From the NCBI GenBank assembly GCA_040387935.1, contig JAZKCU010000027.1, positions 9,474-73,473 on the forward strand: 64,000 nucleotides of DNA. The letters are read 5' to 3'. How positions within the stretch are numbered: position 1 is the first letter of the stretch; the number at the start of each line of letters is the position of its first letter. Positions 1 through 64,000 of the stretch are shown piece by piece. The notes under the pieces are model-generated. The model was not told the origin of the DNA and did not search any database. It saw only the letters and a program-made list of their open reading frames with translations. Position numbers and translations under genes: made by a program. The stretch comes from Verrucomicrobiota bacterium. GTDB lineage: Bacteria > Verrucomicrobiota > Verrucomicrobiia > Verrucomicrobiales > Verrucomicrobiaceae.

Positions 1-2
1 CC

Positions 3-101
3 TATGGCACCAAGGGCGAGTATGAACTGCGCCTCAAGCGTGCCTTTGTGGTGGTGATGGACGGCGGAGGCAAGACGTTGCTCGTTCAGCCGGTGGATTG
101 A
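3..101 (+). CDS. 3' end (C-terminal fragment) of an upstream gene entering the window; product unknown
   Basis: Frame 3 reads ...YGTKGEYELRLKRAFVVVMDGGGKTLLVQPVD* with no start inside the window. It ends 20 bp before the next gene. Confidence 0.3.
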   Translation, partial: YGTKGEYELRLKRAFVVVMDGGGKTLLVQPVD

Positions 102-120
102 TCTGTCGGCCTAACGAAAA

Positions 121-844
121 CATGAAACCATCATTGGCATGGGTCGTCATCGCCCTTGGGCTGATGATCTCCCATGCTGGCGCAGATACCCGCACGGTCC
201 GTGTCTTCGTGGCCCTGGCGGACAATGCCAGCCAGGGCATCGCGAAAGTGCCTGCGAAGATCGGCAATGGCGATGATGCGGAGTTGAACCTTTATTGGGG
301 CAACTCGGAAGGCTTCAAATCCGTGTTTGGCCGCAGCAAAAGCTGGAAGCTCGAGAAGGCCGAGGCCAATCCCGTGCCGGAAATTCTCGACCGTCGCACC
401 TACAAGCATGCCTGCCAGGATTGCCGGATCATCGCCGAGGCTTGGCGCGGCAAGAACATCCGTGAATGCCTGGAAGCCTTTCTGGCCGCGCTTCACAGCC
501 CTGAGAATACAGTCTCGTCGCCTTCATCGGGCACAATGGCCTCATGGATGGGGCCATTCCCATTTCGGGGCTCAGAGCAGCGCCACAGCCGCCGGATGCC
601 ATCATCCTCTGCTGTTTTCAGCGGACGCTACTTCCAGTCGCATCTGGATGCCGCCAAGTCACGACCCGTGCTGAGCACCGCGCAGTTGATGTATCCTGGA
701 TCATTCCTGCTTCGTGATGCCCTTGAGGTCTGGCTCCGCCAAGGTTCACGTTCCGACATACGCATGGCCGCCGCACGGGCTTATGCGTCTAACCAAAAGA
801 TTTCTGTCAAAGCGGCCAGCGGGGTGTTTACGAAGCTGGAGTAG
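121..844 (+). CDS. hypothetical secreted protein; 3' half possibly frameshifted (candidate pseudogene)
   Basis: ATG at 121 gives MKPSLAWVVIALGLMISHAGA, a clean signal peptide. Between about 510 and 600 the +1 frame shows higher GC3 and reads protein-like (VAFIGHNGLMDGAIPISGL). That suggests a frame disturbance in the annotated ORF. Confidence 0.35.
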
Positions 845-880
845 ATCATGAATGACGAGGCCAAGCCCTGGTGATTTGAA

Positions 881-906
881 GGAGCCGAATCTCGGCTCCT
901 TCTTCA
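881..906 (+). terminator. weak hairpin (ggagccga-atc-tcggctcc) followed by a T/C-rich tract, possible terminator of the 121-844 gene
   Basis: An 8-bp stem seen directly. The U-tract is poor (ttcttc). Confidence 0.25.
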
Positions 907-949
907 ATCTATCTCCCCACTCCAGGGCCTCTGAAGTCCTCTAACTCGG

Positions 950-2170
950 CTACTTCGCCGCAGGCTCACCCGGCAGAGGCTCGGTGGGGAAGGTCTCAAG
1001 CCAGGGGAGGCCGTATTTGTTGAGGTCTTCCATGAAGGGATCAGGATTGAGCTGCTCCACGTTCCAGACGCCGGGCTGGCGATACTCGGCCGGATTCGTG
1101 AGGAGCTGGCGGGCGGCGATCATGGCGGGGACGCCGGTAGTGTAGCTCACGCCCTGGCTGTTCGTCTCCACATAGCACTCCTGGTGGTCGCAGATATTGT
1201 AGACGTAGTAGCGCATCGGCTTGCCGTCCTTGCCGGTGCCTTCGATCCAGTTGCCAATGCAGGTCTTCCCCTTGGTATCGGCGCCCAGTGTGCCCGGCTC
1301 AGGCAGGAGGGTCTTGAGGAACTCGATGGGGATGATGTCCACGCCCTTGTGCTTCACCGGGTGGATGCCGGTCATGCCGACGTTCACCAACACTTCCATG
1401 TGCTTGATGTAGGCATCGCCAAAGGTCATCCAGAAGCGCGCACGGCGCATGGGGATGTGCTTGGTCAGGCTTTCCAGCTCCTCGTGGTAGAGGCAGTAGA
1501 TGTTCTTCGGACCGATGCCGTCAGGGAAGGGGAAGCTGCGCTTGATCTCGAGCGGCTTGGTCTCGACCCACTGGCCATTTTCCCAGTAGCGGCCGTTGGC
1601 GGTGACCTCGCGCAGGTTGATCTCAGGGTTGAAATTGGTGGCGAAAGCCTTGCCGTGGTCGCCGGCGTTGCAATCCAGGATGTCGAGCGTGTCGATCTTG
1701 CTGAAGTGGTGCTTCAGGGCGTAGGCGGTATAAACGTTGGTTACACCTGGATCAAAACCGCAGCCGAGCAGGGCGGTGAGGCCGGCGGCCTTGAACTTCT
1801 CCTGATAAGCCCACTGCCAGTGGTATTCGAACTTGGCGACATCCTTTGGCTCGTAGTTCGCGGTGTCGATGTAGTGCACACCGGCCTCGAGGCAGGCGTC
1901 CATGATGGTAAGATCCTGGTAGGGCAGGGCCACGTTGATGACGACCTCAGGTTTGAACTCCTTCAGCAGCTTCACGAGCTCGGGCACATTGTCCGCATCC
2001 ACGGCAGCGGTCTGGATGGGGCGCTTCAGTTCAGCGGCGATGCCGTCACACTTCGACTTGGTGCGGCTGGCCAGCATGATTTCGCCAAAGACTTCGGGAA
2101 GCTGGGCGCATTTGTGAGTGACGACACGGCCGACGCCGCCGGCGCCGATGATGAGAACTTTATGAGACAT
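950..2170 (-). CDS. carboxynorspermidine dehydrogenase-like (saccharopine dehydrogenase family; polyamine biosynthesis)
   Basis: 406 aa. The N-terminal Rossmann motif is MSHKVLIIGAGGVGRVV. Length and overall pattern resemble carboxynorspermidine synthase/dehydrogenase. Confidence 0.7.
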   Translation of the reverse strand: MSHKVLIIGAGGVGRVVTHKCAQLPEVFGEIMLASRTKSKCDGIAAELKRPIQTAAVDADNVPELVKLLKEFKPEVVINVALPYQDLTIMDACLEAGVHYIDTANYEPKDVAKFEYHWQWAYQEKFKAAGLTALLGCGFDPGVTNVYTAYALKHHFSKIDTLDILDCNAGDHGKAFATNFNPEINLREVTANGRYWENGQWVETKPLEIKRSFPFPDGIGPKNIYCLYHEELESLTKHIPMRRARFWMTFGDAYIKHMEVLVNVGMTGIHPVKHKGVDIIPIEFLKTLLPEPGTLGADTKGKTCIGNWIEGTGKDGKPMRYYVYNICDHQECYVETNSQGVSYTTGVPAMIAARQLLTNPAEYRQPGVWNVEQLNPDPFMEDLNKYGLPWLETFPTEPLPGEPAAK

Positions 2171-2450
2171 AAGAGGGGAAAATCTGAAGGACGAAGATGC
2201 GAATGACGAAACTGGAACCCGACTCTAGGCGGCAGGGGGGGAATGCAACGGTCAAAGTGGTCACATGCGATGCTTCGAAGGCGGAATAAAGGTAGAAAAA
2301 TGAAGGGCAGGAAGATTTTGGGAAGTGAGGCGGTGGTGTTGTGATTCGAGAGGCATCACTTAATTGGTCGTAAACACGCCGTAAATACATATTGTCTCGG
2401 GAGGGTTTAGGGGCGATATTAGGCACTTAGCCTCAAGACCCTTAATCACG

Positions 2451-5400
2451 ATGAGTTTCAGTCTGACTTTCCGTTCCCTTTTCCATGCGAACCTTTGCGC
2501 GTTGCTTGGTCGTGTGCTGCCTGTGGTGGGAGGCTTGCTTCTGATATCTTCGGATGCGGAGGCGGCCCTCTCGGCCACCTTCAATGCCGCCGCTGATGTG
2601 CCCGTGACGACCGCCAGCTACACTCCTGCAGGCGACGTGGACTTTACCTTGAACTTCGCGCCCACCCCCGGCACGAACCTGACCGTAGTGAAGAACACCG
2701 GAGTGCCGTTCATTGCCGGTGCCTTCACCAATCTGGCGAACGGCGCGGCCGTGAACCTCAGCTTCGACGGCAAGACCTATCCCTTCGTGGCCTGGTATTA
2801 CGGCGGTGAGGGAAACAATGATCTCGTGCTGCTCTGGGCGCACACCAAACTCGCTGCCTGGGGTTGGAATGAACATGGAACTCTTGGAGATGGCACGCTC
2901 GTTCAGCGTGATGCTCCAGTGATGGTTGATAGAACGGGTGTGCTGGCGGACAAAACGATCGTCCAGGTGTCCTGCGGGACTTATCACACGCTTGCATTGA
3001 CCACCGAAGGCAGGGTGTATGCATGGGGCAAAAATGGCTTTCTGGGCTTTACCGCCACCACTCCGGGAAGCTTTTCCCTGCCAGCACCGGTAAACACAGA
3101 CAGCGGTGTAAGCGCTCTCCACGGCAAGACTGTGGTGGCCGTGGCCGCAGGCGGTAACTCCTACAGCCTGGCCCTTTGCAGTGATGGCTCCTTGGTCAGC
3201 TGGGGATACAACCCATTTGGTGAACTCGGAGATAACAGCCAGACATCACGGGAGATGCCAGTCTTGGTGAACACGACGGCCGGGCTGAGTGCCCTTGCCG
3301 GCAAGACGGTGACCTCCATCGCCGCAGGTGAGTCGTTCAACTTGGCGCTATGTAGTGATGGCAGCTTGGTTTCCTGGGGACGCAACCATTATGGACAGTT
3401 GGGAGACAACAGCCAAACAAACCGGTGGGTGCCGGTCCTCGTGGATCGAGAACTCGGACGCAGCGCCTTGGCTGGAAAAGCGGTGAGATCTCTGGCGGCC
3501 GCAGCCTCGAGCAGTCTAGTGCTCTGTGAAGATGGCTCCGTCGTGGGATGGGGCCTGAATCAGCACGGCAATCTGGGTGATGGAACCATGACGAACAGGC
3601 TGACTCCCACGGTGATGAACACCGAGGCTGGGGTAAGCTTCCTGCATGGCCGTCAAGTGAACTCCCTTGTCGCAGGCCAGCAGCATACCATCATTTTGTG
3701 TTCAGACGGGACCTTGGCTGCGTGCGGGTGGGGTTATCAGGGGAGGCTCGGATTTGGTTCGAGCGGCCCTGTAGAACAATGGCCTTTCCCACAGCAAGTG
3801 AATGCGGCGGCAGGCGAAAGCGCCTTGTTTGGAAAGACAGTGACAGCTTTGTCAGCCGGGCTGACGCATAGCATGGCGCTGTGCTCAGACGGCACTGTGG
3901 TGGCCTGGGGGGACAATACCTATGGCCAGATTGGGAGTGGCGGCACACAGTCGAGCTATCTCAAAGCTGTAGCAGTGAATGCGGTTGCGGGTACAAGTGC
4001 GCTTGCCGGTCAGCGAGTCACGGCGCTGGCAGGATCTGCGCCAGACGCTAGATTTTCTGTGGTAATCTATGGCGTGCAAGCCACGCCTGAGATCACTATC
4101 AACGGCAATGGCATGGAAATCGCCAGCGGTGACACGTCACCCAGCCTGGGTGACCACACCACGTTTAGCGGGGCCATCGTTCAAGGCAGCGCAGTCACGC
4201 GGATGTTCACCGCATCTAATTCCGGAGCGGCACCGCTGAACCTGACGGGCAGCCCCCAGGTGACGATCAGCGGCCCGAACGCGAGTGATTTCACCGTCAC
4301 CAGCCAGCCTGCCAGCTCGCTTTCCTTTGGAGGGCAGTCCAGCTTTCAGGTCGCCTTCAACCCCACGGCTCCAGGCCTCCGCACGGCAACTGTAAGCATA
4401 ACCAATAATGATACTGACGAAAGCACTTATGTCTTCACAATTCAGGGTGTGGGTGTCAGCCCTGATTTCACCTTCAACTCGGCATCCGATGTGCCGATCA
4501 CCACGGATGGCCTGTCTGCATCTGGCACCGTCCAGCTCACGCTAAATTTCGCGCCAGCACCTGGAACAAATCTGACAGTGGTCAAAAACACTGGCACTTC
4601 ATTCATTCAAGGCACCTTTGCGGGAGTGCCAAATGGAGGCACTGTGAACCTGACCTACGACGGCAAGACCTACCCCTTCGTGGCCTGGTATTACGGTGGC
4701 GAGGGGAGCAACGATCTGGTGCTGCTGTGGGCCAAGACCTTCATCGCAGGCTGGGGAGACAATCAAGACTACCAGCTCACCGGGTCTTTTCCCAATACCT
4801 TCCCCCCCGTCAAGCTGGCGCCTACGCGAGTGGACCGGACTGGCGTGCTCGAGGGCAAGACCATCGTCCAGCTCGCCATGGGAGACTCCCACTGCCTCGC
4901 GCTCACGACAGAGGGCAAGGTCTACTCATGGGGCAGTTCTTACTCGGGGCAGCTGGGCTACTTGGGGGGAGATGGCAGGTCCGCCTACCCGGTCCAGACC
5001 GACGCTGGCAGCTCGCTGGCAGGCAAGACGGTGGTGGCCATTGCAGCAGGTGCCAATCATAGTCTGGCGCTGTGTTCTGACGGCACCGTGAGCGCCTGGG
5101 GAAGCAACACTCAAGGAGAACTTGGGGCTGCAGGAGGGACACAACTTTCGATCCCCGTCCAGGTGAACAATACTGGAGTCAGCGCTCTGATGGGCAAAAC
5201 GGTCACCGCCATCACCGCCGGGCGCTTCCACAGCGTGGCCCTGTGCTCAGATGGCAAGGTGGCCGCCTGGGGGGCAAACAGCAACGCCCAGCTTGGCAAT
5301 GGCTTTGAGTCAGGCGGCAGCCTGCCCAGGGCTGTTGTGTATGGAGTTCTGGCTGGAAAAAGAGTGCTGTCCGTCAAGGCAGGTCCCATGCACACCCTGG

Positions 5401-8400
5401 CCCTCTGCTCTGACGGCACACTGGTGAGCTGGGGTAGCAATCTCAACGGTTCGCTGGGGATCGGCACGACAGGTAATCCCTCCGAGCCGGTGGCAGTGTC
5501 CACGGCCGAGGGCAGCAGCGCGCTTTTCGGCAAGACGGTGGTGAGCATGGCAGCTGCGGATCAGTGTCTGGCCCTGTGCTCGGATGGCACCGTCGCGGAG
5601 TGGGGAAGGAGCTTGCTTAGCCCGGTCGCGGTCAGCACGGCCGAAGGCGTGAGCGCCTTGCATGGCAAAACGGTGACCGCCGTTGCCGTGGGCTCAGGAC
5701 ATAATCTGGCTCTCTGCTCGGACGGCAGCCTGGCGAGCTGGGGCGCCAACAGTCGCGGCCAGCTCGGAGACAACTCCACGACTACACGATCAGTGCCCGG
5801 TCTCGTCAGCACAGAAGAGGATGTCAGCGTGCTCGCCGGCCTGCCGGTGACAGGTCTGCCAGTCTCGCTCACCGACAGCGAGAGCTCCGTGGCGATCTTC
5901 ACTCCCTCACCACCAGAGATTCAAGTTTCCGGACTCTTCCCAGGCACACCCAGCAACACTCTGGTGGAGATCGTGGATGGTGACACCACTCCCAGCCCGG
6001 CAGATCTCACCGAGTTTGAGCCCGTGCTTTTGCAGGAGTCAGCCGTCCATGACTTTTCCATCTCTAATCGGGGAATTGAACGGCTGACTTTGAATCCCAA
6101 TCCCCCGTTTGGCGAACTTGTGACGATCGGCGGCCCCAATCCTGGGAATTTCTCATTCGTTCTCTACAATCCCAATAACGGCACTTCCCCCCCGCCACTG
6201 CCAACCACCATCACGAGCCGTGGACTGGCGAGATTCAGACTCTCTTTCACCCCCAACGGTCTGGGGGTGCGTACAGCCACGGTAACGATCCGCAGCAATG
6301 ATCCCGATGAAGATCCCTACACTTTTGTGGTCCGTGGCACGGGTGTGACACCGGAGATCGAAATCCGTGAGTCCGGAAACAACGTGGCCAGCGGCAGCAC
6401 GTTTGCGCTCGGAGATGTGGCGGCCTCCGGCGACAACCAGTCCTTCGTGAAAACCTTCGTGATCAATAACCTGGGGACGGCGACTTTGGAAGGAGACACC
6501 AACGCTCCCAACGACTTGAAGGTCACCAAATCCGGCCTCAACGCCAGCGATTTCACCGTGCTGACACAGCCTGCCGGATCGGTGGCACCAGGAGGCAGCA
6601 CCACCTTTACCGTTCAAGGCAATCCAAGCGGCACGGGCACACGGACAGCCGTGCTGGAAATCGAAAACAACGATCTCAGTGAAGGCGACTATGTGATCAC
6701 TGTGACGATGAATGGAACGGACGGCGTTGCGCCGACGGCGGGCAAGGAGTCCGTCACGGGCATTACTTTCGATGGAGCCACACTGAAAGCCGAGGTGAAC
6801 GGCAAGGGCCATGAGCGTCAGGTCTACTTTGAATACGGCACCACCAACACCTACGGCAGCCGGGTGGAAGCAACACCGGGCACCGTGATGGCTGGCCCTA
6901 CCCAGGTCTCCGCCGTGCTATCAGGCCTGCTGCCGAACACGACCTATCATTTCCGTGCGGGTGTCGCAGGCCCCGTGGGTTCGGCGGTCACCAAGAACAA
7001 GACTTTCACCACCCTGAACCGGCTCCCAGTGGCGGTGGCGGACTCTGCCGTGGTGCTGCCGGGCGGGCAGGTGGTGATCCCGGTGCTGGCGAATGACACC
7101 GATCCAGGAGACACACTGAACATCGCCTCCTTCACCCAGCCAGCACCGGCCGTGGGCAGGGTCACGAAGGTGGGGAACACGCTGGTATTCACGGCGGCAC
7201 CGGGTTTCAATGGTGGAACATTTAGTTATGCTGCGGGGGATGCCCATCGGGGTAAAAGTGCGCTTGCCACAGTGACGCTCACCTTGGGAACGTGCAGCAT
7301 CGGCCCGGATGTGACGATCCCTTCTGACAGCCCGCCGTATGAACTGCCGGTGGCGGCCAACGCACCTTTTGGTGTGGTGGAAAATGCTTCTTGGCTGAGC
7401 TTTGTGCCGCCCGCGCCTGCGGCGGCTTCGGTGACCTTCATTCCATCACCCAACGCCTCCAAGACAGCACGCACAGCAGTCGTGAAGGTGGGCGGACAGA
7501 CGCACACAGTGACCCAGAGTGGTGTGGGTGCGGTGCCGGTGCTGACGGTGCCTGCGCCGATCCCGCAGGCGGCGTTCAGTGCGAGCTATGAGCTGGCCAT
7601 TCCGACGCAAAACGGGCCGGTGACATACACGGCCACAGGTTTGCCGAAGGGGCTGACGCTTTCCAATGTGACGGGGAAGATCACGGGCTCACCTACGGAA
7701 GCAAAGATCTCCACCGTGACGGTGAAGGCCAAAAACGTGCAGGGTGATTCGAACACGATCAGCTTTTCCATCACGGTGCTGGAAATCCCAGGCTCGGCGG
7801 TGGGCAGTTTCTCGGCGGTCATTGAAGATGACTCGACGCTGACGGACCGGCTGGGAGGTCTGATGACGATGACGGTGACGAAGACCGGAGCTGTCTCCGG
7901 CACCCTGAAGCTAGGATCGGGCAGCCACCCCTTCACGGGCAAGCTGAGCACGGCGGAGAATCCTGCGGCGCCAGATCCTGAGCATGCCGTGCTGCGGACC
8001 AGTGTGAAGCGCACGGGCAAGCCGAGTGTGGAACTGCTGGTGCGGATGAATGATGCAGAAACAGATTTCATCGCCGGTGAGGTGACACTTCCAGGAGCCG
8101 AGCCCATCAACCTGGAATTGGAAGGCAGCCGCCACGTGTGGCATGCGACATCGAAGCCAGCGGGCGACTACAAAGGCTACTACACGGTGGCACTGCAGCC
8201 GACCTCGACGGCGGCAGGCATCCCACAGGGGGATGGATTCCTGACCTTCACGGTGACGCCCGCAGGTGCGGTGACATGGTCCGGTCAGCTCGCGGATGGC
8301 ACGGTGATCCCAGCGCAGACTTCCGCGTTGTGGGCGGATGGCCGGGTGCCTTTGTTCGTTCTATTGGCCAATGGCAAGGGATCGCTCACCAAGCCTTTGA

Positions 8401-8936
8401 GCATCGCTCCTGGCACGCGTCTCGTCACGGGGCCGGTGCGCTGGCATAAGAAGCCGCAGGTGGTGCGGGCCTTTGCTGATGGTTTTGAAACCGCGATGCT
8501 ACAGGCCAATGGCAGTGAATACTTGCCGCCGGCTGATGGCCTGACCCTGTTGGACCGTCCGGCACCAGCCTCGTTCCTGCTGCATTTCCTGGACGGCGGG
8601 ATCGAAGGCGTGAGGAACTTTATTCATCTCGACCAAGTTTTCACGATGAGCGCGAAGCATGTGCTCTCAACCACCGGTGCCAATCCTGAGCAGGTAAAGC
8701 TGACGAAGATCGACCTCACCAAAGGCACGTTTACGGGAACGATGACCCTGAAGGACACCAATCCTTTCAATGCGTCCCTGCCTGATGTTTCACGAGCTGT
8801 GACCTTCCAAGGTGTCTTCGTTTCGACGACGCACATCGGCACGGGATATTTCCTCCTACCAGGCATCACCGGGCCACCGGTGAACGTGACGAAGTCTGCA
8901 ATGACCAGCGGAGAGGTGCGGATTGAGTCACTTTGA
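2451..8936 (+). CDS. giant (2161 aa) secreted/surface protein with RCC1-like repeats, choice-of-anchor-D-like, cadherin-like and Ig-like domains
   Basis: More than 15 repeats of the pattern hsLALcSDGsvxsWGxNxxGQLG (RCC1/beta-propeller blades). A duplicated N-terminal module is present. Later segments resemble choice-of-anchor D (ITINGNGMEIASGDTSPSLGDHTTFSG), cadherin-like (VVIPVLANDTDPGD) and a putative Ig domain (TYTATGLPKGLTLSNVTGKITGSP). Confidence 0.8.
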   Translation: MSFSLTFRSLFHANLCALLGRVLPVVGGLLLISSDAEAALSATFNAAADVPVTTASYTPAGDVDFTLNFAPTPGTNLTVVKNTGVPFIAGAFTNLANGAAVNLSFDGKTYPFVAWYYGGEGNNDLVLLWAHTKLAAWGWNEHGTLGDGTLVQRDAPVMVDRTGVLADKTIVQVSCGTYHTLALTTEGRVYAWGKNGFLGFTATTPGSFSLPAPVNTDSGVSALHGKTVVAVAAGGNSYSLALCSDGSLVSWGYNPFGELGDNSQTSREMPVLVNTTAGLSALAGKTVTSIAAGESFNLALCSDGSLVSWGRNHYGQLGDNSQTNRWVPVLVDRELGRSALAGKAVRSLAAAASSSLVLCEDGSVVGWGLNQHGNLGDGTMTNRLTPTVMNTEAGVSFLHGRQVNSLVAGQQHTIILCSDGTLAACGWGYQGRLGFGSSGPVEQWPFPQQVNAAAGESALFGKTVTALSAGLTHSMALCSDGTVVAWGDNTYGQIGSGGTQSSYLKAVAVNAVAGTSALAGQRVTALAGSAPDARFSVVIYGVQATPEITINGNGMEIASGDTSPSLGDHTTFSGAIVQGSAVTRMFTASNSGAAPLNLTGSPQVTISGPNASDFTVTSQPASSLSFGGQSSFQVAFNPTAPGLRTATVSITNNDTDESTYVFTIQGVGVSPDFTFNSASDVPITTDGLSASGTVQLTLNFAPAPGTNLTVVKNTGTSFIQGTFAGVPNGGTVNLTYDGKTYPFVAWYYGGEGSNDLVLLWAKTFIAGWGDNQDYQLTGSFPNTFPPVKLAPTRVDRTGVLEGKTIVQLAMGDSHCLALTTEGKVYSWGSSYSGQLGYLGGDGRSAYPVQTDAGSSLAGKTVVAIAAGANHSLALCSDGTVSAWGSNTQGELGAAGGTQLSIPVQVNNTGVSALMGKTVTAITAGRFHSVALCSDGKVAAWGANSNAQLGNGFESGGSLPRAVVYGVLAGKRVLSVKAGPMHTLALCSDGTLVSWGSNLNGSLGIGTTGNPSEPVAVSTAEGSSALFGKTVVSMAAADQCLALCSDGTVAEWGRSLLSPVAVSTAEGVSALHGKTVTAVAVGSGHNLALCSDGSLASWGANSRGQLGDNSTTTRSVPGLVSTEEDVSVLAGLPVTGLPVSLTDSESSVAIFTPSPPEIQVSGLFPGTPSNTLVEIVDGDTTPSPADLTEFEPVLLQESAVHDFSISNRGIERLTLNPNPPFGELVTIGGPNPGNFSFVLYNPNNGTSPPPLPTTITSRGLARFRLSFTPNGLGVRTATVTIRSNDPDEDPYTFVVRGTGVTPEIEIRESGNNVASGSTFALGDVAASGDNQSFVKTFVINNLGTATLEGDTNAPNDLKVTKSGLNASDFTVLTQPAGSVAPGGSTTFTVQGNPSGTGTRTAVLEIENNDLSEGDYVITVTMNGTDGVAPTAGKESVTGITFDGATLKAEVNGKGHERQVYFEYGTTNTYGSRVEATPGTVMAGPTQVSAVLSGLLPNTTYHFRAGVAGPVGSAVTKNKTFTTLNRLPVAVADSAVVLPGGQVVIPVLANDTDPGDTLNIASFTQPAPAVGRVTKVGNTLVFTAAPGFNGGTFSYAAGDAHRGKSALATVTLTLGTCSIGPDVTIPSDSPPYELPVAANAPFGVVENASWLSFVPPAPAAASVTFIPSPNASKTARTAVVKVGGQTHTVTQSGVGAVPVLTVPAPIPQAAFSASYELAIPTQNGPVTYTATGLPKGLTLSNVTGKITGSPTEAKISTVTVKAKNVQGDSNTISFSITVLEIPGSAVGSFSAVIEDDSTLTDRLGGLMTMTVTKTGAVSGTLKLGSGSHPFTGKLSTAENPAAPDPEHAVLRTSVKRTGKPSVELLVRMNDAETDFIAGEVTLPGAEPINLELEGSRHVWHATSKPAGDYKGYYTVALQPTSTAAGIPQGDGFLTFTVTPAGAVTWSGQLADGTVIPAQTSALWADGRVPLFVLLANGKGSLTKPLSIAPGTRLVTGPVRWHKKPQVVRAFADGFETAMLQANGSEYLPPADGLTLLDRPAPASFLLHFLDGGIEGVRNFIHLDQVFTMSAKHVLSTTGANPEQVKLTKIDLTKGTFTGTMTLKDTNPFNASLPDVSRAVTFQGVFVSTTHIGTGYFLLPGITGPPVNVTKSAMTSGEVRIESL
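2574..2835 (+). repeat. internal module copy 1 (FNAAADVP...DGKTYPFVAWYYGGEGNNDLVLLWA) of the RCC1 giant
   Basis: Protein-level duplicate of 4456-4745. The nucleotide core 2766-2840 is about 85% identical to 4659-4733. Confidence 0.7.
4456..4745 (+). repeat. internal module copy 2 (FTFNSASDVP...DGKTYPFVAWYYGGEGSNDLVLLWA) of the RCC1 giant
   Basis: Matches copy 1. Each copy precedes its own run of RCC1 blades. Confidence 0.7.
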
Positions 8937-9159
8937 AGCTTTGGATTCCTGAATGGGATTCGTCAGCAGGCCATGAGCAGTCCTCACCCCATTTTGGGGC
9001 TGATGGGCCTGCGGATGGGGCCTTGGCACTCCCTGGTGGGGTGGCCCCAACTCGATTTGGGAAGGCAGGGGGCCGTTTTAGCTCGATTTGCCTGCTGAAA
9101 ACACTCTTGCAAAATCTTCTTCCGCAATCATAACAGCGGCCCGCTCGTTTTTGAACGTC

Positions 9160-9226
9160 CCAGCGTGACAGAGTGTCACAGGGCGCTCTCCCTTCAAATC
9201 AACCCCACAACCATGACAGTGACAGT
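9160..9226 (+). promoter_or_regulatory. perfect palindrome GTGACAGAGTGTCAC plus TGACAGTGACAGT direct repeat just upstream of the ABC-2 operon; candidate operator/promoter
   Basis: Seen in sequence at about 9165-9180 and 9211-9224. It lies within a 290-bp 5' leader. Confidence 0.3.
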
Positions 9227-9955
9227 ATGATCCAAGTGCAAAACCTCCGAAAAGAATTCGGCGCCAAAGTGGCCGTGGATAATGTGTCCTTCACCGTTAA
9301 CAAAGGTGAAGTGCTCGGATTCCTCGGACCGAACGGTGCTGGCAAATCCACCTCCATGAGAATGGTCACGGGCTATTTCCGCCCGACCTCCGGCAGCATC
9401 AAGATCGGCGGAGTGGACATGCTGGAGAACCCTGAGCTGGCGAAGCAGAGCATCGGCTACCTGCCGGAAAACGCCCCGCTTTACTCAGACATGACGGTGG
9501 CCAGCTTCCTGGGCTTTTGCGCGGAGGTGCGCGGCATCACGGGCGCGGCGAAGGTGAAGGCGATCGACCGTGTGCTGGACCTGTGCTTCCTGCACCGGGT
9601 GCGTAATCAGAGCGTGGACACGCTTTCCAAAGGTTACCGGCACCGCACGTGTTTCGCGCAGAGCATCATCCATGATCCGGAAGTGCTGATTCTGGACGAG
9701 CCGACGGACGGCCTGGATCCGAATCAGAAGCACGAGGTGCGTCAGCTCATCAAGAACATGGGCAAGGACAAGGCGATCATCTTCTCCACCCACATTCTGG
9801 AGGAGGTGGATGCGGCCTGCTCCCGCGCGATGATCATCGACCGTGGCAAGGTGGTGGCTGATGGCACGCCTGCCTCCCTGCGTAAACTGGTCCCGAGCGC
9901 AACTTCGCTGGATGAGGTGTTCCGCTCCCTCACACGCTCCGACCTGGAGAAATAA
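9227..9955 (+). CDS. ABC transporter ATP-binding protein (ABC-2 type, GldA-like)
   Basis: Walker A GPNGAGKST, signature LSKGYRHR and Walker B ILDEPT. Start chosen at MIQVQNLRKEFG. Confidence 0.8.
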   Translation: MIQVQNLRKEFGAKVAVDNVSFTVNKGEVLGFLGPNGAGKSTSMRMVTGYFRPTSGSIKIGGVDMLENPELAKQSIGYLPENAPLYSDMTVASFLGFCAEVRGITGAAKVKAIDRVLDLCFLHRVRNQSVDTLSKGYRHRTCFAQSIIHDPEVLILDEPTDGLDPNQKHEVRQLIKNMGKDKAIIFSTHILEEVDAACSRAMIIDRGKVVADGTPASLRKLVPSATSLDEVFRSLTRSDLEK

Positions 9956-10010
9956 GAGACCCAACTCTTCCGCCACCCTTTCCCAACCCCCTTTTCCTTC
10001 TTCCGAGCTC

Positions 10011-10769
10011 ATGAAAAACAACTCTGTTGCCACCACGCTGGCAATCTTCAAACGAGAGTTCCTTTCGTATTTCAACTCCCCGGTGCTCTACGTCATCGTG
10101 GTGATCTTCCTCCTGGCCACGATGGGTTTCACCTTCTTCTTCGGCCGCTTCCTGGACAGTGACAATGCCTCGCTGACTCAGTCTTTCTTCTTCTGGCATC
10201 CGTGGATCTACATCGTGCTGGCGCCTGCCGTGGGCATGCGTCTGTGGTCGGAAGAGCACCGCTTGGGCACGATCGAGCTGCTGATGACGATGCCGCTGTC
10301 TCCGTGGCAGGCCATCGTGGGCAAGTTTGTGGCCGCTGCCCTGGTGTGGGCCATCGGCCTGGCGCTGACCTTCTCCATCGTGGTGACGGTGTCGTGGCTG
10401 GGTGATCCAGATCCAGGTCCGATCATCACGGGCTATGTGGCGAGCTACCTGTATGCACTGGGCTGTCTCGCAGTGACGAGTGCGGCCAGCTCCTACACGC
10501 GCAGCCAGGTGGTGTGCTTCATCGTCTCCGTGGCGCTGTGCATCATGCTGACGCTGATCGGCTATCCTGGCATCGTGGACAGCGTGGTGCGCACGCTGCC
10601 CGGCACACTGGAAAACACCGTGCGTTTTGTGAGTTACCTGAGCTTCATGGATCACTTCTATGAGATGAGCAAAGGCATCTTTGTCATCCGTGACGTGCTC
10701 TACTTTGTATCCGTCATCATCGTGGGCCTGGTCATCACCCACATGGGCCTGCGCTCGAAGCGCGCCTGA
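10011..10769 (+). CDS. ABC-2 family permease (GldF-like)
   Basis: Multi-TM hydrophobic protein placed directly after the ATPase. Start chosen at MKNNSVATTLAIFKREF. Confidence 0.7.
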   Translation: MKNNSVATTLAIFKREFLSYFNSPVLYVIVVIFLLATMGFTFFFGRFLDSDNASLTQSFFFWHPWIYIVLAPAVGMRLWSEEHRLGTIELLMTMPLSPWQAIVGKFVAAALVWAIGLALTFSIVVTVSWLGDPDPGPIITGYVASYLYALGCLAVTSAASSYTRSQVVCFIVSVALCIMLTLIGYPGIVDSVVRTLPGTLENTVRFVSYLSFMDHFYEMSKGIFVIRDVLYFVSVIIVGLVITHMGLRSKRA

Positions 10770-10815
10770 TCCGCAACCAACCGCGAACTGAGAACACTCA
10801 ACTGCGAACCATTTT

Positions 10816-12981
10816 ATGAATCTGAACAGCAAAGAAGGCGCCGCGGGACTCACAGCCCTGCTGACCATCGCCATTGTCATTACCCTGAACTTCCTTGTCG
10901 GCGGCCTGGGCTTCCTGAACGGCCGCTTCGACGTGACCGAGGACAGGCTTTACACCCTGTCTGACGGCACGCGCAACATCCTGGACCGTCTGAATCCTGA
11001 CGAGCCGGTGACCATCCGCTATTATGTTACCACGGAGGACCGTGTGATGCCGCCGGTGCTGAAGACCCATGCGCGCATGGTGCAGGACCTGATCCTGGAA
11101 TTCCAGAAGGCTGGAAAGCAGAAGGTCATCCTGGAAAAGCTGGCTCCGAATCCAAACACGGAAGACGAGGACAAGGCCCGCGAAGATGAAGTGCAGGGCG
11201 TGCCGATCAACAACGAGGGCGACAACGTCTACCTCGGCCTGGCCATCCAGTGCGGCAAGCAGAAGGAAGTGCTGCCATTCCTGAATCCAAACGAGGAAAC
11301 CGCCCTTGAGTACAATATCTCCCGCGCCATCCAGAAGGTGTCCAAAGAGAAGAAGACGGTGGTGGGAGTGATGAGCTCCATGCCGATCCTGGGATCGCCG
11401 ATGTATCCCTTTCAGAAGCAGCAGGGCCAGCAGCCCTGGGTGCTGATCCAGCGCCTGCGCATGGACTATGAAGTGCGTGAGGTCCAGATGGGCGCCTCAA
11501 GCATCGACTCGGACATCAATGTGCTGGTGGTGGTGCACCCTGCGGACATCACGGAGCTGTCTGAATACGCCATTGACCAATACCTGCTGAAGGGCGGCCA
11601 GGTGGTGGCGCTGGTGGACCCGCAGTGCCTCGTGGCGCAGCGCGTGTACAGCCAGCAGCAGAACCCGATGACCGGCCAGCCTGGCGGCGTGATCAATCCG
11701 AGCTCCGACCTGCCAAACCTCTTCAAAGCCTGGGGCGTGGGCTACAACAAGTCTGACATCGTGGCGGATGTGAACTACCGCTCACAGCTCATGGGCCGCC
11801 AGACGGCGGTGGCGCTGCGCCTGCCTAACGAAGCCTTGAACAAAAAGGAGCGCATCACTTCCGACCTCCAGAGCCTGCTCTTCATGATGAGCGGTGCTTT
11901 TGATGTGAATCCCAAGGATGGCGTCACGGCCACGACGCTGGCTGCCTCCTCCGAAGCGAGCGATCTGGTGGACAGCACCGAGGCTGAAAAGATGATGCGC
12001 GAGCCTGTTTCCAACTTCAGCTCCTCCGGCAAGAAGCAGACGCTGGCAGTGATGCTGAAGGGCAAGTTCAAGACAGCCTTCCCTGGCGGGAAGCCCGCTC
12101 CAGCACCTGAGAAGCCCTCCGGCATGCCTCCTGGCGGCCCGACCGGTTTCGGCATGCCTCCTGGAGGCTATCCTGGCATGCCCCCACGTGAAGGTGGTGG
12201 CGCCCAAGATGATGCCAATGCTCCGAAGACCAGCGCCACGCCTGCTCCGGCCCCGGCCGCTGCGGTCCCTGCTCCTGCCCCAGCAGCGCCTGCTGCACCT
12301 GCGCCTGCTCCTGGCGGACTGAGCATTCAGCCGACGGCTCCTGCCCCGGGTGATGCGAAAAAGGATGAAGTGAAGAAAGACGAGGCCAAGCCTGCTGAGC
12401 CTGCGAAGCCCACGGACGGCACGATCCTCGAGTCCCAGAACGCTGAGGGTGTGGTGATGCTCTTTGCCGACGCAGACATGATGTATGATGCCTTTGCCGT
12501 GCAGCAGGACCCGATGACCGGTGGTCTGGTGGCCGTGGATGGCAACCTGCCGATGTTCCTGAACTCGGTGGAAATCCTCAGCGGTGGTGGTGACCTCCTG
12601 CAGGTCCGCAGCCGCGCCTCCACCCGCCGTCCGTTCACGAAGATGGACGAGCTGCGTGAGAACGTGGAGAAGCAGTTCCGCCCCAGCCTGACGGAAAAGC
12701 AGACGGAGATGGACAAGATCGCCGAGAAGATCGGACCGCTCAAAGTCAAGAACGGCCAGATCGTGGTGGATCCCGCGCAGGCGAAGCAGATCCAGGACCT
12801 GACCCTGAAGCGCCAGCAGCTGCAGAAAGAGGTGCGTGAGATCAAGAAGGACCAGAACAAGGACATCGACTTCACCGAGAACATGATCACGCTTCTCAAC
12901 GTGCTGGGTGTGCCGCTGCTGGTGGTGGTCATCGGCCTGACACTGGCCATGCGCCGCCGCAGCACCACGGCAGCCGCCTAA
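10816..12981 (+). CDS. GldG-like ABC-transporter auxiliary protein with an inserted Pro/Ala-rich low-complexity linker
   Basis: N-terminal TM helix, a large periplasmic-type domain and a C-terminal TM helix, in the canonical position after the ABC-2 ATPase/permease. The PA-rich segment is PAPAPAAAVPAPAPAAPAAPAPAP. Confidence 0.55.
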   Translation: MNLNSKEGAAGLTALLTIAIVITLNFLVGGLGFLNGRFDVTEDRLYTLSDGTRNILDRLNPDEPVTIRYYVTTEDRVMPPVLKTHARMVQDLILEFQKAGKQKVILEKLAPNPNTEDEDKAREDEVQGVPINNEGDNVYLGLAIQCGKQKEVLPFLNPNEETALEYNISRAIQKVSKEKKTVVGVMSSMPILGSPMYPFQKQQGQQPWVLIQRLRMDYEVREVQMGASSIDSDINVLVVVHPADITELSEYAIDQYLLKGGQVVALVDPQCLVAQRVYSQQQNPMTGQPGGVINPSSDLPNLFKAWGVGYNKSDIVADVNYRSQLMGRQTAVALRLPNEALNKKERITSDLQSLLFMMSGAFDVNPKDGVTATTLAASSEASDLVDSTEAEKMMREPVSNFSSSGKKQTLAVMLKGKFKTAFPGGKPAPAPEKPSGMPPGGPTGFGMPPGGYPGMPPREGGGAQDDANAPKTSATPAPAPAAAVPAPAPAAPAAPAPAPGGLSIQPTAPAPGDAKKDEVKKDEAKPAEPAKPTDGTILESQNAEGVVMLFADADMMYDAFAVQQDPMTGGLVAVDGNLPMFLNSVEILSGGGDLLQVRSRASTRRPFTKMDELRENVEKQFRPSLTEKQTEMDKIAEKIGPLKVKNGQIVVDPAQAKQIQDLTLKRQQLQKEVREIKKDQNKDIDFTENMITLLNVLGVPLLVVVIGLTLAMRRRSTTAAA

Positions 12982-13033
12982 TCAAAAGCTCAGTCATTGT
13001 CAAAACTCCCCTTTTCCTAACTGACCCAAGACC

Positions 13034-14407
13034 ATGAAGAAGATCCTCATCCTCCTGGCCCTGCTCGCCGGCCTCATTGTGTTTGCCGTGAGCTACCAGA
13101 ACCAGCAGAACGCCCAGCTGAACACGGCCGCGACACGCGGCAAAAAGATCCGTGAGAAGCTCGTGCCTGAACTGAACGCGGCGGCCATCCGCACATTCTC
13201 GATCAAGGACGCCAAAAGCAGCGTGACCATCAACATCGCGAGCGACCTGAAGACCGCCACGGTGACGGAGCGCGGCGGCTATCCGGCCTCCATCGAGAAG
13301 CTGGGCAACGTCATGACCGAGCTGAGCGAACAGCCGATCTCCAGCAAAGTGCAGATCGGCAAGGGCGCCTGGGTGAAGCACAATCTCAAGGCTCCGGGCG
13401 ATGGCACGGAGGGCATTGGCACGCAGGTGGAACTGAAGGATGGCGCAGACAAGGCGCTGGCCACGCTCATCCTCGGCAGCAATACCGAGATCACCGGCAC
13501 GGCCCAGAGCCAAAACCCCATGGGCGGTGCCAACCAGCGTCTGGTCCGCACACCGGAGGACGAGGAGACCATCTGGCAGATCAACAACACCTTCTTCGAC
13601 CTCGAGGCGAAGCCGGAGAACTGGCTCGACAAGGCATTCATCGATGTGCAGAAGGTCAAAGAGGTCACCGTGACCGCTCCCAAGTCCGACGATTCCTGGA
13701 CCATCAAGCGTGACAAGGACACAGACCTTGATTTCACCCTGGTGACCACGCAGACAGCGGAGAAGCTGGACGGCACCAAGGTGAGCGCCAGCAGCCTGCT
13801 CTCCTCACCGAGCTTTAACGACGTGAGCGGCAAGGACAAGGCGGGCGAGCTGCTGAAGGACGCCATGAAGGCGAAGATCACCACCTTTGACGGATTTATC
13901 TATGACGTGCAGGCGGCCAAGCAGAGCAAGGATGGCAGCGACAAGTATTACATGAGCGTCAACGTGACTGCGGACATCGCCAAGGATCGCGCTCCGGTGA
14001 AGGACGAGAAGGAAGAGGACAAGAAGAAGGCGGATGAAGCCTTTGCCGCCGACAAGAAGGCCAAGGAAGACAAGCTGGCCAAGGAGCAAAAATTCGCCGG
14101 CTGGGTCTTTGAGGTCAGCGAATACACCATCAACAACCTGCTGAAGAAGCGCAGTGAGATCGTGAAGGTGGATCCGCCGGCAGGCACGCCACCCCCGGCT
14201 GGCACACCTGCACCGGCTACCGGCGCAGCTCCGGCTCCCTCCACGCCTGTCAGTGTGACCACACCGCCGATCAGCGTGACCACGCCTCCCGTGGCCGTGC
14301 CACCCGCTCCGGCTGCTGAGACCGCTCCAGCGCCTGTTCCAAGTCCGGCTCCGGCACCAGCCGCGGCCGAGCCTGCGAAGCCTGAGGGCGATGCGGCGAA
14401 GAAGTGA
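13034..14407 (+). CDS. DUF4340-like protein (typical partner of GldG-like proteins) with a Pro/Ala/Thr-rich C-terminal tail
   Basis: N-terminal signal/TM MKKILILLALLAGLIVFAVS. Gene order is gldA-F-G-DUF4340. Confidence 0.45.
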   Translation: MKKILILLALLAGLIVFAVSYQNQQNAQLNTAATRGKKIREKLVPELNAAAIRTFSIKDAKSSVTINIASDLKTATVTERGGYPASIEKLGNVMTELSEQPISSKVQIGKGAWVKHNLKAPGDGTEGIGTQVELKDGADKALATLILGSNTEITGTAQSQNPMGGANQRLVRTPEDEETIWQINNTFFDLEAKPENWLDKAFIDVQKVKEVTVTAPKSDDSWTIKRDKDTDLDFTLVTTQTAEKLDGTKVSASSLLSSPSFNDVSGKDKAGELLKDAMKAKITTFDGFIYDVQAAKQSKDGSDKYYMSVNVTADIAKDRAPVKDEKEEDKKKADEAFAADKKAKEDKLAKEQKFAGWVFEVSEYTINNLLKKRSEIVKVDPPAGTPPPAGTPAPATGAAPAPSTPVSVTTPPISVTTPPVAVPPAPAAETAPAPVPSPAPAPAAAEPAKPEGDAAKK

Positions 14408-14439
14408 AGTGAGAGCTTCTGCTTCCATGTGAACTTGAA

Positions 14440-14467
14440 GGCACCGGTGATCCCGGTGCCTTTTTTT
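14440..14467 (+). terminator. rho-independent terminator (ggcaccgg-tgatc-ccggtgcc + TTTTTTT)
   Basis: Perfect 8-bp stem plus a 7-T run, 33 bp after the DUF4340 gene stop. Confidence 0.8.
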
Positions 14468-14563
14468 GTCCGGGTTTCACCTCATGCCAGGGGCCTGTTT
14501 TCACGTGACGCTCTTGTTGGAATTCGTGGCGCTTGCGCCACATTCCGGCAAACCACCACCGCC

Positions 14564-17500
14564 ATGAGAAACCTTCTCCTTTGTCTCCTTCTCGCGAATG
14601 CTGCCTCGGCAGCTGAAGTCACGCTGCACCGCTGGTCAGGCGCGCTGAATGTGCCGGATCCGGTGGCCTGCACAGTGGATGAAAAGGGCCGTGTGTATGT
14701 GGCCGCCACCACGCGGCGCAAGGCCGGGGATCTGGACATCCGCGAGCATCCCATGTGGATCCCGGATGATGTGGGCCTGAGCAGCGTGGAAGAGAAGCGT
14801 GAGTTCCTGAAGCGTGAGCTGGCGCCGGGCAAGCTGCGCCTGCCGCGCGGCGGGCTGAAGGATCACAACAAGGACGGCTCCATCGACTGGAAGGACCTCA
14901 CGGTGCACAGCGAGAAGATCTTCCAGCTTCGTGACACGGATGGTGATGGCACGGCAGACAAGATGACCACCTTTGCGGAAGGCTTTAACACTGAGGTCAC
15001 GGGCATCGCCGCAGGCATCCTGTATCATGATGGCTGGGTGTACTGCACCATCGCGCCGGATCTCTGGAGACTGAAGGACACGGATGATGATGGCGTGGCG
15101 GATGTGCGTGAGGTGGTGGCGCATGGCTTTGGCATGCACATCGCATATGCAGGTCATGACATGCATGGTCCGCGTCTCGGCTTGGACGGCCGCATCTACT
15201 GGAGCATCGGTGACAAGGGCGTGAATGTGATGAGCAAGGAAGGCAAGCAGTGGCTGTATCCGCATGAGGGCGCGGTGATGCGCGTGGAGCCTGATGGTAG
15301 CGGCTTTGAGGTCTTCGCCCATGGTCTGCGTAATGTGCAGGAGGTGGCCTTTGATGACTTCGGCAACATGTTTGGCGTGGACAATGACGCGGACATGCCC
15401 GGTGAGAAGGAGCGCTTCGTCTATATCACTGAGCTAAGTGACTCCGGCTGGCGCTGCTCGCACCAATATATGAAGGCAGAGAGCCGCTGGATGCGCGAGA
15501 GCATCTGGCAGACACCGGGGACTGTGGTGGAGGCGGGTGAACTGGCGAAGCCTGCAGCGAGCTACCCACTTTTCGTCACACCGCCTCTGGCGAACTACTC
15601 GAACGGCCCTGCGGGCTTTGTTTATGAGCCGGGCACAGCGCTGGGGCCTCATCTGCGCGGGCACTTCATCCTCGACCAGTTCCCCTCAGGGAAGATGGAA
15701 GCCTTTAAGATCACGCCGAAGGGCAGCGCTTTTGAGATGAGCCGCGCGCGCCTGATCAATTCCGGCATCATGGGCATCGGCCTCAGCTTCGGGCCGGATG
15801 GTGGCCTCTACATGGCAGACTGGGTGGGTGGCTACCCGCTGGATGAGAAAGGTGCTATCTGGCGTGTGGATGAAGATGCGAAGGCGGCGGCTGATCCTGC
15901 GCGCCTGGAGACGCAGAAGCTGCTGTCCGCTGGCTTCAAGAAGATCGAGTCTGCCGACCTGCAGATCATGCTGGCCAATCTGGACCAGCGAGTGCGGCTC
16001 GGCGCGCAACTCGAGCTGGTCTCACGCAAGGCCTGGGATGTGCTGGCTGAAGTGCTGGAAGATGGCAAGGCGCCGCTGCTGGCCAAGCTGCATGCCATCT
16101 GGGGCATCGGCATCGGCATGCGTCATGGAGACACAGGAGATGCGGCCCTGCTGCCGCACCTCAGCTCTGCCGAACCAGAAGTGCAGACACAGATCATCAA
16201 GGTGCTGGGTGATGCCCCGGGCAAAGCTGATGAAGAAAGTCGCATCGCCCTGCGAGGCCTCATTACCTCGAAAAACACGCGCGTGCGCTTTTATGCCGCC
16301 ATCGCTGCTGGGAAGCTGCAGCTCAGCATCGCCGAAGATGCGCTCTGGACCATGGCCGCCCAAGAAGCCGGAGATGCCTGGATGCGTCACGCCGTGGTCA
16401 CGGGGCTGACGGGCTCAGCCACCGCTGAGAGCCTGGCGAAGCGTATCACGGACTCCTCACGCAATGTGCGCATCGCGGCCGTGCTCGCCCTCTCCCGACA
16501 GCACTCGGCGCTCATTGTGCCCGCCCTGGCTGATCGCGACAGCGCCATGGTGGACGAGGCGGCACGCGCCATTCATGATGACACAGGCATCCCTGAAGCC
16601 ATGCCACAGCTTGCTGATCTGCTCGATGAGGAAGCTGTTCACACGGATGTCACCACACGCCGCGCCATCAATGCGAACCTGCGGCTGGGCAAGGTCGAGA
16701 ACGCGCAGCGCCTGCTGAAGTTTGCTCTGGCGAAGGATCAGGCCCCCGCCTTCGCAGCAGAAGCCTTTGCCTCCTTGCTCGTGTTCAACGAACCTCCGGT
16801 CCTGGACCGCGTGGATGGACACAATCGTCGTTATCCCGCACGTGATGCCGCTGCCATCGCCGCAGTGGTGCAGCCACGGGTTGCTGATCTGCTGGCCCTC
16901 TCAGATGCGGATCTGAAGGCCGCTGGCATCGAGCTCATGGTGAAGCTGGCCCTGAAGGTGGATGCTCCTGCGTTGCGCAGCATCATCGCCGATGACAAGG
17001 CGAAGCCTTCACAGCGAGTCGGCGCTCTGCGCCTCATGGCGGCGCAGCATTCCGGTGATGCGGCCTTTGCCGAGACTCTCACTCTTGCGGCGGCGAAGAC
17101 ATCCCCCGTGGAACTGCGCACGGAGTCGCTCGCACAGACTTTCACCCATCAAAAAGAGCGCGCTGTCCCAGAGGCCTCACGTGTGCTTGAGCAAGGCAGC
17201 ATCCCCGAAAAACAGGCCGCGCTGAAACTGCTCTCTGCGGACACCAGCGAGCCTTCGGTGACGCTCATGGACACGTGGTTGCAGCGCTTGGCCGCAGGCA
17301 AGGTGGACTCCAGCCTCAAGCTGGATGTGATCGAGGCCGCACAAGCATTCCCGAAGCTTGCCGAGCGTCTCGCTTCCTACCAGCAGAGCCGCACCACGGC
17401 CCCGCGTGATGATCTGATCGACGGTGGTGATGCCGCGAATGGCAAGGAAGTGGTCACCAATCATCTCGGTGCCAACTGCCTGGCCTGCCACACCGTGGAA

Positions 17501-17884
17501 GCCAAGGAAGGCAGCCAGGTGGGCCCCATCTTGAAGACCATCGGCGGTCAGCGCACGCGCGTGGAGCTTTTGGAATCCTTGGTGAATCCCGTGGCCAAGA
17601 TCGTGCCGGGTTATGGCCTCGTGTCGATCACACTCAAGGATGGGAGCAATATCGCTGGAGCGCTGGCGAAGGAGGACAAGACCACGGTCACCATCCGTCT
17701 CGCTGATGGCACGGAGAAGAAGGTGCAGCGCGCCCAGGTCACCATGCAGACACCTCCAGTGTCCATGATGCCACCGATGCTCGGCATCCTCACGCCGCGT
17801 GAGATCCGTGATGTGGTGGCCTACCTGAGTAATCTGAAGCCCAGCAAGAGCAAGACTTCAGCAAAGGCCAAGGACGAGCACTGA
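14564..17884 (+). CDS. PVC-type heme-binding CxxCH protein (putative membrane-bound dehydrogenase domain + HEAT repeats + C-terminal cytochrome c motif)
   Basis: Signal peptide MRNLLLCLLLANAASA. Beta-propeller-like N-terminal region, then an Ala/Leu-rich HEAT-like middle. C-terminal NCLACHTVEAKEG is a single CxxCH. Confidence 0.65.
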   Translation: MRNLLLCLLLANAASAAEVTLHRWSGALNVPDPVACTVDEKGRVYVAATTRRKAGDLDIREHPMWIPDDVGLSSVEEKREFLKRELAPGKLRLPRGGLKDHNKDGSIDWKDLTVHSEKIFQLRDTDGDGTADKMTTFAEGFNTEVTGIAAGILYHDGWVYCTIAPDLWRLKDTDDDGVADVREVVAHGFGMHIAYAGHDMHGPRLGLDGRIYWSIGDKGVNVMSKEGKQWLYPHEGAVMRVEPDGSGFEVFAHGLRNVQEVAFDDFGNMFGVDNDADMPGEKERFVYITELSDSGWRCSHQYMKAESRWMRESIWQTPGTVVEAGELAKPAASYPLFVTPPLANYSNGPAGFVYEPGTALGPHLRGHFILDQFPSGKMEAFKITPKGSAFEMSRARLINSGIMGIGLSFGPDGGLYMADWVGGYPLDEKGAIWRVDEDAKAAADPARLETQKLLSAGFKKIESADLQIMLANLDQRVRLGAQLELVSRKAWDVLAEVLEDGKAPLLAKLHAIWGIGIGMRHGDTGDAALLPHLSSAEPEVQTQIIKVLGDAPGKADEESRIALRGLITSKNTRVRFYAAIAAGKLQLSIAEDALWTMAAQEAGDAWMRHAVVTGLTGSATAESLAKRITDSSRNVRIAAVLALSRQHSALIVPALADRDSAMVDEAARAIHDDTGIPEAMPQLADLLDEEAVHTDVTTRRAINANLRLGKVENAQRLLKFALAKDQAPAFAAEAFASLLVFNEPPVLDRVDGHNRRYPARDAAAIAAVVQPRVADLLALSDADLKAAGIELMVKLALKVDAPALRSIIADDKAKPSQRVGALRLMAAQHSGDAAFAETLTLAAAKTSPVELRTESLAQTFTHQKERAVPEASRVLEQGSIPEKQAALKLLSADTSEPSVTLMDTWLQRLAAGKVDSSLKLDVIEAAQAFPKLAERLASYQQSRTTAPRDDLIDGGDAANGKEVVTNHLGANCLACHTVEAKEGSQVGPILKTIGGQRTRVELLESLVNPVAKIVPGYGLVSITLKDGSNIAGALAKEDKTTVTIRLADGTEKKVQRAQVTMQTPPVSMMPPMLGILTPREIRDVVAYLSNLKPSKSKTSAKAKDEH

Positions 17885-17935
17885 TGAAGAGGAGATGGCA
17901 TGCAGGCCCACACCGCGTGGGCTTTGCAAGGCTCC

Positions 17936-19771
17936 TTACTTCACCTGATTGAGCGCTTCGGACACATTGTCCACGCTCAGCAGCTCCGGCAGCACGACGG
18001 GTTCTGTTTGACCGGGAATGTAGAGCACATTCACCGGCACGGCCGCCTTGCCGAGATCTGCGAGAGCCTTGGTGATTCGCTCGTCCTCGTTGGTCCAGTC
18101 GGCCTTGAGGAGGGTGATCTTCTTGTCGGCGATGAGTTTTTTCAGTGTCTCGTCTTTATACACGCGCTTGTTCACCTGGCAGGTCACACACCACTTCGCG
18201 GTGTAGTCGATGTACACAGGCGTCTTCGCTGCCAGCAGTTCACTCACCTTCTCAGGCGACCATGCCTCCCAGTTGAGTCCGCCTTCAACATGGTTGCCCT
18301 GGCTGACCTCTCTCTTCTCCACGTGAGGCCAGCCATAGGCCAGACCGCCGCCGATGCACGCCAGCGCCAGCACAAGAGCGATCACACGGGTGCTGCCCGA
18401 CTTGTGGGGCAGGTTCCATCGGCCGTAAATCCAGCACCCCATGGAGACGAGCACCAACCCAAACATCAGGAAGAGCATGGGCTGGCCCTCGACCATGCCC
18501 GTGAGGATCCAGAGGAGAAACATGACGGTGCCAAACAGCAGGAAGGAAAGCCCCTGTTTGAAGCTTTCCATCCAGGCACCTGGGCGTGGCAGCACGGAGA
18601 CCAGCTTGGGGAAGATGGCAAGAAGGAGGAAGGGGCTCGCAAGACCGAGACCGATCATGGAAAACATGATCATCGCCTGGGGTGCCGGGAGCGCCACGGC
18701 GTAACCGAGAGCAGGACCAAGAAACGGCGCCGAGCACGGCGTGGCCACCACCACCGCCAGCAGACCGGAAAAGAAGGAACCACCGAGACCGCTCTTCGCC
18801 TGAAGCCCCTGTCCCACACCGACTGCGGAGGTGCCGATCTCAAACACCCCTGCCATGCTGAGGGCAAAGATCAGGAAGAAGGCAGCAAGGCCAAAAACGA
18901 AACCTGGATTCTGAAGCTGAAAGCCCCAGCCCTTTCCAAGGGACACGACGAGCCCGCCGAGCGCCCAGAAGCACACCAACACACCTAAAGTATAAGTTAG
19001 GCCGTGCTTCAGCACCTGCGTCTTGTCCTCGCCGGCCTGCTGCACCACGCTCAGCACTTTGATGCCCAGCACGGGAAACACACAGGGCATCACATTCAGG
19101 ATCAGGCCGCCGATGAAGGCAAAGAGCAGGAAGCCACCAAAGGATCTCTGGGGTGCCTTGGCTGAAGATGCGGCAGAAGAAGTTGCAGCCGATGTTGCTG
19201 AAGGGGCTGGCGGCGTGCTGGCGCTATCCGTGGCAAAGACTGCCGCATTGGCAGTATCCGCCTCTGCCGTGTCGGCCAGGGTCAGCGTGAGCTTCGCCAC
19301 GGGTTTCGCGGGCATGCAGTTTTGCGGATTGCAGACGAGGGCATCCACTTTCACGGAGATCTCGGCGGAGTCTCCGGCCTTGCCGGCAGGGGTGATCTTC
19401 ACCGGCAGATACACGGTGCCGTCATAGCCTTGGGATTTTTTGCCATCGGTGGAATCGACTTCGTGGGTCGGCGGCCAGGGGAGCTCCTCCGCGCTCCAGC
19501 CTTCCGGCAGGGTCCAGATGAGCTTGGTCGGCTTGCCGATGACATCCGGCGGCAGCACCTTGCCATAGGTGTGCCAGTGCTCCTCGTGCACCAGCTTCAC
19601 CGCCATGCGGAAGGCCTGGCCTGGGGCTGCGGTCTTCATTTCAGACACGAGACTGGCGGTGACCTTGGCACCGGCGCCACCGCCGGCAGCGGGGGCCACG
19701 AGGTCCAGCTGCGCCATGGCAGGCATGATCAAGGTCAGAAACAGGAGCAGATGGGTCAGGGCGCGGTACAT
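17936..19771 (-). CDS. dsbD: thiol:disulfide interchange protein DsbD (cytochrome c biogenesis reductant transporter)
   Basis: Signal peptide plus an N-terminal DsbD-alpha-like domain. Central multi-TM core carries Cys in TM segments (NVMPCVF ... PCSAPFLG). C-terminal thioredoxin motif is WCVTCQ. Confidence 0.8.
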   Translation of the reverse strand: MYRALTHLLLFLTLIMPAMAQLDLVAPAAGGGAGAKVTASLVSEMKTAAPGQAFRMAVKLVHEEHWHTYGKVLPPDVIGKPTKLIWTLPEGWSAEELPWPPTHEVDSTDGKKSQGYDGTVYLPVKITPAGKAGDSAEISVKVDALVCNPQNCMPAKPVAKLTLTLADTAEADTANAAVFATDSASTPPAPSATSAATSSAASSAKAPQRSFGGFLLFAFIGGLILNVMPCVFPVLGIKVLSVVQQAGEDKTQVLKHGLTYTLGVLVCFWALGGLVVSLGKGWGFQLQNPGFVFGLAAFFLIFALSMAGVFEIGTSAVGVGQGLQAKSGLGGSFFSGLLAVVVATPCSAPFLGPALGYAVALPAPQAMIMFSMIGLGLASPFLLLAIFPKLVSVLPRPGAWMESFKQGLSFLLFGTVMFLLWILTGMVEGQPMLFLMFGLVLVSMGCWIYGRWNLPHKSGSTRVIALVLALACIGGGLAYGWPHVEKREVSQGNHVEGGLNWEAWSPEKVSELLAAKTPVYIDYTAKWCVTCQVNKRVYKDETLKKLIADKKITLLKADWTNEDERITKALADLGKAAVPVNVLYIPGQTEPVVLPELLSVDNVSEALNQVK

Positions 19772-19884
19772 GAGTGAGGCTATGAGATACGCTCCGCCTT
19801 TTTATTCCAAGCGGCAAATTCGCCGCCCAGTCTGGAATCCTCCATGCCGCCGGAGATGAGATTTCATGCCTCATCACGTATCCG

Positions 19885-22869
19885 TTGCCCATGCTGAGAC
19901 CTCTCGCACTCGCCCTCACTGCCGCTTTGCCTGCGGCTGCCGTCGATTTTGTCAAAGATGTGCAGCCCATTTTGAGAGAGCGCTGCCATGCCTGCCATGG
20001 TGCGAACAAGCAGGAGGCGGCCCTGCGCCTGGATCACAAGCCGAGCGCGCTGAAGGGCGGCGACTTCGGGCCCGCCATCAAGCCCGGGCACAGTGCGGAT
20101 TCCGTGCTCGTTCATGCCATCGAGGGGCGTAATCCCAAGCTGCGCATGCCGCGCAAGGGCGATCCGCTCTCCAGCGCTGAGATCGCCACGATCAAGGCAT
20201 GGATCGATGCTGGAGCCGAGTGGCCGGAAAGCGCCAGCGTGAAGCTGGAGACGAAGGTGGATCACTGGGCCTTCAAGCCGCCGGTGAAGCCGAAGGTGCC
20301 CGATGTGGGTGTGAGGCACCCGATTGATGCCTTCATTCAGGATCGTCTGGCGAAGGAGGGGCTGAAGCCTGCGCCGAAGGCTTCTGAGGACAAGCTGGTG
20401 CGTCGTTTATATCTAGATCTTGTGGGACTGCCGCCGGAGATCAATGAGACCCATGGGTCTCATAAGACCTATGAGGAGCAAATCGACAAACTCCTCCAAT
20501 CCCCGCACCACGGCGAGCGCTGGGCACGCCATTGGCTGGATGCGGCACACTACGCGGACTCAAACGGCTATGAAAAAGACCCCATGCGCTTCATCTGGTT
20601 TTACCGCGACTGGGTGATCAATGCCTTCAATCGTGATCTGCCCTATGACCAGTTCATCATCCAGCAGATCGCTGGCGACCAGCTTCCGAAGGCCACGCAG
20701 GACCAGATCGTGGCCACGGGATTTCTGCGGAACTCGATGATCAATGAGGAGGGTGGCATCGATCCCGAGCAGTTCCGCATGGAGGCCATGTTTGACCGCA
20801 TGGACACCATCGGCAAAAGCGTGCTCGGCCTCACCATCGGGTGCACGCAGTGTCATAACCACAAGTATGACCCGATCTCGCAGGAAGAGTATTACCGCAT
20901 GTTCGCCTTCCTGAACAATGACAACGAGCCCTGGCGCGTGGTCTACACGGGCAGCGAGCAGATGCAGCGCGCGCAGATCCTGCAGCGCACCCGCGAGCTG
21001 GAGGAGATGCTGAAGCACCACAACCCGGACTGGCAGGCACGCATGGCTGAGTGGAAGAAGGCTCTCAAACCACAGCCCATGTGGACCACGCTGACCTTTG
21101 AAGAAGACACCAGCGGTGGTGAAAAGGCCCTGCGCCAGCCCGACGGCAGCATCCTGGCCCAAGGCTACGCCCCAACCAAAAGTGAGGTCAAGTTTGTGGT
21201 CAAGGTGGGGCACGCTTCCAGCTTACCCGGTGCAACCAAGATGGTTGCACCGCCTACCATCTCCGCCTTCCGCCTGGAACTGCTGAATGATCCCAACCTG
21301 CCCGCTTATGGCCCAGGTCGCTCCCAGAAAGGCACCGCCGCGCTCACCGAGTTCACCGCCACGATGAAGATCGATGGCAAGGAGACCACACTGAAGTTCA
21401 CCAAAGCCACCGCTGATTTCGGTGAACCTGAAAACACACCGATCCCGGGCTTTGCCATGGATCAGGACACGGCGAAGGACAAGCGTGTCACGGGCCCGAT
21501 CGCCTACGCGATCGATGGCAAGGCTGACACCGCCTGGGGCATCAATGCAGGCCCGGGCCGACGCAATGTGCCGCGCAACGCGGTGTTCGTGCTGGAGAAG
21601 CCCATCGAGGTCAAAGCCGACTCCGAATTGACCATCGGCCTCAGCATGAAGCACGGCGGCTGGAACAGTGACGACCTGCAGACCATGAACCTCGGTCGAT
21701 ATCGCATCAGCGCCACCAGCGCGGCCGATGCGGAGGCTGACCCGCTCTATGGCAAGAAGGCAGAGTTCCCCGTCTTCCGTCAAAGCGTGGCCGATTGGAA
21801 GAGCGTGAATGACGAGATCGAAGCGCTGTGGAAGCAGCACCCCGAAGGCAGCACCACGCTGGTGCTGGATTCCCGTGATGAGCCGCGCATGACCAGCCTG
21901 CTGAAGCGTGGCGACTTCCTCAAGCCGGGCGACCGCGTGAGCACGGGTGTGCCGTCCATGCTGAACGCGCTGCCAAAGAATGCCGACAGCTCACGCCTCA
22001 CCTTTGCCAAATGGCTGGTGTCCCGTGATGCACCCACCACGGCGCGTGCCTTTGTGAATCGTGTCTGGCAGTCCTACTTCGGCATCGGTCTGGTGGAGAC
22101 GCCGGAGGACTTTGGCATCCAAGGCGCGAAGCCAAGTCATCCGGAGCTGCTCGACTGGCTGGCGTGCGAGTTCATGGAACACGGCTGGAGTGTGAAGCAT
22201 CTGCACAAGCTCATCGTCACCAGTCACACCTACCAGCAGGACAGCCGGGTCACGGCTGAACTGCTGGAGAAGGACCCTTACAACCGCCTGCTCGCACGCG
22301 GCCCGCGCTTCCGTGTTGAAGGCGAGATCGTAAGAGACATCCAACTCGCCGTCAGCGGCCTGCTGAATGACGAGGTCGGTGGTCGTGGTGTCATGCCTCC
22401 TGCGCCGGAGTATCTTTTCCAGAAGCCGGTGAGCTATGCGCCCTTTCCCTGGAAGGTGGAGGAGACGAACCAAAAGTATCGCCGCAGTGTGTATGTATTC
22501 CGCCGTCGCAGCACCCCCTATCCCTTCCTGAGCACCTTCGATGTGCCGAACGGTGAGGCGAGCTGCATCAAGCGCGCCCGCAGCAACACCCCGCTGCAAG
22601 CCTTGATGACCCTCAATGAAACCCTGAGCCTCGAAGCTGCCGAGAAACTGGCCCAACGCATGACCGAGGCCGGCAAAGGCGATGACAAGGCCGCCATCGC
22701 CCACGGCTTCCAGCTCTGCACCTACCGCCAACCTAACGAAAAGGAGTCAGGAATTCTGCTCTTTCTCCTCCATCAACAGCGAAAAGACTCCAACACCGAA
22801 AGCCTGCCACCAATGACCACAGTCGCAAGAGCCCTGCTAAACCTGGACGAGACAATCACGAAGGAATAG
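19885..22869 (+). CDS. PSCyt1 / DUF1549 / DUF1553 domain protein (Planctomycete-type cytochrome c family)
   Basis: Signal peptide, then N-terminal CHACHG (PSCyt1). A second Cys-containing segment is GCTQCHNHKYD. Length of 994 aa is typical of the family. Confidence 0.75.
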   Translation: MPMLRPLALALTAALPAAAVDFVKDVQPILRERCHACHGANKQEAALRLDHKPSALKGGDFGPAIKPGHSADSVLVHAIEGRNPKLRMPRKGDPLSSAEIATIKAWIDAGAEWPESASVKLETKVDHWAFKPPVKPKVPDVGVRHPIDAFIQDRLAKEGLKPAPKASEDKLVRRLYLDLVGLPPEINETHGSHKTYEEQIDKLLQSPHHGERWARHWLDAAHYADSNGYEKDPMRFIWFYRDWVINAFNRDLPYDQFIIQQIAGDQLPKATQDQIVATGFLRNSMINEEGGIDPEQFRMEAMFDRMDTIGKSVLGLTIGCTQCHNHKYDPISQEEYYRMFAFLNNDNEPWRVVYTGSEQMQRAQILQRTRELEEMLKHHNPDWQARMAEWKKALKPQPMWTTLTFEEDTSGGEKALRQPDGSILAQGYAPTKSEVKFVVKVGHASSLPGATKMVAPPTISAFRLELLNDPNLPAYGPGRSQKGTAALTEFTATMKIDGKETTLKFTKATADFGEPENTPIPGFAMDQDTAKDKRVTGPIAYAIDGKADTAWGINAGPGRRNVPRNAVFVLEKPIEVKADSELTIGLSMKHGGWNSDDLQTMNLGRYRISATSAADAEADPLYGKKAEFPVFRQSVADWKSVNDEIEALWKQHPEGSTTLVLDSRDEPRMTSLLKRGDFLKPGDRVSTGVPSMLNALPKNADSSRLTFAKWLVSRDAPTTARAFVNRVWQSYFGIGLVETPEDFGIQGAKPSHPELLDWLACEFMEHGWSVKHLHKLIVTSHTYQQDSRVTAELLEKDPYNRLLARGPRFRVEGEIVRDIQLAVSGLLNDEVGGRGVMPPAPEYLFQKPVSYAPFPWKVEETNQKYRRSVYVFRRRSTPYPFLSTFDVPNGEASCIKRARSNTPLQALMTLNETLSLEAAEKLAQRMTEAGKGDDKAAIAHGFQLCTYRQPNEKESGILLFLLHQQRKDSNTESLPPMTTVARALLNLDETITKE

Positions 22870-22974
22870 CTCCAAGCTCCCAAGCTCTCGCAATCTCACG
22901 TTGGAGTGCAGGCTTTAGCCGCTCTGGGATCAGGGCATCGAAACCTCACCGCCCCCCCAGATCGTCTAAAGGCT

Positions 22975-23448
22975 TCACTCCAACACCTGCTTGCGACCTT
23001 GTGCCACGGAACCACAAGGCCAGTAGACGACGGCGAAAATCATGGCCAAAAGCGAAGGTGTGCTTGCGGCATCGTGCAACCTTAACCGCGTGACTTCCAA
23101 CTCCTTGTCGAAATAGGTCTGGGTGAATCCCAGGCTTTCACCGAAGGTCAGAACCAGCAGGCTCAAGATCAGGATAGTGGCAGCAGGACGACGACTTTCA
23201 TACCACCATGAACGAGCCCGAGACCAACGAAACAACAGTCCCATCAGAAGAGCCAGAGGCATTGCTATCACAGTCAGAAAAGTGGCTATGATCGGAGTTC
23301 CGATGATTGATGTGATGCCGTCATAGTCATTCATCAAAGCCATAAAGCCAAAGATCATCCAAAGGATGAAGGCTGCCCGCCTGTAGCTTGGGCGTGGAGT
23401 CACGTCTGCAACGCCTGGGCCAGGCAGAGATTCGGAGTCAGTGCTCAT
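22975..23448 (-). CDS. hypothetical membrane protein
   Basis: 3-4 predicted TM helices (IIATFLTVIAMPLALLMGLLF etc.). Start chosen at MSTDSES to avoid overlap with the upstream gene; the start is uncertain. Confidence 0.35.
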   Translation of the reverse strand: MSTDSESLPGPGVADVTPRPSYRRAAFILWMIFGFMALMNDYDGITSIIGTPIIATFLTVIAMPLALLMGLLFRWSRARSWWYESRRPAATILILSLLVLTFGESLGFTQTYFDKELEVTRLRLHDAASTPSLLAMIFAVVYWPCGSVAQGRKQVLE

Positions 23449-23476
23449 GAGCGGGTTCTGCTGGCCATTGCTTACC

Positions 23477-24901
23477 TCACGTGTTCTTCCAAGCCTTCCA
23501 GCAAGAAACAAACCCCTTCGCAAAATCCTGCGGCCGGGCGTTGATCCAGCTATCCAGAGTCTCGGGGGAGAACCATTGGCCGCAGGCGACTTCCTCAGGG
23601 AAGGGCTTCATGGGGCCGTTGTGGCGGGCTAGGTGAAGCTCCACGAACTCGTGATCGGTGTGCTCGCCAGCGGAGAGTTGGGCGACAAGCTCGGTGCTGG
23701 TGATCTCGATGCCGACTTCCTCCCGCGTCTCGCGGATAGCACAGGCGGCATAGCTTTCACCCACGTCCAGATGGCCGGCGGCGCTGCTGTCCCATTTGAG
23801 AGGTGACACGTCCTTCAGATGCGAGCGCTTTTGCAGGTAGATCTCGCCGCGTGCATTGATGACAAACACATGCACCGCGCGATGCAGCAGGCCGCGTGCA
23901 TGCACCTCGCCACGTGGAAGCTGCTGGACGACCTCGTTGCGCTCATTGACCACATCAAACATCTCCGTGGCTTTCTGGCCGGCGTCTATGCCTGTGCGAT
24001 TTTCATAGATGCGGCTGATCTGCACCCATTCCTCGATGCTAAGCTCTTCAGCACGCAGCGTGGCGGGTTTGCCAAGGGCATCCACCAGGGCTTGCCAGCC
24101 GCCGGGAGCTTCAGGCAGGAGGTTCTTCATCTGCTTGCGACGCTGGCCGAAGCCGAGACGAACGAGGCGCTCAAACATGCGGCGGTCACACACGGGCAGG
24201 GTGCGCGGATCACGCGGTGTGAAGCGCACGATGGCGCTGTCCACGCGTGGCTTCGGACTGAAAGCTTCAGGGCCGATGACACGGAGCATTTCCACATCCC
24301 AGTCGCGCTGCACCAGGATGCTAAGCGCGCCGTAGCCGTCCTGGCCGACCTTGGCCGCAAGGCGGTCACAGACTTCCTTTTGCAGCATGAAGACGGCCTT
24401 GGTGACCGGCGTGGGCGGCGTGAGCAGATGCTTCAAGATCTCGCCACCGACTGAGTAAGGCAGGTTGCCGATGACCCGGACGTCGCCATGGCGATACCAG
24501 CCGCGCGTGTCCACCTTCGTGGCATCCTCATGCATGACCATGACATCCTCACGGCTCGCGAAGCGCTTCTGCAGCTCCGGGCCGAGGGCATGGTCCTTCT
24601 CGATGAGAAGAAGCTGCTGGGAGCGTCCAACCAACTGTTGGGTCATCGCCCCAAGGCCCGGGCCGGGTTCCACCACGAAAGGCGCGCCATCCGGCTCGAT
24701 CTGGTCCGCGATCCAGTGCGCCACCTCGTCATCGACGAGGAAGTTCTGCCCCATGCTCTTGCGTGGCGCCACCTCCTGGCCGCTGATGATGCGTGTGCTG
24801 CTGCGTTTGCCTTGACCTTGGGATCTCATGTCCCTGAGATGCACGGGAGAGAGCGCGGATGCAAGCGGTGGCTGAGCAGGGCGGGAAAGCGGAACAAACA
24901 C
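23477..24901 (-). CDS. bifunctional fusion: 16S rRNA (adenine1518/1519-N6)-dimethyltransferase KsgA/RsmA (N-terminal) + NUDIX hydrolase (C-terminal)
   Basis: One uninterrupted ORF. KsgA motifs are MGQNFLVD, EPGPGLGAMT, GNLPYSVG, MLQKEV and PKVDSA. The following ~170 aa carry a Nudix box GHLDVGESYAACAIRETREEVGI. The true start may be M25 or M50 of the ORF. Confidence 0.7.
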   Translation of the reverse strand: MFVPLSRPAQPPLASALSPVHLRDMRSQGQGKRSSTRIISGQEVAPRKSMGQNFLVDDEVAHWIADQIEPDGAPFVVEPGPGLGAMTQQLVGRSQQLLLIEKDHALGPELQKRFASREDVMVMHEDATKVDTRGWYRHGDVRVIGNLPYSVGGEILKHLLTPPTPVTKAVFMLQKEVCDRLAAKVGQDGYGALSILVQRDWDVEMLRVIGPEAFSPKPRVDSAIVRFTPRDPRTLPVCDRRMFERLVRLGFGQRRKQMKNLLPEAPGGWQALVDALGKPATLRAEELSIEEWVQISRIYENRTGIDAGQKATEMFDVVNERNEVVQQLPRGEVHARGLLHRAVHVFVINARGEIYLQKRSHLKDVSPLKWDSSAAGHLDVGESYAACAIRETREEVGIEITSTELVAQLSAGEHTDHEFVELHLARHNGPMKPFPEEVACGQWFSPETLDSWINARPQDFAKGFVSCWKAWKNT

Positions 24902-24922
24902 CTGGTGCCTTGTTTTTCTTTT

Positions 24923-25003
24923 TTCCCACGGATTCAGGGAGGCCAGCGGATTATTTTTTGAGTGAACAAAGATCTAAAACCCATCTGCTGGCCTCCCTGA
25001 ATC
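24923..25003. repeat. perfect 16-bp inverted repeat (attcagggaggccagc / gctggcctccctgaat) with a 49-bp spacer in a convergent/divergent intergenic region
   Basis: Seen directly. The first arm is followed by TTTTTT. Confidence 0.5.
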
Positions 25004-25025
25004 TGCTGGAAACTTCTTCTCTTCC

Positions 25026-26096
25026 CTACCCCACCAGCTTCAGCGTCTTCTTCTGCTGGGCGCTTTGGAAGGCGGTGTCGACGATCTGCTGGCCGATGCG
25101 GCTGATGGGCAGCGTGAGCGGGCCGATCAAAGGTGCGCCGGTTTCCAGGTGATGGATGAGGTGCTCGATGGGGTTGCGGTTCGGAGCGAGGACTTTGTCC
25201 GCGGTGATCTCGTAACCTTCCGGACAGGCGCGTGTCTGCACGCGCACCTTGCCTTCGTAGTCATAGCAGCTCAGCGTGCCCTCGCTGCCCTTGATCACGA
25301 AGCCACACTTCGGCTGCGGTTGATGGGTCCAGGGATCGGTGAAGGTGCCCCAGCGGGTCTCGGTGCGGCTCAGGCCGTGCGCATAACGAATGACGGCGAT
25401 GGCGTGCTCATCCACCTCCAGACCGGTTGCACCATACCATGTGCAGGTGACTTCCTCCGGCACTTTGGCACCGAGATGCCAGGTGCCGAGCGTGGTGCCG
25501 TAACCCATGTAGTCGAGCAATGAGCCGCCGCCTTGCGCCGTGCTGTAAAACCAGCTCGCGGCTTTCTCCTCGGCGCTCGGTTCTTTCTCGATCTTGTCCG
25601 CGCCGTGATACAGCGGGCCGCGATTGCCACCGCAGTGCTGGAACTCCAGCGGCTCGCCTATGAGACCTTCCTGAATCAGACGATGCGCGGTCTGTTGCGC
25701 CGCATCCCAGACGAGAGGCCAGTTGATGGTCAGCACCTTGCCGGTGGACTTCATGGCGGCGACCATGGCATCTGCCTCGGGCACCGTGCCGGCGAAGGGT
25801 TTCTCCATGAGAATGTGCGCGCCATAGGGCGCCACCTTTTCCACCCACTCACCATGCTTTGAAGCGGCAGGGCACAGCACCACGATGTCCGGCTTTGTCT
25901 GCTCCAGACAGGCCTTGTGATCGGTGAAGACTTGGTCAGGACGCAGATTGAAATGATGTGCAGCCTCCACCATGCGCTCGGGCTGCTCATCACAGATAGC
26001 CACGATCTCCGCGTTCGGATGCTCGGAGGTCTGCCTCAGGAGGTCACCCATGTGGAAATGGTCGAAGTTGATGCCTGCGATGCGCCAGCGTTTCAT
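25026..26096 (-). CDS. Gfo/Idh/MocA family oxidoreductase
   Basis: N-terminal Rossmann MKRWRIAGINFDHFHMG ... VVLCPAASKHGEW ... EKP motif. Confidence 0.8.
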   Translation of the reverse strand: MKRWRIAGINFDHFHMGDLLRQTSEHPNAEIVAICDEQPERMVEAAHHFNLRPDQVFTDHKACLEQTKPDIVVLCPAASKHGEWVEKVAPYGAHILMEKPFAGTVPEADAMVAAMKSTGKVLTINWPLVWDAAQQTAHRLIQEGLIGEPLEFQHCGGNRGPLYHGADKIEKEPSAEEKAASWFYSTAQGGGSLLDYMGYGTTLGTWHLGAKVPEEVTCTWYGATGLEVDEHAIAVIRYAHGLSRTETRWGTFTDPWTHQPQPKCGFVIKGSEGTLSCYDYEGKVRVQTRACPEGYEITADKVLAPNRNPIEHLIHHLETGAPLIGPLTLPISRIGQQIVDTAFQSAQQKKTLKLVG

Positions 26097-26200
26097 GGAA
26101 GGGAAAAGAGAGAGGTTGTTTTTGACTGACAGAAACCGGCCGCGCCGGTAGTAGGGGACAGCGAAGACGCATCCAACCCGCCGTTTTCTATCAGCACGTC

Positions 26201-27424
26201 ATGATCACCCGCCACTTGTTTCTCTCCGCGCTCCTCAGTTTCGCCCTCATCGGTCAGGCGAAGAAGCCCGAGGCTGCTGCCGAAACCGTCGCAACATCCA
26301 CGCCCGTGGCCGCGGCGATGCAGGCGTTTGTGGACAAGCACGAGTTGGCGGGTGCGGTGACGCTGGTTTGGAGCGGCGACAAGCTCGCCTGCCATGAAGC
26401 GGTCGGCTTTCAGGATCTGGAGAGCAAGACGCCGATGTCCAAGGGCAGCCTCTTTTGGATCGCCTCCATGACCAAGCCTGTCACCGCGCTCGGCATCATG
26501 ATGCTGGTCGAGGAGGGCAAGCTCAGCATTGATGATCCGGTGTCCAAGCATCTGCCGGAGTTCCGAAACCAGATGCTGATCAAGGATAAATCTGCCGAAC
26601 AAACAGTGTTGGCGAAGCCCGCGCGCGAGGTGACGATCAAAGACCTGCTCACCCACACCAGCGGTCTGGTGGGGGCCGGCCCGCTCGAGAGCGGTGCGCT
26701 GGATGTGCTGACATTGAAGGAGGCCGTGCTCACCTATGGTCTGAGCCCGCTGCAGTTTGAACCCGGCAGCCAATGGTCCTACTGCAATCCTGGCATCAAC
26801 ACGCTCGGCCGCATCATCGAGGTCGTCAGCGGTGAGGAATACGCAAAATTCCTGGAGAAGCGTCTCTTCAAGCCCCTGAAGATGAAGGACACCACCTTCT
26901 GGCCCAGCAGCGGCGACCTCAAAAAGCATCTGGCCACCTCCTACAAGCCCACTGCGGATGGCAAAGGTCTGGAACCCACACCGGTGAAGTATCTCACCGA
27001 GCCTTATTCTAACAAAAAGCGTGCTCCGCTGGCCGCTGGCGGTCTCTTCTCCACCGCTGAGGATCTGCTCTCCCTCTATCGCATGCTGCTGAATGGCGGT
27101 GAGCTGGACGGCAAGCGCTACCTCAAGGCTGAGACTCTCGCGCTCATGATCCAGAACCACACGGGTGATCTCAAGGCTGGCTTCGCTGAAGGCATGGGCA
27201 TGGGGCTTGGCTTTCAGATCGTGAAGACTCCCGTGGGAGTGACTGGGACCCTGAGTTCCGGCACCTACGGCCATGGCGGCGCGCATGGGACGCAGGGCTG
27301 GATTGATCCGGTGAAGAAGACGATTCACATTTTGCTTATTCAGCGTGCCGGACTTCAACCGACAGGGGATGCTTCACCGATCCGCCAGGCGTTTCATGAG
27401 GCGTTTGCGGGGATGGGGAAGTGA
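26201..27424 (+). CDS. serine hydrolase, beta-lactamase/PBP4* (class C-like) family, secreted
   Basis: Signal peptide plus the S-x-x-K motif (IASMTKPVTA). Length about 400 aa. Confidence 0.75.
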   Translation: MITRHLFLSALLSFALIGQAKKPEAAAETVATSTPVAAAMQAFVDKHELAGAVTLVWSGDKLACHEAVGFQDLESKTPMSKGSLFWIASMTKPVTALGIMMLVEEGKLSIDDPVSKHLPEFRNQMLIKDKSAEQTVLAKPAREVTIKDLLTHTSGLVGAGPLESGALDVLTLKEAVLTYGLSPLQFEPGSQWSYCNPGINTLGRIIEVVSGEEYAKFLEKRLFKPLKMKDTTFWPSSGDLKKHLATSYKPTADGKGLEPTPVKYLTEPYSNKKRAPLAAGGLFSTAEDLLSLYRMLLNGGELDGKRYLKAETLALMIQNHTGDLKAGFAEGMGMGLGFQIVKTPVGVTGTLSSGTYGHGGAHGTQGWIDPVKKTIHILLIQRAGLQPTGDASPIRQAFHEAFAGMGK

Positions 27425-27433
27425 GGATGTCCT

Positions 27434-28699
27434 TTACCCGCACACCTCCGCAATGCCCAGCCGGACTGCCTTGACCATGCGTTCCATCTCTGCGTTTGTG
27501 ATCGCAAGAGGTGGCATGAGGACGATCGTATCGACGACGGGTCTTGTGAGAAGGCCGTGCTTCCTTGCGGCCAGACAGATTTTGGCGCCGCGCAGTTCCT
27601 CGGGGGGGTAGGGGCCGATCTCGATGCCTGCGATGAGGCCGCATTGGCGGATGTTGGAGACCTGAGGTAGGCTCTTCAAGGAGTTAACCCACTGTGTGAA
27701 TCTTTCGATCTTCGCGGGCAGGTGCTCCATGACACGCTCTTCACGGAAGACCTGGAGGCTGCCGAGGGCGGCGGCGCAGCCGAGCTGGCTGGCGGTGTAG
27801 CTGTGGCCGTAGTAGAAGGCGCGGCCTGCGCCGAGGAAGCCTTCAAACACGCGCTCCGTGGTCATGGTGGCGGCCATGGGGAGATAGCCGCCGGTCAGAC
27901 CTTTGGCGAGGCAGAGGAAGTCGGGGATGACATCTTCCTGCTGGCAGGCGAACATACTTCCGGTTCGGCCAAAGCCGGTCATGACTTCATCCAGGATGAG
28001 AAAGATGTCACGCTCGCGGCACCAAGCGCTGAGCTTTGACAGCATGCCCTGGGGCCAGAGGCGCATGCCGGCACTGCCTTGGATCAGGGGTTCGATGATG
28101 ACGGCGGCGAGAGACTTCGTCTGTTCGACGGTCAAGAGGTCAAGAGCGTCAAAGTTAGGGGCGCGGAGCGCTTTGTAGCCAAAGTCATTGCCACTGCCTT
28201 TGAAGACGGGGATGCCGCCGACGCTGGCGGCGCCGAGGGTATCGCCATGGTAGGCTCGGTCGAAGGCCAGGATGGTAGCGCGCTGCTCGTGGCCGTTTTG
28301 CTTCCAATACTGCAGGGCCATGCGCATGGCGCACTCGATGGCTGTGGAGCCGTCATCGGAATAAAACACGCGGCTCAGGGCGCTGCCGGGCAGCAGGTCC
28401 ACGAGCTGCTTGCCGAGCTGGATGGCGGGCTCGTGCGTGAATCCAAGGAAGGAGGTGTGCGCCACACGGTCAAGCTGCGCCCGTATGGCGGCATTGATGG
28501 TGGGATGATTGTGGCCGTGGATATTAGTCCAGATGGAGCTGTTGCCATCCAGATACTCGCGGCCTTGCTGATCGGTGAGTGTGCAGCCCTGGCCGGAGAC
28601 CAGCATGAGCGGATCGTGCGCGTCCTCACACCATGCCTGCATGGGGGTGAAGGGATGCCACTGATGGCGCTTTTCGAGCTGAAGGAGTTCGTCAGGCAT
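27434..28699 (-). CDS. bioA: adenosylmethionine-8-amino-7-oxononanoate aminotransferase (class III aminotransferase, BioA-like)
   Basis: N-terminal HQWHPFTPM... matches the BioA pattern. The PLP-lysine region is typical of class III aminotransferases. Confidence 0.65.
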   Translation of the reverse strand: MPDELLQLEKRHQWHPFTPMQAWCEDAHDPLMLVSGQGCTLTDQQGREYLDGNSSIWTNIHGHNHPTINAAIRAQLDRVAHTSFLGFTHEPAIQLGKQLVDLLPGSALSRVFYSDDGSTAIECAMRMALQYWKQNGHEQRATILAFDRAYHGDTLGAASVGGIPVFKGSGNDFGYKALRAPNFDALDLLTVEQTKSLAAVIIEPLIQGSAGMRLWPQGMLSKLSAWCRERDIFLILDEVMTGFGRTGSMFACQQEDVIPDFLCLAKGLTGGYLPMAATMTTERVFEGFLGAGRAFYYGHSYTASQLGCAAALGSLQVFREERVMEHLPAKIERFTQWVNSLKSLPQVSNIRQCGLIAGIEIGPYPPEELRGAKICLAARKHGLLTRPVVDTIVLMPPLAITNAEMERMVKAVRLGIAEVCG

Positions 28700-28724
28700 G
28701 AGGGGACTGGCGGCGGCGTCAGGC

Positions 28725-29315
28725 TCAGCCGCGGCTCCGCTCCAGCAGATTCATCATGAGGAAGGAGAGCATGATCGCTGTTTGCTCGCTTTCACTCGCC
28801 TCACCGACTTGCTCAAGCAGGAAACGTCCTTCAAAGAAAGCCGACTGTTTCGTCAGACGCATCACCGGAGCGCCGTCCACTCGTGAGGCGAGGTACTTGG
28901 GGTGAAACATATACCCGCTGAGGAGCCCGACGGCCGGGATCTCGCTGAGGAAACCGTCCATGAGTTTGGCGAAAGGGTTTTCCTCGCGGATGGAGAAAAG
29001 CGGCTCCGTCACGCCAGGAGCAAAGACATCGTAGTGCGCGCTCCAGATCGAGCGCATGCCACGGCGGCCCACCGCGCCGAGCTCACGACCAGCAGCATCC
29101 CGGAAAGTGTACTTCGCGGACCAGTCAATGATGCGGTCGGCCTCAATGGTGCAGAGCAGTTGCTGGCGGTCGCTGTTGGTGTGGACCTCCACCTTTTCTT
29201 TCAGGCGAAAGAGCTTTTGCTTCACGTAGCAGACCTCGTTTCCGGCGGAATCCGTGACGTAAATCTGGGGGGAGAGGGCCAGCAGCTTGAAGCGGAAGGT
29301 AAGCGGGTAGTTCAT
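28725..29315 (-). CDS. hypothetical protein (possibly LURP-one-related/tubby-like beta-barrel fold)
   Basis: About 197 aa, beta-rich, no TM helix. Lies 26 bp downstream of bioA on the same strand. The family assignment is only a guess. Confidence 0.35.
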   Translation of the reverse strand: MNYPLTFRFKLLALSPQIYVTDSAGNEVCYVKQKLFRLKEKVEVHTNSDRQQLLCTIEADRIIDWSAKYTFRDAAGRELGAVGRRGMRSIWSAHYDVFAPGVTEPLFSIREENPFAKLMDGFLSEIPAVGLLSGYMFHPKYLASRVDGAPVMRLTKQSAFFEGRFLLEQVGEASESEQTAIMLSFLMMNLLERSRG

Positions 29316-29418
29316 GGGAGCGGATTTATCATGGAGAGAATTCCCTCGGAGAGCACACAAAAAATTCGTCAGGTGCCGTTAAGCGGGTGTCTCTCATTCC
29401 TCACATCGCTGCCACGCC

Positions 29419-29991
29419 ATGGCCACCCCTGAATTTGACTGGAAACAGTGCTTTGACCAGATCTCCCCAAATCTGGTGCTGTATGCACGTCAGCTGACGC
29501 CCAGCCCGGCGGATGCGGAGGACGTGGTGCAGATGGCCTTTGTGCGCTGGTGGCGGCGCTTCCCAAACGGAGACAAAGAAAACATTCCCCTGCTTTATGC
29601 CGCCGTACGCACCATCGCCCTGGATCTGCGCCGCAGCGATACCCGCCGTGCGAAACGCGAGGCTGTCTCCGAGATCGCCGTTCCGGGTGAGGATTCACCC
29701 ACCTTTGATGCCCCGCCTGAACAGAAGGAAACAGCCGCCATCGTCACGGATGCCCTCGCAAAACTGCCCGAAGACCAGCGTGAGGTCGTGACCCTGAAGC
29801 TCTGGGGCGGCCTGACCTTCCAAGAAATCGCCACCGCCCTCGGCCTCTCCATCAACACTGTCGCCGGCCGCTATCGCTACGCCCTGAATCACCTGCAAAA
29901 GCATCTCTCACCGCTCAAAGACGACCTCCTCGGCGGCTCTGCCTCACCCGCCAACGTGCTCAACTTTCAAGCGAGCTGCCTGAGTTCCTGA
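29419..29991 (+). CDS. RNA polymerase ECF-type sigma-70 factor
   Basis: Region 2 (DAEDVVQMAFVRWWRR) and region 4 (LTFQEIATALGLSINTVAGRYRYAL) motifs. Confidence 0.8.
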   Translation: MATPEFDWKQCFDQISPNLVLYARQLTPSPADAEDVVQMAFVRWWRRFPNGDKENIPLLYAAVRTIALDLRRSDTRRAKREAVSEIAVPGEDSPTFDAPPEQKETAAIVTDALAKLPEDQREVVTLKLWGGLTFQEIATALGLSINTVAGRYRYALNHLQKHLSPLKDDLLGGSASPANVLNFQASCLSS

Positions 29992-30047
29992 GCCGAGAGC
30001 ATCCTGGAAAACTGAGACCAAAGAACCCAGAACAAAGAACTGCCTCC

Positions 30048-30539
30048 ATGAACGATCACGAACTCGAAAACCTCCTCACCACCCTGGCTCCTGCGCGCCC
30101 TAGCGCCGCCCTGGCGCAGCGCGTGGACCGTGAGCTCGAGCAGGACATGCGCTGGGCCCTCCAGCCCACCGCACGCCGTGCGCCACGCTGGCTGCAGCCA
30201 GCGATGTGGACCACCCTGGGTGCTGCCGCCGCAGTGATGGCGATGAGCCTTTCGCCAACTAACATTGCTTCATCGCCAGGGACGGCCGCCTTTGCCACCA
30301 CCACGCATCTGCCCCTCACCATCTCCAGCCCGGCGCTGCTGCCGGTCAGCACCATCCGTGAAATCGTGGACACTCAGAATGAAGGCATCCGCTACAATGA
30401 GACGTCACGTCTGCCGGAGCAGCATATGAAGATCGTGTCCATGGAGCGACGCGCGTGGATTGACCCGCGCGATGGCGCCCACATCACGGTCGAGATGCCG
30501 AGTGAAGACAGCGTGATCCTGCCAGTGTCCTTCCAGTGA
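30048..30539 (+). CDS. putative anti-sigma factor (single TM) partnered with the ECF sigma
   Basis: Position directly after the ECF sigma gene. One hydrophobic segment (WTTLGAAAAVMAMSL). Confidence 0.4.
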   Translation: MNDHELENLLTTLAPARPSAALAQRVDRELEQDMRWALQPTARRAPRWLQPAMWTTLGAAAAVMAMSLSPTNIASSPGTAAFATTTHLPLTISSPALLPVSTIREIVDTQNEGIRYNETSRLPEQHMKIVSMERRAWIDPRDGAHITVEMPSEDSVILPVSFQ

Positions 30540-30645
30540 ACAGGGACCTGAAAAAGACATAGGGCGTGGAGTCCAAGCCGCACACCCGATGCTCTCGGTC
30601 TTTCGCTTCACCGCGCTCATTTTTAACCCCCAACCCTGAATTGCC

Positions 30646-31836
30646 ATGAAAATCCAAACCACAGCTCTGATGTTAATGACCGGCCTTCTGGCCCTCATCA
30701 ACCTGCCTGCCCGTGCGCAGGACAAACCCGACGCTCCACCGTCGTCACCACCGCCAGCCCACCCTGAAAAACGGGACGCTCCGGTGCCCCCAGCCGCCCA
30801 TGAACGCGCACATGGAGATATGCACCCCGTGCGTCCGCCGGACCGTGAGATCGGCAAGACCGTGGCCTATATCGGCCTGCTGACAGATCCCGTGAGCGAT
30901 GACCTGCGCGCCCAATTCAATCTGCAGGAGGGCTTTGGCCTCCAGGTGATCGAGGTCATGCCCTCCTCCCCAGCGCAAACCGCAGGCCTGAAGGCACATG
31001 ACGTGCTGCTCAATTTCGAGGACCAAAAGCTCGTGAACATGGACCAGCTGCAAACACTCGTGCGCAGCAAGAAGAAGGATGACTCGGTCAACCTTCTGGT
31101 CCTGAGCGGTGGCGAACGCAAGACGGTGCAGGTGACGCTCGGCGAGCGCGTTGCCCAAGTCGGTGACAGTCGTGGCCGCAGCTTCATGATGCCCGGCATG
31201 CCTTCCGAAAACCGCTTCTTCGACCGACGCAGCGGCAGCAGCAGAGGCCCGGATGAATGGCGCAATCAGGCGGAACAGTTCCAGGACCGCATCCGCGAGT
31301 ATCAGAAGCGCATGGAAGACTGGACGCGTGAGGGCCGCAAAGGCACCATGCCGCCACCGCCCATGTTCGAAGGTCCCCGTGGAGGTGCTGGGCCCGACAA
31401 CGACAACCACCGCCGCGAGGGGGACCGTGGTGGCAATGATCGCAATGGACCTCGTGATGGTGAAAGCCGTCGTCCCGCTCCTGACGGCCCACGTGACACG
31501 CCTCAGCGCCCGGGAAATGAGCAGGGCTCCACACACCGCACCGAGCATCGTGAGATCAATGAGAGCGCCAGCATCACCCGCAGTGATGAGACCGGCATCT
31601 ACAGTCTGCAGAAGAGCGGCGAGCAAGCCACCTTCTCCGTGACACCGAAGGATGGCGAGGCCAAGAGCTGGCCTGTGGGCACTGAGGATCAGCGCGCCGC
31701 CGTGCCGGAGCCTTATCGCACGAAGCTGCGTGAGATGGAGGAGATCCGCAGTTCCGTGCACAGGGATGGTGAACGCGCCCGTGAAGGCGCACCTCCGCAG
31801 AATCCACCTCCGACGAAACGCGGCGACGGCATCTGA
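30646..31836 (+). CDS. secreted PDZ-domain protein with Arg/Gly/Asp-rich low-complexity C-terminal half
   Basis: Signal peptide, then a PDZ-like segment (GLQVIEVMPSSPAQTAGLKAHDVLLNFEDQKL...SVNLLVLSGGERKTVQV), then RG/RD-rich disordered sequence. Confidence 0.5.
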   Translation: MKIQTTALMLMTGLLALINLPARAQDKPDAPPSSPPPAHPEKRDAPVPPAAHERAHGDMHPVRPPDREIGKTVAYIGLLTDPVSDDLRAQFNLQEGFGLQVIEVMPSSPAQTAGLKAHDVLLNFEDQKLVNMDQLQTLVRSKKKDDSVNLLVLSGGERKTVQVTLGERVAQVGDSRGRSFMMPGMPSENRFFDRRSGSSRGPDEWRNQAEQFQDRIREYQKRMEDWTREGRKGTMPPPPMFEGPRGGAGPDNDNHRREGDRGGNDRNGPRDGESRRPAPDGPRDTPQRPGNEQGSTHRTEHREINESASITRSDETGIYSLQKSGEQATFSVTPKDGEAKSWPVGTEDQRAAVPEPYRTKLREMEEIRSSVHRDGERAREGAPPQNPPPTKRGDGI

Positions 31837-32001
31837 TCCCAATCAAGTCCCCACATCATCCAATCCAAGCAAGGCGTGAGGCGGAAGCTTCATGCCTTGT
31901 TTTTGGTTCGCGGGTGATGGCATGGTCAAAGTTAGGCCACCCAGCTCAATGACTGGCAGAGCTCATGAGGAGCCCCATGGTGACCTCAGGCCAGAAGCAT
32001 G

Positions 32002-32039
32002 AAAAACCCCGCAGGCACGGCTCGCTGCGGGGTTTTCTT
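32002..32039. terminator. bidirectional rho-independent terminator (A-run, ccccgcag-loop-ctgcgggg, T-run)
   Basis: 8-bp stem flanked by AAAAA upstream and TTTT downstream. It serves the HU gene on the - strand and lies 170 bp after the + strand PDZ gene. Confidence 0.75.
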
Positions 32040-32067
32040 GCTTCCTGCTTTCAGCAGGGTCCCTGGA

Positions 32068-32343
32068 TTACAGGGAGCCTTTGAGAGAGGAGGAGGCGAC
32101 GAAGCGGACGGTCTTCGAGGCTTTGATCTTCATGGAGGCGCCGGTCTTCGGGTTGCGGCCGGTGCGGGCAGCACGCTTGGCGACCTTGAAGGTGCCGAAG
32201 CCGATGAGCTGGACATTGCCTTCTTTCTTCACGCCTTTGGCGATGGCTTCGAGAACAGCTTCGAGGGCGTCGGCAGCGGCGCGCTTGCTGGTTTCGCCGC
32301 CGAGGTTCTTCTGAACCAGTTCGAGGAGTTGAGCTTTATTCAT
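32068..32343 (-). CDS. hup: DNA-binding protein HU
   Basis: MNKAQLLELV...GFGTFKVAKRAARTGRNPKTG matches the HU/IHF signature. About 91 aa. Confidence 0.85.
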   Translation of the reverse strand: MNKAQLLELVQKNLGGETSKRAAADALEAVLEAIAKGVKKEGNVQLIGFGTFKVAKRAARTGRNPKTGASMKIKASKTVRFVASSSLKGSL

Positions 32344-32481
32344 GTTGTTCGGGTAGTTGGTTGCTTTCGTGTTCGGCAAATCCGCAGGTTGATTACCACG
32401 GTGTCGCGGGCGATTTAGAGGCCAACCACCGTTCACCGTCAAATACTAAAATCGCCGCCAAGCCCGTAACCACGCGGATTT

Positions 32482-33066
32482 ATGAGCATTCAGACCCTTA
32501 AAAACTTCTTGATTCCAGGCACCTCCCCGTCCGTGCCGGAGACTGCCTTCATCGCCCCCGGAGCCGTGGTCATCGGCGCGGTGGAACTCGGCGCTGAATC
32601 GAGCATTTGGTTCGGCAGCGTGCTGCGTGGTGACATCAACCGCATCGTCGTCGGCAACCAGTCGAATGTGCAGGACGGCTCCGTGCTGCACGTCAGTGAT
32701 GATCATGCCTGCATTTTGGGTGATCGTGTGACTGTGGGTCATCGTGCCATCGTGCATGCCTGCACGGTGGAGGATGATGTGCTCATCGGCATGGGGGCGA
32801 TCATTCTGGATGGCGCGCGCATCGGCGCGCGCAGCACCATCGCCGCGGGTGCTTTGGTCACGAAGAACATGCAGGTGCCTCCAGGCTCGCTGGTCATCGG
32901 TGCGCCTGCCAAAGTGGCACGCGCACTGACGGATGAAGAGCAGGCAGCGAACACCAAGCTCGCGCACAAGTATGTGGAAGTGTCACGTCGTTACCTCGCC
33001 GAGGACGTGCCTTCGCTGATCACACCTTCGTCAATTGCCGACGGAGAGAGAGCTCAAGACTCGTGA
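32482..33066 (+). CDS. gamma-carbonic anhydrase-like / hexapeptide-repeat (LbH) family protein (YrdA/PaaY-like)
   Basis: Hexapeptide repeats with conserved His residues (GSVLHVSDD ... GHRAIVHAC). The 3' end overlaps the convergent ABC fusion gene by about 47 bp. Confidence 0.75.
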   Translation: MSIQTLKNFLIPGTSPSVPETAFIAPGAVVIGAVELGAESSIWFGSVLRGDINRIVVGNQSNVQDGSVLHVSDDHACILGDRVTVGHRAIVHACTVEDDVLIGMGAIILDGARIGARSTIAAGALVTKNMQVPPGSLVIGAPAKVARALTDEEQAANTKLAHKYVEVSRRYLAEDVPSLITPSSIADGERAQDS

Positions 33067-36000
33067 GCAGGATGACCATGATGAAGAACATCACGAGGCC
33101 ATTGATCCACAGCGTGCTGAACTCCGTGCCGAAGTAGCGCTTGGTGGTGCCGAAGAAGACATTGGGGCTACGCTTGCGGCGGTAGTCCTCACGCTCCATT
33201 TCCGCCTTGGTGACGAGATCTAGCACCTTGCGGTTCACATACACTTCTTCCGCGCTCACGCCGTCCTGACGTTCGAGAGCTTTGTTCAGCAACACCGTCT
33301 CCAGGCGGCCATGGATGCTGTCCGCACGGATGTCATTCAGCAGGTCCACCGCCTCGTCAGCATCCTTTGCATACAGGCCAGACACCACGGCGAGCGCCTG
33401 CTTGGCCGTGTCCAGCTCACGCTGCTGGTCCTTGGTCATCTTGATCTCCTTCGGCTGGTCCACCAGCTCCTGGATGCGGGCCTCGAGCTGGTCCTGCGTG
33501 GAGGTCAGGGGGTTCAGCTTGGCCTGGGAGATGAGCATGGCTTCATAGCTCCAGCGCAGCGGCATGAACTGACAGATAAAGGGCACCTTCAGCTTGCTTG
33601 GCTCGTTTTCCTCCGTCACGCCGGCGCGCTCCAGCCAGCGGCTGACAGAGTAGACAAAGTCGAGGTTTTTGTTCATCTCCTCATACTTGATGAGCGCGCC
33701 GCCGAGGATGATCTGCGGGATGAGGATGAGCGGGATGGCATTGATGGCCGCGCGGTTGTCATTCACCACGCAGGAGATGAGCAGCCCGAGACACGCTCCA
33801 GTCAGCGAGGTGATGAACATCCACCAAAGATGCACCCAGAACATGTCGCGGATCTCCAGCACACTGTTCCCGATGAGCAGATAGATGATGCACTGCACGA
33901 GCGCGAAGGTGCTGAGGGAGATCACCTTGCCGCAGAGATAGTAAAAGGTGCGCAGGTTGTGATTGCGCTCACGCTTCAGCAGATGCCGGTCACGGATGAT
34001 CTCATCCGCACTGTTAGTTAGTCCCAGGAACATGGCCACGACCAGGCTCATGAAGAGGTAGGTCGGGATGTGGAAGGCCGTGGCGAAGGTGTAGTTCTCC
34101 TCCTCGCTGTACTTGAGCACGCTGGAGATCAGGAAGGCCAGCAGCGGCGCCTCCAGCAGGGTCGTGAGCAGGTTCGTGCGGTTGCGCAGCTTCGAAAGGA
34201 AGGCGCGCTCCAGGTTGGTGACAAAGAGGATGCTCTCCTCCCGCAGGCTGTGCTTTGGCGGCTTCGGCACCGTGCGCGAGCGGGGCGATGCCGTGTTCGT
34301 ATCGTCCTTGCGCGGCCGCGAGATCACATTCGTGGCACCCGGCATGGCCTGCACCTTGGCCATGCTCTCCAGCAGCAGATGGCTCTGGTAACGGTCACGC
34401 CAGAAGTTAGGCGGGAACCGGCGCGCGGCCACCATGTGACCGTCCGCATTGCGCTCCTGGATGATGTCGCCACTGATGTCATGCAGCGGCGTCTCCAGCA
34501 CGTCGAAGACGAAGTCCGGCGTGATGTTCGCGGGCATGGTAGCCTCACGCTGGCCGGTCTCGTCATTGTAGGCCTTCCAGAAATACTCCAGCAGCCCCTG
34601 CGGCGTGCCGAAGAAGGCCATCTTGCCGCCTTTGTCCAGCAGCAGCGCCTTGTCGAACATCTGCAGCAGCCTCATGCTGGGCTGGTGGATGGAGACGAGC
34701 ACCAGTTTGTTGCGCGCGAGGCTGCGGATGATCTCCAGCACGTGCTCGCTGTCCTTCGATGACAAGCCGGACGTCGGCTCATCAAACAGATAGACATCTG
34801 AGATGCCGATCATGTCCAGGCCGGCGTTCAGGCGCTTGCGCTCGCCACCGGAGAGGTACTTCTGTTCAGGCGTGCCGGCGAGCCGCTTGCGCATGTCCGC
34901 GAGGCCGAGTTCGGCGAGCTTCGCCTCCACACGCTTGCGGCGTTCCTCCTCTTTTAGATGAGGGCAGCGGATGGCCACTGAAAAGTCCAGGTTCTCCTGC
35001 ACCTTCAGCAGCGGATCAAAGGCGTCCTCCTGCGGGATGTAGGCGATGTAAGGGACGAGATTCCGCCGGTTGCCATACAGCGACAAGCCGTTCATCAGCA
35101 CTTCACCACCCCGTGTCTTGAGCTGACCGCCGAGCACGCGCAGCAGCGTGCTCTTGCCGCAGCCGCTGGGACCCATGACGCAGATCATCTCGCCACGGCG
35201 GGCGATGAAGCTGATGCCGTCCAGAGCGGTGTCCTTGCTGTCGAAGCGATGCGCGAGATCACGCACCTCCATCTGGCGGATGACGTTCTTCTCCTCCTCG
35301 ATGATGCGGTCACTGAAGTGGCAGCGCAGGAACTGGCCTTCGCCGAGAGTGATGGTGTCGCCATCACTGAGCGCGATGCGCTCACGCACGGGCACCAGGC
35401 CGATGTAAAGCGGACGCGAGGAGCGCAGCACATCCAGCGTGCCGGTCTTCTGCGTGTAGTTGCACTCGATGCGCAGAAGGATTTCTCCCTCCGTGTCCTC
35501 GCTCAAAAGGATGTCGCCTTCTTCCAGCAACTCAGGTTTGTTTGAGACGAGGTAGGTATTGCGGCTGCCCTCCAGACGAAACTGGCCGCCGAACTCACCC
35601 GCGCGCACGCGCAGATCACGCAGGGCGATCTCGATCTCGCCATGGGCGATGATCTTGTCCTCGATGGAGGCCTCGATGCGAGTGCCTTCACGCAGCGGGA
35701 TGTCGTTCAGCGTGGCTTCGGTATTGCGCAGGGCCTCCACGGTCACGCCGAGGCCGAAGCTCACGCGCAGGTTGGTGCCACGAGTACGTTGGGAGGAGAT
35801 CTCCGCATCACCCGTCTCTGTGAGGATGAGGTAAAGCTGGGAGCCCGTGACCGTCTTCTTCGCATTGAAGTAGGACGTGAGGTCATTGAAGTCCAGGGTC
35901 ACGTCTTCGATCACCACGCGCTCACCAGGATAGAGCCGTGAGAAATCCCCGGGAAGCACACGGCGGCTGCGGACAAGAATGGCCACTTTGCCGGTGTTTT

Positions 36001-36655
36001 TGATCAGGACGAGATTCTGATAACGAAACGCCGTGACCGTGCAGCCTGCGGACAGGGAGCGCAAGACGACGGAACTGGTGTCCGTCGGGCCGACGATCAG
36101 CGTTTCCAGCGGCTGACCGCTTTTGGTGACGAACTCTTCCTCGGGTGCGCGATCACCGGCATTGAGCTGGTAGACAATGTCGATGGCCTGGGCGGCGATG
36201 CCCAGGTTCGTCATGAACAGATAGAACTCCACCATCTGGCGCTGGTTCGACACCGACTGGGAGATCAGCAGGTAGAGCTGCACGCAGAGCAGGATCTTCT
36301 GATCCATGGCGAGCTGGCCGCTCAGGTCTTTCGCCCGTTCGCCAAGGTTCTGCGGTTCCTGCAACGCCTCGAAATATAAGCGCCGCATGTCCGAGTAAAT
36401 GGCCCCGGAGTAGTCGTAGCGCAGATAACCGAGCGAACGCTCGATTTCCTCCTCCTCGACTTCGCCATCGAGCTTCGAGAAGCCTGCGAAGACCTCAATG
36501 AGCACGGGCAGCATGGCGTCACGTGTCGCGCTGAGTTGTACGCCATCACTGTTCCGGCCCAGCAGCCGGTGCCACCAGTGCCGCGCCTTGTCCACAGGAC
36601 CAGCGGGTTCCGGTGTTCGCTGAATCAAGGGTCTCGGCATCTGGGCGGTGCTCAT
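33020..36655 (-). CDS. 1211-aa fusion protein: N-terminal TerB-like/regulatory domains + ABC ATPase (NBD) + C-terminal ABC-2 (ABCG-type) transmembrane domain
   Basis: Walker A GPSGCGKST, signature LSGGERKRL, Walker B LFDEPTSGLS and an H-loop IHQP at about aa 500-720. About 6 TM helices after aa 870. About 460 aa N-terminal to the NBD look helical/acidic TerB-like and then beta-rich. Confidence 0.7.
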   Translation of the reverse strand: MSTAQMPRPLIQRTPEPAGPVDKARHWWHRLLGRNSDGVQLSATRDAMLPVLIEVFAGFSKLDGEVEEEEIERSLGYLRYDYSGAIYSDMRRLYFEALQEPQNLGERAKDLSGQLAMDQKILLCVQLYLLISQSVSNQRQMVEFYLFMTNLGIAAQAIDIVYQLNAGDRAPEEEFVTKSGQPLETLIVGPTDTSSVVLRSLSAGCTVTAFRYQNLVLIKNTGKVAILVRSRRVLPGDFSRLYPGERVVIEDVTLDFNDLTSYFNAKKTVTGSQLYLILTETGDAEISSQRTRGTNLRVSFGLGVTVEALRNTEATLNDIPLREGTRIEASIEDKIIAHGEIEIALRDLRVRAGEFGGQFRLEGSRNTYLVSNKPELLEEGDILLSEDTEGEILLRIECNYTQKTGTLDVLRSSRPLYIGLVPVRERIALSDGDTITLGEGQFLRCHFSDRIIEEEKNVIRQMEVRDLAHRFDSKDTALDGISFIARRGEMICVMGPSGCGKSTLLRVLGGQLKTRGGEVLMNGLSLYGNRRNLVPYIAYIPQEDAFDPLLKVQENLDFSVAIRCPHLKEEERRKRVEAKLAELGLADMRKRLAGTPEQKYLSGGERKRLNAGLDMIGISDVYLFDEPTSGLSSKDSEHVLEIIRSLARNKLVLVSIHQPSMRLLQMFDKALLLDKGGKMAFFGTPQGLLEYFWKAYNDETGQREATMPANITPDFVFDVLETPLHDISGDIIQERNADGHMVAARRFPPNFWRDRYQSHLLLESMAKVQAMPGATNVISRPRKDDTNTASPRSRTVPKPPKHSLREESILFVTNLERAFLSKLRNRTNLLTTLLEAPLLAFLISSVLKYSEEENYTFATAFHIPTYLFMSLVVAMFLGLTNSADEIIRDRHLLKRERNHNLRTFYYLCGKVISLSTFALVQCIIYLLIGNSVLEIRDMFWVHLWWMFITSLTGACLGLLISCVVNDNRAAINAIPLILIPQIILGGALIKYEEMNKNLDFVYSVSRWLERAGVTEENEPSKLKVPFICQFMPLRWSYEAMLISQAKLNPLTSTQDQLEARIQELVDQPKEIKMTKDQQRELDTAKQALAVVSGLYAKDADEAVDLLNDIRADSIHGRLETVLLNKALERQDGVSAEEVYVNRKVLDLVTKAEMEREDYRRKRSPNVFFGTTKRYFGTEFSTLWINGLVMFFIMVILLTSLELSLRRQLTKV

Positions 36656-36888
36656 GCGTCGGGAAGCGGGCCGAGTATGGAGGCTGCGTCTACAAAAACA
36701 ACCGGTGATGCCGTTCGAACACTACTTTGGCAGGGGTCGTAGGAGGAAGAGGGAATTTCGATCATGAGCGGGCAGGCGGCCACGAACATTAGTTCATAGC
36801 CATCTATCTCCCTCCTATACCTGAAACGGTTCTCAAAGTTTCCGCCATTTTCGTCCGGACAACGATGCGAGGGATCCGACGCCCCATC

Positions 36889-37479
36889 TCACGTCCCGCG
36901 CCGCTTCAGCACCGCCACCCAGCGGTCCACCGACTTCCCCGGCGCATCCTTCAGCGCGCGGCTGGCCTTGTTGCGCCTGTTGCTCACTATCTCCATGCCC
37001 AGGGACTCCAGGGCGCGCAGCGCCAGCCGATGCTCCACATCAAAGTAGCTGGTGATCACCAGCATGCCGTCCGGTCTCAGCTTCGCGATGCCCTGATCAA
37101 AGATCTTCTTCCACAGTTCCTGGCCGTGCCAGAAGTTCTGATGCCGCAGGAAGACCATGTTAAAGTCATCCCCCAGTTCCTGATGCTGGTCGATCTTCGT
37201 GGCGTCCTCGATCAGAAACTTCGCGGGCAGGTTCGCATGCGTTTCACGGGCCTGGCGGATCTCCCGGATGCGGATGTCCGCGCCGATCATCTCCACATCG
37301 CCATTCTTTGTCAGTTCGGAGCCGACCTGGATCAGCGTCTCCGCCTCGTCACAGCGCCCGCAAGCCAGGTTCAGGATGCGCATGTCACTGGCCGGCTTCG
37401 GCAGATGCGGCTGCAAAGACTCCTGCAAAAGCGTTTTCAGCTTCGACATGTCTTCGGCGATCGTGGGCGGCTGCTGCAT
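36889..37479 (-). CDS. class I SAM-dependent methyltransferase-like protein
   Basis: ILNLACGRCDE (motif I-like) and a PDGMLVITSY motif. Confidence 0.45.
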   Translation of the reverse strand: MQQPPTIAEDMSKLKTLLQESLQPHLPKPASDMRILNLACGRCDEAETLIQVGSELTKNGDVEMIGADIRIREIRQARETHANLPAKFLIEDATKIDQHQELGDDFNMVFLRHQNFWHGQELWKKIFDQGIAKLRPDGMLVITSYFDVEHRLALRALESLGMEIVSNRRNKASRALKDAPGKSVDRWVAVLKRRGT

Positions 37480-37627
37480 TTGGCGAGATGCGATAAAAGG
37501 AATGATTCACACGCACGTTATTTACAGACCTCTCATTGGCAACCGAGGAAACCTGGACGGCTTTCCAAGAACCGAAAAGCTTAATTTCCTTGCTTCCCCG
37601 CATCCTCCGCATTCCCATCCCCCTCTC

Positions 37628-38524
37628 ATGGCACTGATCATCAATGGCGAAGAAATCGACGACGAGGTCGTCGAGTCCGAATTCCGCAACGTCAAAGGGC
37701 ACTACGAGCGCACCCTCCAGGTCGCCTGTTGCGAGCGAGACAATGAATTCCGCGGCTACGCCAAGGACAATATCATCTCCCGCGTGCTGCTGAACCAGGA
37801 GGCGCTGAAACGTGTGCCGCAGGTGGAGGAGGAGGCCATCACTGCCCGCCTGACCAAGCTCATCGATGAGGCGGGGGGCGAGACCCAGTTCTACATGCGC
37901 ATCGGCATGCCCTACAAGGACGAGAAGGTCGTGCGTGAAAACGTCGCCGGCGGTGTCCGTCTGGACCACATGCTGGCCCAGGCCTACGGCACCGAGCCCG
38001 ACCCGACCGAGGCCGAGCAGCGCGCCTTTTATGAGAGAAATCTCTCCAGCTACATGACCGAGGAGATGATCCACGCTGCTCACATCACCAAGAGCCTTCA
38101 GGGGGCGAAGAGCCGTCAGGAAGTCTTCGATGCCATGCGCGCCATCCGTCAGGAACTGCTGGCCGGAGAGGACTTCATGAAGCTGGCAGAGCAGCACCGG
38201 GCTGATGAGCAGCAGCAGATCGATCTCGGCTGGTTCAAACGCGGCGACTTCATGGAGGAGTTCGAGACGATCGCCTTTTCCATGGGGGAAAATGAGGTGA
38301 GCCCGGTCTTCAACACCCAGCTTGGGTTTCACATTTGCAAGGTGCTCGGCCGCAAGCCCCCTGAACCCATCGCTTTTGAGATCGTGAAAGATGGCGTGCG
38401 CCAGCGCATCGTTGAAGACTACAAGGACGGTAAGTTCAATGAGCTCATCGAGCAGCTCAAGGGAGCCTCCGAGATTAAGGACACCGATCCGCCTGAGGAA
38501 ACCTGCTGCCCTGGCGGACACTGA
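37628..38524 (+). CDS. PpiC-type (parvulin) peptidyl-prolyl cis-trans isomerase
   Basis: C-terminal parvulin motif (...QIDLGWFKRGDFMEEFETIAFSMGENEVSPVFNTQLGFHICKV). Start chosen at MALIINGEEIDD. Confidence 0.6.
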   Translation: MALIINGEEIDDEVVESEFRNVKGHYERTLQVACCERDNEFRGYAKDNIISRVLLNQEALKRVPQVEEEAITARLTKLIDEAGGETQFYMRIGMPYKDEKVVRENVAGGVRLDHMLAQAYGTEPDPTEAEQRAFYERNLSSYMTEEMIHAAHITKSLQGAKSRQEVFDAMRAIRQELLAGEDFMKLAEQHRADEQQQIDLGWFKRGDFMEEFETIAFSMGENEVSPVFNTQLGFHICKVLGRKPPEPIAFEIVKDGVRQRIVEDYKDGKFNELIEQLKGASEIKDTDPPEETCCPGGH

Positions 38525-38543
38525 TGTCATTCTTCTTCCATCC

Positions 38544-38984
38544 ATGACTCTCGTCCCAAGACTTGCCTGCCTGCTTTTTCCACTGCTGCTGGTTTCCTGT
38601 GCAGGCATCCGACCGCAGCCGATCCTCAGCAAGACGCTCAGCTTCACCGCTGGGGATTTTGGCCCGGCGGAGATGAGCGCACCTTTGATCGGCCCGGGCA
38701 GCCAGGACCGGCAGGTGCTGGTGGTCCATAAGCATCAGTCTGACAACGATGCTGTGCAGGTGCTCGCGCCGCAGGCCATCAAGCATCTCAACCGCAGTGT
38801 CAAAGGTCTACCGCGAGATGGCACGGCCACCGCGCTGCGTGCACGGCTTATCCGCACCCGCTCCGTGATCCTGGACTTCTACAACCAGCGCCGCACCGCC
38901 TTCAGCTCCGTGCCGCCTTACAATGCCCGCAGTGGTTACCTGGGCAGGCAGATGATGATGCCAGGAATCGGAACGACGCTGTGA
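38544..38984 (+). CDS. small lipoprotein (hypothetical)
   Basis: MTLVPRLACLLFPLLLVSC with a lipobox. About 146 aa. Confidence 0.4.
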   Translation: MTLVPRLACLLFPLLLVSCAGIRPQPILSKTLSFTAGDFGPAEMSAPLIGPGSQDRQVLVVHKHQSDNDAVQVLAPQAIKHLNRSVKGLPRDGTATALRARLIRTRSVILDFYNQRRTAFSSVPPYNARSGYLGRQMMMPGIGTTL

Positions 38985-39096
38985 GAGAGGAGCCCTTCGT
39001 TCCGGTTCACGGTTTTGTTTCTCCAGAGCTCCGCTGTGCAAAAGAATGCACTGGTGCCCTGAAAATAAGCCGCTATTCTCCGCGCTCCATCCCCGC

Positions 39097-39184
39097 GCCG
39101 ATGTGGTGAAATGGTAAACACAGCGGACTTAAAATCCGCTGGAGGGCAACCTCCTTGCCGGTTCGAGTCCGGCCATCGGCACCA
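39097..39184 (+). tRNA. tRNA-Leu (anticodon UAA), class II with long variable arm, CCA encoded
   Basis: Acceptor stem GCCGATG/CATCGGC. Anticodon stem GCGGA/TCCGC with loop CTTAAAA. T-loop TTCGAGT, a long variable arm, and 3' ACCA. Confidence 0.85.
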
Positions 39185-39204
39185 TGAAGGACACAGGGCA
39201 GGGA

Positions 39205-39543
39205 TCACCAATCCCGTGTGGCGATCACGTCTTCCCGATCAATGTGGAAGCCGTAGGCCTTTGTGATGAACTCAAAATTGTCGCCCAGGATCTCCCGTGC
39301 TCCGGTTTCGATCTCACTGTCGTTGTCCAGGAACTCATCCTGAAGATCATTGATCTCCTCCGTGGCAGCGTGGCTAAGCTCCAGAAACTCCTCGTCCGTC
39401 TCGGGATTGGTCGACTCGATCTTTTCGCACAGGCCCATCAGGACCGCCTTGCATTTATCCACCAGGAAGGGCGGGAAGTAATCGTCATCATACATTTCTT
39501 GCAGGAAGGGATAGTCCTGCATTTTATCGTTGGTCAGGGGCAT
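39205..39543 (-). CDS. small acidic hypothetical protein (112 aa)
   Basis: Clean ORF ending 21 bp from the tRNA. Highly acidic (D/E-rich) with no TM helix. Confidence 0.45.
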   Translation of the reverse strand: MPLTNDKMQDYPFLQEMYDDDYFPPFLVDKCKAVLMGLCEKIESTNPETDEEFLELSHAATEEINDLQDEFLDNDSEIETGAREILGDNFEFITKAYGFHIDREDVIATRDW

Positions 39544-39666
39544 AGTTCGAAAAGAGGTGGGTCGCGTCCTTCAGTGGACGAGAAAAAGTCCACCTTTTGG
39601 AACGAGATCGCCTTTTATCAACCGCCAGCACCATCTCAAGTGGCGATATGATGTTTTAACGAAGCA

Positions 39667-39864
39667 TCAGTCCGATGCCGCGATGACAGCGATCACCGGC
39701 ACCTGTATAGGCAGCGTCACAACATCCACGGCGGCAGCAACGACCCGTTCGCGCGTGGTGACTCTGCCGGTGAAGGAATCGCGAAACTGCAGGCCAGCGC
39801 TCACACAGCTCGGAAGGATCAGGGTGAGGGCGGCGAGACTGAGCAGATAGAGTCTTTTTTTCAT
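39667..39864 (-). CDS. small putative lipoprotein (65 aa)
   Basis: MKKRLYLLSLAALTLILPSC lipobox. Very short, so weak. Confidence 0.3.
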   Translation of the reverse strand: MKKRLYLLSLAALTLILPSCVSAGLQFRDSFTGRVTTRERVVAAAVDVVTLPIQVPVIAVIAASD

Positions 39865-39989
39865 GGCGATGCGGGTTTTGTGGTGGTTTCCACCCCGAGC
39901 ATCACCGCAGCCGTTCCGGATGCCTCATTGAAAGGCTCAATGCTGCCATTGATGCGCTCAATGGCACGAACGGGCATCACCCTGCCAGC

Positions 39990-40892
39990 TTAGAGCATCT
40001 CACCTGCCACATCACCCATGCGGGCGTAGACTTCGCGCCCGGCGGCGCTTTGTTCGAGGAGGTCGTCGGCGAAGCGGACTTTGCCGGATTCGAAGACGGT
40101 GATGACGCAGGACCCGCCGAAACGGAAGTAGCCCTTCTCAGCTCCCTTGGCCATGAACTGCATGGGGCGTGAGGTATGGACGACGGAACCCACGCAAGTG
40201 GCGCCGACTTCGAGGAAGGCGACCTCGCCAAGATGATCCGTGCGGATGCGGGTGAGGTAGCGCTTGTTCTCCCAGAGGATGCTGGGGCGCCTCGCCAAAG
40301 CGATGGGACTCACGGAATACAGCGGGCCTTCGATGAGACGCGGGGTGCCGTTGAAGCCGCTGACAGGGAAGTGAAAGCGGTGATAGTCTGTGGGGCAGAG
40401 GCGGGAGATGATCAGGCTGCCCTTGTCAAAACGGGCGGCGATACCGGAGTCGCCAAGCAGGGCGGTGATGTCAAAGCGGATGCCTTTGACAAAGAAATCC
40501 CGGCACTGCGAGACGTCTGGAATGACGAGGTGACGACCGTCCGCAGGCAAAACGATGGCCTTCTCATCAGCGACGATGGGCCGCGCTTCAGGCTTGAGCT
40601 TACGGTAGAAGAACTCGTTGAAGGTCTTGAAGCTCTCGACGGGGTCGGCGAACTCGGAGACATCCAGCCCGAACTTATCGATGAAGGGAAGGATCTCCGC
40701 CTTGCTGGCCGGGGAGTCCATGCGTGCGCCATACCATTTGGAAAAAATGGACCGCTTCACCAAGGCATGCAAAGGCAGGCCACCCACCGGATTCTCATAC
40801 ACGAAGCGCAATGACTTTTCGCCATAGACGTCCTCGGTCTCAATCTGCTGGGTAAGGCGGTTGAAGAAATGAATCGGGGCGGGGGGCGACAT
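39990..40892 (-). CDS. psd: phosphatidylserine decarboxylase proenzyme
   Basis: About 300 aa. The FRFGGSCV region matches the Psd self-cleavage G-S motif. Overall a long-form Psd pattern. Confidence 0.75.
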   Translation of the reverse strand: MSPPAPIHFFNRLTQQIETEDVYGEKSLRFVYENPVGGLPLHALVKRSIFSKWYGARMDSPASKAEILPFIDKFGLDVSEFADPVESFKTFNEFFYRKLKPEARPIVADEKAIVLPADGRHLVIPDVSQCRDFFVKGIRFDITALLGDSGIAARFDKGSLIISRLCPTDYHRFHFPVSGFNGTPRLIEGPLYSVSPIALARRPSILWENKRYLTRIRTDHLGEVAFLEVGATCVGSVVHTSRPMQFMAKGAEKGYFRFGGSCVITVFESGKVRFADDLLEQSAAGREVYARMGDVAGEML

Positions 40893-40911
40893 CAGATTCG
40901 ATTCCTTCCAC

Positions 40912-42984
40912 TCACTCAGCTTTTGGAGCTTCGGTCACGGGAGCTGGAGCGGCTTCGTCGGAAGTTTTTTCGGCGCCGGGAGCTTCCACAGGCGCGGCTT
41001 GTTCGGCCACCTCTGTTGGAGTTGGATCGGCGAGGGTTTCTTCGTTGGTCGCTGCAGGCTCTTCAGCAACGGTCGGATCTTCTGCGGCAGGAGCAGCAGC
41101 TTCATCGGCAGCGGTGGCGAGTTCTTCCTCAACAGCTTTCACTTCGCTCGAAGGCGCAGCCTCAGATTCAGTTTCGGGTGTGGACTCGGCGGCTGGAGCA
41201 GCTTCGGCCGATGCTTCATTAGCTTCGGCCGTGGCTTCCTTGGCCTCGGTGCTTTCCACTTCAGCAGAGATTTCAGCGCTCGCTTCTGCATTGGCGACGG
41301 CCGCAGCGGTAGCGGCAGCGGCAGCGGGTGCACTTGGGGTGGCTGGCGCTTTAGGAGCGGCTTGTGGCTCGCCCTGCACACCGAGGAAGACCATGCCGTC
41401 ACTGTATTCGATGACGTAACCTTCGTTGGCGAGCCAGCGGATGTCCTTGATGACAGTGATCTGCTCATCCGTCGGAGCGTGCTTCACGGGAGCAGCGGGG
41501 GCCTCGCCTTCAGCCACTGGGGCAGCTTCGATGACCGGGGATGGAACGATGGACTCCACGAGGTCATGCAGCAGGATGCCAGTCTTGCCTTTGAGGACCT
41601 CCACGAGTTTCGAGACGCGCTCAGAGAAGACCACGCCAGGATCGATGGCCTTTGGCTTCACGCGGCTGACGAAGAGCTTGCCTGCGCGGCGCTTGAAGAG
41701 CTTCAAACCGCGGCGCTCAAAGGTGGCGCCGAGCTTCTGGGACATGTCGAAGAGATGCTTGCGGGCATTCTCCACCGCATGACGCAGCATGATGAAAAGG
41801 ACATGCGTGAGCTTGTTTTTGTCGACGTTGCCAATGACAAGCGCATCACGCTTCTCAGTTACGGCATCATCGGCATGGAAGCGGCGGAAGTGCGCCTCCA
41901 TCTCGGCACGGGAGCTGAAACTCTGCGGCTCGGCACCTTCAGCAGGAGCATCCTTGAGCCAGACCCAGCGGAAACCTTTCTTCTGCTTTTCCTTCCATTC
42001 GGCGACACGCTCTGGAGTTGTGTCCACACGCACGCGGCGCTTGTAGTCTTCCAGCGGCATGTTGCCGAAGCGTTCGCGATGCAGGCGGATGATGGAGGTC
42101 TGGAAGCTGTGATGGCTCGGCGGGCCGAGCAGTTCGCCGCTGAAGCCGCACACGCCGATGCTCTTGAAGTCACCCTTGGGTTCTTCGAGTTCGATCTCCT
42201 CAGCGCGGTAGAAAGTCTCCAGCGCCTTGCCGCGAAGCACATGCTGCACGGCTTCATCACGAGTCAGGAAGAGGCCGCCATCGTTGGTGGCAAACAGGCC
42301 GGATGAGCGCTCGTTGGCGCATTGATAGCGGGCGTGGAAGCGATCTCCCTCTGCCAGCACGAGGCGGGCGGCATCAAACATGCTGAAGGCGTGGCCGGTG
42401 CTGCGGATGTGATTGGCGAGGGCCTCGGCGGACTTGTCTTCCGGCTCGATGACGACTTGCACGTCTTTTGGAATCTCCACCCACTCACGCTGCGGCGGGC
42501 CGCCGCGCTGATCACGGTCACGATCTCCGAAACGACGAGGGCCACCGCGCTGGTCGCGGTCACGGTCTCCCCCGCCACGAGGACCACCACCTGCACCCGG
42601 AGGTCTGCCACCTGGGGGACCATCACGACGCGGAGGCCGCGAGTCGCCACGCGGGCCTGCACCTTGACCAGGGCCGCCGGGGCCGCCTGGGCGAGGTCCA
42701 CCGAAGCCACCACCGGGGGGGCCGTCACGGCGGGGAGGGGGACCATCACGACGGCCCGTAGGCGGGCCGCGACGATCTCCGCGATCTCCAAAACCACCGC
42801 CGCTACGGCGGGGGCCACGGTCTTCCCGCTCTTCAAAGCGGCTAAAGTCTGTGCCAGTGCTTTCTCCAGCTCCAATCGTCGAGACCCATGCAGGCATCAT
42901 GCGCAGAGAAGTCAAATCCACGGCGGCAGAAGCGGCATCGGAATTGGCCGGTGTTTCGGGGGGCATATCGTTTTCGGTCATGAC
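40912..42984 (-). CDS. hypothetical protein with RGG/PGG-rich N-terminal and Ala/Glu-rich C-terminal disordered regions flanking a globular core
   Basis: The ORF 40912-43035 has its likely start at MTENDMPP. About 110 aa of GPRRSGGGFGDRGDRRGPP...-type repeats. The C-terminus is about 120 aa of A/E/P-rich sequence. Confidence 0.45.
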   Translation of the reverse strand, partial: VMTENDMPPETPANSDAASAAVDLTSLRMMPAWVSTIGAGESTGTDFSRFEEREDRGPRRSGGGFGDRGDRRGPPTGRRDGPPPRRDGPPGGGFGGPRPGGPGGPGQGAGPRGDSRPPRRDGPPGGRPPGAGGGPRGGGDRDRDQRGGPRRFGDRDRDQRGGPPQREWVEIPKDVQVVIEPEDKSAEALANHIRSTGHAFSMFDAARLVLAEGDRFHARYQCANERSSGLFATNDGGLFLTRDEAVQHVLRGKALETFYRAEEIELEEPKGDFKSIGVCGFSGELLGPPSHHSFQTSIIRLHRERFGNMPLEDYKRRVRVDTTPERVAEWKEKQKKGFRWVWLKDAPAEGAEPQSFSSRAEMEAHFRRFHADDAVTEKRDALVIGNVDKNKLTHVLFIMLRHAVENARKHLFDMSQKLGATFERRGLKLFKRRAGKLFVSRVKPKAIDPGVVFSERVSKLVEVLKGKTGILLHDLVESIVPSPVIEAAPVAEGEAPAAPVKHAPTDEQITVIKDIRWLANEGYVIEYSDGMVFLGVQGEPQAAPKAPATPSAPAAAAATAAAVANAEASAEISAEVESTEAKEATAEANEASAEAAPAAESTPETESEAAPSSEVKAVEEELATAADEAAAPAAEDPTVAEEPAATNEETLADPTPTEVAEQAAPVEAPGAEKTSDEAAPAPVTEAPKAE

Positions 42985-43288
42985 TGAGGAGCGAAGGGGC
43001 GCGCAGTATGAATGCCTTCGCAAGATTGTCTCCAACTTTGTTACACCTCCCGCTCAGGAATAATGGGAGGGAAAACATGTGGCGCGCGCGCCCTTAGAAC
43101 GCTGCGCAATGAAGACTCCTACTACTTTGGAGTGATCTTTGCGGAAGTGATGCGGGTTTGTGGGTGGTGTGCAGACCGACGTGGTGCTCTTTGGAAGCAG
43201 CCGGGAACTTTATCGCGATGCGGAAACATGGGAGTTTGCCAGTGTCCGGTCACGCCTCTTATAGTTTAGGCTTCCCCCTCCCTTCACC

Positions 43289-44698
43289 TTGTCGGCCCCC
43301 GCTCCCAAACTCACCGAAAAAGCCCGTTCGCTGCTCTCTCGCGGACTGGGCTCGCGCATGGTGTCGGGGTTTGTGCTGGTGGCAGTGCTGACGGTGGTGT
43401 CCAAGGCGGTCTCGTTTGTCAAGGATGCGGCGGTGGCGCGGCAGTTTGGCATCAGCGATGAGCTGGACGCCTTCATGTTCTCCTTCGGGCTTCTGACCTT
43501 CATCGCGGCGCTGATCGGCGGAGGTTTGCCGGAGGCTTTCCTGCCTCTGTATGCGGAGGTCACTCACCTCAAAGATGCCCGGCGCGCGAGACGACTGGCA
43601 GTGCAGTCGAGCGTGCTCCATGTGCTGAGCCTCGCCACCATTGCCGTGGTGATCTGGTGCATCGCGCCGCAGATCGTGGAGTGGACCACGCGGGGCTTCT
43701 CCCATGAGAAGCAGGCGCTGGCGGTGACCCTGCTGCGCACGCTGCTGCCTTTCATGGTGTGCTTTGGCCTCAGCTATCAGCTCGGCACATGGCTGCGGGC
43801 AGACAAGCATTTCGCGGTCGCCTCCTCGTCTCCGATGATCGTGCCGCTGACCATCATTGTCTGGCTGATCATGGATCGAGAGCAGCCCAGCGCGAACACT
43901 CTGGTCAATGGCACGGTGGTCGGCGCAGCACTGCATTTGCTCGTCTTGAGCTCGGTACTGTGGAAGAGGGACGGGCTGACTCCGGCCTTCCTGGTGGGCT
44001 GCCTGCGAGGCTGGGAGCCGGAGTTGCGCGGGGTGATCCGCAATTCACTGCCCTTCCTTTTCGCGGGTGCCATCTTCAGCAGCGCCGTGGTCGTGGACCA
44101 GACCATGGCATCATGGCTGGAGGCAGGCAGTGTGGCGGTGTTGGGTTACACGGACAAGGTGTGCGGCATCATCCTGGCCGTGACGGTGGCGCCGAGCTGT
44201 GATGTGCTCTTCCCGTATTTTGCGGACAAGGTGGCGCGCCGTGATTGGGCAGGTGTGAAGCATCAGCTCTTCACCAGCGCGGGCATCATCCTCAGCGCGG
44301 CATTGCCTGCGGCGCTGCTGCTGTGCTGGCTGGCCCCGTGGGTCATCGCGCTGCTGTTTGAGCGCGGCTCCTTCACGCCGGAGGACACGCAGCGTGTGGC
44401 CGCGGTGCTGCGCTTTGCGGCCTTGCAGATTCCTTTCTACATCCTCGGCAGCCTGGCTTCGCGGGTGGTGGTGGCCATGCAGGCCACGAACTTCATCATC
44501 GTGCTCTCCTTCATCGGGCTGGTGGGCAATGCCGCGCTGAACTGGCTGCTCATGCAGCAGATGGGGGCGGCGGGCATCGCGCTGGCCACGGTGATTGTGC
44601 AGATGATCTCTGCCACGCTCGCCTGCCTTTATGTGCTGCGGCAGATCGGCTACCGGATTGCGGCCTCAACCTCGGATTCAGTCACTCCTCCCACTTAA
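43289..44698 (+). CDS. murJ: lipid II flippase MurJ (MviN) family
   Basis: 12-14 TM helices. The N-terminal pattern G.V.....SK..SFVKDAAVARQFG..DELDAF is typical of MurJ. Confidence 0.6.
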   Translation: MSAPAPKLTEKARSLLSRGLGSRMVSGFVLVAVLTVVSKAVSFVKDAAVARQFGISDELDAFMFSFGLLTFIAALIGGGLPEAFLPLYAEVTHLKDARRARRLAVQSSVLHVLSLATIAVVIWCIAPQIVEWTTRGFSHEKQALAVTLLRTLLPFMVCFGLSYQLGTWLRADKHFAVASSSPMIVPLTIIVWLIMDREQPSANTLVNGTVVGAALHLLVLSSVLWKRDGLTPAFLVGCLRGWEPELRGVIRNSLPFLFAGAIFSSAVVVDQTMASWLEAGSVAVLGYTDKVCGIILAVTVAPSCDVLFPYFADKVARRDWAGVKHQLFTSAGIILSAALPAALLLCWLAPWVIALLFERGSFTPEDTQRVAAVLRFAALQIPFYILGSLASRVVVAMQATNFIIVLSFIGLVGNAALNWLLMQQMGAAGIALATVIVQMISATLACLYVLRQIGYRIAASTSDSVTPPT

Positions 44699-44757
44699 AT
44701 CTTTTCATTCAAGACACGGGCAAGCAGGATGCCTGCCCCACCTTCATCTCTCCCGTC

Positions 44758-45033
44758 ATGCCAGCGAAACAGATCCTCTACACCGGCCGCGTCCAGGGCG
44801 TCGGCTTCCGTTACACCACCAAGCAGATCGCCTCAGGTTATGAGGTCACGGGCAGCGTGCGCAACCTGCCAGATGGCCGTGTGGAGCTCAAGGCCATGTC
44901 CTTTGACTTGGATGAACTGGACGCTTTTCTTACTGCCATCGACGAAAGCAATCTTGGTTCGCTGATCAAGGAGCGCGAGGTCGTGAGCATCCCGGCGATG
45001 ACTGGTGTGCGCGGGTTTAGCATTGAGCGGTGA
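44758..45033 (+). CDS. acyP: acylphosphatase
   Basis: 91 aa with the VQGVGFR signature. Confidence 0.8.
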   Translation: MPAKQILYTGRVQGVGFRYTTKQIASGYEVTGSVRNLPDGRVELKAMSFDLDELDAFLTAIDESNLGSLIKEREVVSIPAMTGVRGFSIER

Positions 45034-45128
45034 AAACGTTCGGAATCGTGGGAAAGGGACGCTAGTCCGGGGATGGGCGGGCTTTTGATACAGGATTAAC
45101 GGGATTTCAGGATTAACATGATTTTTTG

Positions 45129-46091
45129 TTAGACTTCTAGCGCCCGCTGGATCATCGCCATGCTGGCGTTGCCGCCGGTGAGGATGCAGGCGACGCGTTT
45201 ACCTTGCCACGTCGCGTGCTGCTTTTTGAGGGCAGCATAGGCAAGAGCGCCTGCACCTTCGGCGATGTTGTGAGTGGCCTGGATGAGCTTGCGCATGGCG
45301 GTGACAGCTTCGTCATCGCTGACGGTGACGACGTCATGAGCGTGGCGGAGCACCTGCTCGAGCGCCTGTTGGTCTGGGGTCTTACAGGCGACGCCCTCGG
45401 CCACCTGGGTGGTGCTGGTTTGCTCGACGAACTGCTTTTGCTGAAACGACAGGGCATAGGCGGCCGCGTGCTCGGACACCACGCCAATAATGCGGGTCTT
45501 TAATCCCAGGGCCTCACGTGCGGCCGTGACCCCACAGAAGCCGGAGCCGAGCCCGATGGGAACAAAGACGACGTCGATGTCCTTCACGGCGTGAAAGAGC
45601 TCCAGCCCATAGGTGGCCACGCCGCGGACAAGCCAGGAATGGAAGGAAGGCACGGCGTGGAGCCCATCGCGAGCAGCGAGCTCGCGGGAATACTCCAAAG
45701 CTTCCTGAAACTGCCCACCGTGCTCCACCAGTTCAGCCCCGAGCGAGCGCATCGCGGCGTTTTTCTCCGGATTGTTCCCGTGCGGCACCACGATGACCGC
45801 CCGCAGGCCATGCTGCCTGGCGGCGAAGGCGATGGACTGGCCGTGGTTTCCCGTCGTGGCGGCAATGACGCCCGTCACCTCCGGACTCTGGCGTTTCAGC
45901 TCATCCATGTAGACCAGTCCGCCGCGGATCTTGAAGGCACCCACGGGAGTGTGATTCTCATGCTTCAGCCATAACTCGCAGCCCAGTCCCGCTTCCAGCA
46001 ACGGCCAGCGATACGCTGGCGTCTCGTGGATGTGCGGACGGATCACGGCCATGGCGGCCTGGATCTCGGCAAAGGTTGGCAGGGGCTGCAT
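45129..46091 (-). CDS. threonine ammonia-lyase/serine dehydratase-like PLP enzyme (tryptophan-synthase-beta fold, no ACT domain)
   Basis: PLP-lysine motif HTPVGAFKIRGG and Gly-rich loop GLGSGF. Start chosen at MQPLPTF. Confidence 0.65.
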   Translation of the reverse strand: MQPLPTFAEIQAAMAVIRPHIHETPAYRWPLLEAGLGCELWLKHENHTPVGAFKIRGGLVYMDELKRQSPEVTGVIAATTGNHGQSIAFAARQHGLRAVIVVPHGNNPEKNAAMRSLGAELVEHGGQFQEALEYSRELAARDGLHAVPSFHSWLVRGVATYGLELFHAVKDIDVVFVPIGLGSGFCGVTAAREALGLKTRIIGVVSEHAAAYALSFQQKQFVEQTSTTQVAEGVACKTPDQQALEQVLRHAHDVVTVSDDEAVTAMRKLIQATHNIAEGAGALAYAALKKQHATWQGKRVACILTGGNASMAMIQRALEV

Positions 46092-46180
46092 GAAGCAGCC
46101 TGCCGCTCGCCTGGTGGGCGTCAACCTTCGGGGAAGCACCGGTTGCATTACCCGGCAAACTCGGCTTTTTCGCGGGCACC

Positions 46181-46468
46181 ATGGTCAATGTCATTGTCAT
46201 CCTCGAAATCGACCCGGCGCGTGTCGATGAATTCCTCGAAGTCATCACCTTCAACGCGGCGGAGTCCGTGAAGGAGCCGGGATGCACCCGTTTTGAGGTG
46301 AACCGCCAGTTTGAGCAGCCGAATCTCTTCGCTCTCAGTGAGCAGTATCACGATCAGGCTGCCATGGAGGCACACTACCAGACGCCTCATTTCGCGCAGT
46401 GGAAGGAAAAATCCGCCACCGGGTTCGTGCTGAAGCGCTGGGCGGTGAAAGGCCCGGTCCTAGACTGA
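46181..46468 (+). CDS. antibiotic biosynthesis monooxygenase (ABM) family protein
   Basis: 95 aa with a ferredoxin-like ABM pattern. Confidence 0.6.
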   Translation: MVNVIVILEIDPARVDEFLEVITFNAAESVKEPGCTRFEVNRQFEQPNLFALSEQYHDQAAMEAHYQTPHFAQWKEKSATGFVLKRWAVKGPVLD

Positions 46469-46495
46469 CCTGGCGCGCGTAGCTTATCTATCTCT

Positions 46496-47494
46496 GTGGA
46501 AGACGCCTTCGGCCATCACATCTCTTACCTGCGGGTGTCCGTCACCGACCGGTGCAACGAACGCTGCCGGTATTGCATGCCTGAGGAGGAGCAGGCTTGG
46601 TTCCCCAAGGAGGAGGTCCTGACCTATGAGGAGATGCTACGCGTCCTCCAAGTGGGGGCCAAACTGGGCATCAAGAAGGTCCGTGTGACCGGTGGGGAGC
46701 CGCTCACGCGTCCTGGCGTGGCCGATTTCTGCGCGCAAATCTCCCGCATCCCGGGCATCCAGCAGGTGGGCATATCCACGAACGGCACTCTTTTGAGCAA
46801 GCTGGAGCAGGGAGAAACCATCGCCGCACGGCTGGTGAAGGCTGGCGTTTACAGTGCGAACATCTCGCTCGATTCCCTGGATCGGGCATCCTATCAGCGC
46901 ACCACAGGCCGGGATCTGCTGCCAAAGGTGCTGGAAGGTATCAATGCGGCGATCTCGGCGGGTTTTCGGGCCATCCATCTGAACTGCGTCCTGATGAAGA
47001 ACCAGACGGACCGCGAGTTCGTGCCGCTCATCAAATACGCCTATGAAAAAGGCCTGCTGCTGCGCTTCATCGAGCTCATGCCCGTCAGCACGCAGGAAGT
47101 GCTGAGCGAGAGCAACTTCCTCTCCACCCATGCCGCGAAGCAGATGATCGAGCAGCACTACGGGCCGCTCGTTCCGCAGCCTGACTTTAAGACGAACGGC
47201 CCGGCCACGTATTACTCCATCCCTGGCACGGAGCAGAAGATCGGCTTCATCGGGGCGATGACGAACCTGCACTTCTGCGAGAGCTGCAACAAGCTCCGCC
47301 TCACCAGCGATGGCAAACTGCGGCCTTGTCTAGGCAGCTACCTGGAGTTTGACTTGAAAGAGAGACTGCGCGCCGGATGCACAGATGAGGAACTGGTGGA
47401 CTTCCTCCAAGGCGTGGTGGCCCGGAAGCCCAAGGAACACGATTTCCGGCATAACTACCAGCCAAACCGCCGCATGATCGCCATCGGTGGTTAG
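46496..47494 (+). CDS. moaA: GTP 3',8-cyclase MoaA (radical SAM)
   Basis: CNERCRYCMP radical-SAM cluster motif. A C-terminal second Cys cluster is CESCNKLRLTSDGKLRPC. Confidence 0.85.
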   Translation: MEDAFGHHISYLRVSVTDRCNERCRYCMPEEEQAWFPKEEVLTYEEMLRVLQVGAKLGIKKVRVTGGEPLTRPGVADFCAQISRIPGIQQVGISTNGTLLSKLEQGETIAARLVKAGVYSANISLDSLDRASYQRTTGRDLLPKVLEGINAAISAGFRAIHLNCVLMKNQTDREFVPLIKYAYEKGLLLRFIELMPVSTQEVLSESNFLSTHAAKQMIEQHYGPLVPQPDFKTNGPATYYSIPGTEQKIGFIGAMTNLHFCESCNKLRLTSDGKLRPCLGSYLEFDLKERLRAGCTDEELVDFLQGVVARKPKEHDFRHNYQPNRRMIAIGG

Positions 47495-47543
47495 GTCAAG
47501 GCTTGCATCTCACCACCCCAAGGATCACACGATCCTCACGCTG

Positions 47544-48167
47544 ATGGCCATGTCTTCCTCATCACCCGTCTGTGCCACGCTGCTGCTCGCGGGCGGGAGA
47601 TCTCAGCGTATGGGGACGGACAAGGCGCTGCTTTCCTGGCGGGGGAGTCCGCTCTGGCAGGTGCAGCTCGGGAAGCTGCTGGAGCTCGAGAGTCATCATT
47701 GCTTTGTGTCCTGCCGCGAGGAGCAGAACCTGCATGTGGGATGTCCCGACGCCAAGGTGACGTGGCTCTTTGATCCGGAAAACGACGAAAATGGACCGCT
47801 GGGTGCCATCTCCCGTGCTTTGTCATCAGTCTCCGTGCCGCTCATCGTGCTGGCGGTGGACATGCCCCTCATGACCCTGGATTTTCTGCGCGCGCGGCTG
47901 GAGCGTTCACGGGAGTGCGGCTGCTTTTTCTCCACGGTTCATGGCATCGAGCCCATGACTGGCTGCTATGCGTCTGCCATGCTGCCCGTCATGGAGAGGC
48001 GGCTGGCCCGCGGTGAAAGGAGCCTGCAAAAGCTCATCACGGAATGTGTGGAGCAGGGGCTGGCCCAAGTGAAGCCGCTGACCGCGGAGGAGGAGGGGCT
48101 TTTTGCCAATGCCAACACGCCGGGTGAATGGCAGGATTGCCAGCTTTTCAAAGAGCGCCTAGGTTGA
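47544..48167 (+). CDS. mobA: molybdenum cofactor guanylyltransferase MobA
   Basis: LLAGGRSQRMGTDKALL signature. Directly follows moaA. Confidence 0.7.
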   Translation: MAMSSSSPVCATLLLAGGRSQRMGTDKALLSWRGSPLWQVQLGKLLELESHHCFVSCREEQNLHVGCPDAKVTWLFDPENDENGPLGAISRALSSVSVPLIVLAVDMPLMTLDFLRARLERSRECGCFFSTVHGIEPMTGCYASAMLPVMERRLARGERSLQKLITECVEQGLAQVKPLTAEEEGLFANANTPGEWQDCQLFKERLG

Positions 48168-50698
48168 TGGAGTTCTGCCCCATGCTTTTTCCCCGCTTCC
48201 CCGTTTCCGCTTTCACGCTGCTGGCCCTGGCCAGTCCGGTCCTGCATGGAAAGGGGCTGGAAGACATGCCGGAATACCGCGCCGCACGGCAGGCGCTGAG
48301 TGATGGGCTGCCGGCTGTGGCCGCCCTGAAGGCCACGCGGCTCATGACGGCGGCCAGTGGCACTGATCGGCAGACCCTGGCGACGCTGGCGGTCGAGGCC
48401 TGGGTGCATGCCCGCCGCGGTGATGAAGCACTCAAACTCCTGGCCAGCGAGCAGGTGCCAAATGCCGATTTTTGGAAGGCTCAGGCTCAGGTGCAGGCAG
48501 GTGATCTGGAGGCAGCGGAGAAACTGCTGACGGCCCGTGTGCAGGACAAGACCGCGACTGATGCCGAGCGACTGCTGCTGGCTCAGGTGAGCCTGGCCTC
48601 TGGCAATCTGGCGCAGGCCCGCGAGGTGCTGGACTCTCTGCGCAAGGTTGATGACAAAGTCGTGGCCGACCGTTCAAGGATCATGTGGGACGAGGTGGAA
48701 CTGCGTTCCGGCCGTGCCGAACCTGCGCTGGCAGACCTAACCTCCTCTGATCATCCACTGGATGCCAAGGCCCGGCTGCTGCTGGCCGAGGGTCTGGTGG
48801 ATCAAAACCGCATCACTGAAGCGCAGGGAGAGCTTCGGGAACTCGTAAGCAGCACGGAGGGCGGTGAGCGGGTACACCATGCCGCCTCAGTTCTGCTGGC
48901 GGAGTCCTGGTTCCGCCAGGGCAATGCGGCCCAGGCTGTGGAAGGACTCGTGCAATTTCTGGACAACACGGCTGAGAGCGATTTGTGGAGCGGTGCCTTT
49001 GACCTGCTGGCTCGTTGCCTGAATGAGGTGACTGGAAGCCTGCCTCCGGATGCCACGCTGCGCTGGATCACCGAGGGCAATGCCGCGCAGAAAGCCGCCC
49101 TGACATCGCCAGCCACGACCTCGACCTTCCAGGGTCACGCCATGCTGCTGATGGCACGCTGGCTGGTGGCCCAGAAGCGTGAGGACGAGTCTCTCGGTCT
49201 GCTTGAAGCACTCATCCAGGTCCACTCCGGGCATCCGCAGTCCAATGAGGCCATGCAACTGGCTCTGGAAACCTACAGCACCCGCAAGGCGGATGAACGG
49301 GTGGCCGTGCTGACGGAGATGTGGAAGCGCCGCTTTGGCAACCAAGGCTCCGCCATGGTGGAGTTCGTCACCGCAGGCACGGCCTATGCCCGTGGCGATT
49401 ACGCGCGCAGCGCGCAGATTTTTCAAAACGCTGCCAATCTGGCCGCGACCCTGGCTGAGCGGCGCTCTGCTCTCTACAACGCCGGCGTGGCCGCGCTGCA
49501 CGGCGGTGAAATGCTCTTGTATCAAAATTTGCTAGGCCAGCTGCAGGTGGTCAGCGGTGATGCGGCGGTGGCATCTAAAGATGGTTCGGCGGACCTGGAG
49601 TTGGACAAGGCGCTGGAGGCTGCTGCGAAGGATAAAAGCGAGGCCGAGGCGGAACTTCGCGGCTTCATGGAAAAGCACAGCCAGCATCCGCGTTTGTTTG
49701 AGGCCCAGATGGCGCTGGCCGAACTGCTTTTGCTGCGTGTGCCCACGGATTTCGCCGGCGTGGACCGCGTGCTGGCCGCGGTGGAGTCCTCCCAGGCCCT
49801 GACGGAACGTCAGCGCGAACGGCTCGTCATGACGCAACTCTGGCGTCTGGATCGTGCAGGCAGGCTGAAGGAACTGACGGAGGCCGGAAGTGCCTTCATC
49901 AAGGCCTGGCCAGCCACCCCCCAGACCGCGCTGGTGCGCATGAAGATGGCAGATGCGTTTTTCAGGCTGGAGAACTTTGCTGCGGCGCGCACCGAATTTG
50001 AACTGGTGGCCAAGGAAGCCGCGAGCTCCTCCTACGCGGACACAGCGCTGTATTTCGCAGGCATGTCAGCGCTGTCCATGATGAGTGATGAAGGCCGTGA
50101 GACGGCGATCGACCTCTGGCAGGAGCTGGCGGAGCGCGGCGGGCCGCTCAGCATCCCGGCACGACAGCAGCAGGCCATGGCTCTGCGGAGATCCGGCAAG
50201 GAGGCGGAGGCGCTGAAGCTTGTGGACATCCTGCTTGGGGAACCCAAGCTCCCGAAAGCTCTCCGCCGCTCCATGATGTGTGAAAAGGCAGAGATTCTGA
50301 TGCTGCTAGGCAAGACAGATGCCGCTTCCCTGACGGCGGCCATCAAGGTGCTGCAGGATCTGATCCGCGAGCCTGACCTGTCCTTCGACTGGCGCGCGCG
50401 TGCGGGCTATACGCTGGCCGTGGCGTTGCAGTCTTCCGGCCAGGTGACGGAGGCACTGGAAGCCTGCTATGACGTGGTAGGGGCCGATGGTTTCACAGGG
50501 CCGGCAGATCCTGCAGAGTTTCGCTGGTACTACCGCGCTGGATTTTTCGGCATCGATCTCATGGAAAGTACCAAGCAGTGGGAGGCCGCTGCCCGTCTGG
50601 CCGAAAAACTAGCCGTCAGTTCTGGAGACCGGGCTGCTGAAGCCAAGGAACGAGCCACGAAAATCCGCCTGGAGCATTTCCTGTGGGACGGCAAGTGA
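48167..50698 (+). CDS. secreted tetratricopeptide-repeat (TPR) protein
   Basis: The start overlaps the mobA stop (TGATG). Signal peptide, then about 800 aa of Ala/Leu-rich helical repeats. Confidence 0.55.
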   Translation: MEFCPMLFPRFPVSAFTLLALASPVLHGKGLEDMPEYRAARQALSDGLPAVAALKATRLMTAASGTDRQTLATLAVEAWVHARRGDEALKLLASEQVPNADFWKAQAQVQAGDLEAAEKLLTARVQDKTATDAERLLLAQVSLASGNLAQAREVLDSLRKVDDKVVADRSRIMWDEVELRSGRAEPALADLTSSDHPLDAKARLLLAEGLVDQNRITEAQGELRELVSSTEGGERVHHAASVLLAESWFRQGNAAQAVEGLVQFLDNTAESDLWSGAFDLLARCLNEVTGSLPPDATLRWITEGNAAQKAALTSPATTSTFQGHAMLLMARWLVAQKREDESLGLLEALIQVHSGHPQSNEAMQLALETYSTRKADERVAVLTEMWKRRFGNQGSAMVEFVTAGTAYARGDYARSAQIFQNAANLAATLAERRSALYNAGVAALHGGEMLLYQNLLGQLQVVSGDAAVASKDGSADLELDKALEAAAKDKSEAEAELRGFMEKHSQHPRLFEAQMALAELLLLRVPTDFAGVDRVLAAVESSQALTERQRERLVMTQLWRLDRAGRLKELTEAGSAFIKAWPATPQTALVRMKMADAFFRLENFAAARTEFELVAKEAASSSYADTALYFAGMSALSMMSDEGRETAIDLWQELAERGGPLSIPARQQQAMALRRSGKEAEALKLVDILLGEPKLPKALRRSMMCEKAEILMLLGKTDAASLTAAIKVLQDLIREPDLSFDWRARAGYTLAVALQSSGQVTEALEACYDVVGADGFTGPADPAEFRWYYRAGFFGIDLMESTKQWEAAARLAEKLAVSSGDRAAEAKERATKIRLEHFLWDGK

Positions 50699-50706
50699 CA
50701 GAGGCA

Positions 50707-50734
50707 TTGACATCACTGGGGCAGTTTTTACACT
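50707..50734 (+). promoter_or_regulatory. sigma70-like promoter candidate (TTGACA - 16 bp - TACACT)
   Basis: Consensus-like hexamers with a 16-bp spacer, 55 bp upstream of the 50790 ORF. Confidence 0.4.
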
Positions 50735-50789
50735 CCGTCATCATTTCAGGAAATCAACAGCACCCAGGAAACGCGGAGGTCATCAACGC

Positions 50790-51050
50790 ATGAGGAACGA
50801 AGAATACGAAGAACAGCCGAGACGCGGCACGCCGGCGCTACACTCGGAAAAGATCATGACGGATCGGAAGATCTTCTTTCTGGATCTGAAGGAAAATGAG
50901 CGCGGACGAGTGATCAAGATCACCGAGGACGTGCGCGGACGCCGTGACACCATCATGCTGCCCGTGGAGGCTGCGGATGAGTTTCTCGATGCCCTGCAGC
51001 GCATCCTGGAGATGGAACGCGACCTGCCTCCCATCAACAAACTGGCCTGA
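50790..51050 (+). CDS. small PUR-alpha-like (DUF3276-type) nucleic-acid-binding protein
   Basis: KIFFLDLKENERGRVIKITE...RDTIMLP resembles bacterial Pur-alpha repeat proteins. The start may be MTDRK at 50856. Confidence 0.45.
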   Translation: MRNEEYEEQPRRGTPALHSEKIMTDRKIFFLDLKENERGRVIKITEDVRGRRDTIMLPVEAADEFLDALQRILEMERDLPPINKLA

Positions 51051-51318
51051 TTCCTTTCGGGCCGCTCACCGTGCACAAAACACTGCCAGCCATCTGATGG
51101 CAGCTGCTACCACGACCTCTGGTTGGCTGGCCGGGTTTTCATCCATTCAAGACGGAGGCCCAAAAGAGCCACTTTGAGGCGAGCATGCGCCAGGGATCCA
51201 GAGGGGTTGGATTCACGCTCCCCGTAACACAAGGGCGCAAGAACTCTGGTCTAGCGTGGGCTTCCGCCGCCACCGCACAAAAGTATTTCCAAGTTGTGAC
51301 GGATCTTGCTCCCAGCCG

Positions 51319-52284
51319 CTAGTAGCGCAAAAGCTTCCGTAACTCCGACGCGATGCTCGAGGTCGTCGGACGATGGCTTTTCCAAAGGTTCGGGTGATAA
51401 GGAATCGGCGTGTCTTTGGAGTTAAGACGCCGCGGCGGCGCATCCAGCAGATGGAAAGCCTCGCTCGCCACGCGGGCGATCACCTCGGACGTCACACCGC
51501 CCCAGGGGAAAGCCTCACCCACCACCAGTAGACGGCCAGTGCGCGCCACGGAAGCCAGGATCGTGTCTGTATCCATCGGCTTCACTGAGCGCAGATCGAC
51601 CACCTCCACCTCATAGCCATCCAGCCGCAGCTCTTCGGCGGCACGCAGGGACTCATGCAGCATGGCGCTATACGTCACCACCGTCGCATCGCGCCCCGGC
51701 CGCGCGATGCGCGCCTTGCCGATCGGCATGGACTGGCCGAAATCCTCCGCCTTCAGGTGGTAGTAGAGAAACTTGTGCTCGCAGAAGATGACCGGGTCTT
51801 CCAGCTTCACACTGTCCAGCAGCATCCAGTAGGCATCCTCCACGGTCGCTGGTGTCAGGATGACCAGACCGGGATAATGCGCATAGATGCTCTCCATGCT
51901 CTGGCTGTGAAAGGGGCCGCTGCCTGGAGTGCCGCCGGAAGGCAGGCGGATGGTGATAGGGCAGGGGGTGTTCGTGCGCCAGTAGAGTGTCGCCGCCTGG
52001 TTCACGATCTGGTTGAAGCCCACGGAGGAGAAATCCGCGAACTGCATCTCCACGATCGGCCGCGCGCCTTCCACGGCCGCGCCGATGGCCATGCCGATCA
52101 TCGCGTCCTCGCTGATGGGGGCATCAAACACGCGTCCTGGGAACTCACGCCCCAGGTTCTTTGTGGCTTTAAACGCTCCGCCAAACGCGCCGATGTCCTG
52201 CCCGTAGAGAAACACATTCGGGTTCGCTCTCAGGGCCTCGTATTGGGCTTCGCGGATGGCTTCCAGGTACGTGATGCTGCTCAT
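51319..52284 (-). CDS. 2-oxoacid (pyruvate/acetoin/branched-chain) dehydrogenase E1 component beta subunit
   Basis: The transketolase-like pattern ...GQDIGAFGGAFKATKNL...EMQFADF... is classic E1-beta. Confidence 0.85.
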   Translation of the reverse strand: MSSITYLEAIREAQYEALRANPNVFLYGQDIGAFGGAFKATKNLGREFPGRVFDAPISEDAMIGMAIGAAVEGARPIVEMQFADFSSVGFNQIVNQAATLYWRTNTPCPITIRLPSGGTPGSGPFHSQSMESIYAHYPGLVILTPATVEDAYWMLLDSVKLEDPVIFCEHKFLYYHLKAEDFGQSMPIGKARIARPGRDATVVTYSAMLHESLRAAEELRLDGYEVEVVDLRSVKPMDTDTILASVARTGRLLVVGEAFPWGGVTSEVIARVASEAFHLLDAPPRRLNSKDTPIPYHPNLWKSHRPTTSSIASELRKLLRY

Positions 52285-53375
52285 TCTTCCTGTCCCTCCA
52301 CCAGCGATGCCGTCGACAGCGCCTGCCAGTTTTCACGATAGGGATCCGGGGCGGGTTCTTTGGAAACCAGCGTCAGAGCCTGGTCCACCTCACGTTTTGC
52401 TTCTTGCTGCATGTCTTGCCATGTTTGGGCAGTGAGCCAGCCGTGCTCCAGGGCCTGTTGCTGCGCCACGGCCAGACAGTCCCGGCCCTCATGCGTATGC
52501 TTCTGCAGATCAGGCACGTAAGAGGCGTCATCATGCTCGCCATGGCCGCCCAGCCGGAGCAGTCGTCCCACGACGATCTGCGGCCCCTGGCCAGCGCGCG
52601 CCTGTTGAAACGCCTCACGGAAAGTCTTCACGCACTCCAGCAGATCCGTGCCGTCCACACAGTGCCCGGCCACGCCGTATCCTGCTGCACGATCCACCAG
52701 ATTCTCACAGGCATACTGGCGGGCGGTCGGGGTGGAGTAAGCGTATTGGTTGTTCGCGATGCTCACCACCAGCGGCAGTTTCTCCACCGCGGCCATGTTC
52801 ATCCCCTCATGAAAAGCGCCGGTCGAGGTGCCACCATCACCGATGCTGGTCGCGCCCACCGTGTCACCCAGCCTGCCTTGCAGCCTCCGGGCAAACAAAG
52901 CCCCAGCCACCACGGAAAGCAGGCTCCCCAGATGAGAGATCATCGCCATGTAGCCGATCTTCGGCTGCCCGCGGTGAATGTTGCCATCTCGGCCGCGCAT
53001 CGGCCCGGTCACCGTGCCGAGGTAGGTGCGCAGGGTGTCGATCACCGGTTCGCCATAGGCGATCCGGCCCGCCTGATCACGAATCAGCGGACCATAGATA
53101 TCCTTTCCCCAGCGCAGATGGATGCCGGACGCCGCGCTGAAAGCCTCCTGCCCGCGCCCCAGATACACGCCCCCGACGATGCGGCCACCAGACCGGTAGA
53201 GACTGCCCAGCTTCTCCTCTAAAGTGCGGGAAAGCACCATGCTGCGCAAAGCCTTCAAAAAGTCCTCTCGGTAGTGTGCGAGAGGATCGGCGGCTGTGGA
53301 GGTTTTGGAAGCGGCGGAAGGCACGGCAAATTCGGAAAGCAATCCGGCCTCCAAGAAACCACGGATACCGGACAT
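52281..53375 (-). CDS. 2-oxoacid dehydrogenase E1 component alpha subunit (TPP-binding)
   Basis: TPP-binding region (GDGGTSTGAFHEGMNMAA) and E1-alpha layout. Overlaps E1-beta by 4 nt. Confidence 0.75.
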   Translation of the reverse strand: MSGIRGFLEAGLLSEFAVPSAASKTSTAADPLAHYREDFLKALRSMVLSRTLEEKLGSLYRSGGRIVGGVYLGRGQEAFSAASGIHLRWGKDIYGPLIRDQAGRIAYGEPVIDTLRTYLGTVTGPMRGRDGNIHRGQPKIGYMAMISHLGSLLSVVAGALFARRLQGRLGDTVGATSIGDGGTSTGAFHEGMNMAAVEKLPLVVSIANNQYAYSTPTARQYACENLVDRAAGYGVAGHCVDGTDLLECVKTFREAFQQARAGQGPQIVVGRLLRLGGHGEHDDASYVPDLQKHTHEGRDCLAVAQQQALEHGWLTAQTWQDMQQEAKREVDQALTLVSKEPAPDPYRENWQALSTASLVEGQEE

Positions 53376-53680
53376 CGAGCAAATGCTTTCACACTCCCTC
53401 CCGGATGTCCAGAGAGGAATCACTCCCTTATCCCCTAAACGAGCCGCATCCCTGAGATTCCCAGCCCAGCCTCTGCTCGTCAATCGCTCCCCAGCGCCAT
53501 TTTCTCCGCATCTTCCCTATCCGTTTCCTTTTCATCCCTCCCAGATCTCCCTTTTCCCTAACGCCAGACACCTCTTGCCGGATTTCGAACTGAAGAACTT
53601 CCATACAGCGTGGAAAATTGTAATCGCCTCCTCCTGCGTCCGTCGCTTAAATCCCGGTCAATTCAGCCGAACTCCCGAAC

Positions 53681-54343
53681 GTGTTTGAACTCTACCAGGC
53701 CTCCATTTCGCCGCACCAAATCCTCCTCACGCTACTTCTGGCGCTGGTGGTCTTCTATTGGCTCCTCGTCATCTTAGGTGCGCTGGACTTCGAGACCGAC
53801 CTCCCCGACGACTTTGGCGATGGGGGCGGAGATGCGGACGGTGGCATCCATCATGGTCACGGCCACGGCGTGAACACTGGTGGTGCCTGGCTGACCGCAG
53901 GGCGTTTCTTTGGCTTCTCCCAGGTGCCCATCGCCGTCTGGGGCAGCTTCATGATCCTCTTCATGTGGTTCACCTCGCTCGTGCTGAACCAGGTGTGGAA
54001 TCCCGATGCCGACACAGGCCGCGCGCTCCTGCTCGTGCTGCCAAATTTCATCATCAGCGCCATTATCACCAAGATCGTCACCATCCCGGTCGCGAAGCTC
54101 TTCAAGGCCATGGCAGATGCTGACACCGAGGCCGAGGAAGTCATTGGGCGCACCGGCATCGTCTGCTCCATCGAGGCGGACGAGCGCTACGGCCAGCTTG
54201 AGATCAGCGCCATGGGCGTCCCGCTGCTGATCAACGTGCGCACTCTTCCCGGCCAACCAACTTTGCCGAAAGGCACCACCGCCCTGGTCATCTCCGCAGG
54301 CCCTGACCACGCCTACTACTTCATCGAACCTCTCAAATCATAA
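53681..54343 (+). CDS. NfeD/YqiJ-like inner-membrane protein (OB-fold, flotillin partner)
   Basis: Two N-terminal TM segments, a Gly/His/Asp-rich loop and a C-terminal beta-rich (OB-like) domain. Lies immediately upstream of a flotillin gene, as in yqiJ-yqiK. Confidence 0.6.
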   Translation: MFELYQASISPHQILLTLLLALVVFYWLLVILGALDFETDLPDDFGDGGGDADGGIHHGHGHGVNTGGAWLTAGRFFGFSQVPIAVWGSFMILFMWFTSLVLNQVWNPDADTGRALLLVLPNFIISAIITKIVTIPVAKLFKAMADADTEAEEVIGRTGIVCSIEADERYGQLEISAMGVPLLINVRTLPGQPTLPKGTTALVISAGPDHAYYFIEPLKS

Positions 54344-54366
54344 ATCAAAAATCGTCAATCATAAAT

Positions 54367-56448
54367 ATGCACATCCCACCCCTCGCTGTCCTCCTTGAAG
54401 GCAGCATCCTCGTCGGAGTCATCGTCATCGGCATCTTCCTCGGGGTGCTCATCCTCTTCTCGCGGTTCTTCCGCAAGGTCACGCAGGGCCAGGCCATCGT
54501 CCGGAACGGCATTGGCGGCACCAAGGTCTCCTTCAATGGCATGATCGTCATCCCCGTGGCGCATCAGGCGGAGTACATGGACATCTCCGTGAAGCGCATC
54601 GAGATCGAGCGTAAGGCCAATGAAGGCCTGATCTGTAAAGACAATCTGCGCGCTGACATCAAGGTCGCCTTCTTCGTCCGTGTGAACAAAACCCCGGAGG
54701 ACGTCCTCCGCGTCGCCCAGAGCATCGGCTGTGCCCGCGCCAGTGCGGTGGATACCATCCGCGTGCTGTTTGATGCAAAGTTCTCCGAGGCGCTGAAGAC
54801 TGTCGGCAAGCGCTTCGACTTTGTGCAGCTTTACAATGAGCGTGATCATTTCAAAAGCGAGATTCTCAAGGTCATCGGCACCGATCTGAACGGCTTCACG
54901 CTGGACGACTGCGCCATCGACTTCCTTGAGCAGACACGCCTCGAAAACCTCGACCCCGACAACATCCTCGACGCTGAAGGCATCAAGAAAATCACCGAGC
55001 TCACCGCCGCCCAAGCCAAGCTTTCCAACAACATTCAGCGCGACAAGGAAAAGGTCATCAAGCAGCAGGACGTGCAGGCCCGCGAGGCCATCCTGGAACT
55101 GGAGCGCCAGCTCGCCGAGACCGAGTCCAAGCAGAAGCGTGATGTCGAAAGCGTGCGTGCCCGTGAGCAGGCTGAAACCTTGAAAGTGCAGGAAGAGGAG
55201 CGCCTGAAATCCGAGCGCGCCCGCATCACCTCGGACGAGGAAATCGCCGTCGCCACGCAGAACAAAGAGCGCCAAGTCCTCGTGGCCCAGCGCAGCAAGG
55301 AACGCACGGATGCGGTCGAGATCGAGCGCGTCACCCGTGATCGCGACCTCGAGATCATCGAGCGCGAGCGCATCACCACACTCAAGAGCATCGAGAAGGA
55401 AAAGGCGGTCGAAATCGAGAAGAAGAACATCCAGGAGGTCATCAAGGACCGCGTCGCCCTGGAGAAGACCGTGGTCGTCGAGCAGCAGAAGATGAAGGAC
55501 ACCGAGGCCTTTGCCACGGCTGATCGTGAGAAGCAGGTGGCCCTGACCAACGCGGAGAAAAACGCGCAGGAGCAGCTCATTCAAAAGATCAAGGAAGCCG
55601 AAGCCGCGAAGCAGGCCGCCCAGCTCGCTGCCGAGCAGGCCGCCTTCACTTCCATCAAGGCTGCCGAGGCTGCCAAACAGTCCGCCGAGTTGCACGCTCA
55701 GGAGATCCTCACGCTTGCCGAGGCACGCCAGGAATCCGCCGCCAAGGATGCCTCCGCCGAGAAGTCTCTCGCTGAAGGCAGAACCGCCAGTTCCGCCGCC
55801 ATCGGGCTCGGTGAGGCGCAGGTCTTGCTCGCCAAGGCCGATGCCTCGCAGAGACAGGGCACCGTGGATGCCGAGGTCACGCAGCTCAAGCTCGCTGCCG
55901 AAGCCGATGGCATCACGAAGAAAGCGCAGGCCATGAAGCTGCTCGAAAACGCCGGTCGCGAGCATGAGGAGTTCAAGCTCAACCTTGAGAAGGACAAGGC
56001 CATCGCCCTCGCCGAGATCCACATCCAGAAGGACATCGCCGCCGCCCAGGCCGGGGTCCTTGGAGAAGCCATGAAGTCCGCCAAGATCGAGATCGTCGGC
56101 GGAGAAACCCAGTTCTTCGACAAGATCACCAACGCCATCGGCAATGCCCGCGCCATCGACCGCATGGTCGAAGGCAGCCGCACGCTCACGGATGTGAAGG
56201 AGACTTTCTTCAATGGTGATCCCGACTACTTCAAAGCCCAGCTCAAGACCATCATCGACCAGTTTGGCCTAACCAGTGAAGATACCAAGAACCTCACCCT
56301 CAGCGCCCTGTTTGCCAAATTGATCGGCCTCAACCCCGATGCCAGCACTGTGAACAAGCTCACCGGCATGATCGGCGCCGCCTCCAGGTTCGGCCTCACC
56401 GAGCAAACCGTCGCCGGCCTCCTCACCTCGAAGGCGGTGAAGAAGTAA
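54367..56448 (+). CDS. flotillin-family SPFH/band-7 protein (YqiK-like), long form with extended coiled-coil
   Basis: N-terminal TM, an SPFH core (QAIVRNGIGGTKVSFNGMIVIPVAHQ...), then about 400 aa of E/A/K-rich coiled coil. Confidence 0.8.
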   Translation: MHIPPLAVLLEGSILVGVIVIGIFLGVLILFSRFFRKVTQGQAIVRNGIGGTKVSFNGMIVIPVAHQAEYMDISVKRIEIERKANEGLICKDNLRADIKVAFFVRVNKTPEDVLRVAQSIGCARASAVDTIRVLFDAKFSEALKTVGKRFDFVQLYNERDHFKSEILKVIGTDLNGFTLDDCAIDFLEQTRLENLDPDNILDAEGIKKITELTAAQAKLSNNIQRDKEKVIKQQDVQAREAILELERQLAETESKQKRDVESVRAREQAETLKVQEEERLKSERARITSDEEIAVATQNKERQVLVAQRSKERTDAVEIERVTRDRDLEIIERERITTLKSIEKEKAVEIEKKNIQEVIKDRVALEKTVVVEQQKMKDTEAFATADREKQVALTNAEKNAQEQLIQKIKEAEAAKQAAQLAAEQAAFTSIKAAEAAKQSAELHAQEILTLAEARQESAAKDASAEKSLAEGRTASSAAIGLGEAQVLLAKADASQRQGTVDAEVTQLKLAAEADGITKKAQAMKLLENAGREHEEFKLNLEKDKAIALAEIHIQKDIAAAQAGVLGEAMKSAKIEIVGGETQFFDKITNAIGNARAIDRMVEGSRTLTDVKETFFNGDPDYFKAQLKTIIDQFGLTSEDTKNLTLSALFAKLIGLNPDASTVNKLTGMIGAASRFGLTEQTVAGLLTSKAVKK

Positions 56449-56461
56449 GTCACTCCCTCAA

Positions 56462-56980
56462 ATGTTATCAAAGCTTAAAGCCTGCGTTCAGCAGTTTTTA
56501 TCTGAAAGACCGCACAAGGCGGGTGAGACCGTTCAATTCGGCTGGTTCTGGTTTCGCATCGTCGAAGCGGGTTCTCCGCCGGAGATCGAAACCTTGGACA
56601 TGAAAGGCATGGCTTCATTCACGACTGATTTTCATGAAGCTGAGCGCGTTCATCAGGAGCAGTGCCGGATGGTGACTGCCAATGGGGTCGAGGCTGATGA
56701 TTCCATCACCTTGATGCACAGCGCTTTGGTATCGAAGAACTACAGGCCTGGCGTTTCTGATGCCTTCTTGAAGCATGATGAGCCCTCCGGAGGCATCGAT
56801 AGTGGATGGTATGTGGGCATCTACGATGACCCCCTGGATATGGATGATCCGGACTCCTTCCACCGTCAGTCACTCTATGAACTGACCATCCATGACATGC
56901 GCATGGCTCGCTACTGGACTCTGCCTCAAGCTTTCCTGGTTCACCTGGACACCAGCGTCGTAGACGATTTGAGGGAATGA
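56462..56980 (+). CDS. hypothetical acidic, Trp-rich cytoplasmic protein
   Basis: 172 aa, starts 14 bp after flotillin (FGWFWFRIVEAG...). The 3' end overlaps the next gene by 4 nt. Confidence 0.5.
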   Translation: MLSKLKACVQQFLSERPHKAGETVQFGWFWFRIVEAGSPPEIETLDMKGMASFTTDFHEAERVHQEQCRMVTANGVEADDSITLMHSALVSKNYRPGVSDAFLKHDEPSGGIDSGWYVGIYDDPLDMDDPDSFHRQSLYELTIHDMRMARYWTLPQAFLVHLDTSVVDDLRE

Positions 56981-57264
56981 GCCTCCAGCCCTGGAACACT
57001 ATGGCCATCGCCGCTCCATCCGCCCACAGCACGACCTCCTCACCCGAGATTGTGCATCGGGAAATCGTGGTCTTGCTTCCCGATCAGGAGCCGGAGCATT
57101 GGAAAAAAGTGAAGTGGGGCACAACCACAAGAGTCGTCTGGACCGTGATCTCCGTGGTGCTTCATCTCGTGGGCGCATTCTCGGTCTCCGGATGGATTGC
57201 CTTCTTCATCCTTTTGCATCTGGTCTTGTCCATCACCTCCATCTGGCGAGACACCCATGGCTGA
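56977..57264 (+). CDS. small membrane protein (2 TM)
   Basis: 95 aa with an ATGA overlap to the upstream gene. Hydrophobic segments VWTVISVVLHLVGAF and IAFFILLHLVLSI. Confidence 0.4.
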   Translation: MSLQPWNTMAIAAPSAHSTTSSPEIVHREIVVLLPDQEPEHWKKVKWGTTTRVVWTVISVVLHLVGAFSVSGWIAFFILLHLVLSITSIWRDTHG

Positions 57265-57317
57265 AACTCTTTCATCGTCGAACCCCGAAGGGGTTCCGAA
57301 CCTTTATACCGTGTTGA

Positions 57318-60300
57318 ATGGCTGACCCCGCCCCATCTCCCCTCCAGGCCCCGTCCCAGCTCGAAGCTGGCGCTTACGAAGTCATCCGTCAGCGCCTCGC
57401 CAAACACGGCGGCGAGCTCCAGCGCCGTCTCGAATTGCTGAACAACGACCGCAAGGCCGAGTTCGGCGGCATCGAGACCGCCCTGCTCGCCACCACGCGC
57501 CTCACCACGGACAACAACTGCGTTCCGCGTGACATGGCCGCCATCGGCCCGAAACGCTTTTTGTTCGGCTACAACGTCCACCTCGGCCTGCGGACGACGA
57601 TGAAGATCGAGGACGTCTTCTCGGCCTACGACTACCAGGAGGGCGACAATAGCTTCCACACGAACAAGCAGAACCTGCTCGGCGATCCGCAGTTCGCGGA
57701 GGATTTCGCTTATCTCTACAGTTACTACAAGCACGCCACCTTCCTCAAGTTCCACCGCATCGGCCCGCACCTTTACATGGGTTTCCAGGTCGGACAGCGC
57801 GCCACCGAAGTCAAAACCTTCAAATGGCTCGTCGATGACGAGGCGGGCACGCTCAAATACCTCGGCAATCGAAGCGATCACGAGTTCGTCTTCCCCACGC
57901 CGCAGGAGTTTGCGTGGAAGAGGGCCACGCGGGACATGTATCGCCACGGCGTGCATCCGCACATCAGCATCGAGGACCGCGTGTTTGTGGAGACCATCGG
58001 CGGAGATCTCACCGTCAAGGTGGAGAACAACACCGAGACCGGGCGCGGCATCTACAACGAGCCGGTCGACAACAAGGACCAGACGCTCGATGACGCGGAG
58101 GTGCACTACGCCATCGTCGGCAATCTCGTGCTGATGAAGGTGCTGCCGTATCAGGAGAAGCTGTGGCGCCATCTCGTGTTCAACGAGCGCACCCGCGAGG
58201 CTCATCGCATTGACAGCATCGCCGAGAGCTGCGTGCTGCTGCCGGATGATCACGGCATCCTTTTCCCGCATGGTTATGTGCTGCAGACCGGCGAGGTGCG
58301 CCGCTTTGACACGGGCCTGCCGCCCATGCGTTTTGAGAAGCGCATCTCCGCCGCGAATGGTGAGGACACGCTCTACGTCTTCAGCCATCTGGAAAGCGGC
58401 TCCTACCTGCTGCTCAGCTACAATCTCATCACGCAGACCATCGCCACGCCGCAGCCCTGCCACGGCTTCAGCCTCTTCCCCACTGGCGAGCTCATCCTCT
58501 TTGATGCTGATGCCGAGCCGCGCAAGCACCACGTGGTGCAGGTCTGGCGCACGCCCTTTCTCACCGCTGATGTCAGCGAGGCCAAGGCCGCGCAGACCTT
58601 TCTCAGCAAAATTGGTAATGCCGAAATCGTCCGTGCCATGGCCGAGGCACGAGGTGTGCTCACCTTGCTCGCCAAGGATGATTCCTTCTCCGGCCTCTAT
58701 GTCGAACTCGTTCGCACCTGCGGTGACATCGCCGATAGTTACTTTTGGGTAGGCAATGCCGAGGCGCATGACCTCAAGAGCGCACTGCTGGAGATCAAGA
58801 CCACTGCTGAAGCCGCTCTGGCCGAGTTTGAAAAAGTGCGGCGCATGCGCAAGACCGCCGCGGAGCAGACCACGGCTCTTCAAGAGAAGGTGCAGAAAGC
58901 GCTCGGCTCCGCTGCGAACACCGATCCCTCGGACATCCTCGGCTTTGTCCAGCTTCTCACGACTCTGCGGGAGCTGCGCGGCCAGGCCATCTCATTACGC
59001 GATGTTCGTTATACCGATGCGGCCACCATCGACCAGATGGACAAGTCTCTGGCCGAAGGCACAGACAAGCTCAGCGCCAAGTGCGTGACCTTCCTGCTCA
59101 AGCCGGAAGCACTCGATCCTTACCGCAAGCAGATCACCGAGCAGCAGGCCCGCGTGCCGAACCTAGCGAAAGTTACTGAAGCTCAAGAGGTCGAGGAAGC
59201 CCTCGCGAGATCCAGCAACGAGCTGGAGATGCTCACCGCCATCGTCAGCGGCCTGAAGATCCAGGATGCCACCGAGACCACGCGCATCATCGAGGGCATC
59301 TCCACGCTCTTTGCCCAGCTCAACCAGGTGCGCAGCGTCCTGCGCAACCGCCGCAATGACCTCGCGAAATCTGAAGGCGCCGCGCAGTTTCAGGCGCAGC
59401 TCAGTTTGCTCAGCCAGAGCGTGCTGAACTACCTCGAGGTGGCCACCACGCCGGAGAAGTGTGATGAGTCCCTCACCCGCGTGCTGGTGCAGATCGAGGA
59501 GATGGAGACCCGCTTCTCCGACTTCGATGACTATGCGGCCGAGCTCATCAAGAAGCGCGAGGAGGTGCAGACCGCCTTTGAGTCCCGCCGGCAGAACCTC
59601 AAGGATGTCCTGAACCGCCGCTGCAACAGCCTCGGCCAGTCCGCCGAGCGCATCCTCGGCAGCATCCGCAACCGCCTAACCACCTTTGCCAAGCCTGAGG
59701 TGGTCCATGCCTGGCTGGCGGCCGATGCCATGGTGGCGAAGCTGCGCGACCTCCTCGATGAACTCCGCAAACTCGGCGACAGCGTCCGCGCGGATGAGCT
59801 CTCCACACGCCTCAAGACCGTCCAGCAGGATTCGCTGAAGCAGATTCGTGACAAGGCCGAGATCTTCGTCGGTGGCGGAGACCTCATCAAATTTGGCCAG
59901 CACCAGTTCAGCGTGAACAAGCAGCCGCTGGAACTGACCATCCTCCCACGCGATGGCGGTCTCGCCTTCCACCTCACCGGCACACGTTTCTTTGAAAAGG
60001 TCGTCAATGCCGAGCTGGAAACCCAGCGCAGCGTCTGGGATCAGGCCGTCGTTTCAGAGAACAATGAAGTTTACCGCGCCGAATACCTGGCCTGGCAGAT
60101 GCACAAATCTGGCGCGGGTGATGACGTCGCCGCCTTCATGTCCCAGCGCTATCATGAAGGCTACACCAAGGGTGTGCATGACCACGATGCCGCTCTCATC
60201 CTGAAACCGCTGCGTGAGATGGAGCAGGCGCTCGGCCTTCTCCGCCACTCTCCCGCCGCCCGTGGTTGCGCCAGGCTCTTCTGGCACGCCTGGCCTGAGG

Positions 60301-62342
60301 ATTCTGACAAGAAATCCCTCACCGCCCGCATGCAGTCGAAAGGGCGGATGAAGGAGTTGTTAGGCGCTTCTAGCACCGACGTGCCGCGTTCGCTCCTGGA
60401 CTTTGTGGAGCGCGAGTGTCCTCACTCGCAGGCCGGTGACTTGCGGGTGAGGACACCCGCACTCCAGATCGCCGCCTGTCTCATCGACGAGCTCCAGTCC
60501 AAGCATCCGTTTTCACGCTCCGCTGCTGCGATTGATCTCCTGCGCTCTTTCCGCAAGGAGCTCACCGCCAAGCGCGCCACCAAGGATTTTGAAGACACGC
60601 TTGAAGCCCTTTCGTCCGAGTCCTGGCTGGCCTTCGAGATCGCTCTTGAATGGCTGGCGGCGCTCCATCCTTCCGCCGACCGCGGCGTGATCATCGAGAC
60701 CGCTGCCATGGTGGTCGTCAAGGACACACCGCCCGCCGCCACACCTACTGAGCCGCCTTCACAAGCCACCATCACTGGCCTGACCGGTAATCACTCACGC
60801 ATCAGCGAGGCGAAACTCGAGCTCGACTACCATGAGTTCACCACGCGCCTCCAGCGTTATGAAAGGGAAGTCGTGCCTGCCTTTGAAGCCTTCCAGCAGC
60901 TCAAGCATCACCTCGGCGAGACCCGGCGGAAGGATCTGCGTCTGGATCAGTTCAAGGCTGGTGTGCTCAGCTCCTTCGTGCGCAACCGCCTGATCGATCA
61001 AGTGTATCTGCCGCTCATCGGCGCGAACCTCGCGAAGCAGCTCGGTGCTGCGGGCAAGGACACACGCACGGATCGCATGGGCCTGCTGCTGCTCATCTCC
61101 CCGCCCGGCTACGGCAAGACCACGCTCATGGAGTATGTGGCGAGCCGTCTCGGGATCACGCTGGTGAAGATCAATGGCCCTGCGCTCGGCCATCAAGTGA
61201 CCTCACTTGATCCTTCCGAAGCGAAAAACGCCAGTGCCCGCGAGGAAATCGAGAAGCTCAACCTCGCCTTTGAGATGGGTGACAACGTGATGATCTATCT
61301 GGATGACATCCAGCACACGAACCCTGAGTTCCTGCAAAAGTTCATCCCGCTCTGCGACGGCACCCGCAAGATCGAAGGCGTGTTCCAGGGCGAGGCCAAG
61401 ACCTATGATCTGCGCGGCCGCAAGGTCGCCGTGGTCATGGCGGGCAATCCCTACACCGAAGTCGGCGGCAAGTTCCAGGTGCCTGACATGCTCGCGAACC
61501 GGGCCGACACCTACAACCTCGGCGATATCCTCGGCGGCCATCAGGAAGCCTTCAAGGACAGCTACATCGAGAACGGCCTAACGAGTAATTCGACTCTCTC
61601 ACGCATTGCCGCGCGCAGTCATGCGGACGCGCTGGCCGTTTTGAAGATCGCCCAGACCCAAAGCCGCGAAGGCATCGAGTTTGAGGGCAGCTTCAGCGCG
61701 GAGGAGATCAATGACGCCGTCGTCGTCATGGAGAAGCTGCTGCATGTGCGCGAGATCATCCTGCGCGTGAACCAGGAGTATGTCCGCAGTGCCGCCACTG
61801 AGGACGCCTACCGCACCGAGCCGCCCTTCAAGCTCCAGGGTAGCTACCGGAACATGAACAAGATCGCCGAGAAGATCCTGCCGCTCATGACGGATGCCGA
61901 GGTGGCCACCCTCATCGCCGATCATTACCGCGGCGAGGCCCAGACCCTCAGCAAAGCCGCTGAGGCCAATCTCTTGAAGTGGCGTGAGATCAATGGTCTC
62001 GCCACTGAGGCCGACAAGCAGCGCTGGAACGAAATCAAGAGCACCTTCAAGCGCAACCTCCTCACCGGTGGCGCTGGCGAAAACGACCCCATCAACCGCA
62101 TCACCGGCCACCTGAGCGCCTTCACTGCGGGGCTTGAAAAGATTGAGCAAGCCGTCGCCCAACCAACTTTATCGGACATCACCATCGAGAAGCTCCGAAC
62201 CATCATCGAAGCCCTCCGCGCCGTCCCTGTGAACGTCGAGATCAAAGTGCAGCCCGTCGAAAAAGAAGTTGCTGGCGAGCCGCCCATCGACATCGCAAGC
62301 GAGGTCGAACAACCCACGGCTTCGAAGAAGAAAAAGCCCTGA
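57318..62342 (+). CDS. giant (1674 aa) protein: N-terminal beta-rich domain + long helical/coiled-coil region + C-terminal AAA+ (AAA_5/MoxR/McrB-like) P-loop ATPase
   Basis: Walker A LLISPPGYGKTT. Walker B IYLDDIQH. A sensor-like VVMAGNPYTE. The N-terminal ~480 aa are rich in aromatic/beta residues. About 700 aa of helical heptad-like sequence (A/E/L/K/R) lie between. Confidence 0.8.
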   Translation: MADPAPSPLQAPSQLEAGAYEVIRQRLAKHGGELQRRLELLNNDRKAEFGGIETALLATTRLTTDNNCVPRDMAAIGPKRFLFGYNVHLGLRTTMKIEDVFSAYDYQEGDNSFHTNKQNLLGDPQFAEDFAYLYSYYKHATFLKFHRIGPHLYMGFQVGQRATEVKTFKWLVDDEAGTLKYLGNRSDHEFVFPTPQEFAWKRATRDMYRHGVHPHISIEDRVFVETIGGDLTVKVENNTETGRGIYNEPVDNKDQTLDDAEVHYAIVGNLVLMKVLPYQEKLWRHLVFNERTREAHRIDSIAESCVLLPDDHGILFPHGYVLQTGEVRRFDTGLPPMRFEKRISAANGEDTLYVFSHLESGSYLLLSYNLITQTIATPQPCHGFSLFPTGELILFDADAEPRKHHVVQVWRTPFLTADVSEAKAAQTFLSKIGNAEIVRAMAEARGVLTLLAKDDSFSGLYVELVRTCGDIADSYFWVGNAEAHDLKSALLEIKTTAEAALAEFEKVRRMRKTAAEQTTALQEKVQKALGSAANTDPSDILGFVQLLTTLRELRGQAISLRDVRYTDAATIDQMDKSLAEGTDKLSAKCVTFLLKPEALDPYRKQITEQQARVPNLAKVTEAQEVEEALARSSNELEMLTAIVSGLKIQDATETTRIIEGISTLFAQLNQVRSVLRNRRNDLAKSEGAAQFQAQLSLLSQSVLNYLEVATTPEKCDESLTRVLVQIEEMETRFSDFDDYAAELIKKREEVQTAFESRRQNLKDVLNRRCNSLGQSAERILGSIRNRLTTFAKPEVVHAWLAADAMVAKLRDLLDELRKLGDSVRADELSTRLKTVQQDSLKQIRDKAEIFVGGGDLIKFGQHQFSVNKQPLELTILPRDGGLAFHLTGTRFFEKVVNAELETQRSVWDQAVVSENNEVYRAEYLAWQMHKSGAGDDVAAFMSQRYHEGYTKGVHDHDAALILKPLREMEQALGLLRHSPAARGCARLFWHAWPEDSDKKSLTARMQSKGRMKELLGASSTDVPRSLLDFVERECPHSQAGDLRVRTPALQIAACLIDELQSKHPFSRSAAAIDLLRSFRKELTAKRATKDFEDTLEALSSESWLAFEIALEWLAALHPSADRGVIIETAAMVVVKDTPPAATPTEPPSQATITGLTGNHSRISEAKLELDYHEFTTRLQRYEREVVPAFEAFQQLKHHLGETRRKDLRLDQFKAGVLSSFVRNRLIDQVYLPLIGANLAKQLGAAGKDTRTDRMGLLLLISPPGYGKTTLMEYVASRLGITLVKINGPALGHQVTSLDPSEAKNASAREEIEKLNLAFEMGDNVMIYLDDIQHTNPEFLQKFIPLCDGTRKIEGVFQGEAKTYDLRGRKVAVVMAGNPYTEVGGKFQVPDMLANRADTYNLGDILGGHQEAFKDSYIENGLTSNSTLSRIAARSHADALAVLKIAQTQSREGIEFEGSFSAEEINDAVVVMEKLLHVREIILRVNQEYVRSAATEDAYRTEPPFKLQGSYRNMNKIAEKILPLMTDAEVATLIADHYRGEAQTLSKAAEANLLKWREINGLATEADKQRWNEIKSTFKRNLLTGGAGENDPINRITGHLSAFTAGLEKIEQAVAQPTLSDITIEKLRTIIEALRAVPVNVEIKVQPVEKEVAGEPPIDIASEVEQPTASKKKKP

Positions 62343-62375
62343 AGTCGCGAAGCGTCTCGGAGTGCGGTGGCAGAG

Positions 62376-62395
62376 AGGCACGGGACACCGTGCCT
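62376..62395 (+). other. stable GC hairpin (aggcacgg-gaca-ccgtgcct) 34 bp after the giant ATPase stop, no U-tract
   Basis: Perfect 8-bp stem with a tetraloop. Possibly an mRNA 3' stability element or an atypical terminator. Confidence 0.3.
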
Positions 62396-62742
62396 CGTCG
62401 ACACCGCTATCGAGCGCATATGACGTCTCCCGATTTGAAGGATGCTCTTTGCGCACCTAGCGGTGTCGCGCCTTGGAGCTTGTTACCGTAGTCCGGGACG
62501 CTCCGCGACTCCTCCGCTTGTCGTCAACATATCGATCATCACGATTTCTTAATCATCCTTTTCTCGACGTGATGCCGGTCGCCTTGGTAGCTTCGCTTAT
62601 CCATGAGAAGGCATGCATCCCAACAAAGGCCGTGATTCGCCGTCCTGCATGCGAGTCCTTTTTACAAAGCCTTGACGGACCATCGAACAGAATCGCGCCA
62701 CTGCTTTCCAACGTCCCGCGCCAGCCAACCCTCCCCCTAACC

Positions 62743-63987
62743 ATGCGTGTCCTGAACTCTTCCCGTGTCGTCTTGGTTCTCCTGGCCCTTTCCGGCCTTG
62801 TCTGCGGGCAGCAGCCCGCTCCCGCGCCGACACCAGCACCACCCTCTGTTCGGGCGCAGCCTCCGACTGGGGTGCCACCAGCGACGGTCACACCACCTGC
62901 GCCGGTCACGCCGGAACGGGCACATCCCAACGTCATGCCGACGCCTCCACGGCCGACGATACCCGCCGTGAATCCGGCCTTGCCGCCGCAGAGACGCATC
63001 CCTCCCGCGCCCGCTATGCCCGCTCAGCCTGCCGCGCCGGTGGATGCGCGTGTGCCGACCATCGAGCGTGAGCGCACGGTGTATGTGCCGTTTGAAGATT
63101 TGGAGAAGGTCTTCAAGGATGGCGGCAAGGGGGTCTTCCTGCCTTACCGCGAGTTTCTGGATCTCTGGAACGAGCTCACTTTAAAGCGTGAGAAGGATGA
63201 CAAGCCGCCGCCAGCGGATGCCGTGCTGGCACGCGCTGAATACACGGGGCGTGTGGAAGGTGAGAGCCTGATCCTGGATGCGAAGATCACGGTCGAGTCC
63301 TTTAAAAAAGGCTGGGTGCTGCTGCCGCTGGTGGGGAATGCGCCGGCCATCGGTGAAGCGGAGACGGGCAAGGCCGTGCTGCGCATGAAGGATGGTGGCG
63401 CGGATGTGCTGCTGCCGGAAAAGGGCAGCTATGAGCTGGCGCTGAAGATCTATGCGCCCATCAAACGCGCGGACGGGAAGAACCGCGTGACGCTGAATCT
63501 GCCGCGCGCCGCGGTGTCCCGCCTGAGCATCGCGGTGCCGGGAGAGGGGCTGGAGTTCACGATGAATCCGGCGGCGGCGTATACCACGCAGGTCGCGGCA
63601 GGGCAGACGCAGTTCTCCTGCTTCTTCGGCAGCGGCGGAGCCCAGGAGATCGCCTGGGGTGCGGCGCAGGCGGTGACGCAGATGCAGCCGCTGGTGCTGG
63701 CCAGCACAAAGATGACCACGCGCATCGGCGTGGCCTCGGTGAGCACGCAGGCGGACATTGCCTATCGAATTTTGCGTTCACCCGTGGCGGAGCTGCAGAT
63801 CAAGCTGCCGGCCACGCAGGAGGTGCTGGGCGTGACGGGAGCCGGCATCAAGGAATGGAAGATCAACATGCCTGCGGTCGCGGGGAACCTGGAGCAGGCG
63901 CAGAAGACGCTGGTCATCAGCCTGGAGAAACCGGTGCGGGATGACTTAAGCCCAATGCCGTTAAGCAATAATGACTGTACAACATGA
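62743..63987 (+). CDS. secreted hypothetical protein with Pro-rich N-terminal linker; C-terminus falls in a low-GC tail
   Basis: The ORF runs from 62473; the likely start is MRVLNSSRVVLVLLALSGLVCG (signal peptide). The stop sits inside an atypical AT-rich segment at the window edge. Confidence 0.45.
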   Translation: MRVLNSSRVVLVLLALSGLVCGQQPAPAPTPAPPSVRAQPPTGVPPATVTPPAPVTPERAHPNVMPTPPRPTIPAVNPALPPQRRIPPAPAMPAQPAAPVDARVPTIERERTVYVPFEDLEKVFKDGGKGVFLPYREFLDLWNELTLKREKDDKPPPADAVLARAEYTGRVEGESLILDAKITVESFKKGWVLLPLVGNAPAIGEAETGKAVLRMKDGGADVLLPEKGSYELALKIYAPIKRADGKNRVTLNLPRAAVSRLSIAVPGEGLEFTMNPAAAYTTQVAAGQTQFSCFFGSGGAQEIAWGAAQAVTQMQPLVLASTKMTTRIGVASVSTQADIAYRILRSPVAELQIKLPATQEVLGVTGAGIKEWKINMPAVAGNLEQAQKTLVISLEKPVRDDLSPMPLSNNDCTT

Positions 63988-64000
63988 TTTCTTGGTTAAC

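Follow-up and report, generated by a model that had tools for sequence, protein, structure and literature searches.

The five genes A to E lie in a 64-kb stretch of DNA that was analysed as a whole (the window), and are best explained overall, at roughly even odds (probability about 0.5), as a conserved three-gene membrane module that remodels flotillin scaffolds (A, a YqiJ/NfeD-like protein; B, a flotillin; E, a giant AAA+ ATPase), with C and D as passengers. The link between flotillin and giant ATPase is strongly conserved. Homologue representatives were searched with E residues 1–700, and relatives of E were found in at least 588 species. B lay directly upstream of E on the same strand in 62 of the 65 loci with enough upstream sequence, and A lay upstream of B in 55/62 loci; E had no adjacent flotillin gene in ~5 loci. 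The initial annotation had coupled the giant ATPase gene to flotillin and NfeD, and these counts bear it out: homologues of E do not mostly occur away from flotillin genes, nor is the association confined to one lineage, the triad being present in at least nine phyla (Verrucomicrobiota, Planctomycetota, Bacteroidota, Desulfobacterota, Kiritimatiellota, Clostridia, Pseudomonadota, Actinomycetota and Deinococcota). Annotated records with the triad include Pseudomonas pQBR103, Streptomyces and Deinococcus, and the tractable organisms in which the family is found include Pseudomonas fluorescens SBW25 pQBR103, Proteus mirabilis, Streptomyces, Vibrio and Flavobacterium. Genes A, B and E were the only ones recurring across all phyla. 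Mean pairwise identity over 55 loci was 55% for B and 50% for E, and the pairwise identities of the two proteins were correlated (Pearson 0.85).

An ORF map of the window confirmed the five genes, all on the + strand (Table 1). The untranslated spacers are 23 nt (A-B), 13 nt (B-C), -4 nt (C-D, an ATGA overlap) and 53 nt (D-E), in agreement with the gaps of 24, 14, -4 and 54 given earlier, which had been obtained by subtraction. This tight spacing is compatible with a single transcript for the five genes. On the 5' side the cluster is bounded by a divergent E1-dehydrogenase gene (- strand, identified by Pfam) with its end at 53483. The region between this gene and A is the presumed operon promoter region; a consensus promoter scan found no sigma-70-like site in it, and the sigma-70 scan as a whole was not above chance (1 site vs 2.4 expected from shuffles). 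On the 3' side E is followed by a gap of ~400 nt that opens with a strong hairpin (dG -46.8 kcal/mol, z = -4.94, equally stable shuffles 0/200), which is unique within the window and matched no family in an Rfam search. This stem-loop probably marks the 3' end of the transcription unit and may act as its terminator; the intrinsic-terminator scan (11 sites vs 9.1 expected from shuffles) was not above chance. The flanks of the window are housekeeping genes, with synteny retained in one relative.

Table 1. Features of the cluster, given as positions within the 64-kb window.
Feature	Position	Strand	Basis or remark
Divergent intergenic region, E1-dehydrogenase gene (- strand) to gene A	53484..53680	.	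ORF map, sequence, Pfam of upstream gene
Gene A, YqiJ/YuaF-type short NfeD-like membrane protein, 220 aa	53681..54343	+	hhalign vs YqiJ, TM profile
Gene B, YqiK-type flotillin, 693 aa	54367..56448	+	hhalign vs YqiK, orthologue Band_7 matches
Gene C, acidic Imm33-like protein, 172 aa	56462..56980	+	Pfam PF24719 below cut-off
Gene D, 95-aa protein with two TM-like segments	56977..57264	+	start overlaps C stop (ATGA)
Gene E, soluble DUF3686/DUF7902/AAA+ protein, 1674 aa	57318..62342	+	Pfam, homologues, AF2 models
E residues 33-476, DUF3686: N-terminal helix and ~29-30 beta strands, beta-propeller-like	57414..58745	+	Pfam, AF2
E residues ~428-849, helical-bundle/coiled-coil rod region, including DUF7902 (residues 597-680)	58599..59864	+	
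E residues ~1224-1447, single AAA+ module, MoxR/dynein/midasin type	60987..61658	+	
E Walker A, GYGKT	61107-61121	+	
E Walker B, DD (D1329-D1330)	61302-61307	+	
E sensor-1, N1377; candidate Arg finger, R1395			
Stem-loop directly after E stop codon	62343..62425	+	RNA fold, no T tract

The labels of A and B needed testing because neither protein had a direct match in Pfam or NCBIfam (for B, nothing at E <= 0.1), and PDB sequence searches also returned nothing for either. Gene A has a GTG start and encodes three TM-like segments, an acidic loop and a C-terminal beta-rich domain. A profile of its orthologues aligned to E. coli YqiJ in hhalign (94%, E = 1e-7), with the alignment running through the C-terminal domain, a possible counterpart of the OB-fold partner-binding domain of NfeD; among 15 orthologues YqiJ_N was matched in three and NfeD in one (E = 0.005), and the best PDB profile match was a weak one to the soluble domain of YuaF (2k14, E = 0.34). 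The B protein is laid out as an N-terminal hydrophobic membrane anchor, which is its one TM-like segment, an SPFH domain, a long Glu/Ala/Lys-rich coiled coil and a C-terminal domain. Its orthologues are 52–63% identical across phyla, are named 'flotillin family protein' or YqiK in database sources and in 3/15 cases match Band_7 (best E = 7e-14). Comparison of the B orthologue profile with E. coli YqiK was decisive (hhalign 99.95%, E = 1e-38, 33% identity over 383 columns). Both labels of the initial annotation, NfeD/YqiJ-like for A and flotillin for B, are thus upheld, the former by the YqiJ profile comparison together with the three TM-like segments.

The E protein is, as first proposed, a giant P-loop ATPase, with a single AAA+ module in its 1674 residues. 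Its Pfam matches were DUF3686 (E = 1e-179), DUF7902 and AAA/AAA_5, and the TM profile showed no TM segment. AF2 models, made for two halves of the protein, had a pLDDT of 86. In Foldseek the N-terminus matched the clathrin terminal domain, WD40 and YCF48 propellers (E = 1e-6 to 1e-4, TM <= 0.34). The AAA+ fold was closest in structure comparison to the MoxR-type remodellers CbbQ and NorQ, and this fold together with a beta-hairpin insertion before sensor 1 places E in the MoxR/dynein/midasin clade. No VWA domain was found in E by Pfam or among the scanned neighbour proteins. Walker A, sensor-1 and the candidate Arg finger are invariant among E homologues. Walker B departs from the canonical hhhhDE, the motif YLDDIQH being invariant across 46 diverse homologues; an invariant Asp-Asp rather than Asp-Glu at this site suggests that hydrolysis by E may be slow or regulatory. 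Some homologues carry the JGI name 'phage shock protein A', which we rejected as a coiled-coil artefact since hhalign against the operon-linked PspA family gave 0.2%.

The triad is not new. From genome comparison, and without experimental function, Ravi et al. (mSystems 2024, preprint 2020; PMC11237479) described an operon of a YqiJ/YuaF protein, a Band-7/flotillin protein and a 'beta-propeller + coiled-coil + AAA+' protein, with its prototype in Dokdonia donghaensis around ANH61663.1, and proposed for it a role in sub-membrane complex assembly. The version in Bacteroidota is joined to CesT/Tir-PspA, and 'abbreviated' operons without this dyad were explicitly recognised, with the suggestion that they act with PspA encoded elsewhere (PMC11237479). 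The cluster described here has the same three core proteins, order, strand and E domain plan: a first-encoded 3TM YqiJ/YuaF-type protein, a flotillin and, downstream on the same strand, a propeller/coiled-coil AAA+ protein. It differs in that the dyad and a PLD gene are absent and in that an Imm33-like gene and a 2-TM singleton are added between flotillin and ATPase. No PspA or CesT_Tir homologue was found anywhere in the 64-kb window. In the Bacteroidota loci we found CesT_Tir_1 and PspA_IM30 upstream (13–15 loci), together with an HTH/S24 regulator, and the Flavobacteriia loci had the full published order (divergent HTH-protease, CesT_Tir, PspA, YqiJ, flotillin, AAA+). We conclude that the cluster is an abbreviated form of this operon. 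The view that no known SPFH operon carries a giant P-loop ATPase and that the architecture is uncharacterised does not hold, the same type having been published (PMC11237479). Our literature search found no experimental work on the E family (DUF3686/PF12458) and none linking pQBR103 or MoxR to flotillin/SPFH.

Genes C and D are lineage-specific local insertions and not part of the conserved core. Both were missing from all 80 related loci (L001–L080) in jackhmmer searches, so that the earlier description of an operon extended by three extra genes is right for E and wrong for C and D. The nearest relatives have either B and E directly adjacent or the order A-B-C-E without D, as in the close relative L084; close relatives lacking both genes have B and E 33–64 nt apart, and in several related Verrucomicrobiaceae C still separates B from E. 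The protein encoded by C is acidic as first noted (29 D+E vs 15 K+R), its description as Trp-rich being overstated (4 Trp). It scored 22.2 bits against Pfam PF24719, under the gathering cut-off of 27, and a precomputed match to this family was present on nearly all of 58 C homologues, down to 42% identity. No cognate toxin gene was found near C, and its distant homologues sit in other contexts, namely unrelated small-gene arrays. For D the two TM-like segments of the initial annotation were recovered; the protein had no relatives, forming a cluster of one among ~15 billion proteins. The B-E junction is a variable slot that holds unrelated selfish genes in other lineages: its spacer exceeded 300 nt in 30/69 loci, vs 1/57 for the A-B spacer, and it was occupied elsewhere by unrelated small genes including transposases, toxin-antitoxin pairs and nucleases, with ParE toxin, AbiEii, DUF559, PDDEXK_3 and Imm33-like genes as the conflict-type occupants. 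C and D would thus have been inserted into a permissive junction as passengers, probably co-transcribed with the operon and standing outside the machine.

Of the functions considered for the triad, the most likely is to remodel flotillin membrane scaffolds at the expense of ATP when the envelope is under stress. On the cytoplasmic side of the inner membrane B, aided by A, would form large SPFH cage or dome assemblies. E would oligomerise through its AAA+ ring and use its propeller and rod domains to dock on them, a physical contact with B that is predicted from gene order. Powered by ATP, it would then build, reshape or take apart the flotillin scaffold or the scaffold's clients, which in Bacteroidota might also include PspA polymers. 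Remodelling by E would form part of an envelope-stress response or of membrane maintenance, with a logic resembling that of HflK/C-FtsH, or of ESCRT-III/PspA with their ATPases. The DD Walker B, the lack of a VWA partner among the scanned neighbour families and the loci without flotillin count against E as a MoxR-type remodeller of flotillin. A more speculative and rather doubtful extension is that the triad constitutes a bacterial ATP-driven scaffold cycle, in which a megadalton MoxR-type ring with clathrin-like 'propeller + rod' arms assembles or strips flotillin cages (and PspA polymers); if true, E would fill a long-standing gap as the energy-dependent regulator of flotillin microdomains in bacteria. 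In a bolder variant, the module would serve a membrane-damage or abortive-infection response, and this would explain the repeated capture of toxins, immunity genes and nucleases by the B-E slot.

The same evidence bears on other readings of the cluster. That all five genes build one dedicated machine, with C and D as adaptors linking flotillin to the ATPase, would fit their common strand, the very short spacers with the 4-nt C/D overlap and the retention of C in related Verrucomicrobiaceae. We consider it very improbable given the absence of C and D from 80/80 related loci, including close relatives in which B and E nearly abut, the singleton status of D, the relation of C to an immunity-protein-like family with other members in unrelated small-gene arrays, and the filling of the same slot elsewhere by transposases, toxin-antitoxin pairs and nucleases. 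Another reading makes the cluster a defence against phages or an abortive-infection system, with flotillin as membrane scaffold and the giant NTPase as sensor or effector; the initial annotation had likened its build to that of membrane-associated phage-defence and stress systems. The architecture of a large NTPase plus membrane protein, the repeated attraction of conflict-type genes to the B-E slot, the cI/LexA-like HTH-S24 regulator adjoining the Bacteroidota versions and the copy on a Pseudomonas megaplasmid speak for it, but A to D had no matches in PADLOC-DB 2.0 and E had marginal ones (LmuB coiled-coil, E = 6.5e-5 and 4.4e-4; mad8 P-loop, E = 0.0067). No homologue was present among 50,697 phage records, and the 13 matches in 72,556 plasmid records were mostly to megaplasmids, chromids or chromosome-sized records. 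Pfam detected no nuclease, protease or pore effector domain in E, the flanks are housekeeping genes with synteny kept in a relative, and B and E are 50–55% identical across phyla, unlike fast-evolving, patchy defence genes. The defence-like reading is therefore unsupported, and we regard it as improbable.

Public annotation would make E a DNA repair ATPase whose adjacency to flotillin is incidental: NCBI names E homologues 'DNA repair ATPase', in Pfam DUF3686 bears the description 'ATPase involved in DNA repair', weak P-loop matches of E to RuvB were seen, and a LexA/cI-type HTH-S24 regulator accompanies the operons of Bacteroidota. Yet E has no detected DNA-binding, helicase or nuclease domain and no specific similarity to a repair ATPase; we found no basis for the label in the present analysis and hold this reading to be extremely improbable. 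It is possible, though still unlikely, that the main client of E is something else than flotillin, for example PspA/ESCRT-III-like polymers or a membrane protein complex, with flotillin and YqiJ serving as recruiting platform only. In Bacteroidota and Pseudomonas the operon also includes PspA and a CesT/Tir chaperone, which points this way, as do the maturation or remodelling of specific client complexes by MoxR-type ATPases, with CbbQ and NorQ as the best structural matches, and the proposed use of PspA encoded elsewhere by abbreviated operons (Ravi et al., PMC11237479). PspA was linked in only 15/80 loci, however, with none in the window, and the sole partners that accompany E universally are A and B.

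The part played by flotillins in organising bacterial membrane microdomains has been widely studied, and to our knowledge no factor that consumes energy to build or take down flotillin assemblies has been described. E is an obvious candidate for such a factor because its co-inheritance with flotillin and YqiJ extends over at least 588 species in at least nine phyla, with B and E conserved at 50–55% identity between phyla. Since the family occurs in tractable organisms, the remodelling hypothesis is directly testable. The window itself is modest in value, as one more instance of a described module with two passenger genes.

Placement of a flotillin gene after that of an NfeD-like membrane protein is a feature that the cluster shares with E. 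coli yqiJK and B. subtilis yuaF-floT-yuaI. In E. coli K-12, by contrast, what lies beyond yqiK is sib/ibs loci and hldE and no giant ATPase, and YqiK is shorter than B (553 aa vs 693 aa). MoxR proteins have ~270–500 aa and usually work with a VWA partner. Compared with the MoxR remodellers CbbQ/CbbO, NorQ/NorD and RavA/ViaA, E is far larger, carries propeller and rod domains, has DD in Walker B and has no VWA partner that we could find. PspA/ESCRT-III with its ATPases (Vps4; PspF regulation) resembles the proposed system in linking a membrane-scaffold polymer to an AAA+ protein, and PspA is itself genetically linked to the triad in Bacteroidota and Pseudomonas. SPFH proteins form cages, HflK/C enclosing the AAA+ protease FtsH and flotillin forming 44-mer domes (PMC11260169, PMC13000311). 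Unlike E, which is soluble, MoxR/dynein-like and devoid of a protease domain, FtsH is a membrane-anchored protease of the classical AAA clade. HflK/HflC-FtsH resembles the triad in combining, at the inner membrane, an SPFH scaffold and an AAA+ machine, the contact in our case being predicted from gene order, and by this analogy it is the best-established precedent for the proposed logic.

Five plus-strand ORFs, which the initial annotation had read as one flotillin/NfeD operon ending in a giant ATPase, were recovered by the ORF map at exactly the positions first reported (genes A–E, see table), with spacers of 23 nt (A-B), 13 nt (B-C), –4 nt (C-D) and 53 nt (D-E). A 2-oxoacid dehydrogenase E1 alpha/beta pair lies upstream of A in divergent orientation. 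Downstream of E there is a gap of roughly 400 nt, which opens with a very stable stem-loop, the single instance of its kind within the window. This stem-loop matched no Rfam family, and promoter and terminator consensus scans of the window returned nothing above chance; co-transcription of A–E is therefore rated as plausible from the spacing alone. The metagenome-assembled genome lies near Brevifollis and Prosthecobacter (protein match 100% to an NCBI MAG, 91% to Brevifollis gellanilyticus). The window also encodes a giant surface or secreted-type protein with no relation to the flotillin-ATPase operon (three RCC1-like propeller regions, several bacterial Ig-like domains; WD40_RLD E-value = 6.5e-149), and two PVC-typical large proteins, one with DUF7133, HEAT and cytochrome c, the other with PSCyt1/PSCyt2/PSD1 (DUF1549/DUF1553, 'Planctomycete cytochrome C'), which fit the Verrucomicrobiota origin of the window. 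A further ORF of 707 aa had no Pfam match at E-value ≤ 1e-4.

Coordinates of the operon and of other features, counted within the window
Feature	Position (nt)	Strand	Description
Gene A	53681-54343	+	YqiJ/NfeD-like, 220 aa, GTG start
Gene B	54367-56448	+	YqiK-type flotillin, 693 aa
Gene C	56462-56980	+	Imm33-like, 172 aa
Gene D	56977-57264	+	two TM-like segments, 95 aa
B-E slot	56449-57317		cargo includes Imm33-like C
Gene E	57318-62342	+	giant ATPase, 1674 aa
E residues 33-700	57414-59417		region compared with the PDB by Foldseek
E Walker B	61302-61307		D1329-D1330
Stem-loop	62343-62425		directly 3' of E stop codon; -46.8 kcal/mol, z = -4.9; no T tract
Giant ORF	2451-8936	+	2161 aa
PVC-typical large proteins	14429-17884, 19885-22869	+	two proteins
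ORF without Pfam match	40912-43035	-	707 aa

Neither A nor B matched a Pfam or NCBIfam model directly, and a sequence search of the PDB gave no match to B, so the labels 'NfeD' and 'flotillin' needed testing. Profiles of both were built from orthologues collected in other phyla. The B profile aligned to E. coli YqiK with an hhalign probability of 99.95% (E-value = 1e-38, 33% identity over 383 columns), and Pfam Band_7 was matched by 3/15 B orthologues (best E-value = 7e-14). The A profile aligned to E. coli YqiJ (hhalign 94%, E-value = 1e-7); among 15 A orthologues YqiJ_N was matched by three and NfeD by one, and the top PDB match was a weak one to the YuaF soluble domain (E-value = 0.34). A carries three TM-like segments; the single one in B is an N-terminal anchor. 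On these comparisons B belongs with the YqiK-type flotillins and A resembles YqiJ.

With each species represented by a single genome, at least 588 species proved to carry a relative of E, and E residues 1–700 matched 648 clusters at the 50% identity level (E-value ≤ 1e-10); complete family members are typically 1600–1900 aa long. Eighty loci around such relatives, from Verrucomicrobiota, Planctomycetota, Bacteroidota, Desulfobacterota, Kiritimatiellota and Clostridia, were searched by jackhmmer on six-frame ORFs. A flotillin gene lay immediately upstream of E on the same strand in 62/65 loci whose upstream sequence spans at least 2.5 kb, and a YqiJ-like gene was found in 55 of the 62 with at least 4.5 kb. 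A few loci had no adjacent flotillin gene (L031, L044, L055, L018, L070). The A-B-E triad was also present in annotated records of Pseudomonas fluorescens pQBR103, Streptomyces and Deinococcus. In all-against-all clustering only A, B and E recurred across all phyla. B and E stand out by their unusual conservation: mean pairwise identity across 55 loci was 55% for B, 50% for E and 29% for A, and the B and E identities correlated with each other. Given this adjacency, multi-phylum spread and conservation of B and E, E homologues are neither mostly remote from SPFH genes nor confined to one lineage. We conclude that the A-B-E linkage is near-obligate and multi-phylum, and that flotillin and the giant ATPase are indeed coupled, as proposed, in an association both ancient and widespread.

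Of the three genes initially taken as extensions of the operon, only E is conserved with flotillin; C and D are local insertions, with no homologue of either in the 80 related loci. C is acidic and weakly matches an Imm33-like immunity-protein family (22.2 bits vs a cut-off of 27), and nearly all of its homologues (N = 58) carry a precomputed Imm33-like domain match. D clusters with no other sequence in a set of about 15 billion proteins. In close relatives, B and E are 33–64 nt apart (L001, L005), D is missing from an A-B-C-E arrangement (L084), or C is kept with upstream synteny as in the window (L086). More distant C homologues occur either among arrayed small genes of one strand, adjoining an integrase, or near DUF4926 and NOV_C genes, flotillin being absent from these neighbourhoods. 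Spacers longer than 300 nt were seen at 30/69 B-E junctions vs 1/57 A-B junctions (Fisher p about 1e-8), which makes the B-E junction a hotspot for insertions. The cargo consists of small, mutually unrelated, mostly co-oriented genes: PDDEXK_3 (GxxExxY) nucleases, IS200-like Y1 transposases, DUF559, a ParE toxin with antitoxin, AbiEii, DMP19-like and SHOCT proteins, and lipoproteins. Because C and D are absent from the 80 loci and the B-E spacer is variable with unrelated cargo, the operon comprises three core genes and a slot that permits insertions, and does not form a five-gene machine. Selfish and conflict genes are tolerated or attracted at this one junction.

E is soluble, with no TM segment in its profile, and its ATPase has a MoxR/dynein-type fold. 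Pfam matches were to DUF3686 (E-value = 1e-179), DUF7902 and AAA/AAA_5. AlphaFold2 models of residues 1–700 and 701–1674 (mean pLDDT ~86 each) predict an N-terminal helix followed by ~30 beta strands (residues 55–411), helical bundles up to ~residue 850, a small beta domain, a helical domain, a single AAA+ module (~residues 1224–1447) and a C-terminal helical domain. Walker A (GYGKT), sensor-1 N1377 and the candidate arginine finger R1395 are invariant in homologues. Walker B is Asp-Asp (YLDDIQH) in 46/46 diverse aligned homologues instead of the usual Asp-Glu, which could point to ATP hydrolysis that is slow or regulated. Foldseek placed clathrin heavy chain (terminal propeller and leg) first among the PDB matches to the N-terminal half, and other coat-like propeller-plus-helical proteins (IFT-A, Nup) were also matched. 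Since TM-scores were low (≤ 0.34) and the helical part resembles spectrin/BAG three-helix bundles, any coat-like analogy is only a lead.

NCBI calls the members of the E family (P0001–P0120) 'DNA repair ATPase', and some carry the JGI name 'phage shock protein A'. The latter name was rejected as a coiled-coil artefact, because the family shows no PspA similarity (hhalign 0.2%). A role as a DNA repair ATPase is very improbable; the case for it is limited to the Pfam text for DUF3686 ('ATPase involved in DNA repair') and a sub-threshold P-loop similarity to RuvB. Domain, profile and fold comparison support neither name, and both are therefore likely propagated mis-annotations.

HflK/C, QmcA-YbbJ and eukaryotic flotillins are established examples of SPFH cage or dome assemblies. 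By analogy, B, with A, would assemble such structures on the cytoplasmic side of the membrane; E would form oligomers via its AAA+ ring, dock by means of the propeller and rod domains, and spend ATP on building, remodelling or taking apart the scaffold or its clients. Envelope stress would be the setting, to judge from linkage to PspA, CesT/Tir and polyamine genes in other phyla and from Ravi et al. We put the probability that E is an ATP-dependent remodeller of the flotillin scaffold or its clients in envelope stress at roughly one half. That flotillin only recruits E, which would then have a different client, for example PspA, seems unlikely, at about half that weight. Phage defence by the A-B-E module is less likely still: conflict-type cargo recurs in the slot and a cI/LexA-like regulator occurs, but PADLOC matches were marginal only, no copies were found in phage records, plasmid matches came from just 13/72,556 records (mostly megaplasmids, chromids or chromosome-sized), conservation is high, and the operon is flanked by housekeeping genes in the window.

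E, widespread and strongly conserved, is a candidate for the energy-dependent partner of bacterial flotillins. A long version of the module is carried by pQBR103, a well-studied experimental megaplasmid of Pseudomonas fluorescens SBW25 (L088, NC_009444.1 85452-100861), with genes for PspA, a rhomboid protease, DUF2491, DUF350, DUF1190, glutathionylspermidine synthase, a YqiJ-sized hypothetical protein, an SPFH protein and a 1748-aa 'DNA repair ATPase'. E homologues also occur in Proteus mirabilis, Vibrio campbellii, Streptomyces and Deinococcus records; these organisms and the pQBR103 host are tractable for tests of E function.

The initial view that giant ATPases are absent from known SPFH operons was incorrect, since Ravi et al. 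(mSystems 2024, PMC11237479; bioRxiv 2020) already describe such operons, with a CesT/Tir-PspA dyad as one component and the Dokdonia gene order in their Table S3. Comparative genomics has thus already documented the operon type, which was not discovered in this window; our literature search found no experimental study of the giant ATPase. In 13 Bacteroidota loci (L039, L041, L042, L048, L050, L054, L057, L062, L063, L067, L075, L077, L079) a minus-strand HTH_3 + Peptidase_S24 gene, divergent from the operon and about 4.3–6.4 kb upstream of the E start, encodes a LexA/cI-like regulator of the self-cleaving type, which hints that the operon is de-repressed when a cleavage signal, RecA-type or other, arrives. 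Flavobacteriia and Cytophagia loci, ordered HTH_3 + Peptidase_S24 (divergent), CesT_Tir_1 (E-value = 2e-56), PspA_IM30 (E-value = 1e-40), YqiJ-like, flotillin and E, reproduce the operon of Ravi et al. exactly. No PspA or CesT/Tir gene was found in the window, and its operon is therefore an abbreviated form of theirs.

Follow-up and report, generated by a model that had tools for sequence, protein, structure and literature searches.

SPFH proteins, flotillins among them, make closed cages on membranes, and PspA makes ESCRT-III-like polymers. To our knowledge, the only well-established partnership between an SPFH protein and an AAA+ machine is that of HflK/C with FtsH. HflK/C-FtsH is mentioned in PMC11188069. 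According to a 2025 review, a Vps4-like ATPase for PspA appears to be missing from bacteria (PMC7619361). A 'Betapropeller+Coiled-coil+AAA-ATPase' has already been listed in PspA/YqiJ/flotillin operons by comparative genomics, and for the same operon a chaperone-like, ATP-dependent assembly of sub-membrane complexes was proposed (Ravi et al. 2024, mSystems, PMC11237479). This account consists of one paragraph of comparative genomics, without structure, motif analysis or experiment (PMC11237479), and our literature search found no experimental work on the family. The stretch of Verrucomicrobiota DNA analysed here (64,000 nucleotides, hereafter the window) encodes an ATPase with the same architecture and partners as the protein of the YqiJ-YuaF/Band-7-flotillin operon of Ravi et al. 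2024, and nothing essential differs. Compared with the full operon of that study, PspA and CesT/Tir are missing from the window, and two additional small genes separate its flotillin gene from its ATPase gene.

The ATPase gene is one ATG-started open reading frame at 57318..62342, stop codon included, and encodes a 1674-aa protein composed of beta-propeller, helical rod and AAA+ module. All features described here are located on the plus strand of the window. This is no chance reading frame, because more than 2900 homologues were obtained in the homologue search, relatives are present in the genomes of at least 592 species, and a search of cluster representatives (50% identity), for which only the head of the ATPase served as query, matched 251 clusters at E<=1e-30. 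The identical protein at NCBI is MES2598829.1, 'MAG: DNA repair ATPase [Verrucomicrobiota bacterium]'. Pfam assigned PF12458 (DUF3686) to residues 33-476 over the complete profile (positions 1-448 of 448, E 9.5e-180, 598 bits at a cut-off of 25) and PF25472 (DUF7902) to the long helical region (E 5e-27), followed by a single C-terminal AAA+ module with the AAA match of the full-length protein at residues 1257-1338. Among the matches listed, PF00004 and PF25472 were present in 240 of 240 homologues and PF12458 in all but one, the N-terminally truncated P0109. Full-length representatives of the family comprise 1600-2036 aa, each with the head match at its N-terminus. In domains, length, head position and gene order after YqiJ and flotillin the window protein agrees with the DUF3686/DUF7902 AAA+ family, and it is a new member of this computationally described family. 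Beyond the DUFs and generic AAA, searches of PADLOC, NCBIfam and Pfam did not assign the ATPase to a functional family, and sequence and profile searches of the PDB gave P-loop matches only and no solved relative. An earlier note on this DNA, made from the letters alone, had not recognised a characterised family with this layout. This holds in so far as no experimentally characterised family absorbs the protein, but the layout itself is covered by Pfam DUF3686/DUF7902 and by Ravi et al. 2024.

Pfam and two AlphaFold2 (AF2) models, of residues 1-860 (ma67a8cbb3d3f, mean pLDDT 84.4) and 840-1674 (m55df4fed811c, mean pLDDT 81.8), bore out the proposed sequence of beta head, helical stalk and C-terminal AAA+ module. 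The first model begins with a long helix (residues 14-49, 57357..57464) that contains several invariant residues, among them Y20, R26, L27 and R45. The head (residues ~53-415, 57474..58562) forms the core of DUF3686. DSSP assigned 28 beta-strands to residues 55-411 of the model, which probably form seven four-stranded blades. Foldseek matches of the head in the PDB were beta-propellers sharing 7-11% identity with it, namely Sec12 (4.8e-7), the clathrin terminal domain, Elp1, WDR91, EED and the propeller of prolyl oligopeptidase. The N-terminal ~480 aa, which approximately coincide with the DUF3686 span, had been described as aromatic-rich, and indeed Phe, Trp and Tyr account for 12.1% of residues 53-415 versus 5.0% of the rod.

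The rod (residues 428-850, 58599..59867) consists of helices with a spectrin-like arrangement in the model and includes DUF7902 at residues 597-680 (59106-59357). It is followed by a middle region (residues 851-1207, 59868..60938) in which AF2 predicted a small beta domain (~856-895), a helical domain (~920-1135) and a beta-hairpin with a long connecting helix (1149-1207). This is the least conserved region, with 28% identity between Verrucomicrobia and Clostridia over residues 901-1200. A stalk of ~700 aa with heptads had been suggested for this part of the protein. Its helical nature was supported, whereas a single continuous heptad coiled coil was not: the stalk is built of helix bundles and is composite, because the AF2 models divide it into a ~420-aa rod and a ~350-aa mixed middle domain. 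The C-terminal tail (residues 1586-1674, 62073..62339) is variable, ends in KKKKP and was modelled with low confidence (pLDDT <60 from model residue ~746); its residues 1601-1674 are 27% identical to Clostridia. Neither Pfam nor the AF2 models indicated a membrane-spanning segment in the ATPase.

The AAA+ module with its lid occupies residues 1208-1585 (60939..62072), the core starting at ~1224 and the lid extending to ~1585 in the AF2 model. On a C-terminal fragment Pfam reported AAA (6.8e-8) and AAA_5 (5.4e-6), and Foldseek matched the module to RuvB, CbbQ, NorQ, MCM and Clp. Verrucomicrobia and Clostridia share 71% identity in the core (residues 1201-1430). Motif conservation was derived from a 17-sequence cross-phylum alignment of the AAA module and from 80 sequences of many phyla. 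The motifs were found near residues 1260-1400, where they had been placed before, and are intact, with key residues kept in at least 98% of the 80 sequences. Walker A is SPPGYGKTT (1261-1269, 61098..61124), of which SPPGYGKT is invariant in the cross-phylum alignment and present in at least 98% of the 80 sequences. In Walker B, VMIYLDDIQH (1324-1333, 61287..61316), DDIQH is invariant, and sensor-1 is AGNPYTE (1375-1381, 61440..61460) with G1376, N1377, P1378, T1380 and E1381 invariant across phyla and A1375 and Y1379 nearly so. Thus, the protein has the hallmarks of the AAA+ superfamily, i.e. the Walker A lysine (K1267), an acidic pair in Walker B (D1329/D1330), the polar residue of sensor-1 (N1377) and a candidate arginine finger (R1395); these residues are invariant in the cross-phylum alignment and occur in at least 98% of the 80 sequences.

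The acidic pair is Asp-Asp, not the usual Asp-Glu. DnaA provides a precedent for hydrolysis with such a Walker B, and by this analogy we assume that the ATPase hydrolyses ATP. Candidates were found for both an arginine finger and sensor-2, which the earlier note had proposed to look for. From its position 18 residues past sensor-1 in PDMLANRAD, comparable to the 'DRF' motifs of RuvB and MoxR, R1395 (61500..61502) may represent the finger. R1511 (61848..61850), located in QGSYRNMN where a lid helix begins, is invariant in alignments A3 and A7 and present in at least 85% of the 80 sequences, and the G-x-x-R pattern at the helix start suggests that it is sensor-2. Two strands between those of Walker B and sensor-1 (model residues 512-517 and 520-525) are predicted by AF2 to form a pre-sensor-1 beta-hairpin (residues 1351-1364, 61368..61409).

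RuvB and the MoxR-type proteins CbbQ, NorQ and RavA share with the window ATPase the alpha/beta core of AAA+ proteins, the predicted pre-sensor-1 hairpin, a GPPGxGKT-like Walker A, a 'GP' that follows strand beta2 and an Arg located past sensor-1. RuvB and CbbQ/NorQ were about equally close in Foldseek (best E ~5e-6, range 5e-6 to 3e-5, 13-18% identity). The window protein differs from both in ~1200 extra N-terminal residues, in the DD Walker B and in having no RuvA or VWA partner. Classical-clade AAA proteins such as Vps4, p97 and FtsH were considered and rejected. PF00004 scored 31.5-33.5 bits (cut-off 21.2) over profile positions 1-73 or 1-109 of 131, and the PDB matches to p97 and VAT covered the Walker A region only (E >= 3e-4). 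Threading unfoldases carry an aromatic residue in the pore loop. The corresponding loop after strand beta2 (residues 1287-1304) is highly conserved (GPALGHxVTSLDP) and free of aromatic residues, so that a Vps4-like threading mechanism is not indicated. Dynein and midasin concatenate six AAA+ modules in one polypeptide. The earlier comparison with these enzymes did not hold, since Pfam detected one AAA module and the AF2 models show a single AAA+ core without any further P-loop domain.

In the window the ATPase gene belongs to a conserved gene cassette. The first gene (53681..54343) encodes a 220-aa YqiJ/NfeD2-like inner-membrane protein, whose likeness to E. coli YqiJ came from profile comparison (family profile A6, hhalign probability 95.9%, E 5.6e-9, 179 columns), BLASTP against E. 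coli YqiJ being insignificant. Pfam YqiJ_N was detected in 3 of 14 of its orthologues and NfeD in 1 of 14. The second gene (54367..56448) encodes a YqiK-type flotillin of 693 aa, for which NCBI and JGI use the name 'flotillin family protein / YqiK'. It was recognised by hhalign against E. coli YqiK (profile A5, probability 100%, E 4.7e-40, 31% identity over 412 columns); Pfam Band_7 gave no match on the window protein and matched 2 of 15 orthologues. An N-terminal TM segment is followed by the SPFH domain, a long Glu/Ala-rich coiled coil and a distinct C-terminal part of ~245 aa. Judging from the sequence, Arg and Lys after the TM segment suggest that the bulk of the flotillin is cytoplasmic.

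Two small genes lie between the flotillin and ATPase genes. By comparison with related loci, the 172-aa ORF at 56462..56980 is genome-specific and stands outside the conserved system, being absent from relatives with a 91-93% identical ATPase and from all 80 other loci; its Imm33-like match is weak (E 1.3e-4, 22.2 bits, cut-off 27). The other gene (57001..57264) encodes an 87-aa protein with a hydrophobic C-terminal half, starting at M9 of a 95-aa ORF (56977..57264). Brevifollis gellanilyticus (L084) and a JGI contig (L085) carry orthologues with 67-86% identity at this site, which likewise begin at M9 of the window ORF. The protein was not found in more distant loci, and its gene is a lineage-specific accessory. 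No PspA or CesT genes were found in the 64-kb window, and a scan of the operon for promoters and terminators remained at chance level. For the genes flanking the cassette no counterparts were found among the 80 related loci; they are kept only in the closest relatives.

The linkage to membrane proteins is widely conserved. From the 80 best-scoring loci, 61 with at least 3.5 kb of upstream sequence were evaluated. In 58 of these a flotillin homologue immediately precedes the ATPase gene on its strand, and in 54 a YqiJ-like homologue is located upstream. The 61 loci represent Verrucomicrobiota, Planctomycetota, Bacteroidota, Desulfobacterota, Kiritimatiellota, Omnitrophota and Clostridia, and the gaps between flotillin and ATPase genes are often below 100 bp. 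Plasmid records add homologues in Proteobacteria, Actinomycetota and Deinococcus, and the same YqiJ-flotillin-ATPase arrangement was found on pQBR103 of P. fluorescens, on a Streptomyces and a Hymenobacter plasmid and in Proteus mirabilis. Pairwise identities of ATPases and flotillins are correlated (r = 0.82, 55 loci). An adjacent flotillin was missing in 3 of the 61 loci (L038, L054 and L065). Clustering of all neighbour ORFs revealed no widely conserved family beyond the YqiJ/NfeD2-like protein and the flotillin, and no small or hydrophobic ORF is general in the flotillin-ATPase gap. Hence the McrC-like or nuclease partner that had been suspected did not emerge among the conserved neighbours, nor did a VWA gene. 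The suggested binding of foreign nucleic acid finds no counterpart in this context either: since only the YqiJ/NfeD2-like protein and the YqiK-type flotillin are conserved nearby, the membrane is indicated and not nucleic acid.

In 13 Bacteroidota loci, PspA_IM30 (3.9e-41) and CesT_Tir_1 (4.2e-54) genes precede the cassette. The Bacteroidota loci reproduce the Dokdonia operon of Ravi et al., with a divergent HTH-S24 regulator, CesT/Tir, PspA, YqiJ, flotillin and ATPase (PMC11237479). The same PspA and CesT/Tir genes are annotated in RefSeq on the Hymenobacter plasmid, and PspA is also encoded on pQBR103. The window represents an 'abbreviated' version with YqiJ, flotillin and ATPase and no PspA within 64 kb. 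Many flotillin operons, e.g. E. coli yqiJK, have no ATPase gene of this kind, and the ATPase is therefore not a general flotillin requirement.

Our preferred reading, to which we give an even chance on the basis of gene context, is that the ATPase works in the cytoplasm as an ATP-dependent partner of membrane scaffolds made of flotillin (and PspA). Because its gene almost always stands beside a flotillin gene, the protein probably acts on membrane scaffolds and not on DNA. The beta-propeller, a typical protein-binding fold, counts in favour of this reading. The ATPase would be the third, cytoplasmic component of a module with the YqiJ/NfeD2-like protein and the YqiK-type flotillin. Its AAA+ modules may form a ring, as suggested by the nearest structural neighbours RuvB and CbbQ/NorQ, and the long spectrin-like rods could keep the propeller heads at a distance from it. 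At the inner membrane face the heads might bind the flotillin assembly, possibly its family-specific C-terminal ~245 residues, or else YqiJ, PspA or clients of these proteins. ATP hydrolysis may then assemble, open or dismantle the scaffolds in membrane maintenance or envelope stress. Only tentatively do we extend this to a dedicated role, in which the ATPase would supply the energy for assembling, opening or dismantling bacterial flotillin cages and, in systems that have them, PspA/ESCRT-III-like polymers; it would then be a functional Vps4 counterpart from an unrelated AAA+ lineage. Throughout, the functional role is deduced by guilt by association.

Vps4 acting on ESCRT-III and FtsH in the HflK/C cage would be functional parallels, with homology to neither. 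The HflK/C-FtsH system likewise pairs an SPFH-family scaffold with an AAA+ machine at the inner membrane. In contrast to the window ATPase, FtsH is a membrane-anchored zinc protease from the classical AAA clade, enclosed by a cage (HflK/C) that faces the periplasm. The window ATPase lacks both a TM segment and a protease domain, carries propeller and rod, and is paired with a YqiK-type flotillin; the two systems are not homologous beyond the AAA+ fold. In Vps4/ESCRT-III an AAA+ ATPase is also genetically coupled to a membrane-scaffolding polymer, and PspA of the extended operon is an ESCRT-III relative. Unlike Vps4, the window protein has no MIT domain, no Vps4_C, a partial PF00004 match and no aromatic pore loop. 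Clathrin heavy chain and IFT-A proteins also join an N-terminal seven-bladed propeller to a long helical leg, but their resemblance to the head is at the level of the fold only (Foldseek E 1e-5 to 5e-4, 8-12% identity, TM-score by query length <=0.16). Their leg is an alpha-solenoid and not a series of spectrin-like bundles, and these coat proteins are without an ATPase domain.

The database names point in another direction, since PGAP calls the protein 'DNA repair ATPase' and Pfam describes DUF3686 as 'ATPase involved in DNA repair'. RuvB gave the best matches of the AAA module (profile search 2.6e-4, Foldseek 5e-6), and AddAB-like genes are located downstream in one close relative. Nevertheless, a function in DNA repair or processing, as an SbcC/SMC-like ATPase or a RuvB-like branch-migration motor, is in our view very improbable. 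The Foldseek matches to RuvB stay at 13-18% identity with TM-scores by target length (TMt) of 0.3-0.4, RuvB_N (21-23.5 bits, cut-off 27) covered residues 1248-1293 only, and TIGR00635 scored 22.7 bits versus a cut-off of 299, the similarity being confined to the generic P-loop region. The SMC-like enzyme that had been suggested is contradicted by the motor, which is a contiguous C-terminal AAA+ module and not the ABC head of SMC, SbcC and Rad50, in which an antiparallel coiled coil carrying a hinge or zinc hook divides the ATPase. Coiled-coil matches to LmuB (PADLOC, residues 498-876) were weak (6.5e-5 and 4.4e-4). No DNA-binding domain was detected, no RuvA was seen in the window or among conserved neighbours, no SbcD or nuclease partner is conserved, and the AddAB-like genes are absent from the window and the other loci; the conserved partners are membrane proteins. 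The McrB/MoxR-like character attributed to the module before draws on AAA_5, at 24.2-26.9 bits just over its cut-off of 22, on CbbQ and NorQ among the best Foldseek matches with the highest TMt (~0.5), and on the NP..E...P....R spacing after sensor-1, which we take to be like MoxR motifs. That the protein is a restriction motor of the McrBC kind or an ATPase of the MoxR-VWA type has the slightest chance of being correct, and sequence, Foldseek and neighbour tests largely refute it. The AAA_5 match stops at sensor-1, AAA_3 did not match the ATPase in Pfam, and hhalign of the AAA module profile gave E. coli RavA a probability of 19% over 83 columns and aligned E. coli McrB over 29 columns round Walker A. 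No McrB chain appeared among the top 50 Foldseek matches, a beta-propeller takes the N-terminal place that in McrB belongs to a DNA-binding domain, and no McrC or VWA gene is conserved nearby. In place of the MoxR helix-2 insert, the AF2 model, a moderately reliable prediction here, contains a conserved loop without hairpin between beta2 (1281-1286) and alpha2 (1305-1320), and the ATPase has three to five times the length of McrB or MoxR family members.

Closer to the evidence, although still unlikely, is a general cytoplasmic chaperone or quality-control machine that is co-regulated with the flotillin, e.g. in a stress regulon, and does not act on the scaffold. An AAA+ module with intact motifs joined to a protein-binding propeller, MoxR-type remodelling chaperones (CbbQ, NorQ) among the structural neighbours and the 3 loci without adjacent flotillin would be in line with it. 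Yet same-strand linkage in 58 of 61 loci over seven phyla exceeds what co-regulation usually maintains, the divergence of ATPase and flotillin is correlated, and no other client-type gene is conserved nearby. It is quite unlikely that the system serves in anti-phage defence or conflict, with the head sensing an invader or membrane perturbation and ATPase and flotillin executing abortive infection at the membrane. Patchy spread over distant phyla at 44-50% identity suggests horizontal transfer, and there are megaplasmid copies (pQBR103, Hymenobacter, Streptomyces, Deinococcus), a genomic context not kept beyond close relatives, variable small genes between flotillin and ATPase and, at some loci, adjoining transposase or toxin-antitoxin-like genes. 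On the other hand, PADLOC models gave no match except the weak coiled-coil LmuB (6.5e-5), and the conserved neighbours include no effector of the nuclease, protease, TIR or pore-forming type. Identity of 71% in the AAA core between phyla is unusually high for a defence gene, architecture and length of the ATPase are constant, the conserved extras PspA and CesT/Tir are envelope-stress genes, and upstream synteny is stable in the closest relatives.

As to the reading as a partner of membrane scaffolds, the loading, opening and recycling of scaffolds would be an obvious candidate role for a giant AAA+ protein with a genetic tie to flotillin in hundreds of species. Several hosts of the cassette are culturable and potentially tractable, such as Proteus mirabilis, Pseudomonas fluorescens with pQBR103, Streptomyces, Clostridium and Hymenobacter. 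Thousands of database entries carry the PGAP name 'DNA repair ATPase', which has no support in our results, and correcting it would stop the further spread of this mis-annotation. If the proposed role is true, the family would provide a functional counterpart of Vps4, an ATPase that appears to be missing from bacteria, and would be equipped with propeller-tipped spectrin-like arms.

The ATPase gene (57318..62342, forward strand) has an ATG start and codes for 1674 residues. Its product is identical in sequence to MES2598829.1, named 'MAG: DNA repair ATPase [Verrucomicrobiota bacterium]' at NCBI, and its nearest named relatives come from Brevifollis gellanilyticus (91%) and Prosthecobacter (about 85%). 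Pfam recognised DUF3686 in residues 33-476 (E 9.5e-180), DUF7902 in residues 597-680 (5e-27) and a single AAA/AAA_5 stretch from residue 1257. Two overlapping AlphaFold2 models, with an input alignment of 46 Verrucomicrobia and Clostridia homologues, covered residues 1-860 (pLDDT 84.4, pTM 0.60) and 840-1674 (pLDDT 81.8, pTM 0.70). In these models a long N-terminal helix (residues 14-49) is followed by a head of 28 beta-strands (residues 55-411), the count expected from seven four-stranded blades. Foldseek searches against the PDB matched the head to beta-propellers, foremost Sec12 (4.8e-7) and further the clathrin terminal domain, Elp1, WDR91, EED, PON1 and the prolyl oligopeptidase propeller, with 7-11% identity throughout. 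On the strength of these matches and the strand count the head is, as modelled, a divergent beta-propeller.

An earlier note, made from the sequence alone, had described an aromatic-rich N-terminal domain, a helical stalk and a C-terminal AAA+ module. The aromatic content was borne out, F, W and Y together making up 12.1% of the head vs 5.0% of the rod. The order of parts also held, but the stalk is not helical throughout: in residues 851-1207 a small beta domain precedes a helical domain, after which come a hairpin and a long helix. This middle region is the least conserved part of the protein, residues 901-1200 being 28% identical between Verrucomicrobia and Clostridia. In the model the AAA+ core, which begins at about residue 1224, carries a two-stranded pre-sensor-1 hairpin (residues 1351-1364) that separates the Walker B strand from the sensor-1 strand; its helix 2 lacks a hairpin insert, and the helical lid extends to about residue 1585. 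The final 90 residues or so have low model confidence and variable sequence. This tail (residues 1586-1674, window 62073-62339) is disordered in the model and unconserved between phyla. In Verrucomicrobia it retains LRAVPVNVEIKV.PV, the window copy terminating in SKKKKP, and it might bind the membrane or a partner in a lineage-specific way.

The motor motifs had been quoted correctly in sequence and position: Walker A, SPPGYGKTT, at residues 1261-1269, Walker B, VMIYLDDIQH, at 1324-1333 and sensor-1, AGNPYTE, at 1375-1381. The possibility that they are degenerate was dispelled by an alignment of 80 full-length members from Verrucomicrobiota, Planctomycetota, Bacteroidota, Desulfobacterota, Kiritimatiellota, Omnitrophota, Clostridia, Pseudomonas and Streptomyces, in which they are intact, and Walker A, DDIQH, AGNPYTE and PDML..R.D are near-constant. 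K1267, D1329/D1330, N1377 and R1395 did not vary among 17 sequences aligned across phyla, and at least 98% of the 80 sequences have them. Verrucomicrobia and Clostridia share 71% identity over the core (residues 1201-1430). Judged by position, R1395 is a candidate arginine finger, and R1511, in QGSYRNMN opening a lid helix, a candidate sensor-2 residue. The acidic pair of Walker B is Asp-Asp. DnaA likewise has DD in Walker B, and by this precedent the pair need not mean inactivity.

The motor belongs to no characterised AAA+ family. Foldseek matched the C-terminal model to RuvB (5e-6) and to the MoxR proteins CbbQ/NorQ (7e-6 to 3e-5), the latter with the highest target-length-normalised TM-score (TMt about 0.5); MCM, dynein and Clp ranked next, and identity was 13-18% for all these matches. 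In the PDB the family profile reached RuvB and p97 through their Walker A regions only (E at least 2.6e-4), and the RuvB equivalog model scored 22.7 bits vs a cut-off of 299. The label 'McrB/MoxR-like' is not earned, because all of these similarities are weak, as are the hhalign comparisons of the AAA-module profile: E. coli RavA reached a probability of 19%, E. coli McrB aligned over 29 columns only, and McrB was absent among the best 50 Foldseek matches. A McrBC or MoxR-VWA system is hardly credible, since its defining features were looked for and not found. Kinship with dynein or midasin fails because the protein has a single AAA module, and the likeness to SMC proteins falls away because the motor is a contiguous AAA+ domain rather than a split ABC head.

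Upstream on the same strand lie genes for a 220-aa YqiJ/NfeD2-like membrane protein (53681-54343), a 693-aa YqiK-type flotillin (54367-56448), a 172-aa ORF (56462-56980) and, immediately before the ATPase gene, a 95-aa ORF (56977-57264; probable true start 57001), with successive gaps of 23, 13, -4 and 53 bp. The flotillin carries its name at both NCBI and JGI. A profile of 15 flotillin orthologues aligned with E. coli YqiK (hhalign probability 100%, E 4.7e-40), leaving the last 245 or so residues (about 448-693) unaligned; Pfam Band_7 recognised 2 of the 15 and missed 13. These C-terminal residues are conserved among the ATPase-linked flotillins, e.g. in KSAKIDIVGGET.FFD and DVKETFF.GDP, and are a candidate docking site for the ATPase. 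The family of the 220-aa protein aligned with E. coli YqiJ (probability 95.9%, E 5.6e-9), and Pfam YqiJ_N and NfeD match some of its orthologues. The 172-aa ORF has a weak Imm33-like match under the Pfam cut-off (E 1.3e-4). Relatives with a 91-93% identical ATPase lack it, as do all 80 other loci, and it therefore has the look of a gene recently inserted in this genome. The small protein at 57001-57264 has a hydrophobic C-terminal half, and orthologues with 67-86% identity fill this position in Brevifollis gellanilyticus (L084:9684-9947) and a JGI contig (L085:3031-3294), beginning at M9 of the 95-aa ORF. The protein is a possible fourth component, specific to this lineage.

Relatives of the ATPase were found in at least 592 species in a scan of one genome per species. 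The neighbourhoods of the best 80 loci were surveyed by calling ORFs and searching them with the window proteins. Upstream sequence of at least 3.5 kb was available for 61 loci; of these, 58 have a flotillin directly upstream on the same strand, three lack an adjacent one, and 54 additionally have the YqiJ-like gene. Clustering of all neighbouring ORFs gave no further broadly conserved family, and downstream nothing is conserved. Annotated replicons with the trio include pQBR103 of P. fluorescens SBW25, a Streptomyces linear plasmid, a Hymenobacter plasmid and the Proteus mirabilis chromosome. Two P. mirabilis 'plasmids' in PLSDB that carry it (NZ_OL790812.1 and NZ_OL790811.1; L089:4940-12878) are 4.08 Mb long and evidently misfiled chromosomes. 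Pairwise identities of ATPase and flotillin correlate with r = 0.82, which shows inheritance as a unit and not physical contact.

The gap between flotillin and ATPase genes ranges from -11 to 1487 bp in loci L001-L081, and roughly half of these loci have small, unrelated ORFs in it. Five Verrucomicrobia loci have a PDDEXK_3 gene there (E 5.4e-33; e.g. L009:9516-9935), and L040 has two unrelated ORFs; the slot seems to tolerate insertions. Downstream context varies among the closest relatives, with an IS200-type Y1 transposase in Brevifollis (L084:15296-15742) and AddAB-like PDDEXK/UvrD genes in the 93%-identical JGI contig (L085:8657-14928); both keep the upstream E1 dehydrogenase genes. In the window, a TTG-started ORF (62473-63987, forward) without a Pfam match is probably over-extended. 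From an internal ATG at 62743 it reads MRVLNSSRVVLVLLALSGLVCG, which is signal-peptide-like, followed by a Pro-rich stretch, and the gap of about 400 bp behind the ATPase gene points to separate transcription. An 856-aa TPR-rich protein (48128-50698, forward), with partial YbgF, BamD and LapB-like repeat matches and a weak PADLOC PDC-M16B match (3.8e-7), was not seen beside the cassette in other loci and appears unrelated to it.

In 13 Bacteroidota loci, genes for CesT_Tir_1 (4.2e-54) and PspA/IM30 (3.9e-41) lie just 5' of yqiJ, together with a divergent HTH-S24 regulator; the RefSeq annotation of the Hymenobacter plasmid gives the same set. On pQBR103 (NC_009444.1 85452-104464) a yjfJ-type PspA cluster immediately precedes the cassette. 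The cluster comprises PspA/IM30, a rhomboid protease, DUF2491, DUF350, DUF1190 and a glutathionylspermidine-synthase-like gene, and downstream of the cassette there is an MvaT/MvaU gene. The 64-kb window contains no PspA gene, and abbreviated operons without PspA are widespread (Ravi et al. 2024, mSystems, PMC11237479). Table S3 of that study lists a Dokdonia protein as 'Betapropeller+Coiled-coil+AAA-ATPase', and its authors proposed chaperone-like, ATP-dependent assembly of sub-membrane complexes. A 2009 survey of SPFH operons is silent on the ATPase (PMC2636767). Literature searches on the DUF names and on 'DNA repair ATPase' with flotillin gave no results, and no experimental study of any member was found in the literature. 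The family has therefore been described computationally, and the window gene is a typical member. The earlier note had recognised no characterised family with this layout, and none of known function was found, but the family was already catalogued and the operon published, so that the architecture is not a new discovery.

The analysis establishes the domain layout, an intact motor and a conserved operon that includes two flotillin-system membrane proteins. Gene context makes it an evenly poised judgement that the ATPase is a working partner of the flotillin module at the membrane; that it is the assembly or disassembly motor of the scaffold is a tentative proposal. The ATPase would be cytoplasmic, because no TM segment is indicated, and so would the bulk of the flotillin, because basic residues come after its TM segment. 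By analogy with RuvB and NorQ the AAA+ modules may assemble into a ring, from which rods would project the propellers. The propellers might dock on the flotillin cage, perhaps on its distinctive C-terminal region, or else on YqiJ, PspA or clients, and ATP hydrolysis would remodel flotillin/PspA scaffolds in membrane maintenance or stress. Against this model speak E. coli yqiJK, which lacks such an ATPase, the three loci without an adjacent flotillin, and the conserved beta2-alpha2 loop, which has no aromatic residue; threading unfoldases bear one in the corresponding loop.

An independent chaperone that shares only regulation with the flotillin is unlikely. Somewhat more doubtful is a defence or conflict system: the patchy, plasmid-borne and HGT-like distribution and the variable inserts in the cassette would fit it, but extreme sequence conservation, companions of the PspA type, the lack of an effector and the lack of any PADLOC match beyond a weak one to LmuB argue against it. 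That LmuB match (residues 498-876) shows how a 'DNA repair' name taken from SbcC/SMC proteins could arise, and our guess is that the name derives from such coiled-coil similarity. A role in DNA repair is very improbable, and foreign nucleic acid, suggested earlier as a ligand, is not a likely substrate: no DNA-related domain or partner was found, and the conserved partners are flotillin-system membrane proteins. 'DNA repair ATPase' is a widespread misnomer, and a partnership of the ATPase with the flotillin module offers a well-supported lead, open to experiment, on what might power the flotillin/PspA scaffolds of bacteria.
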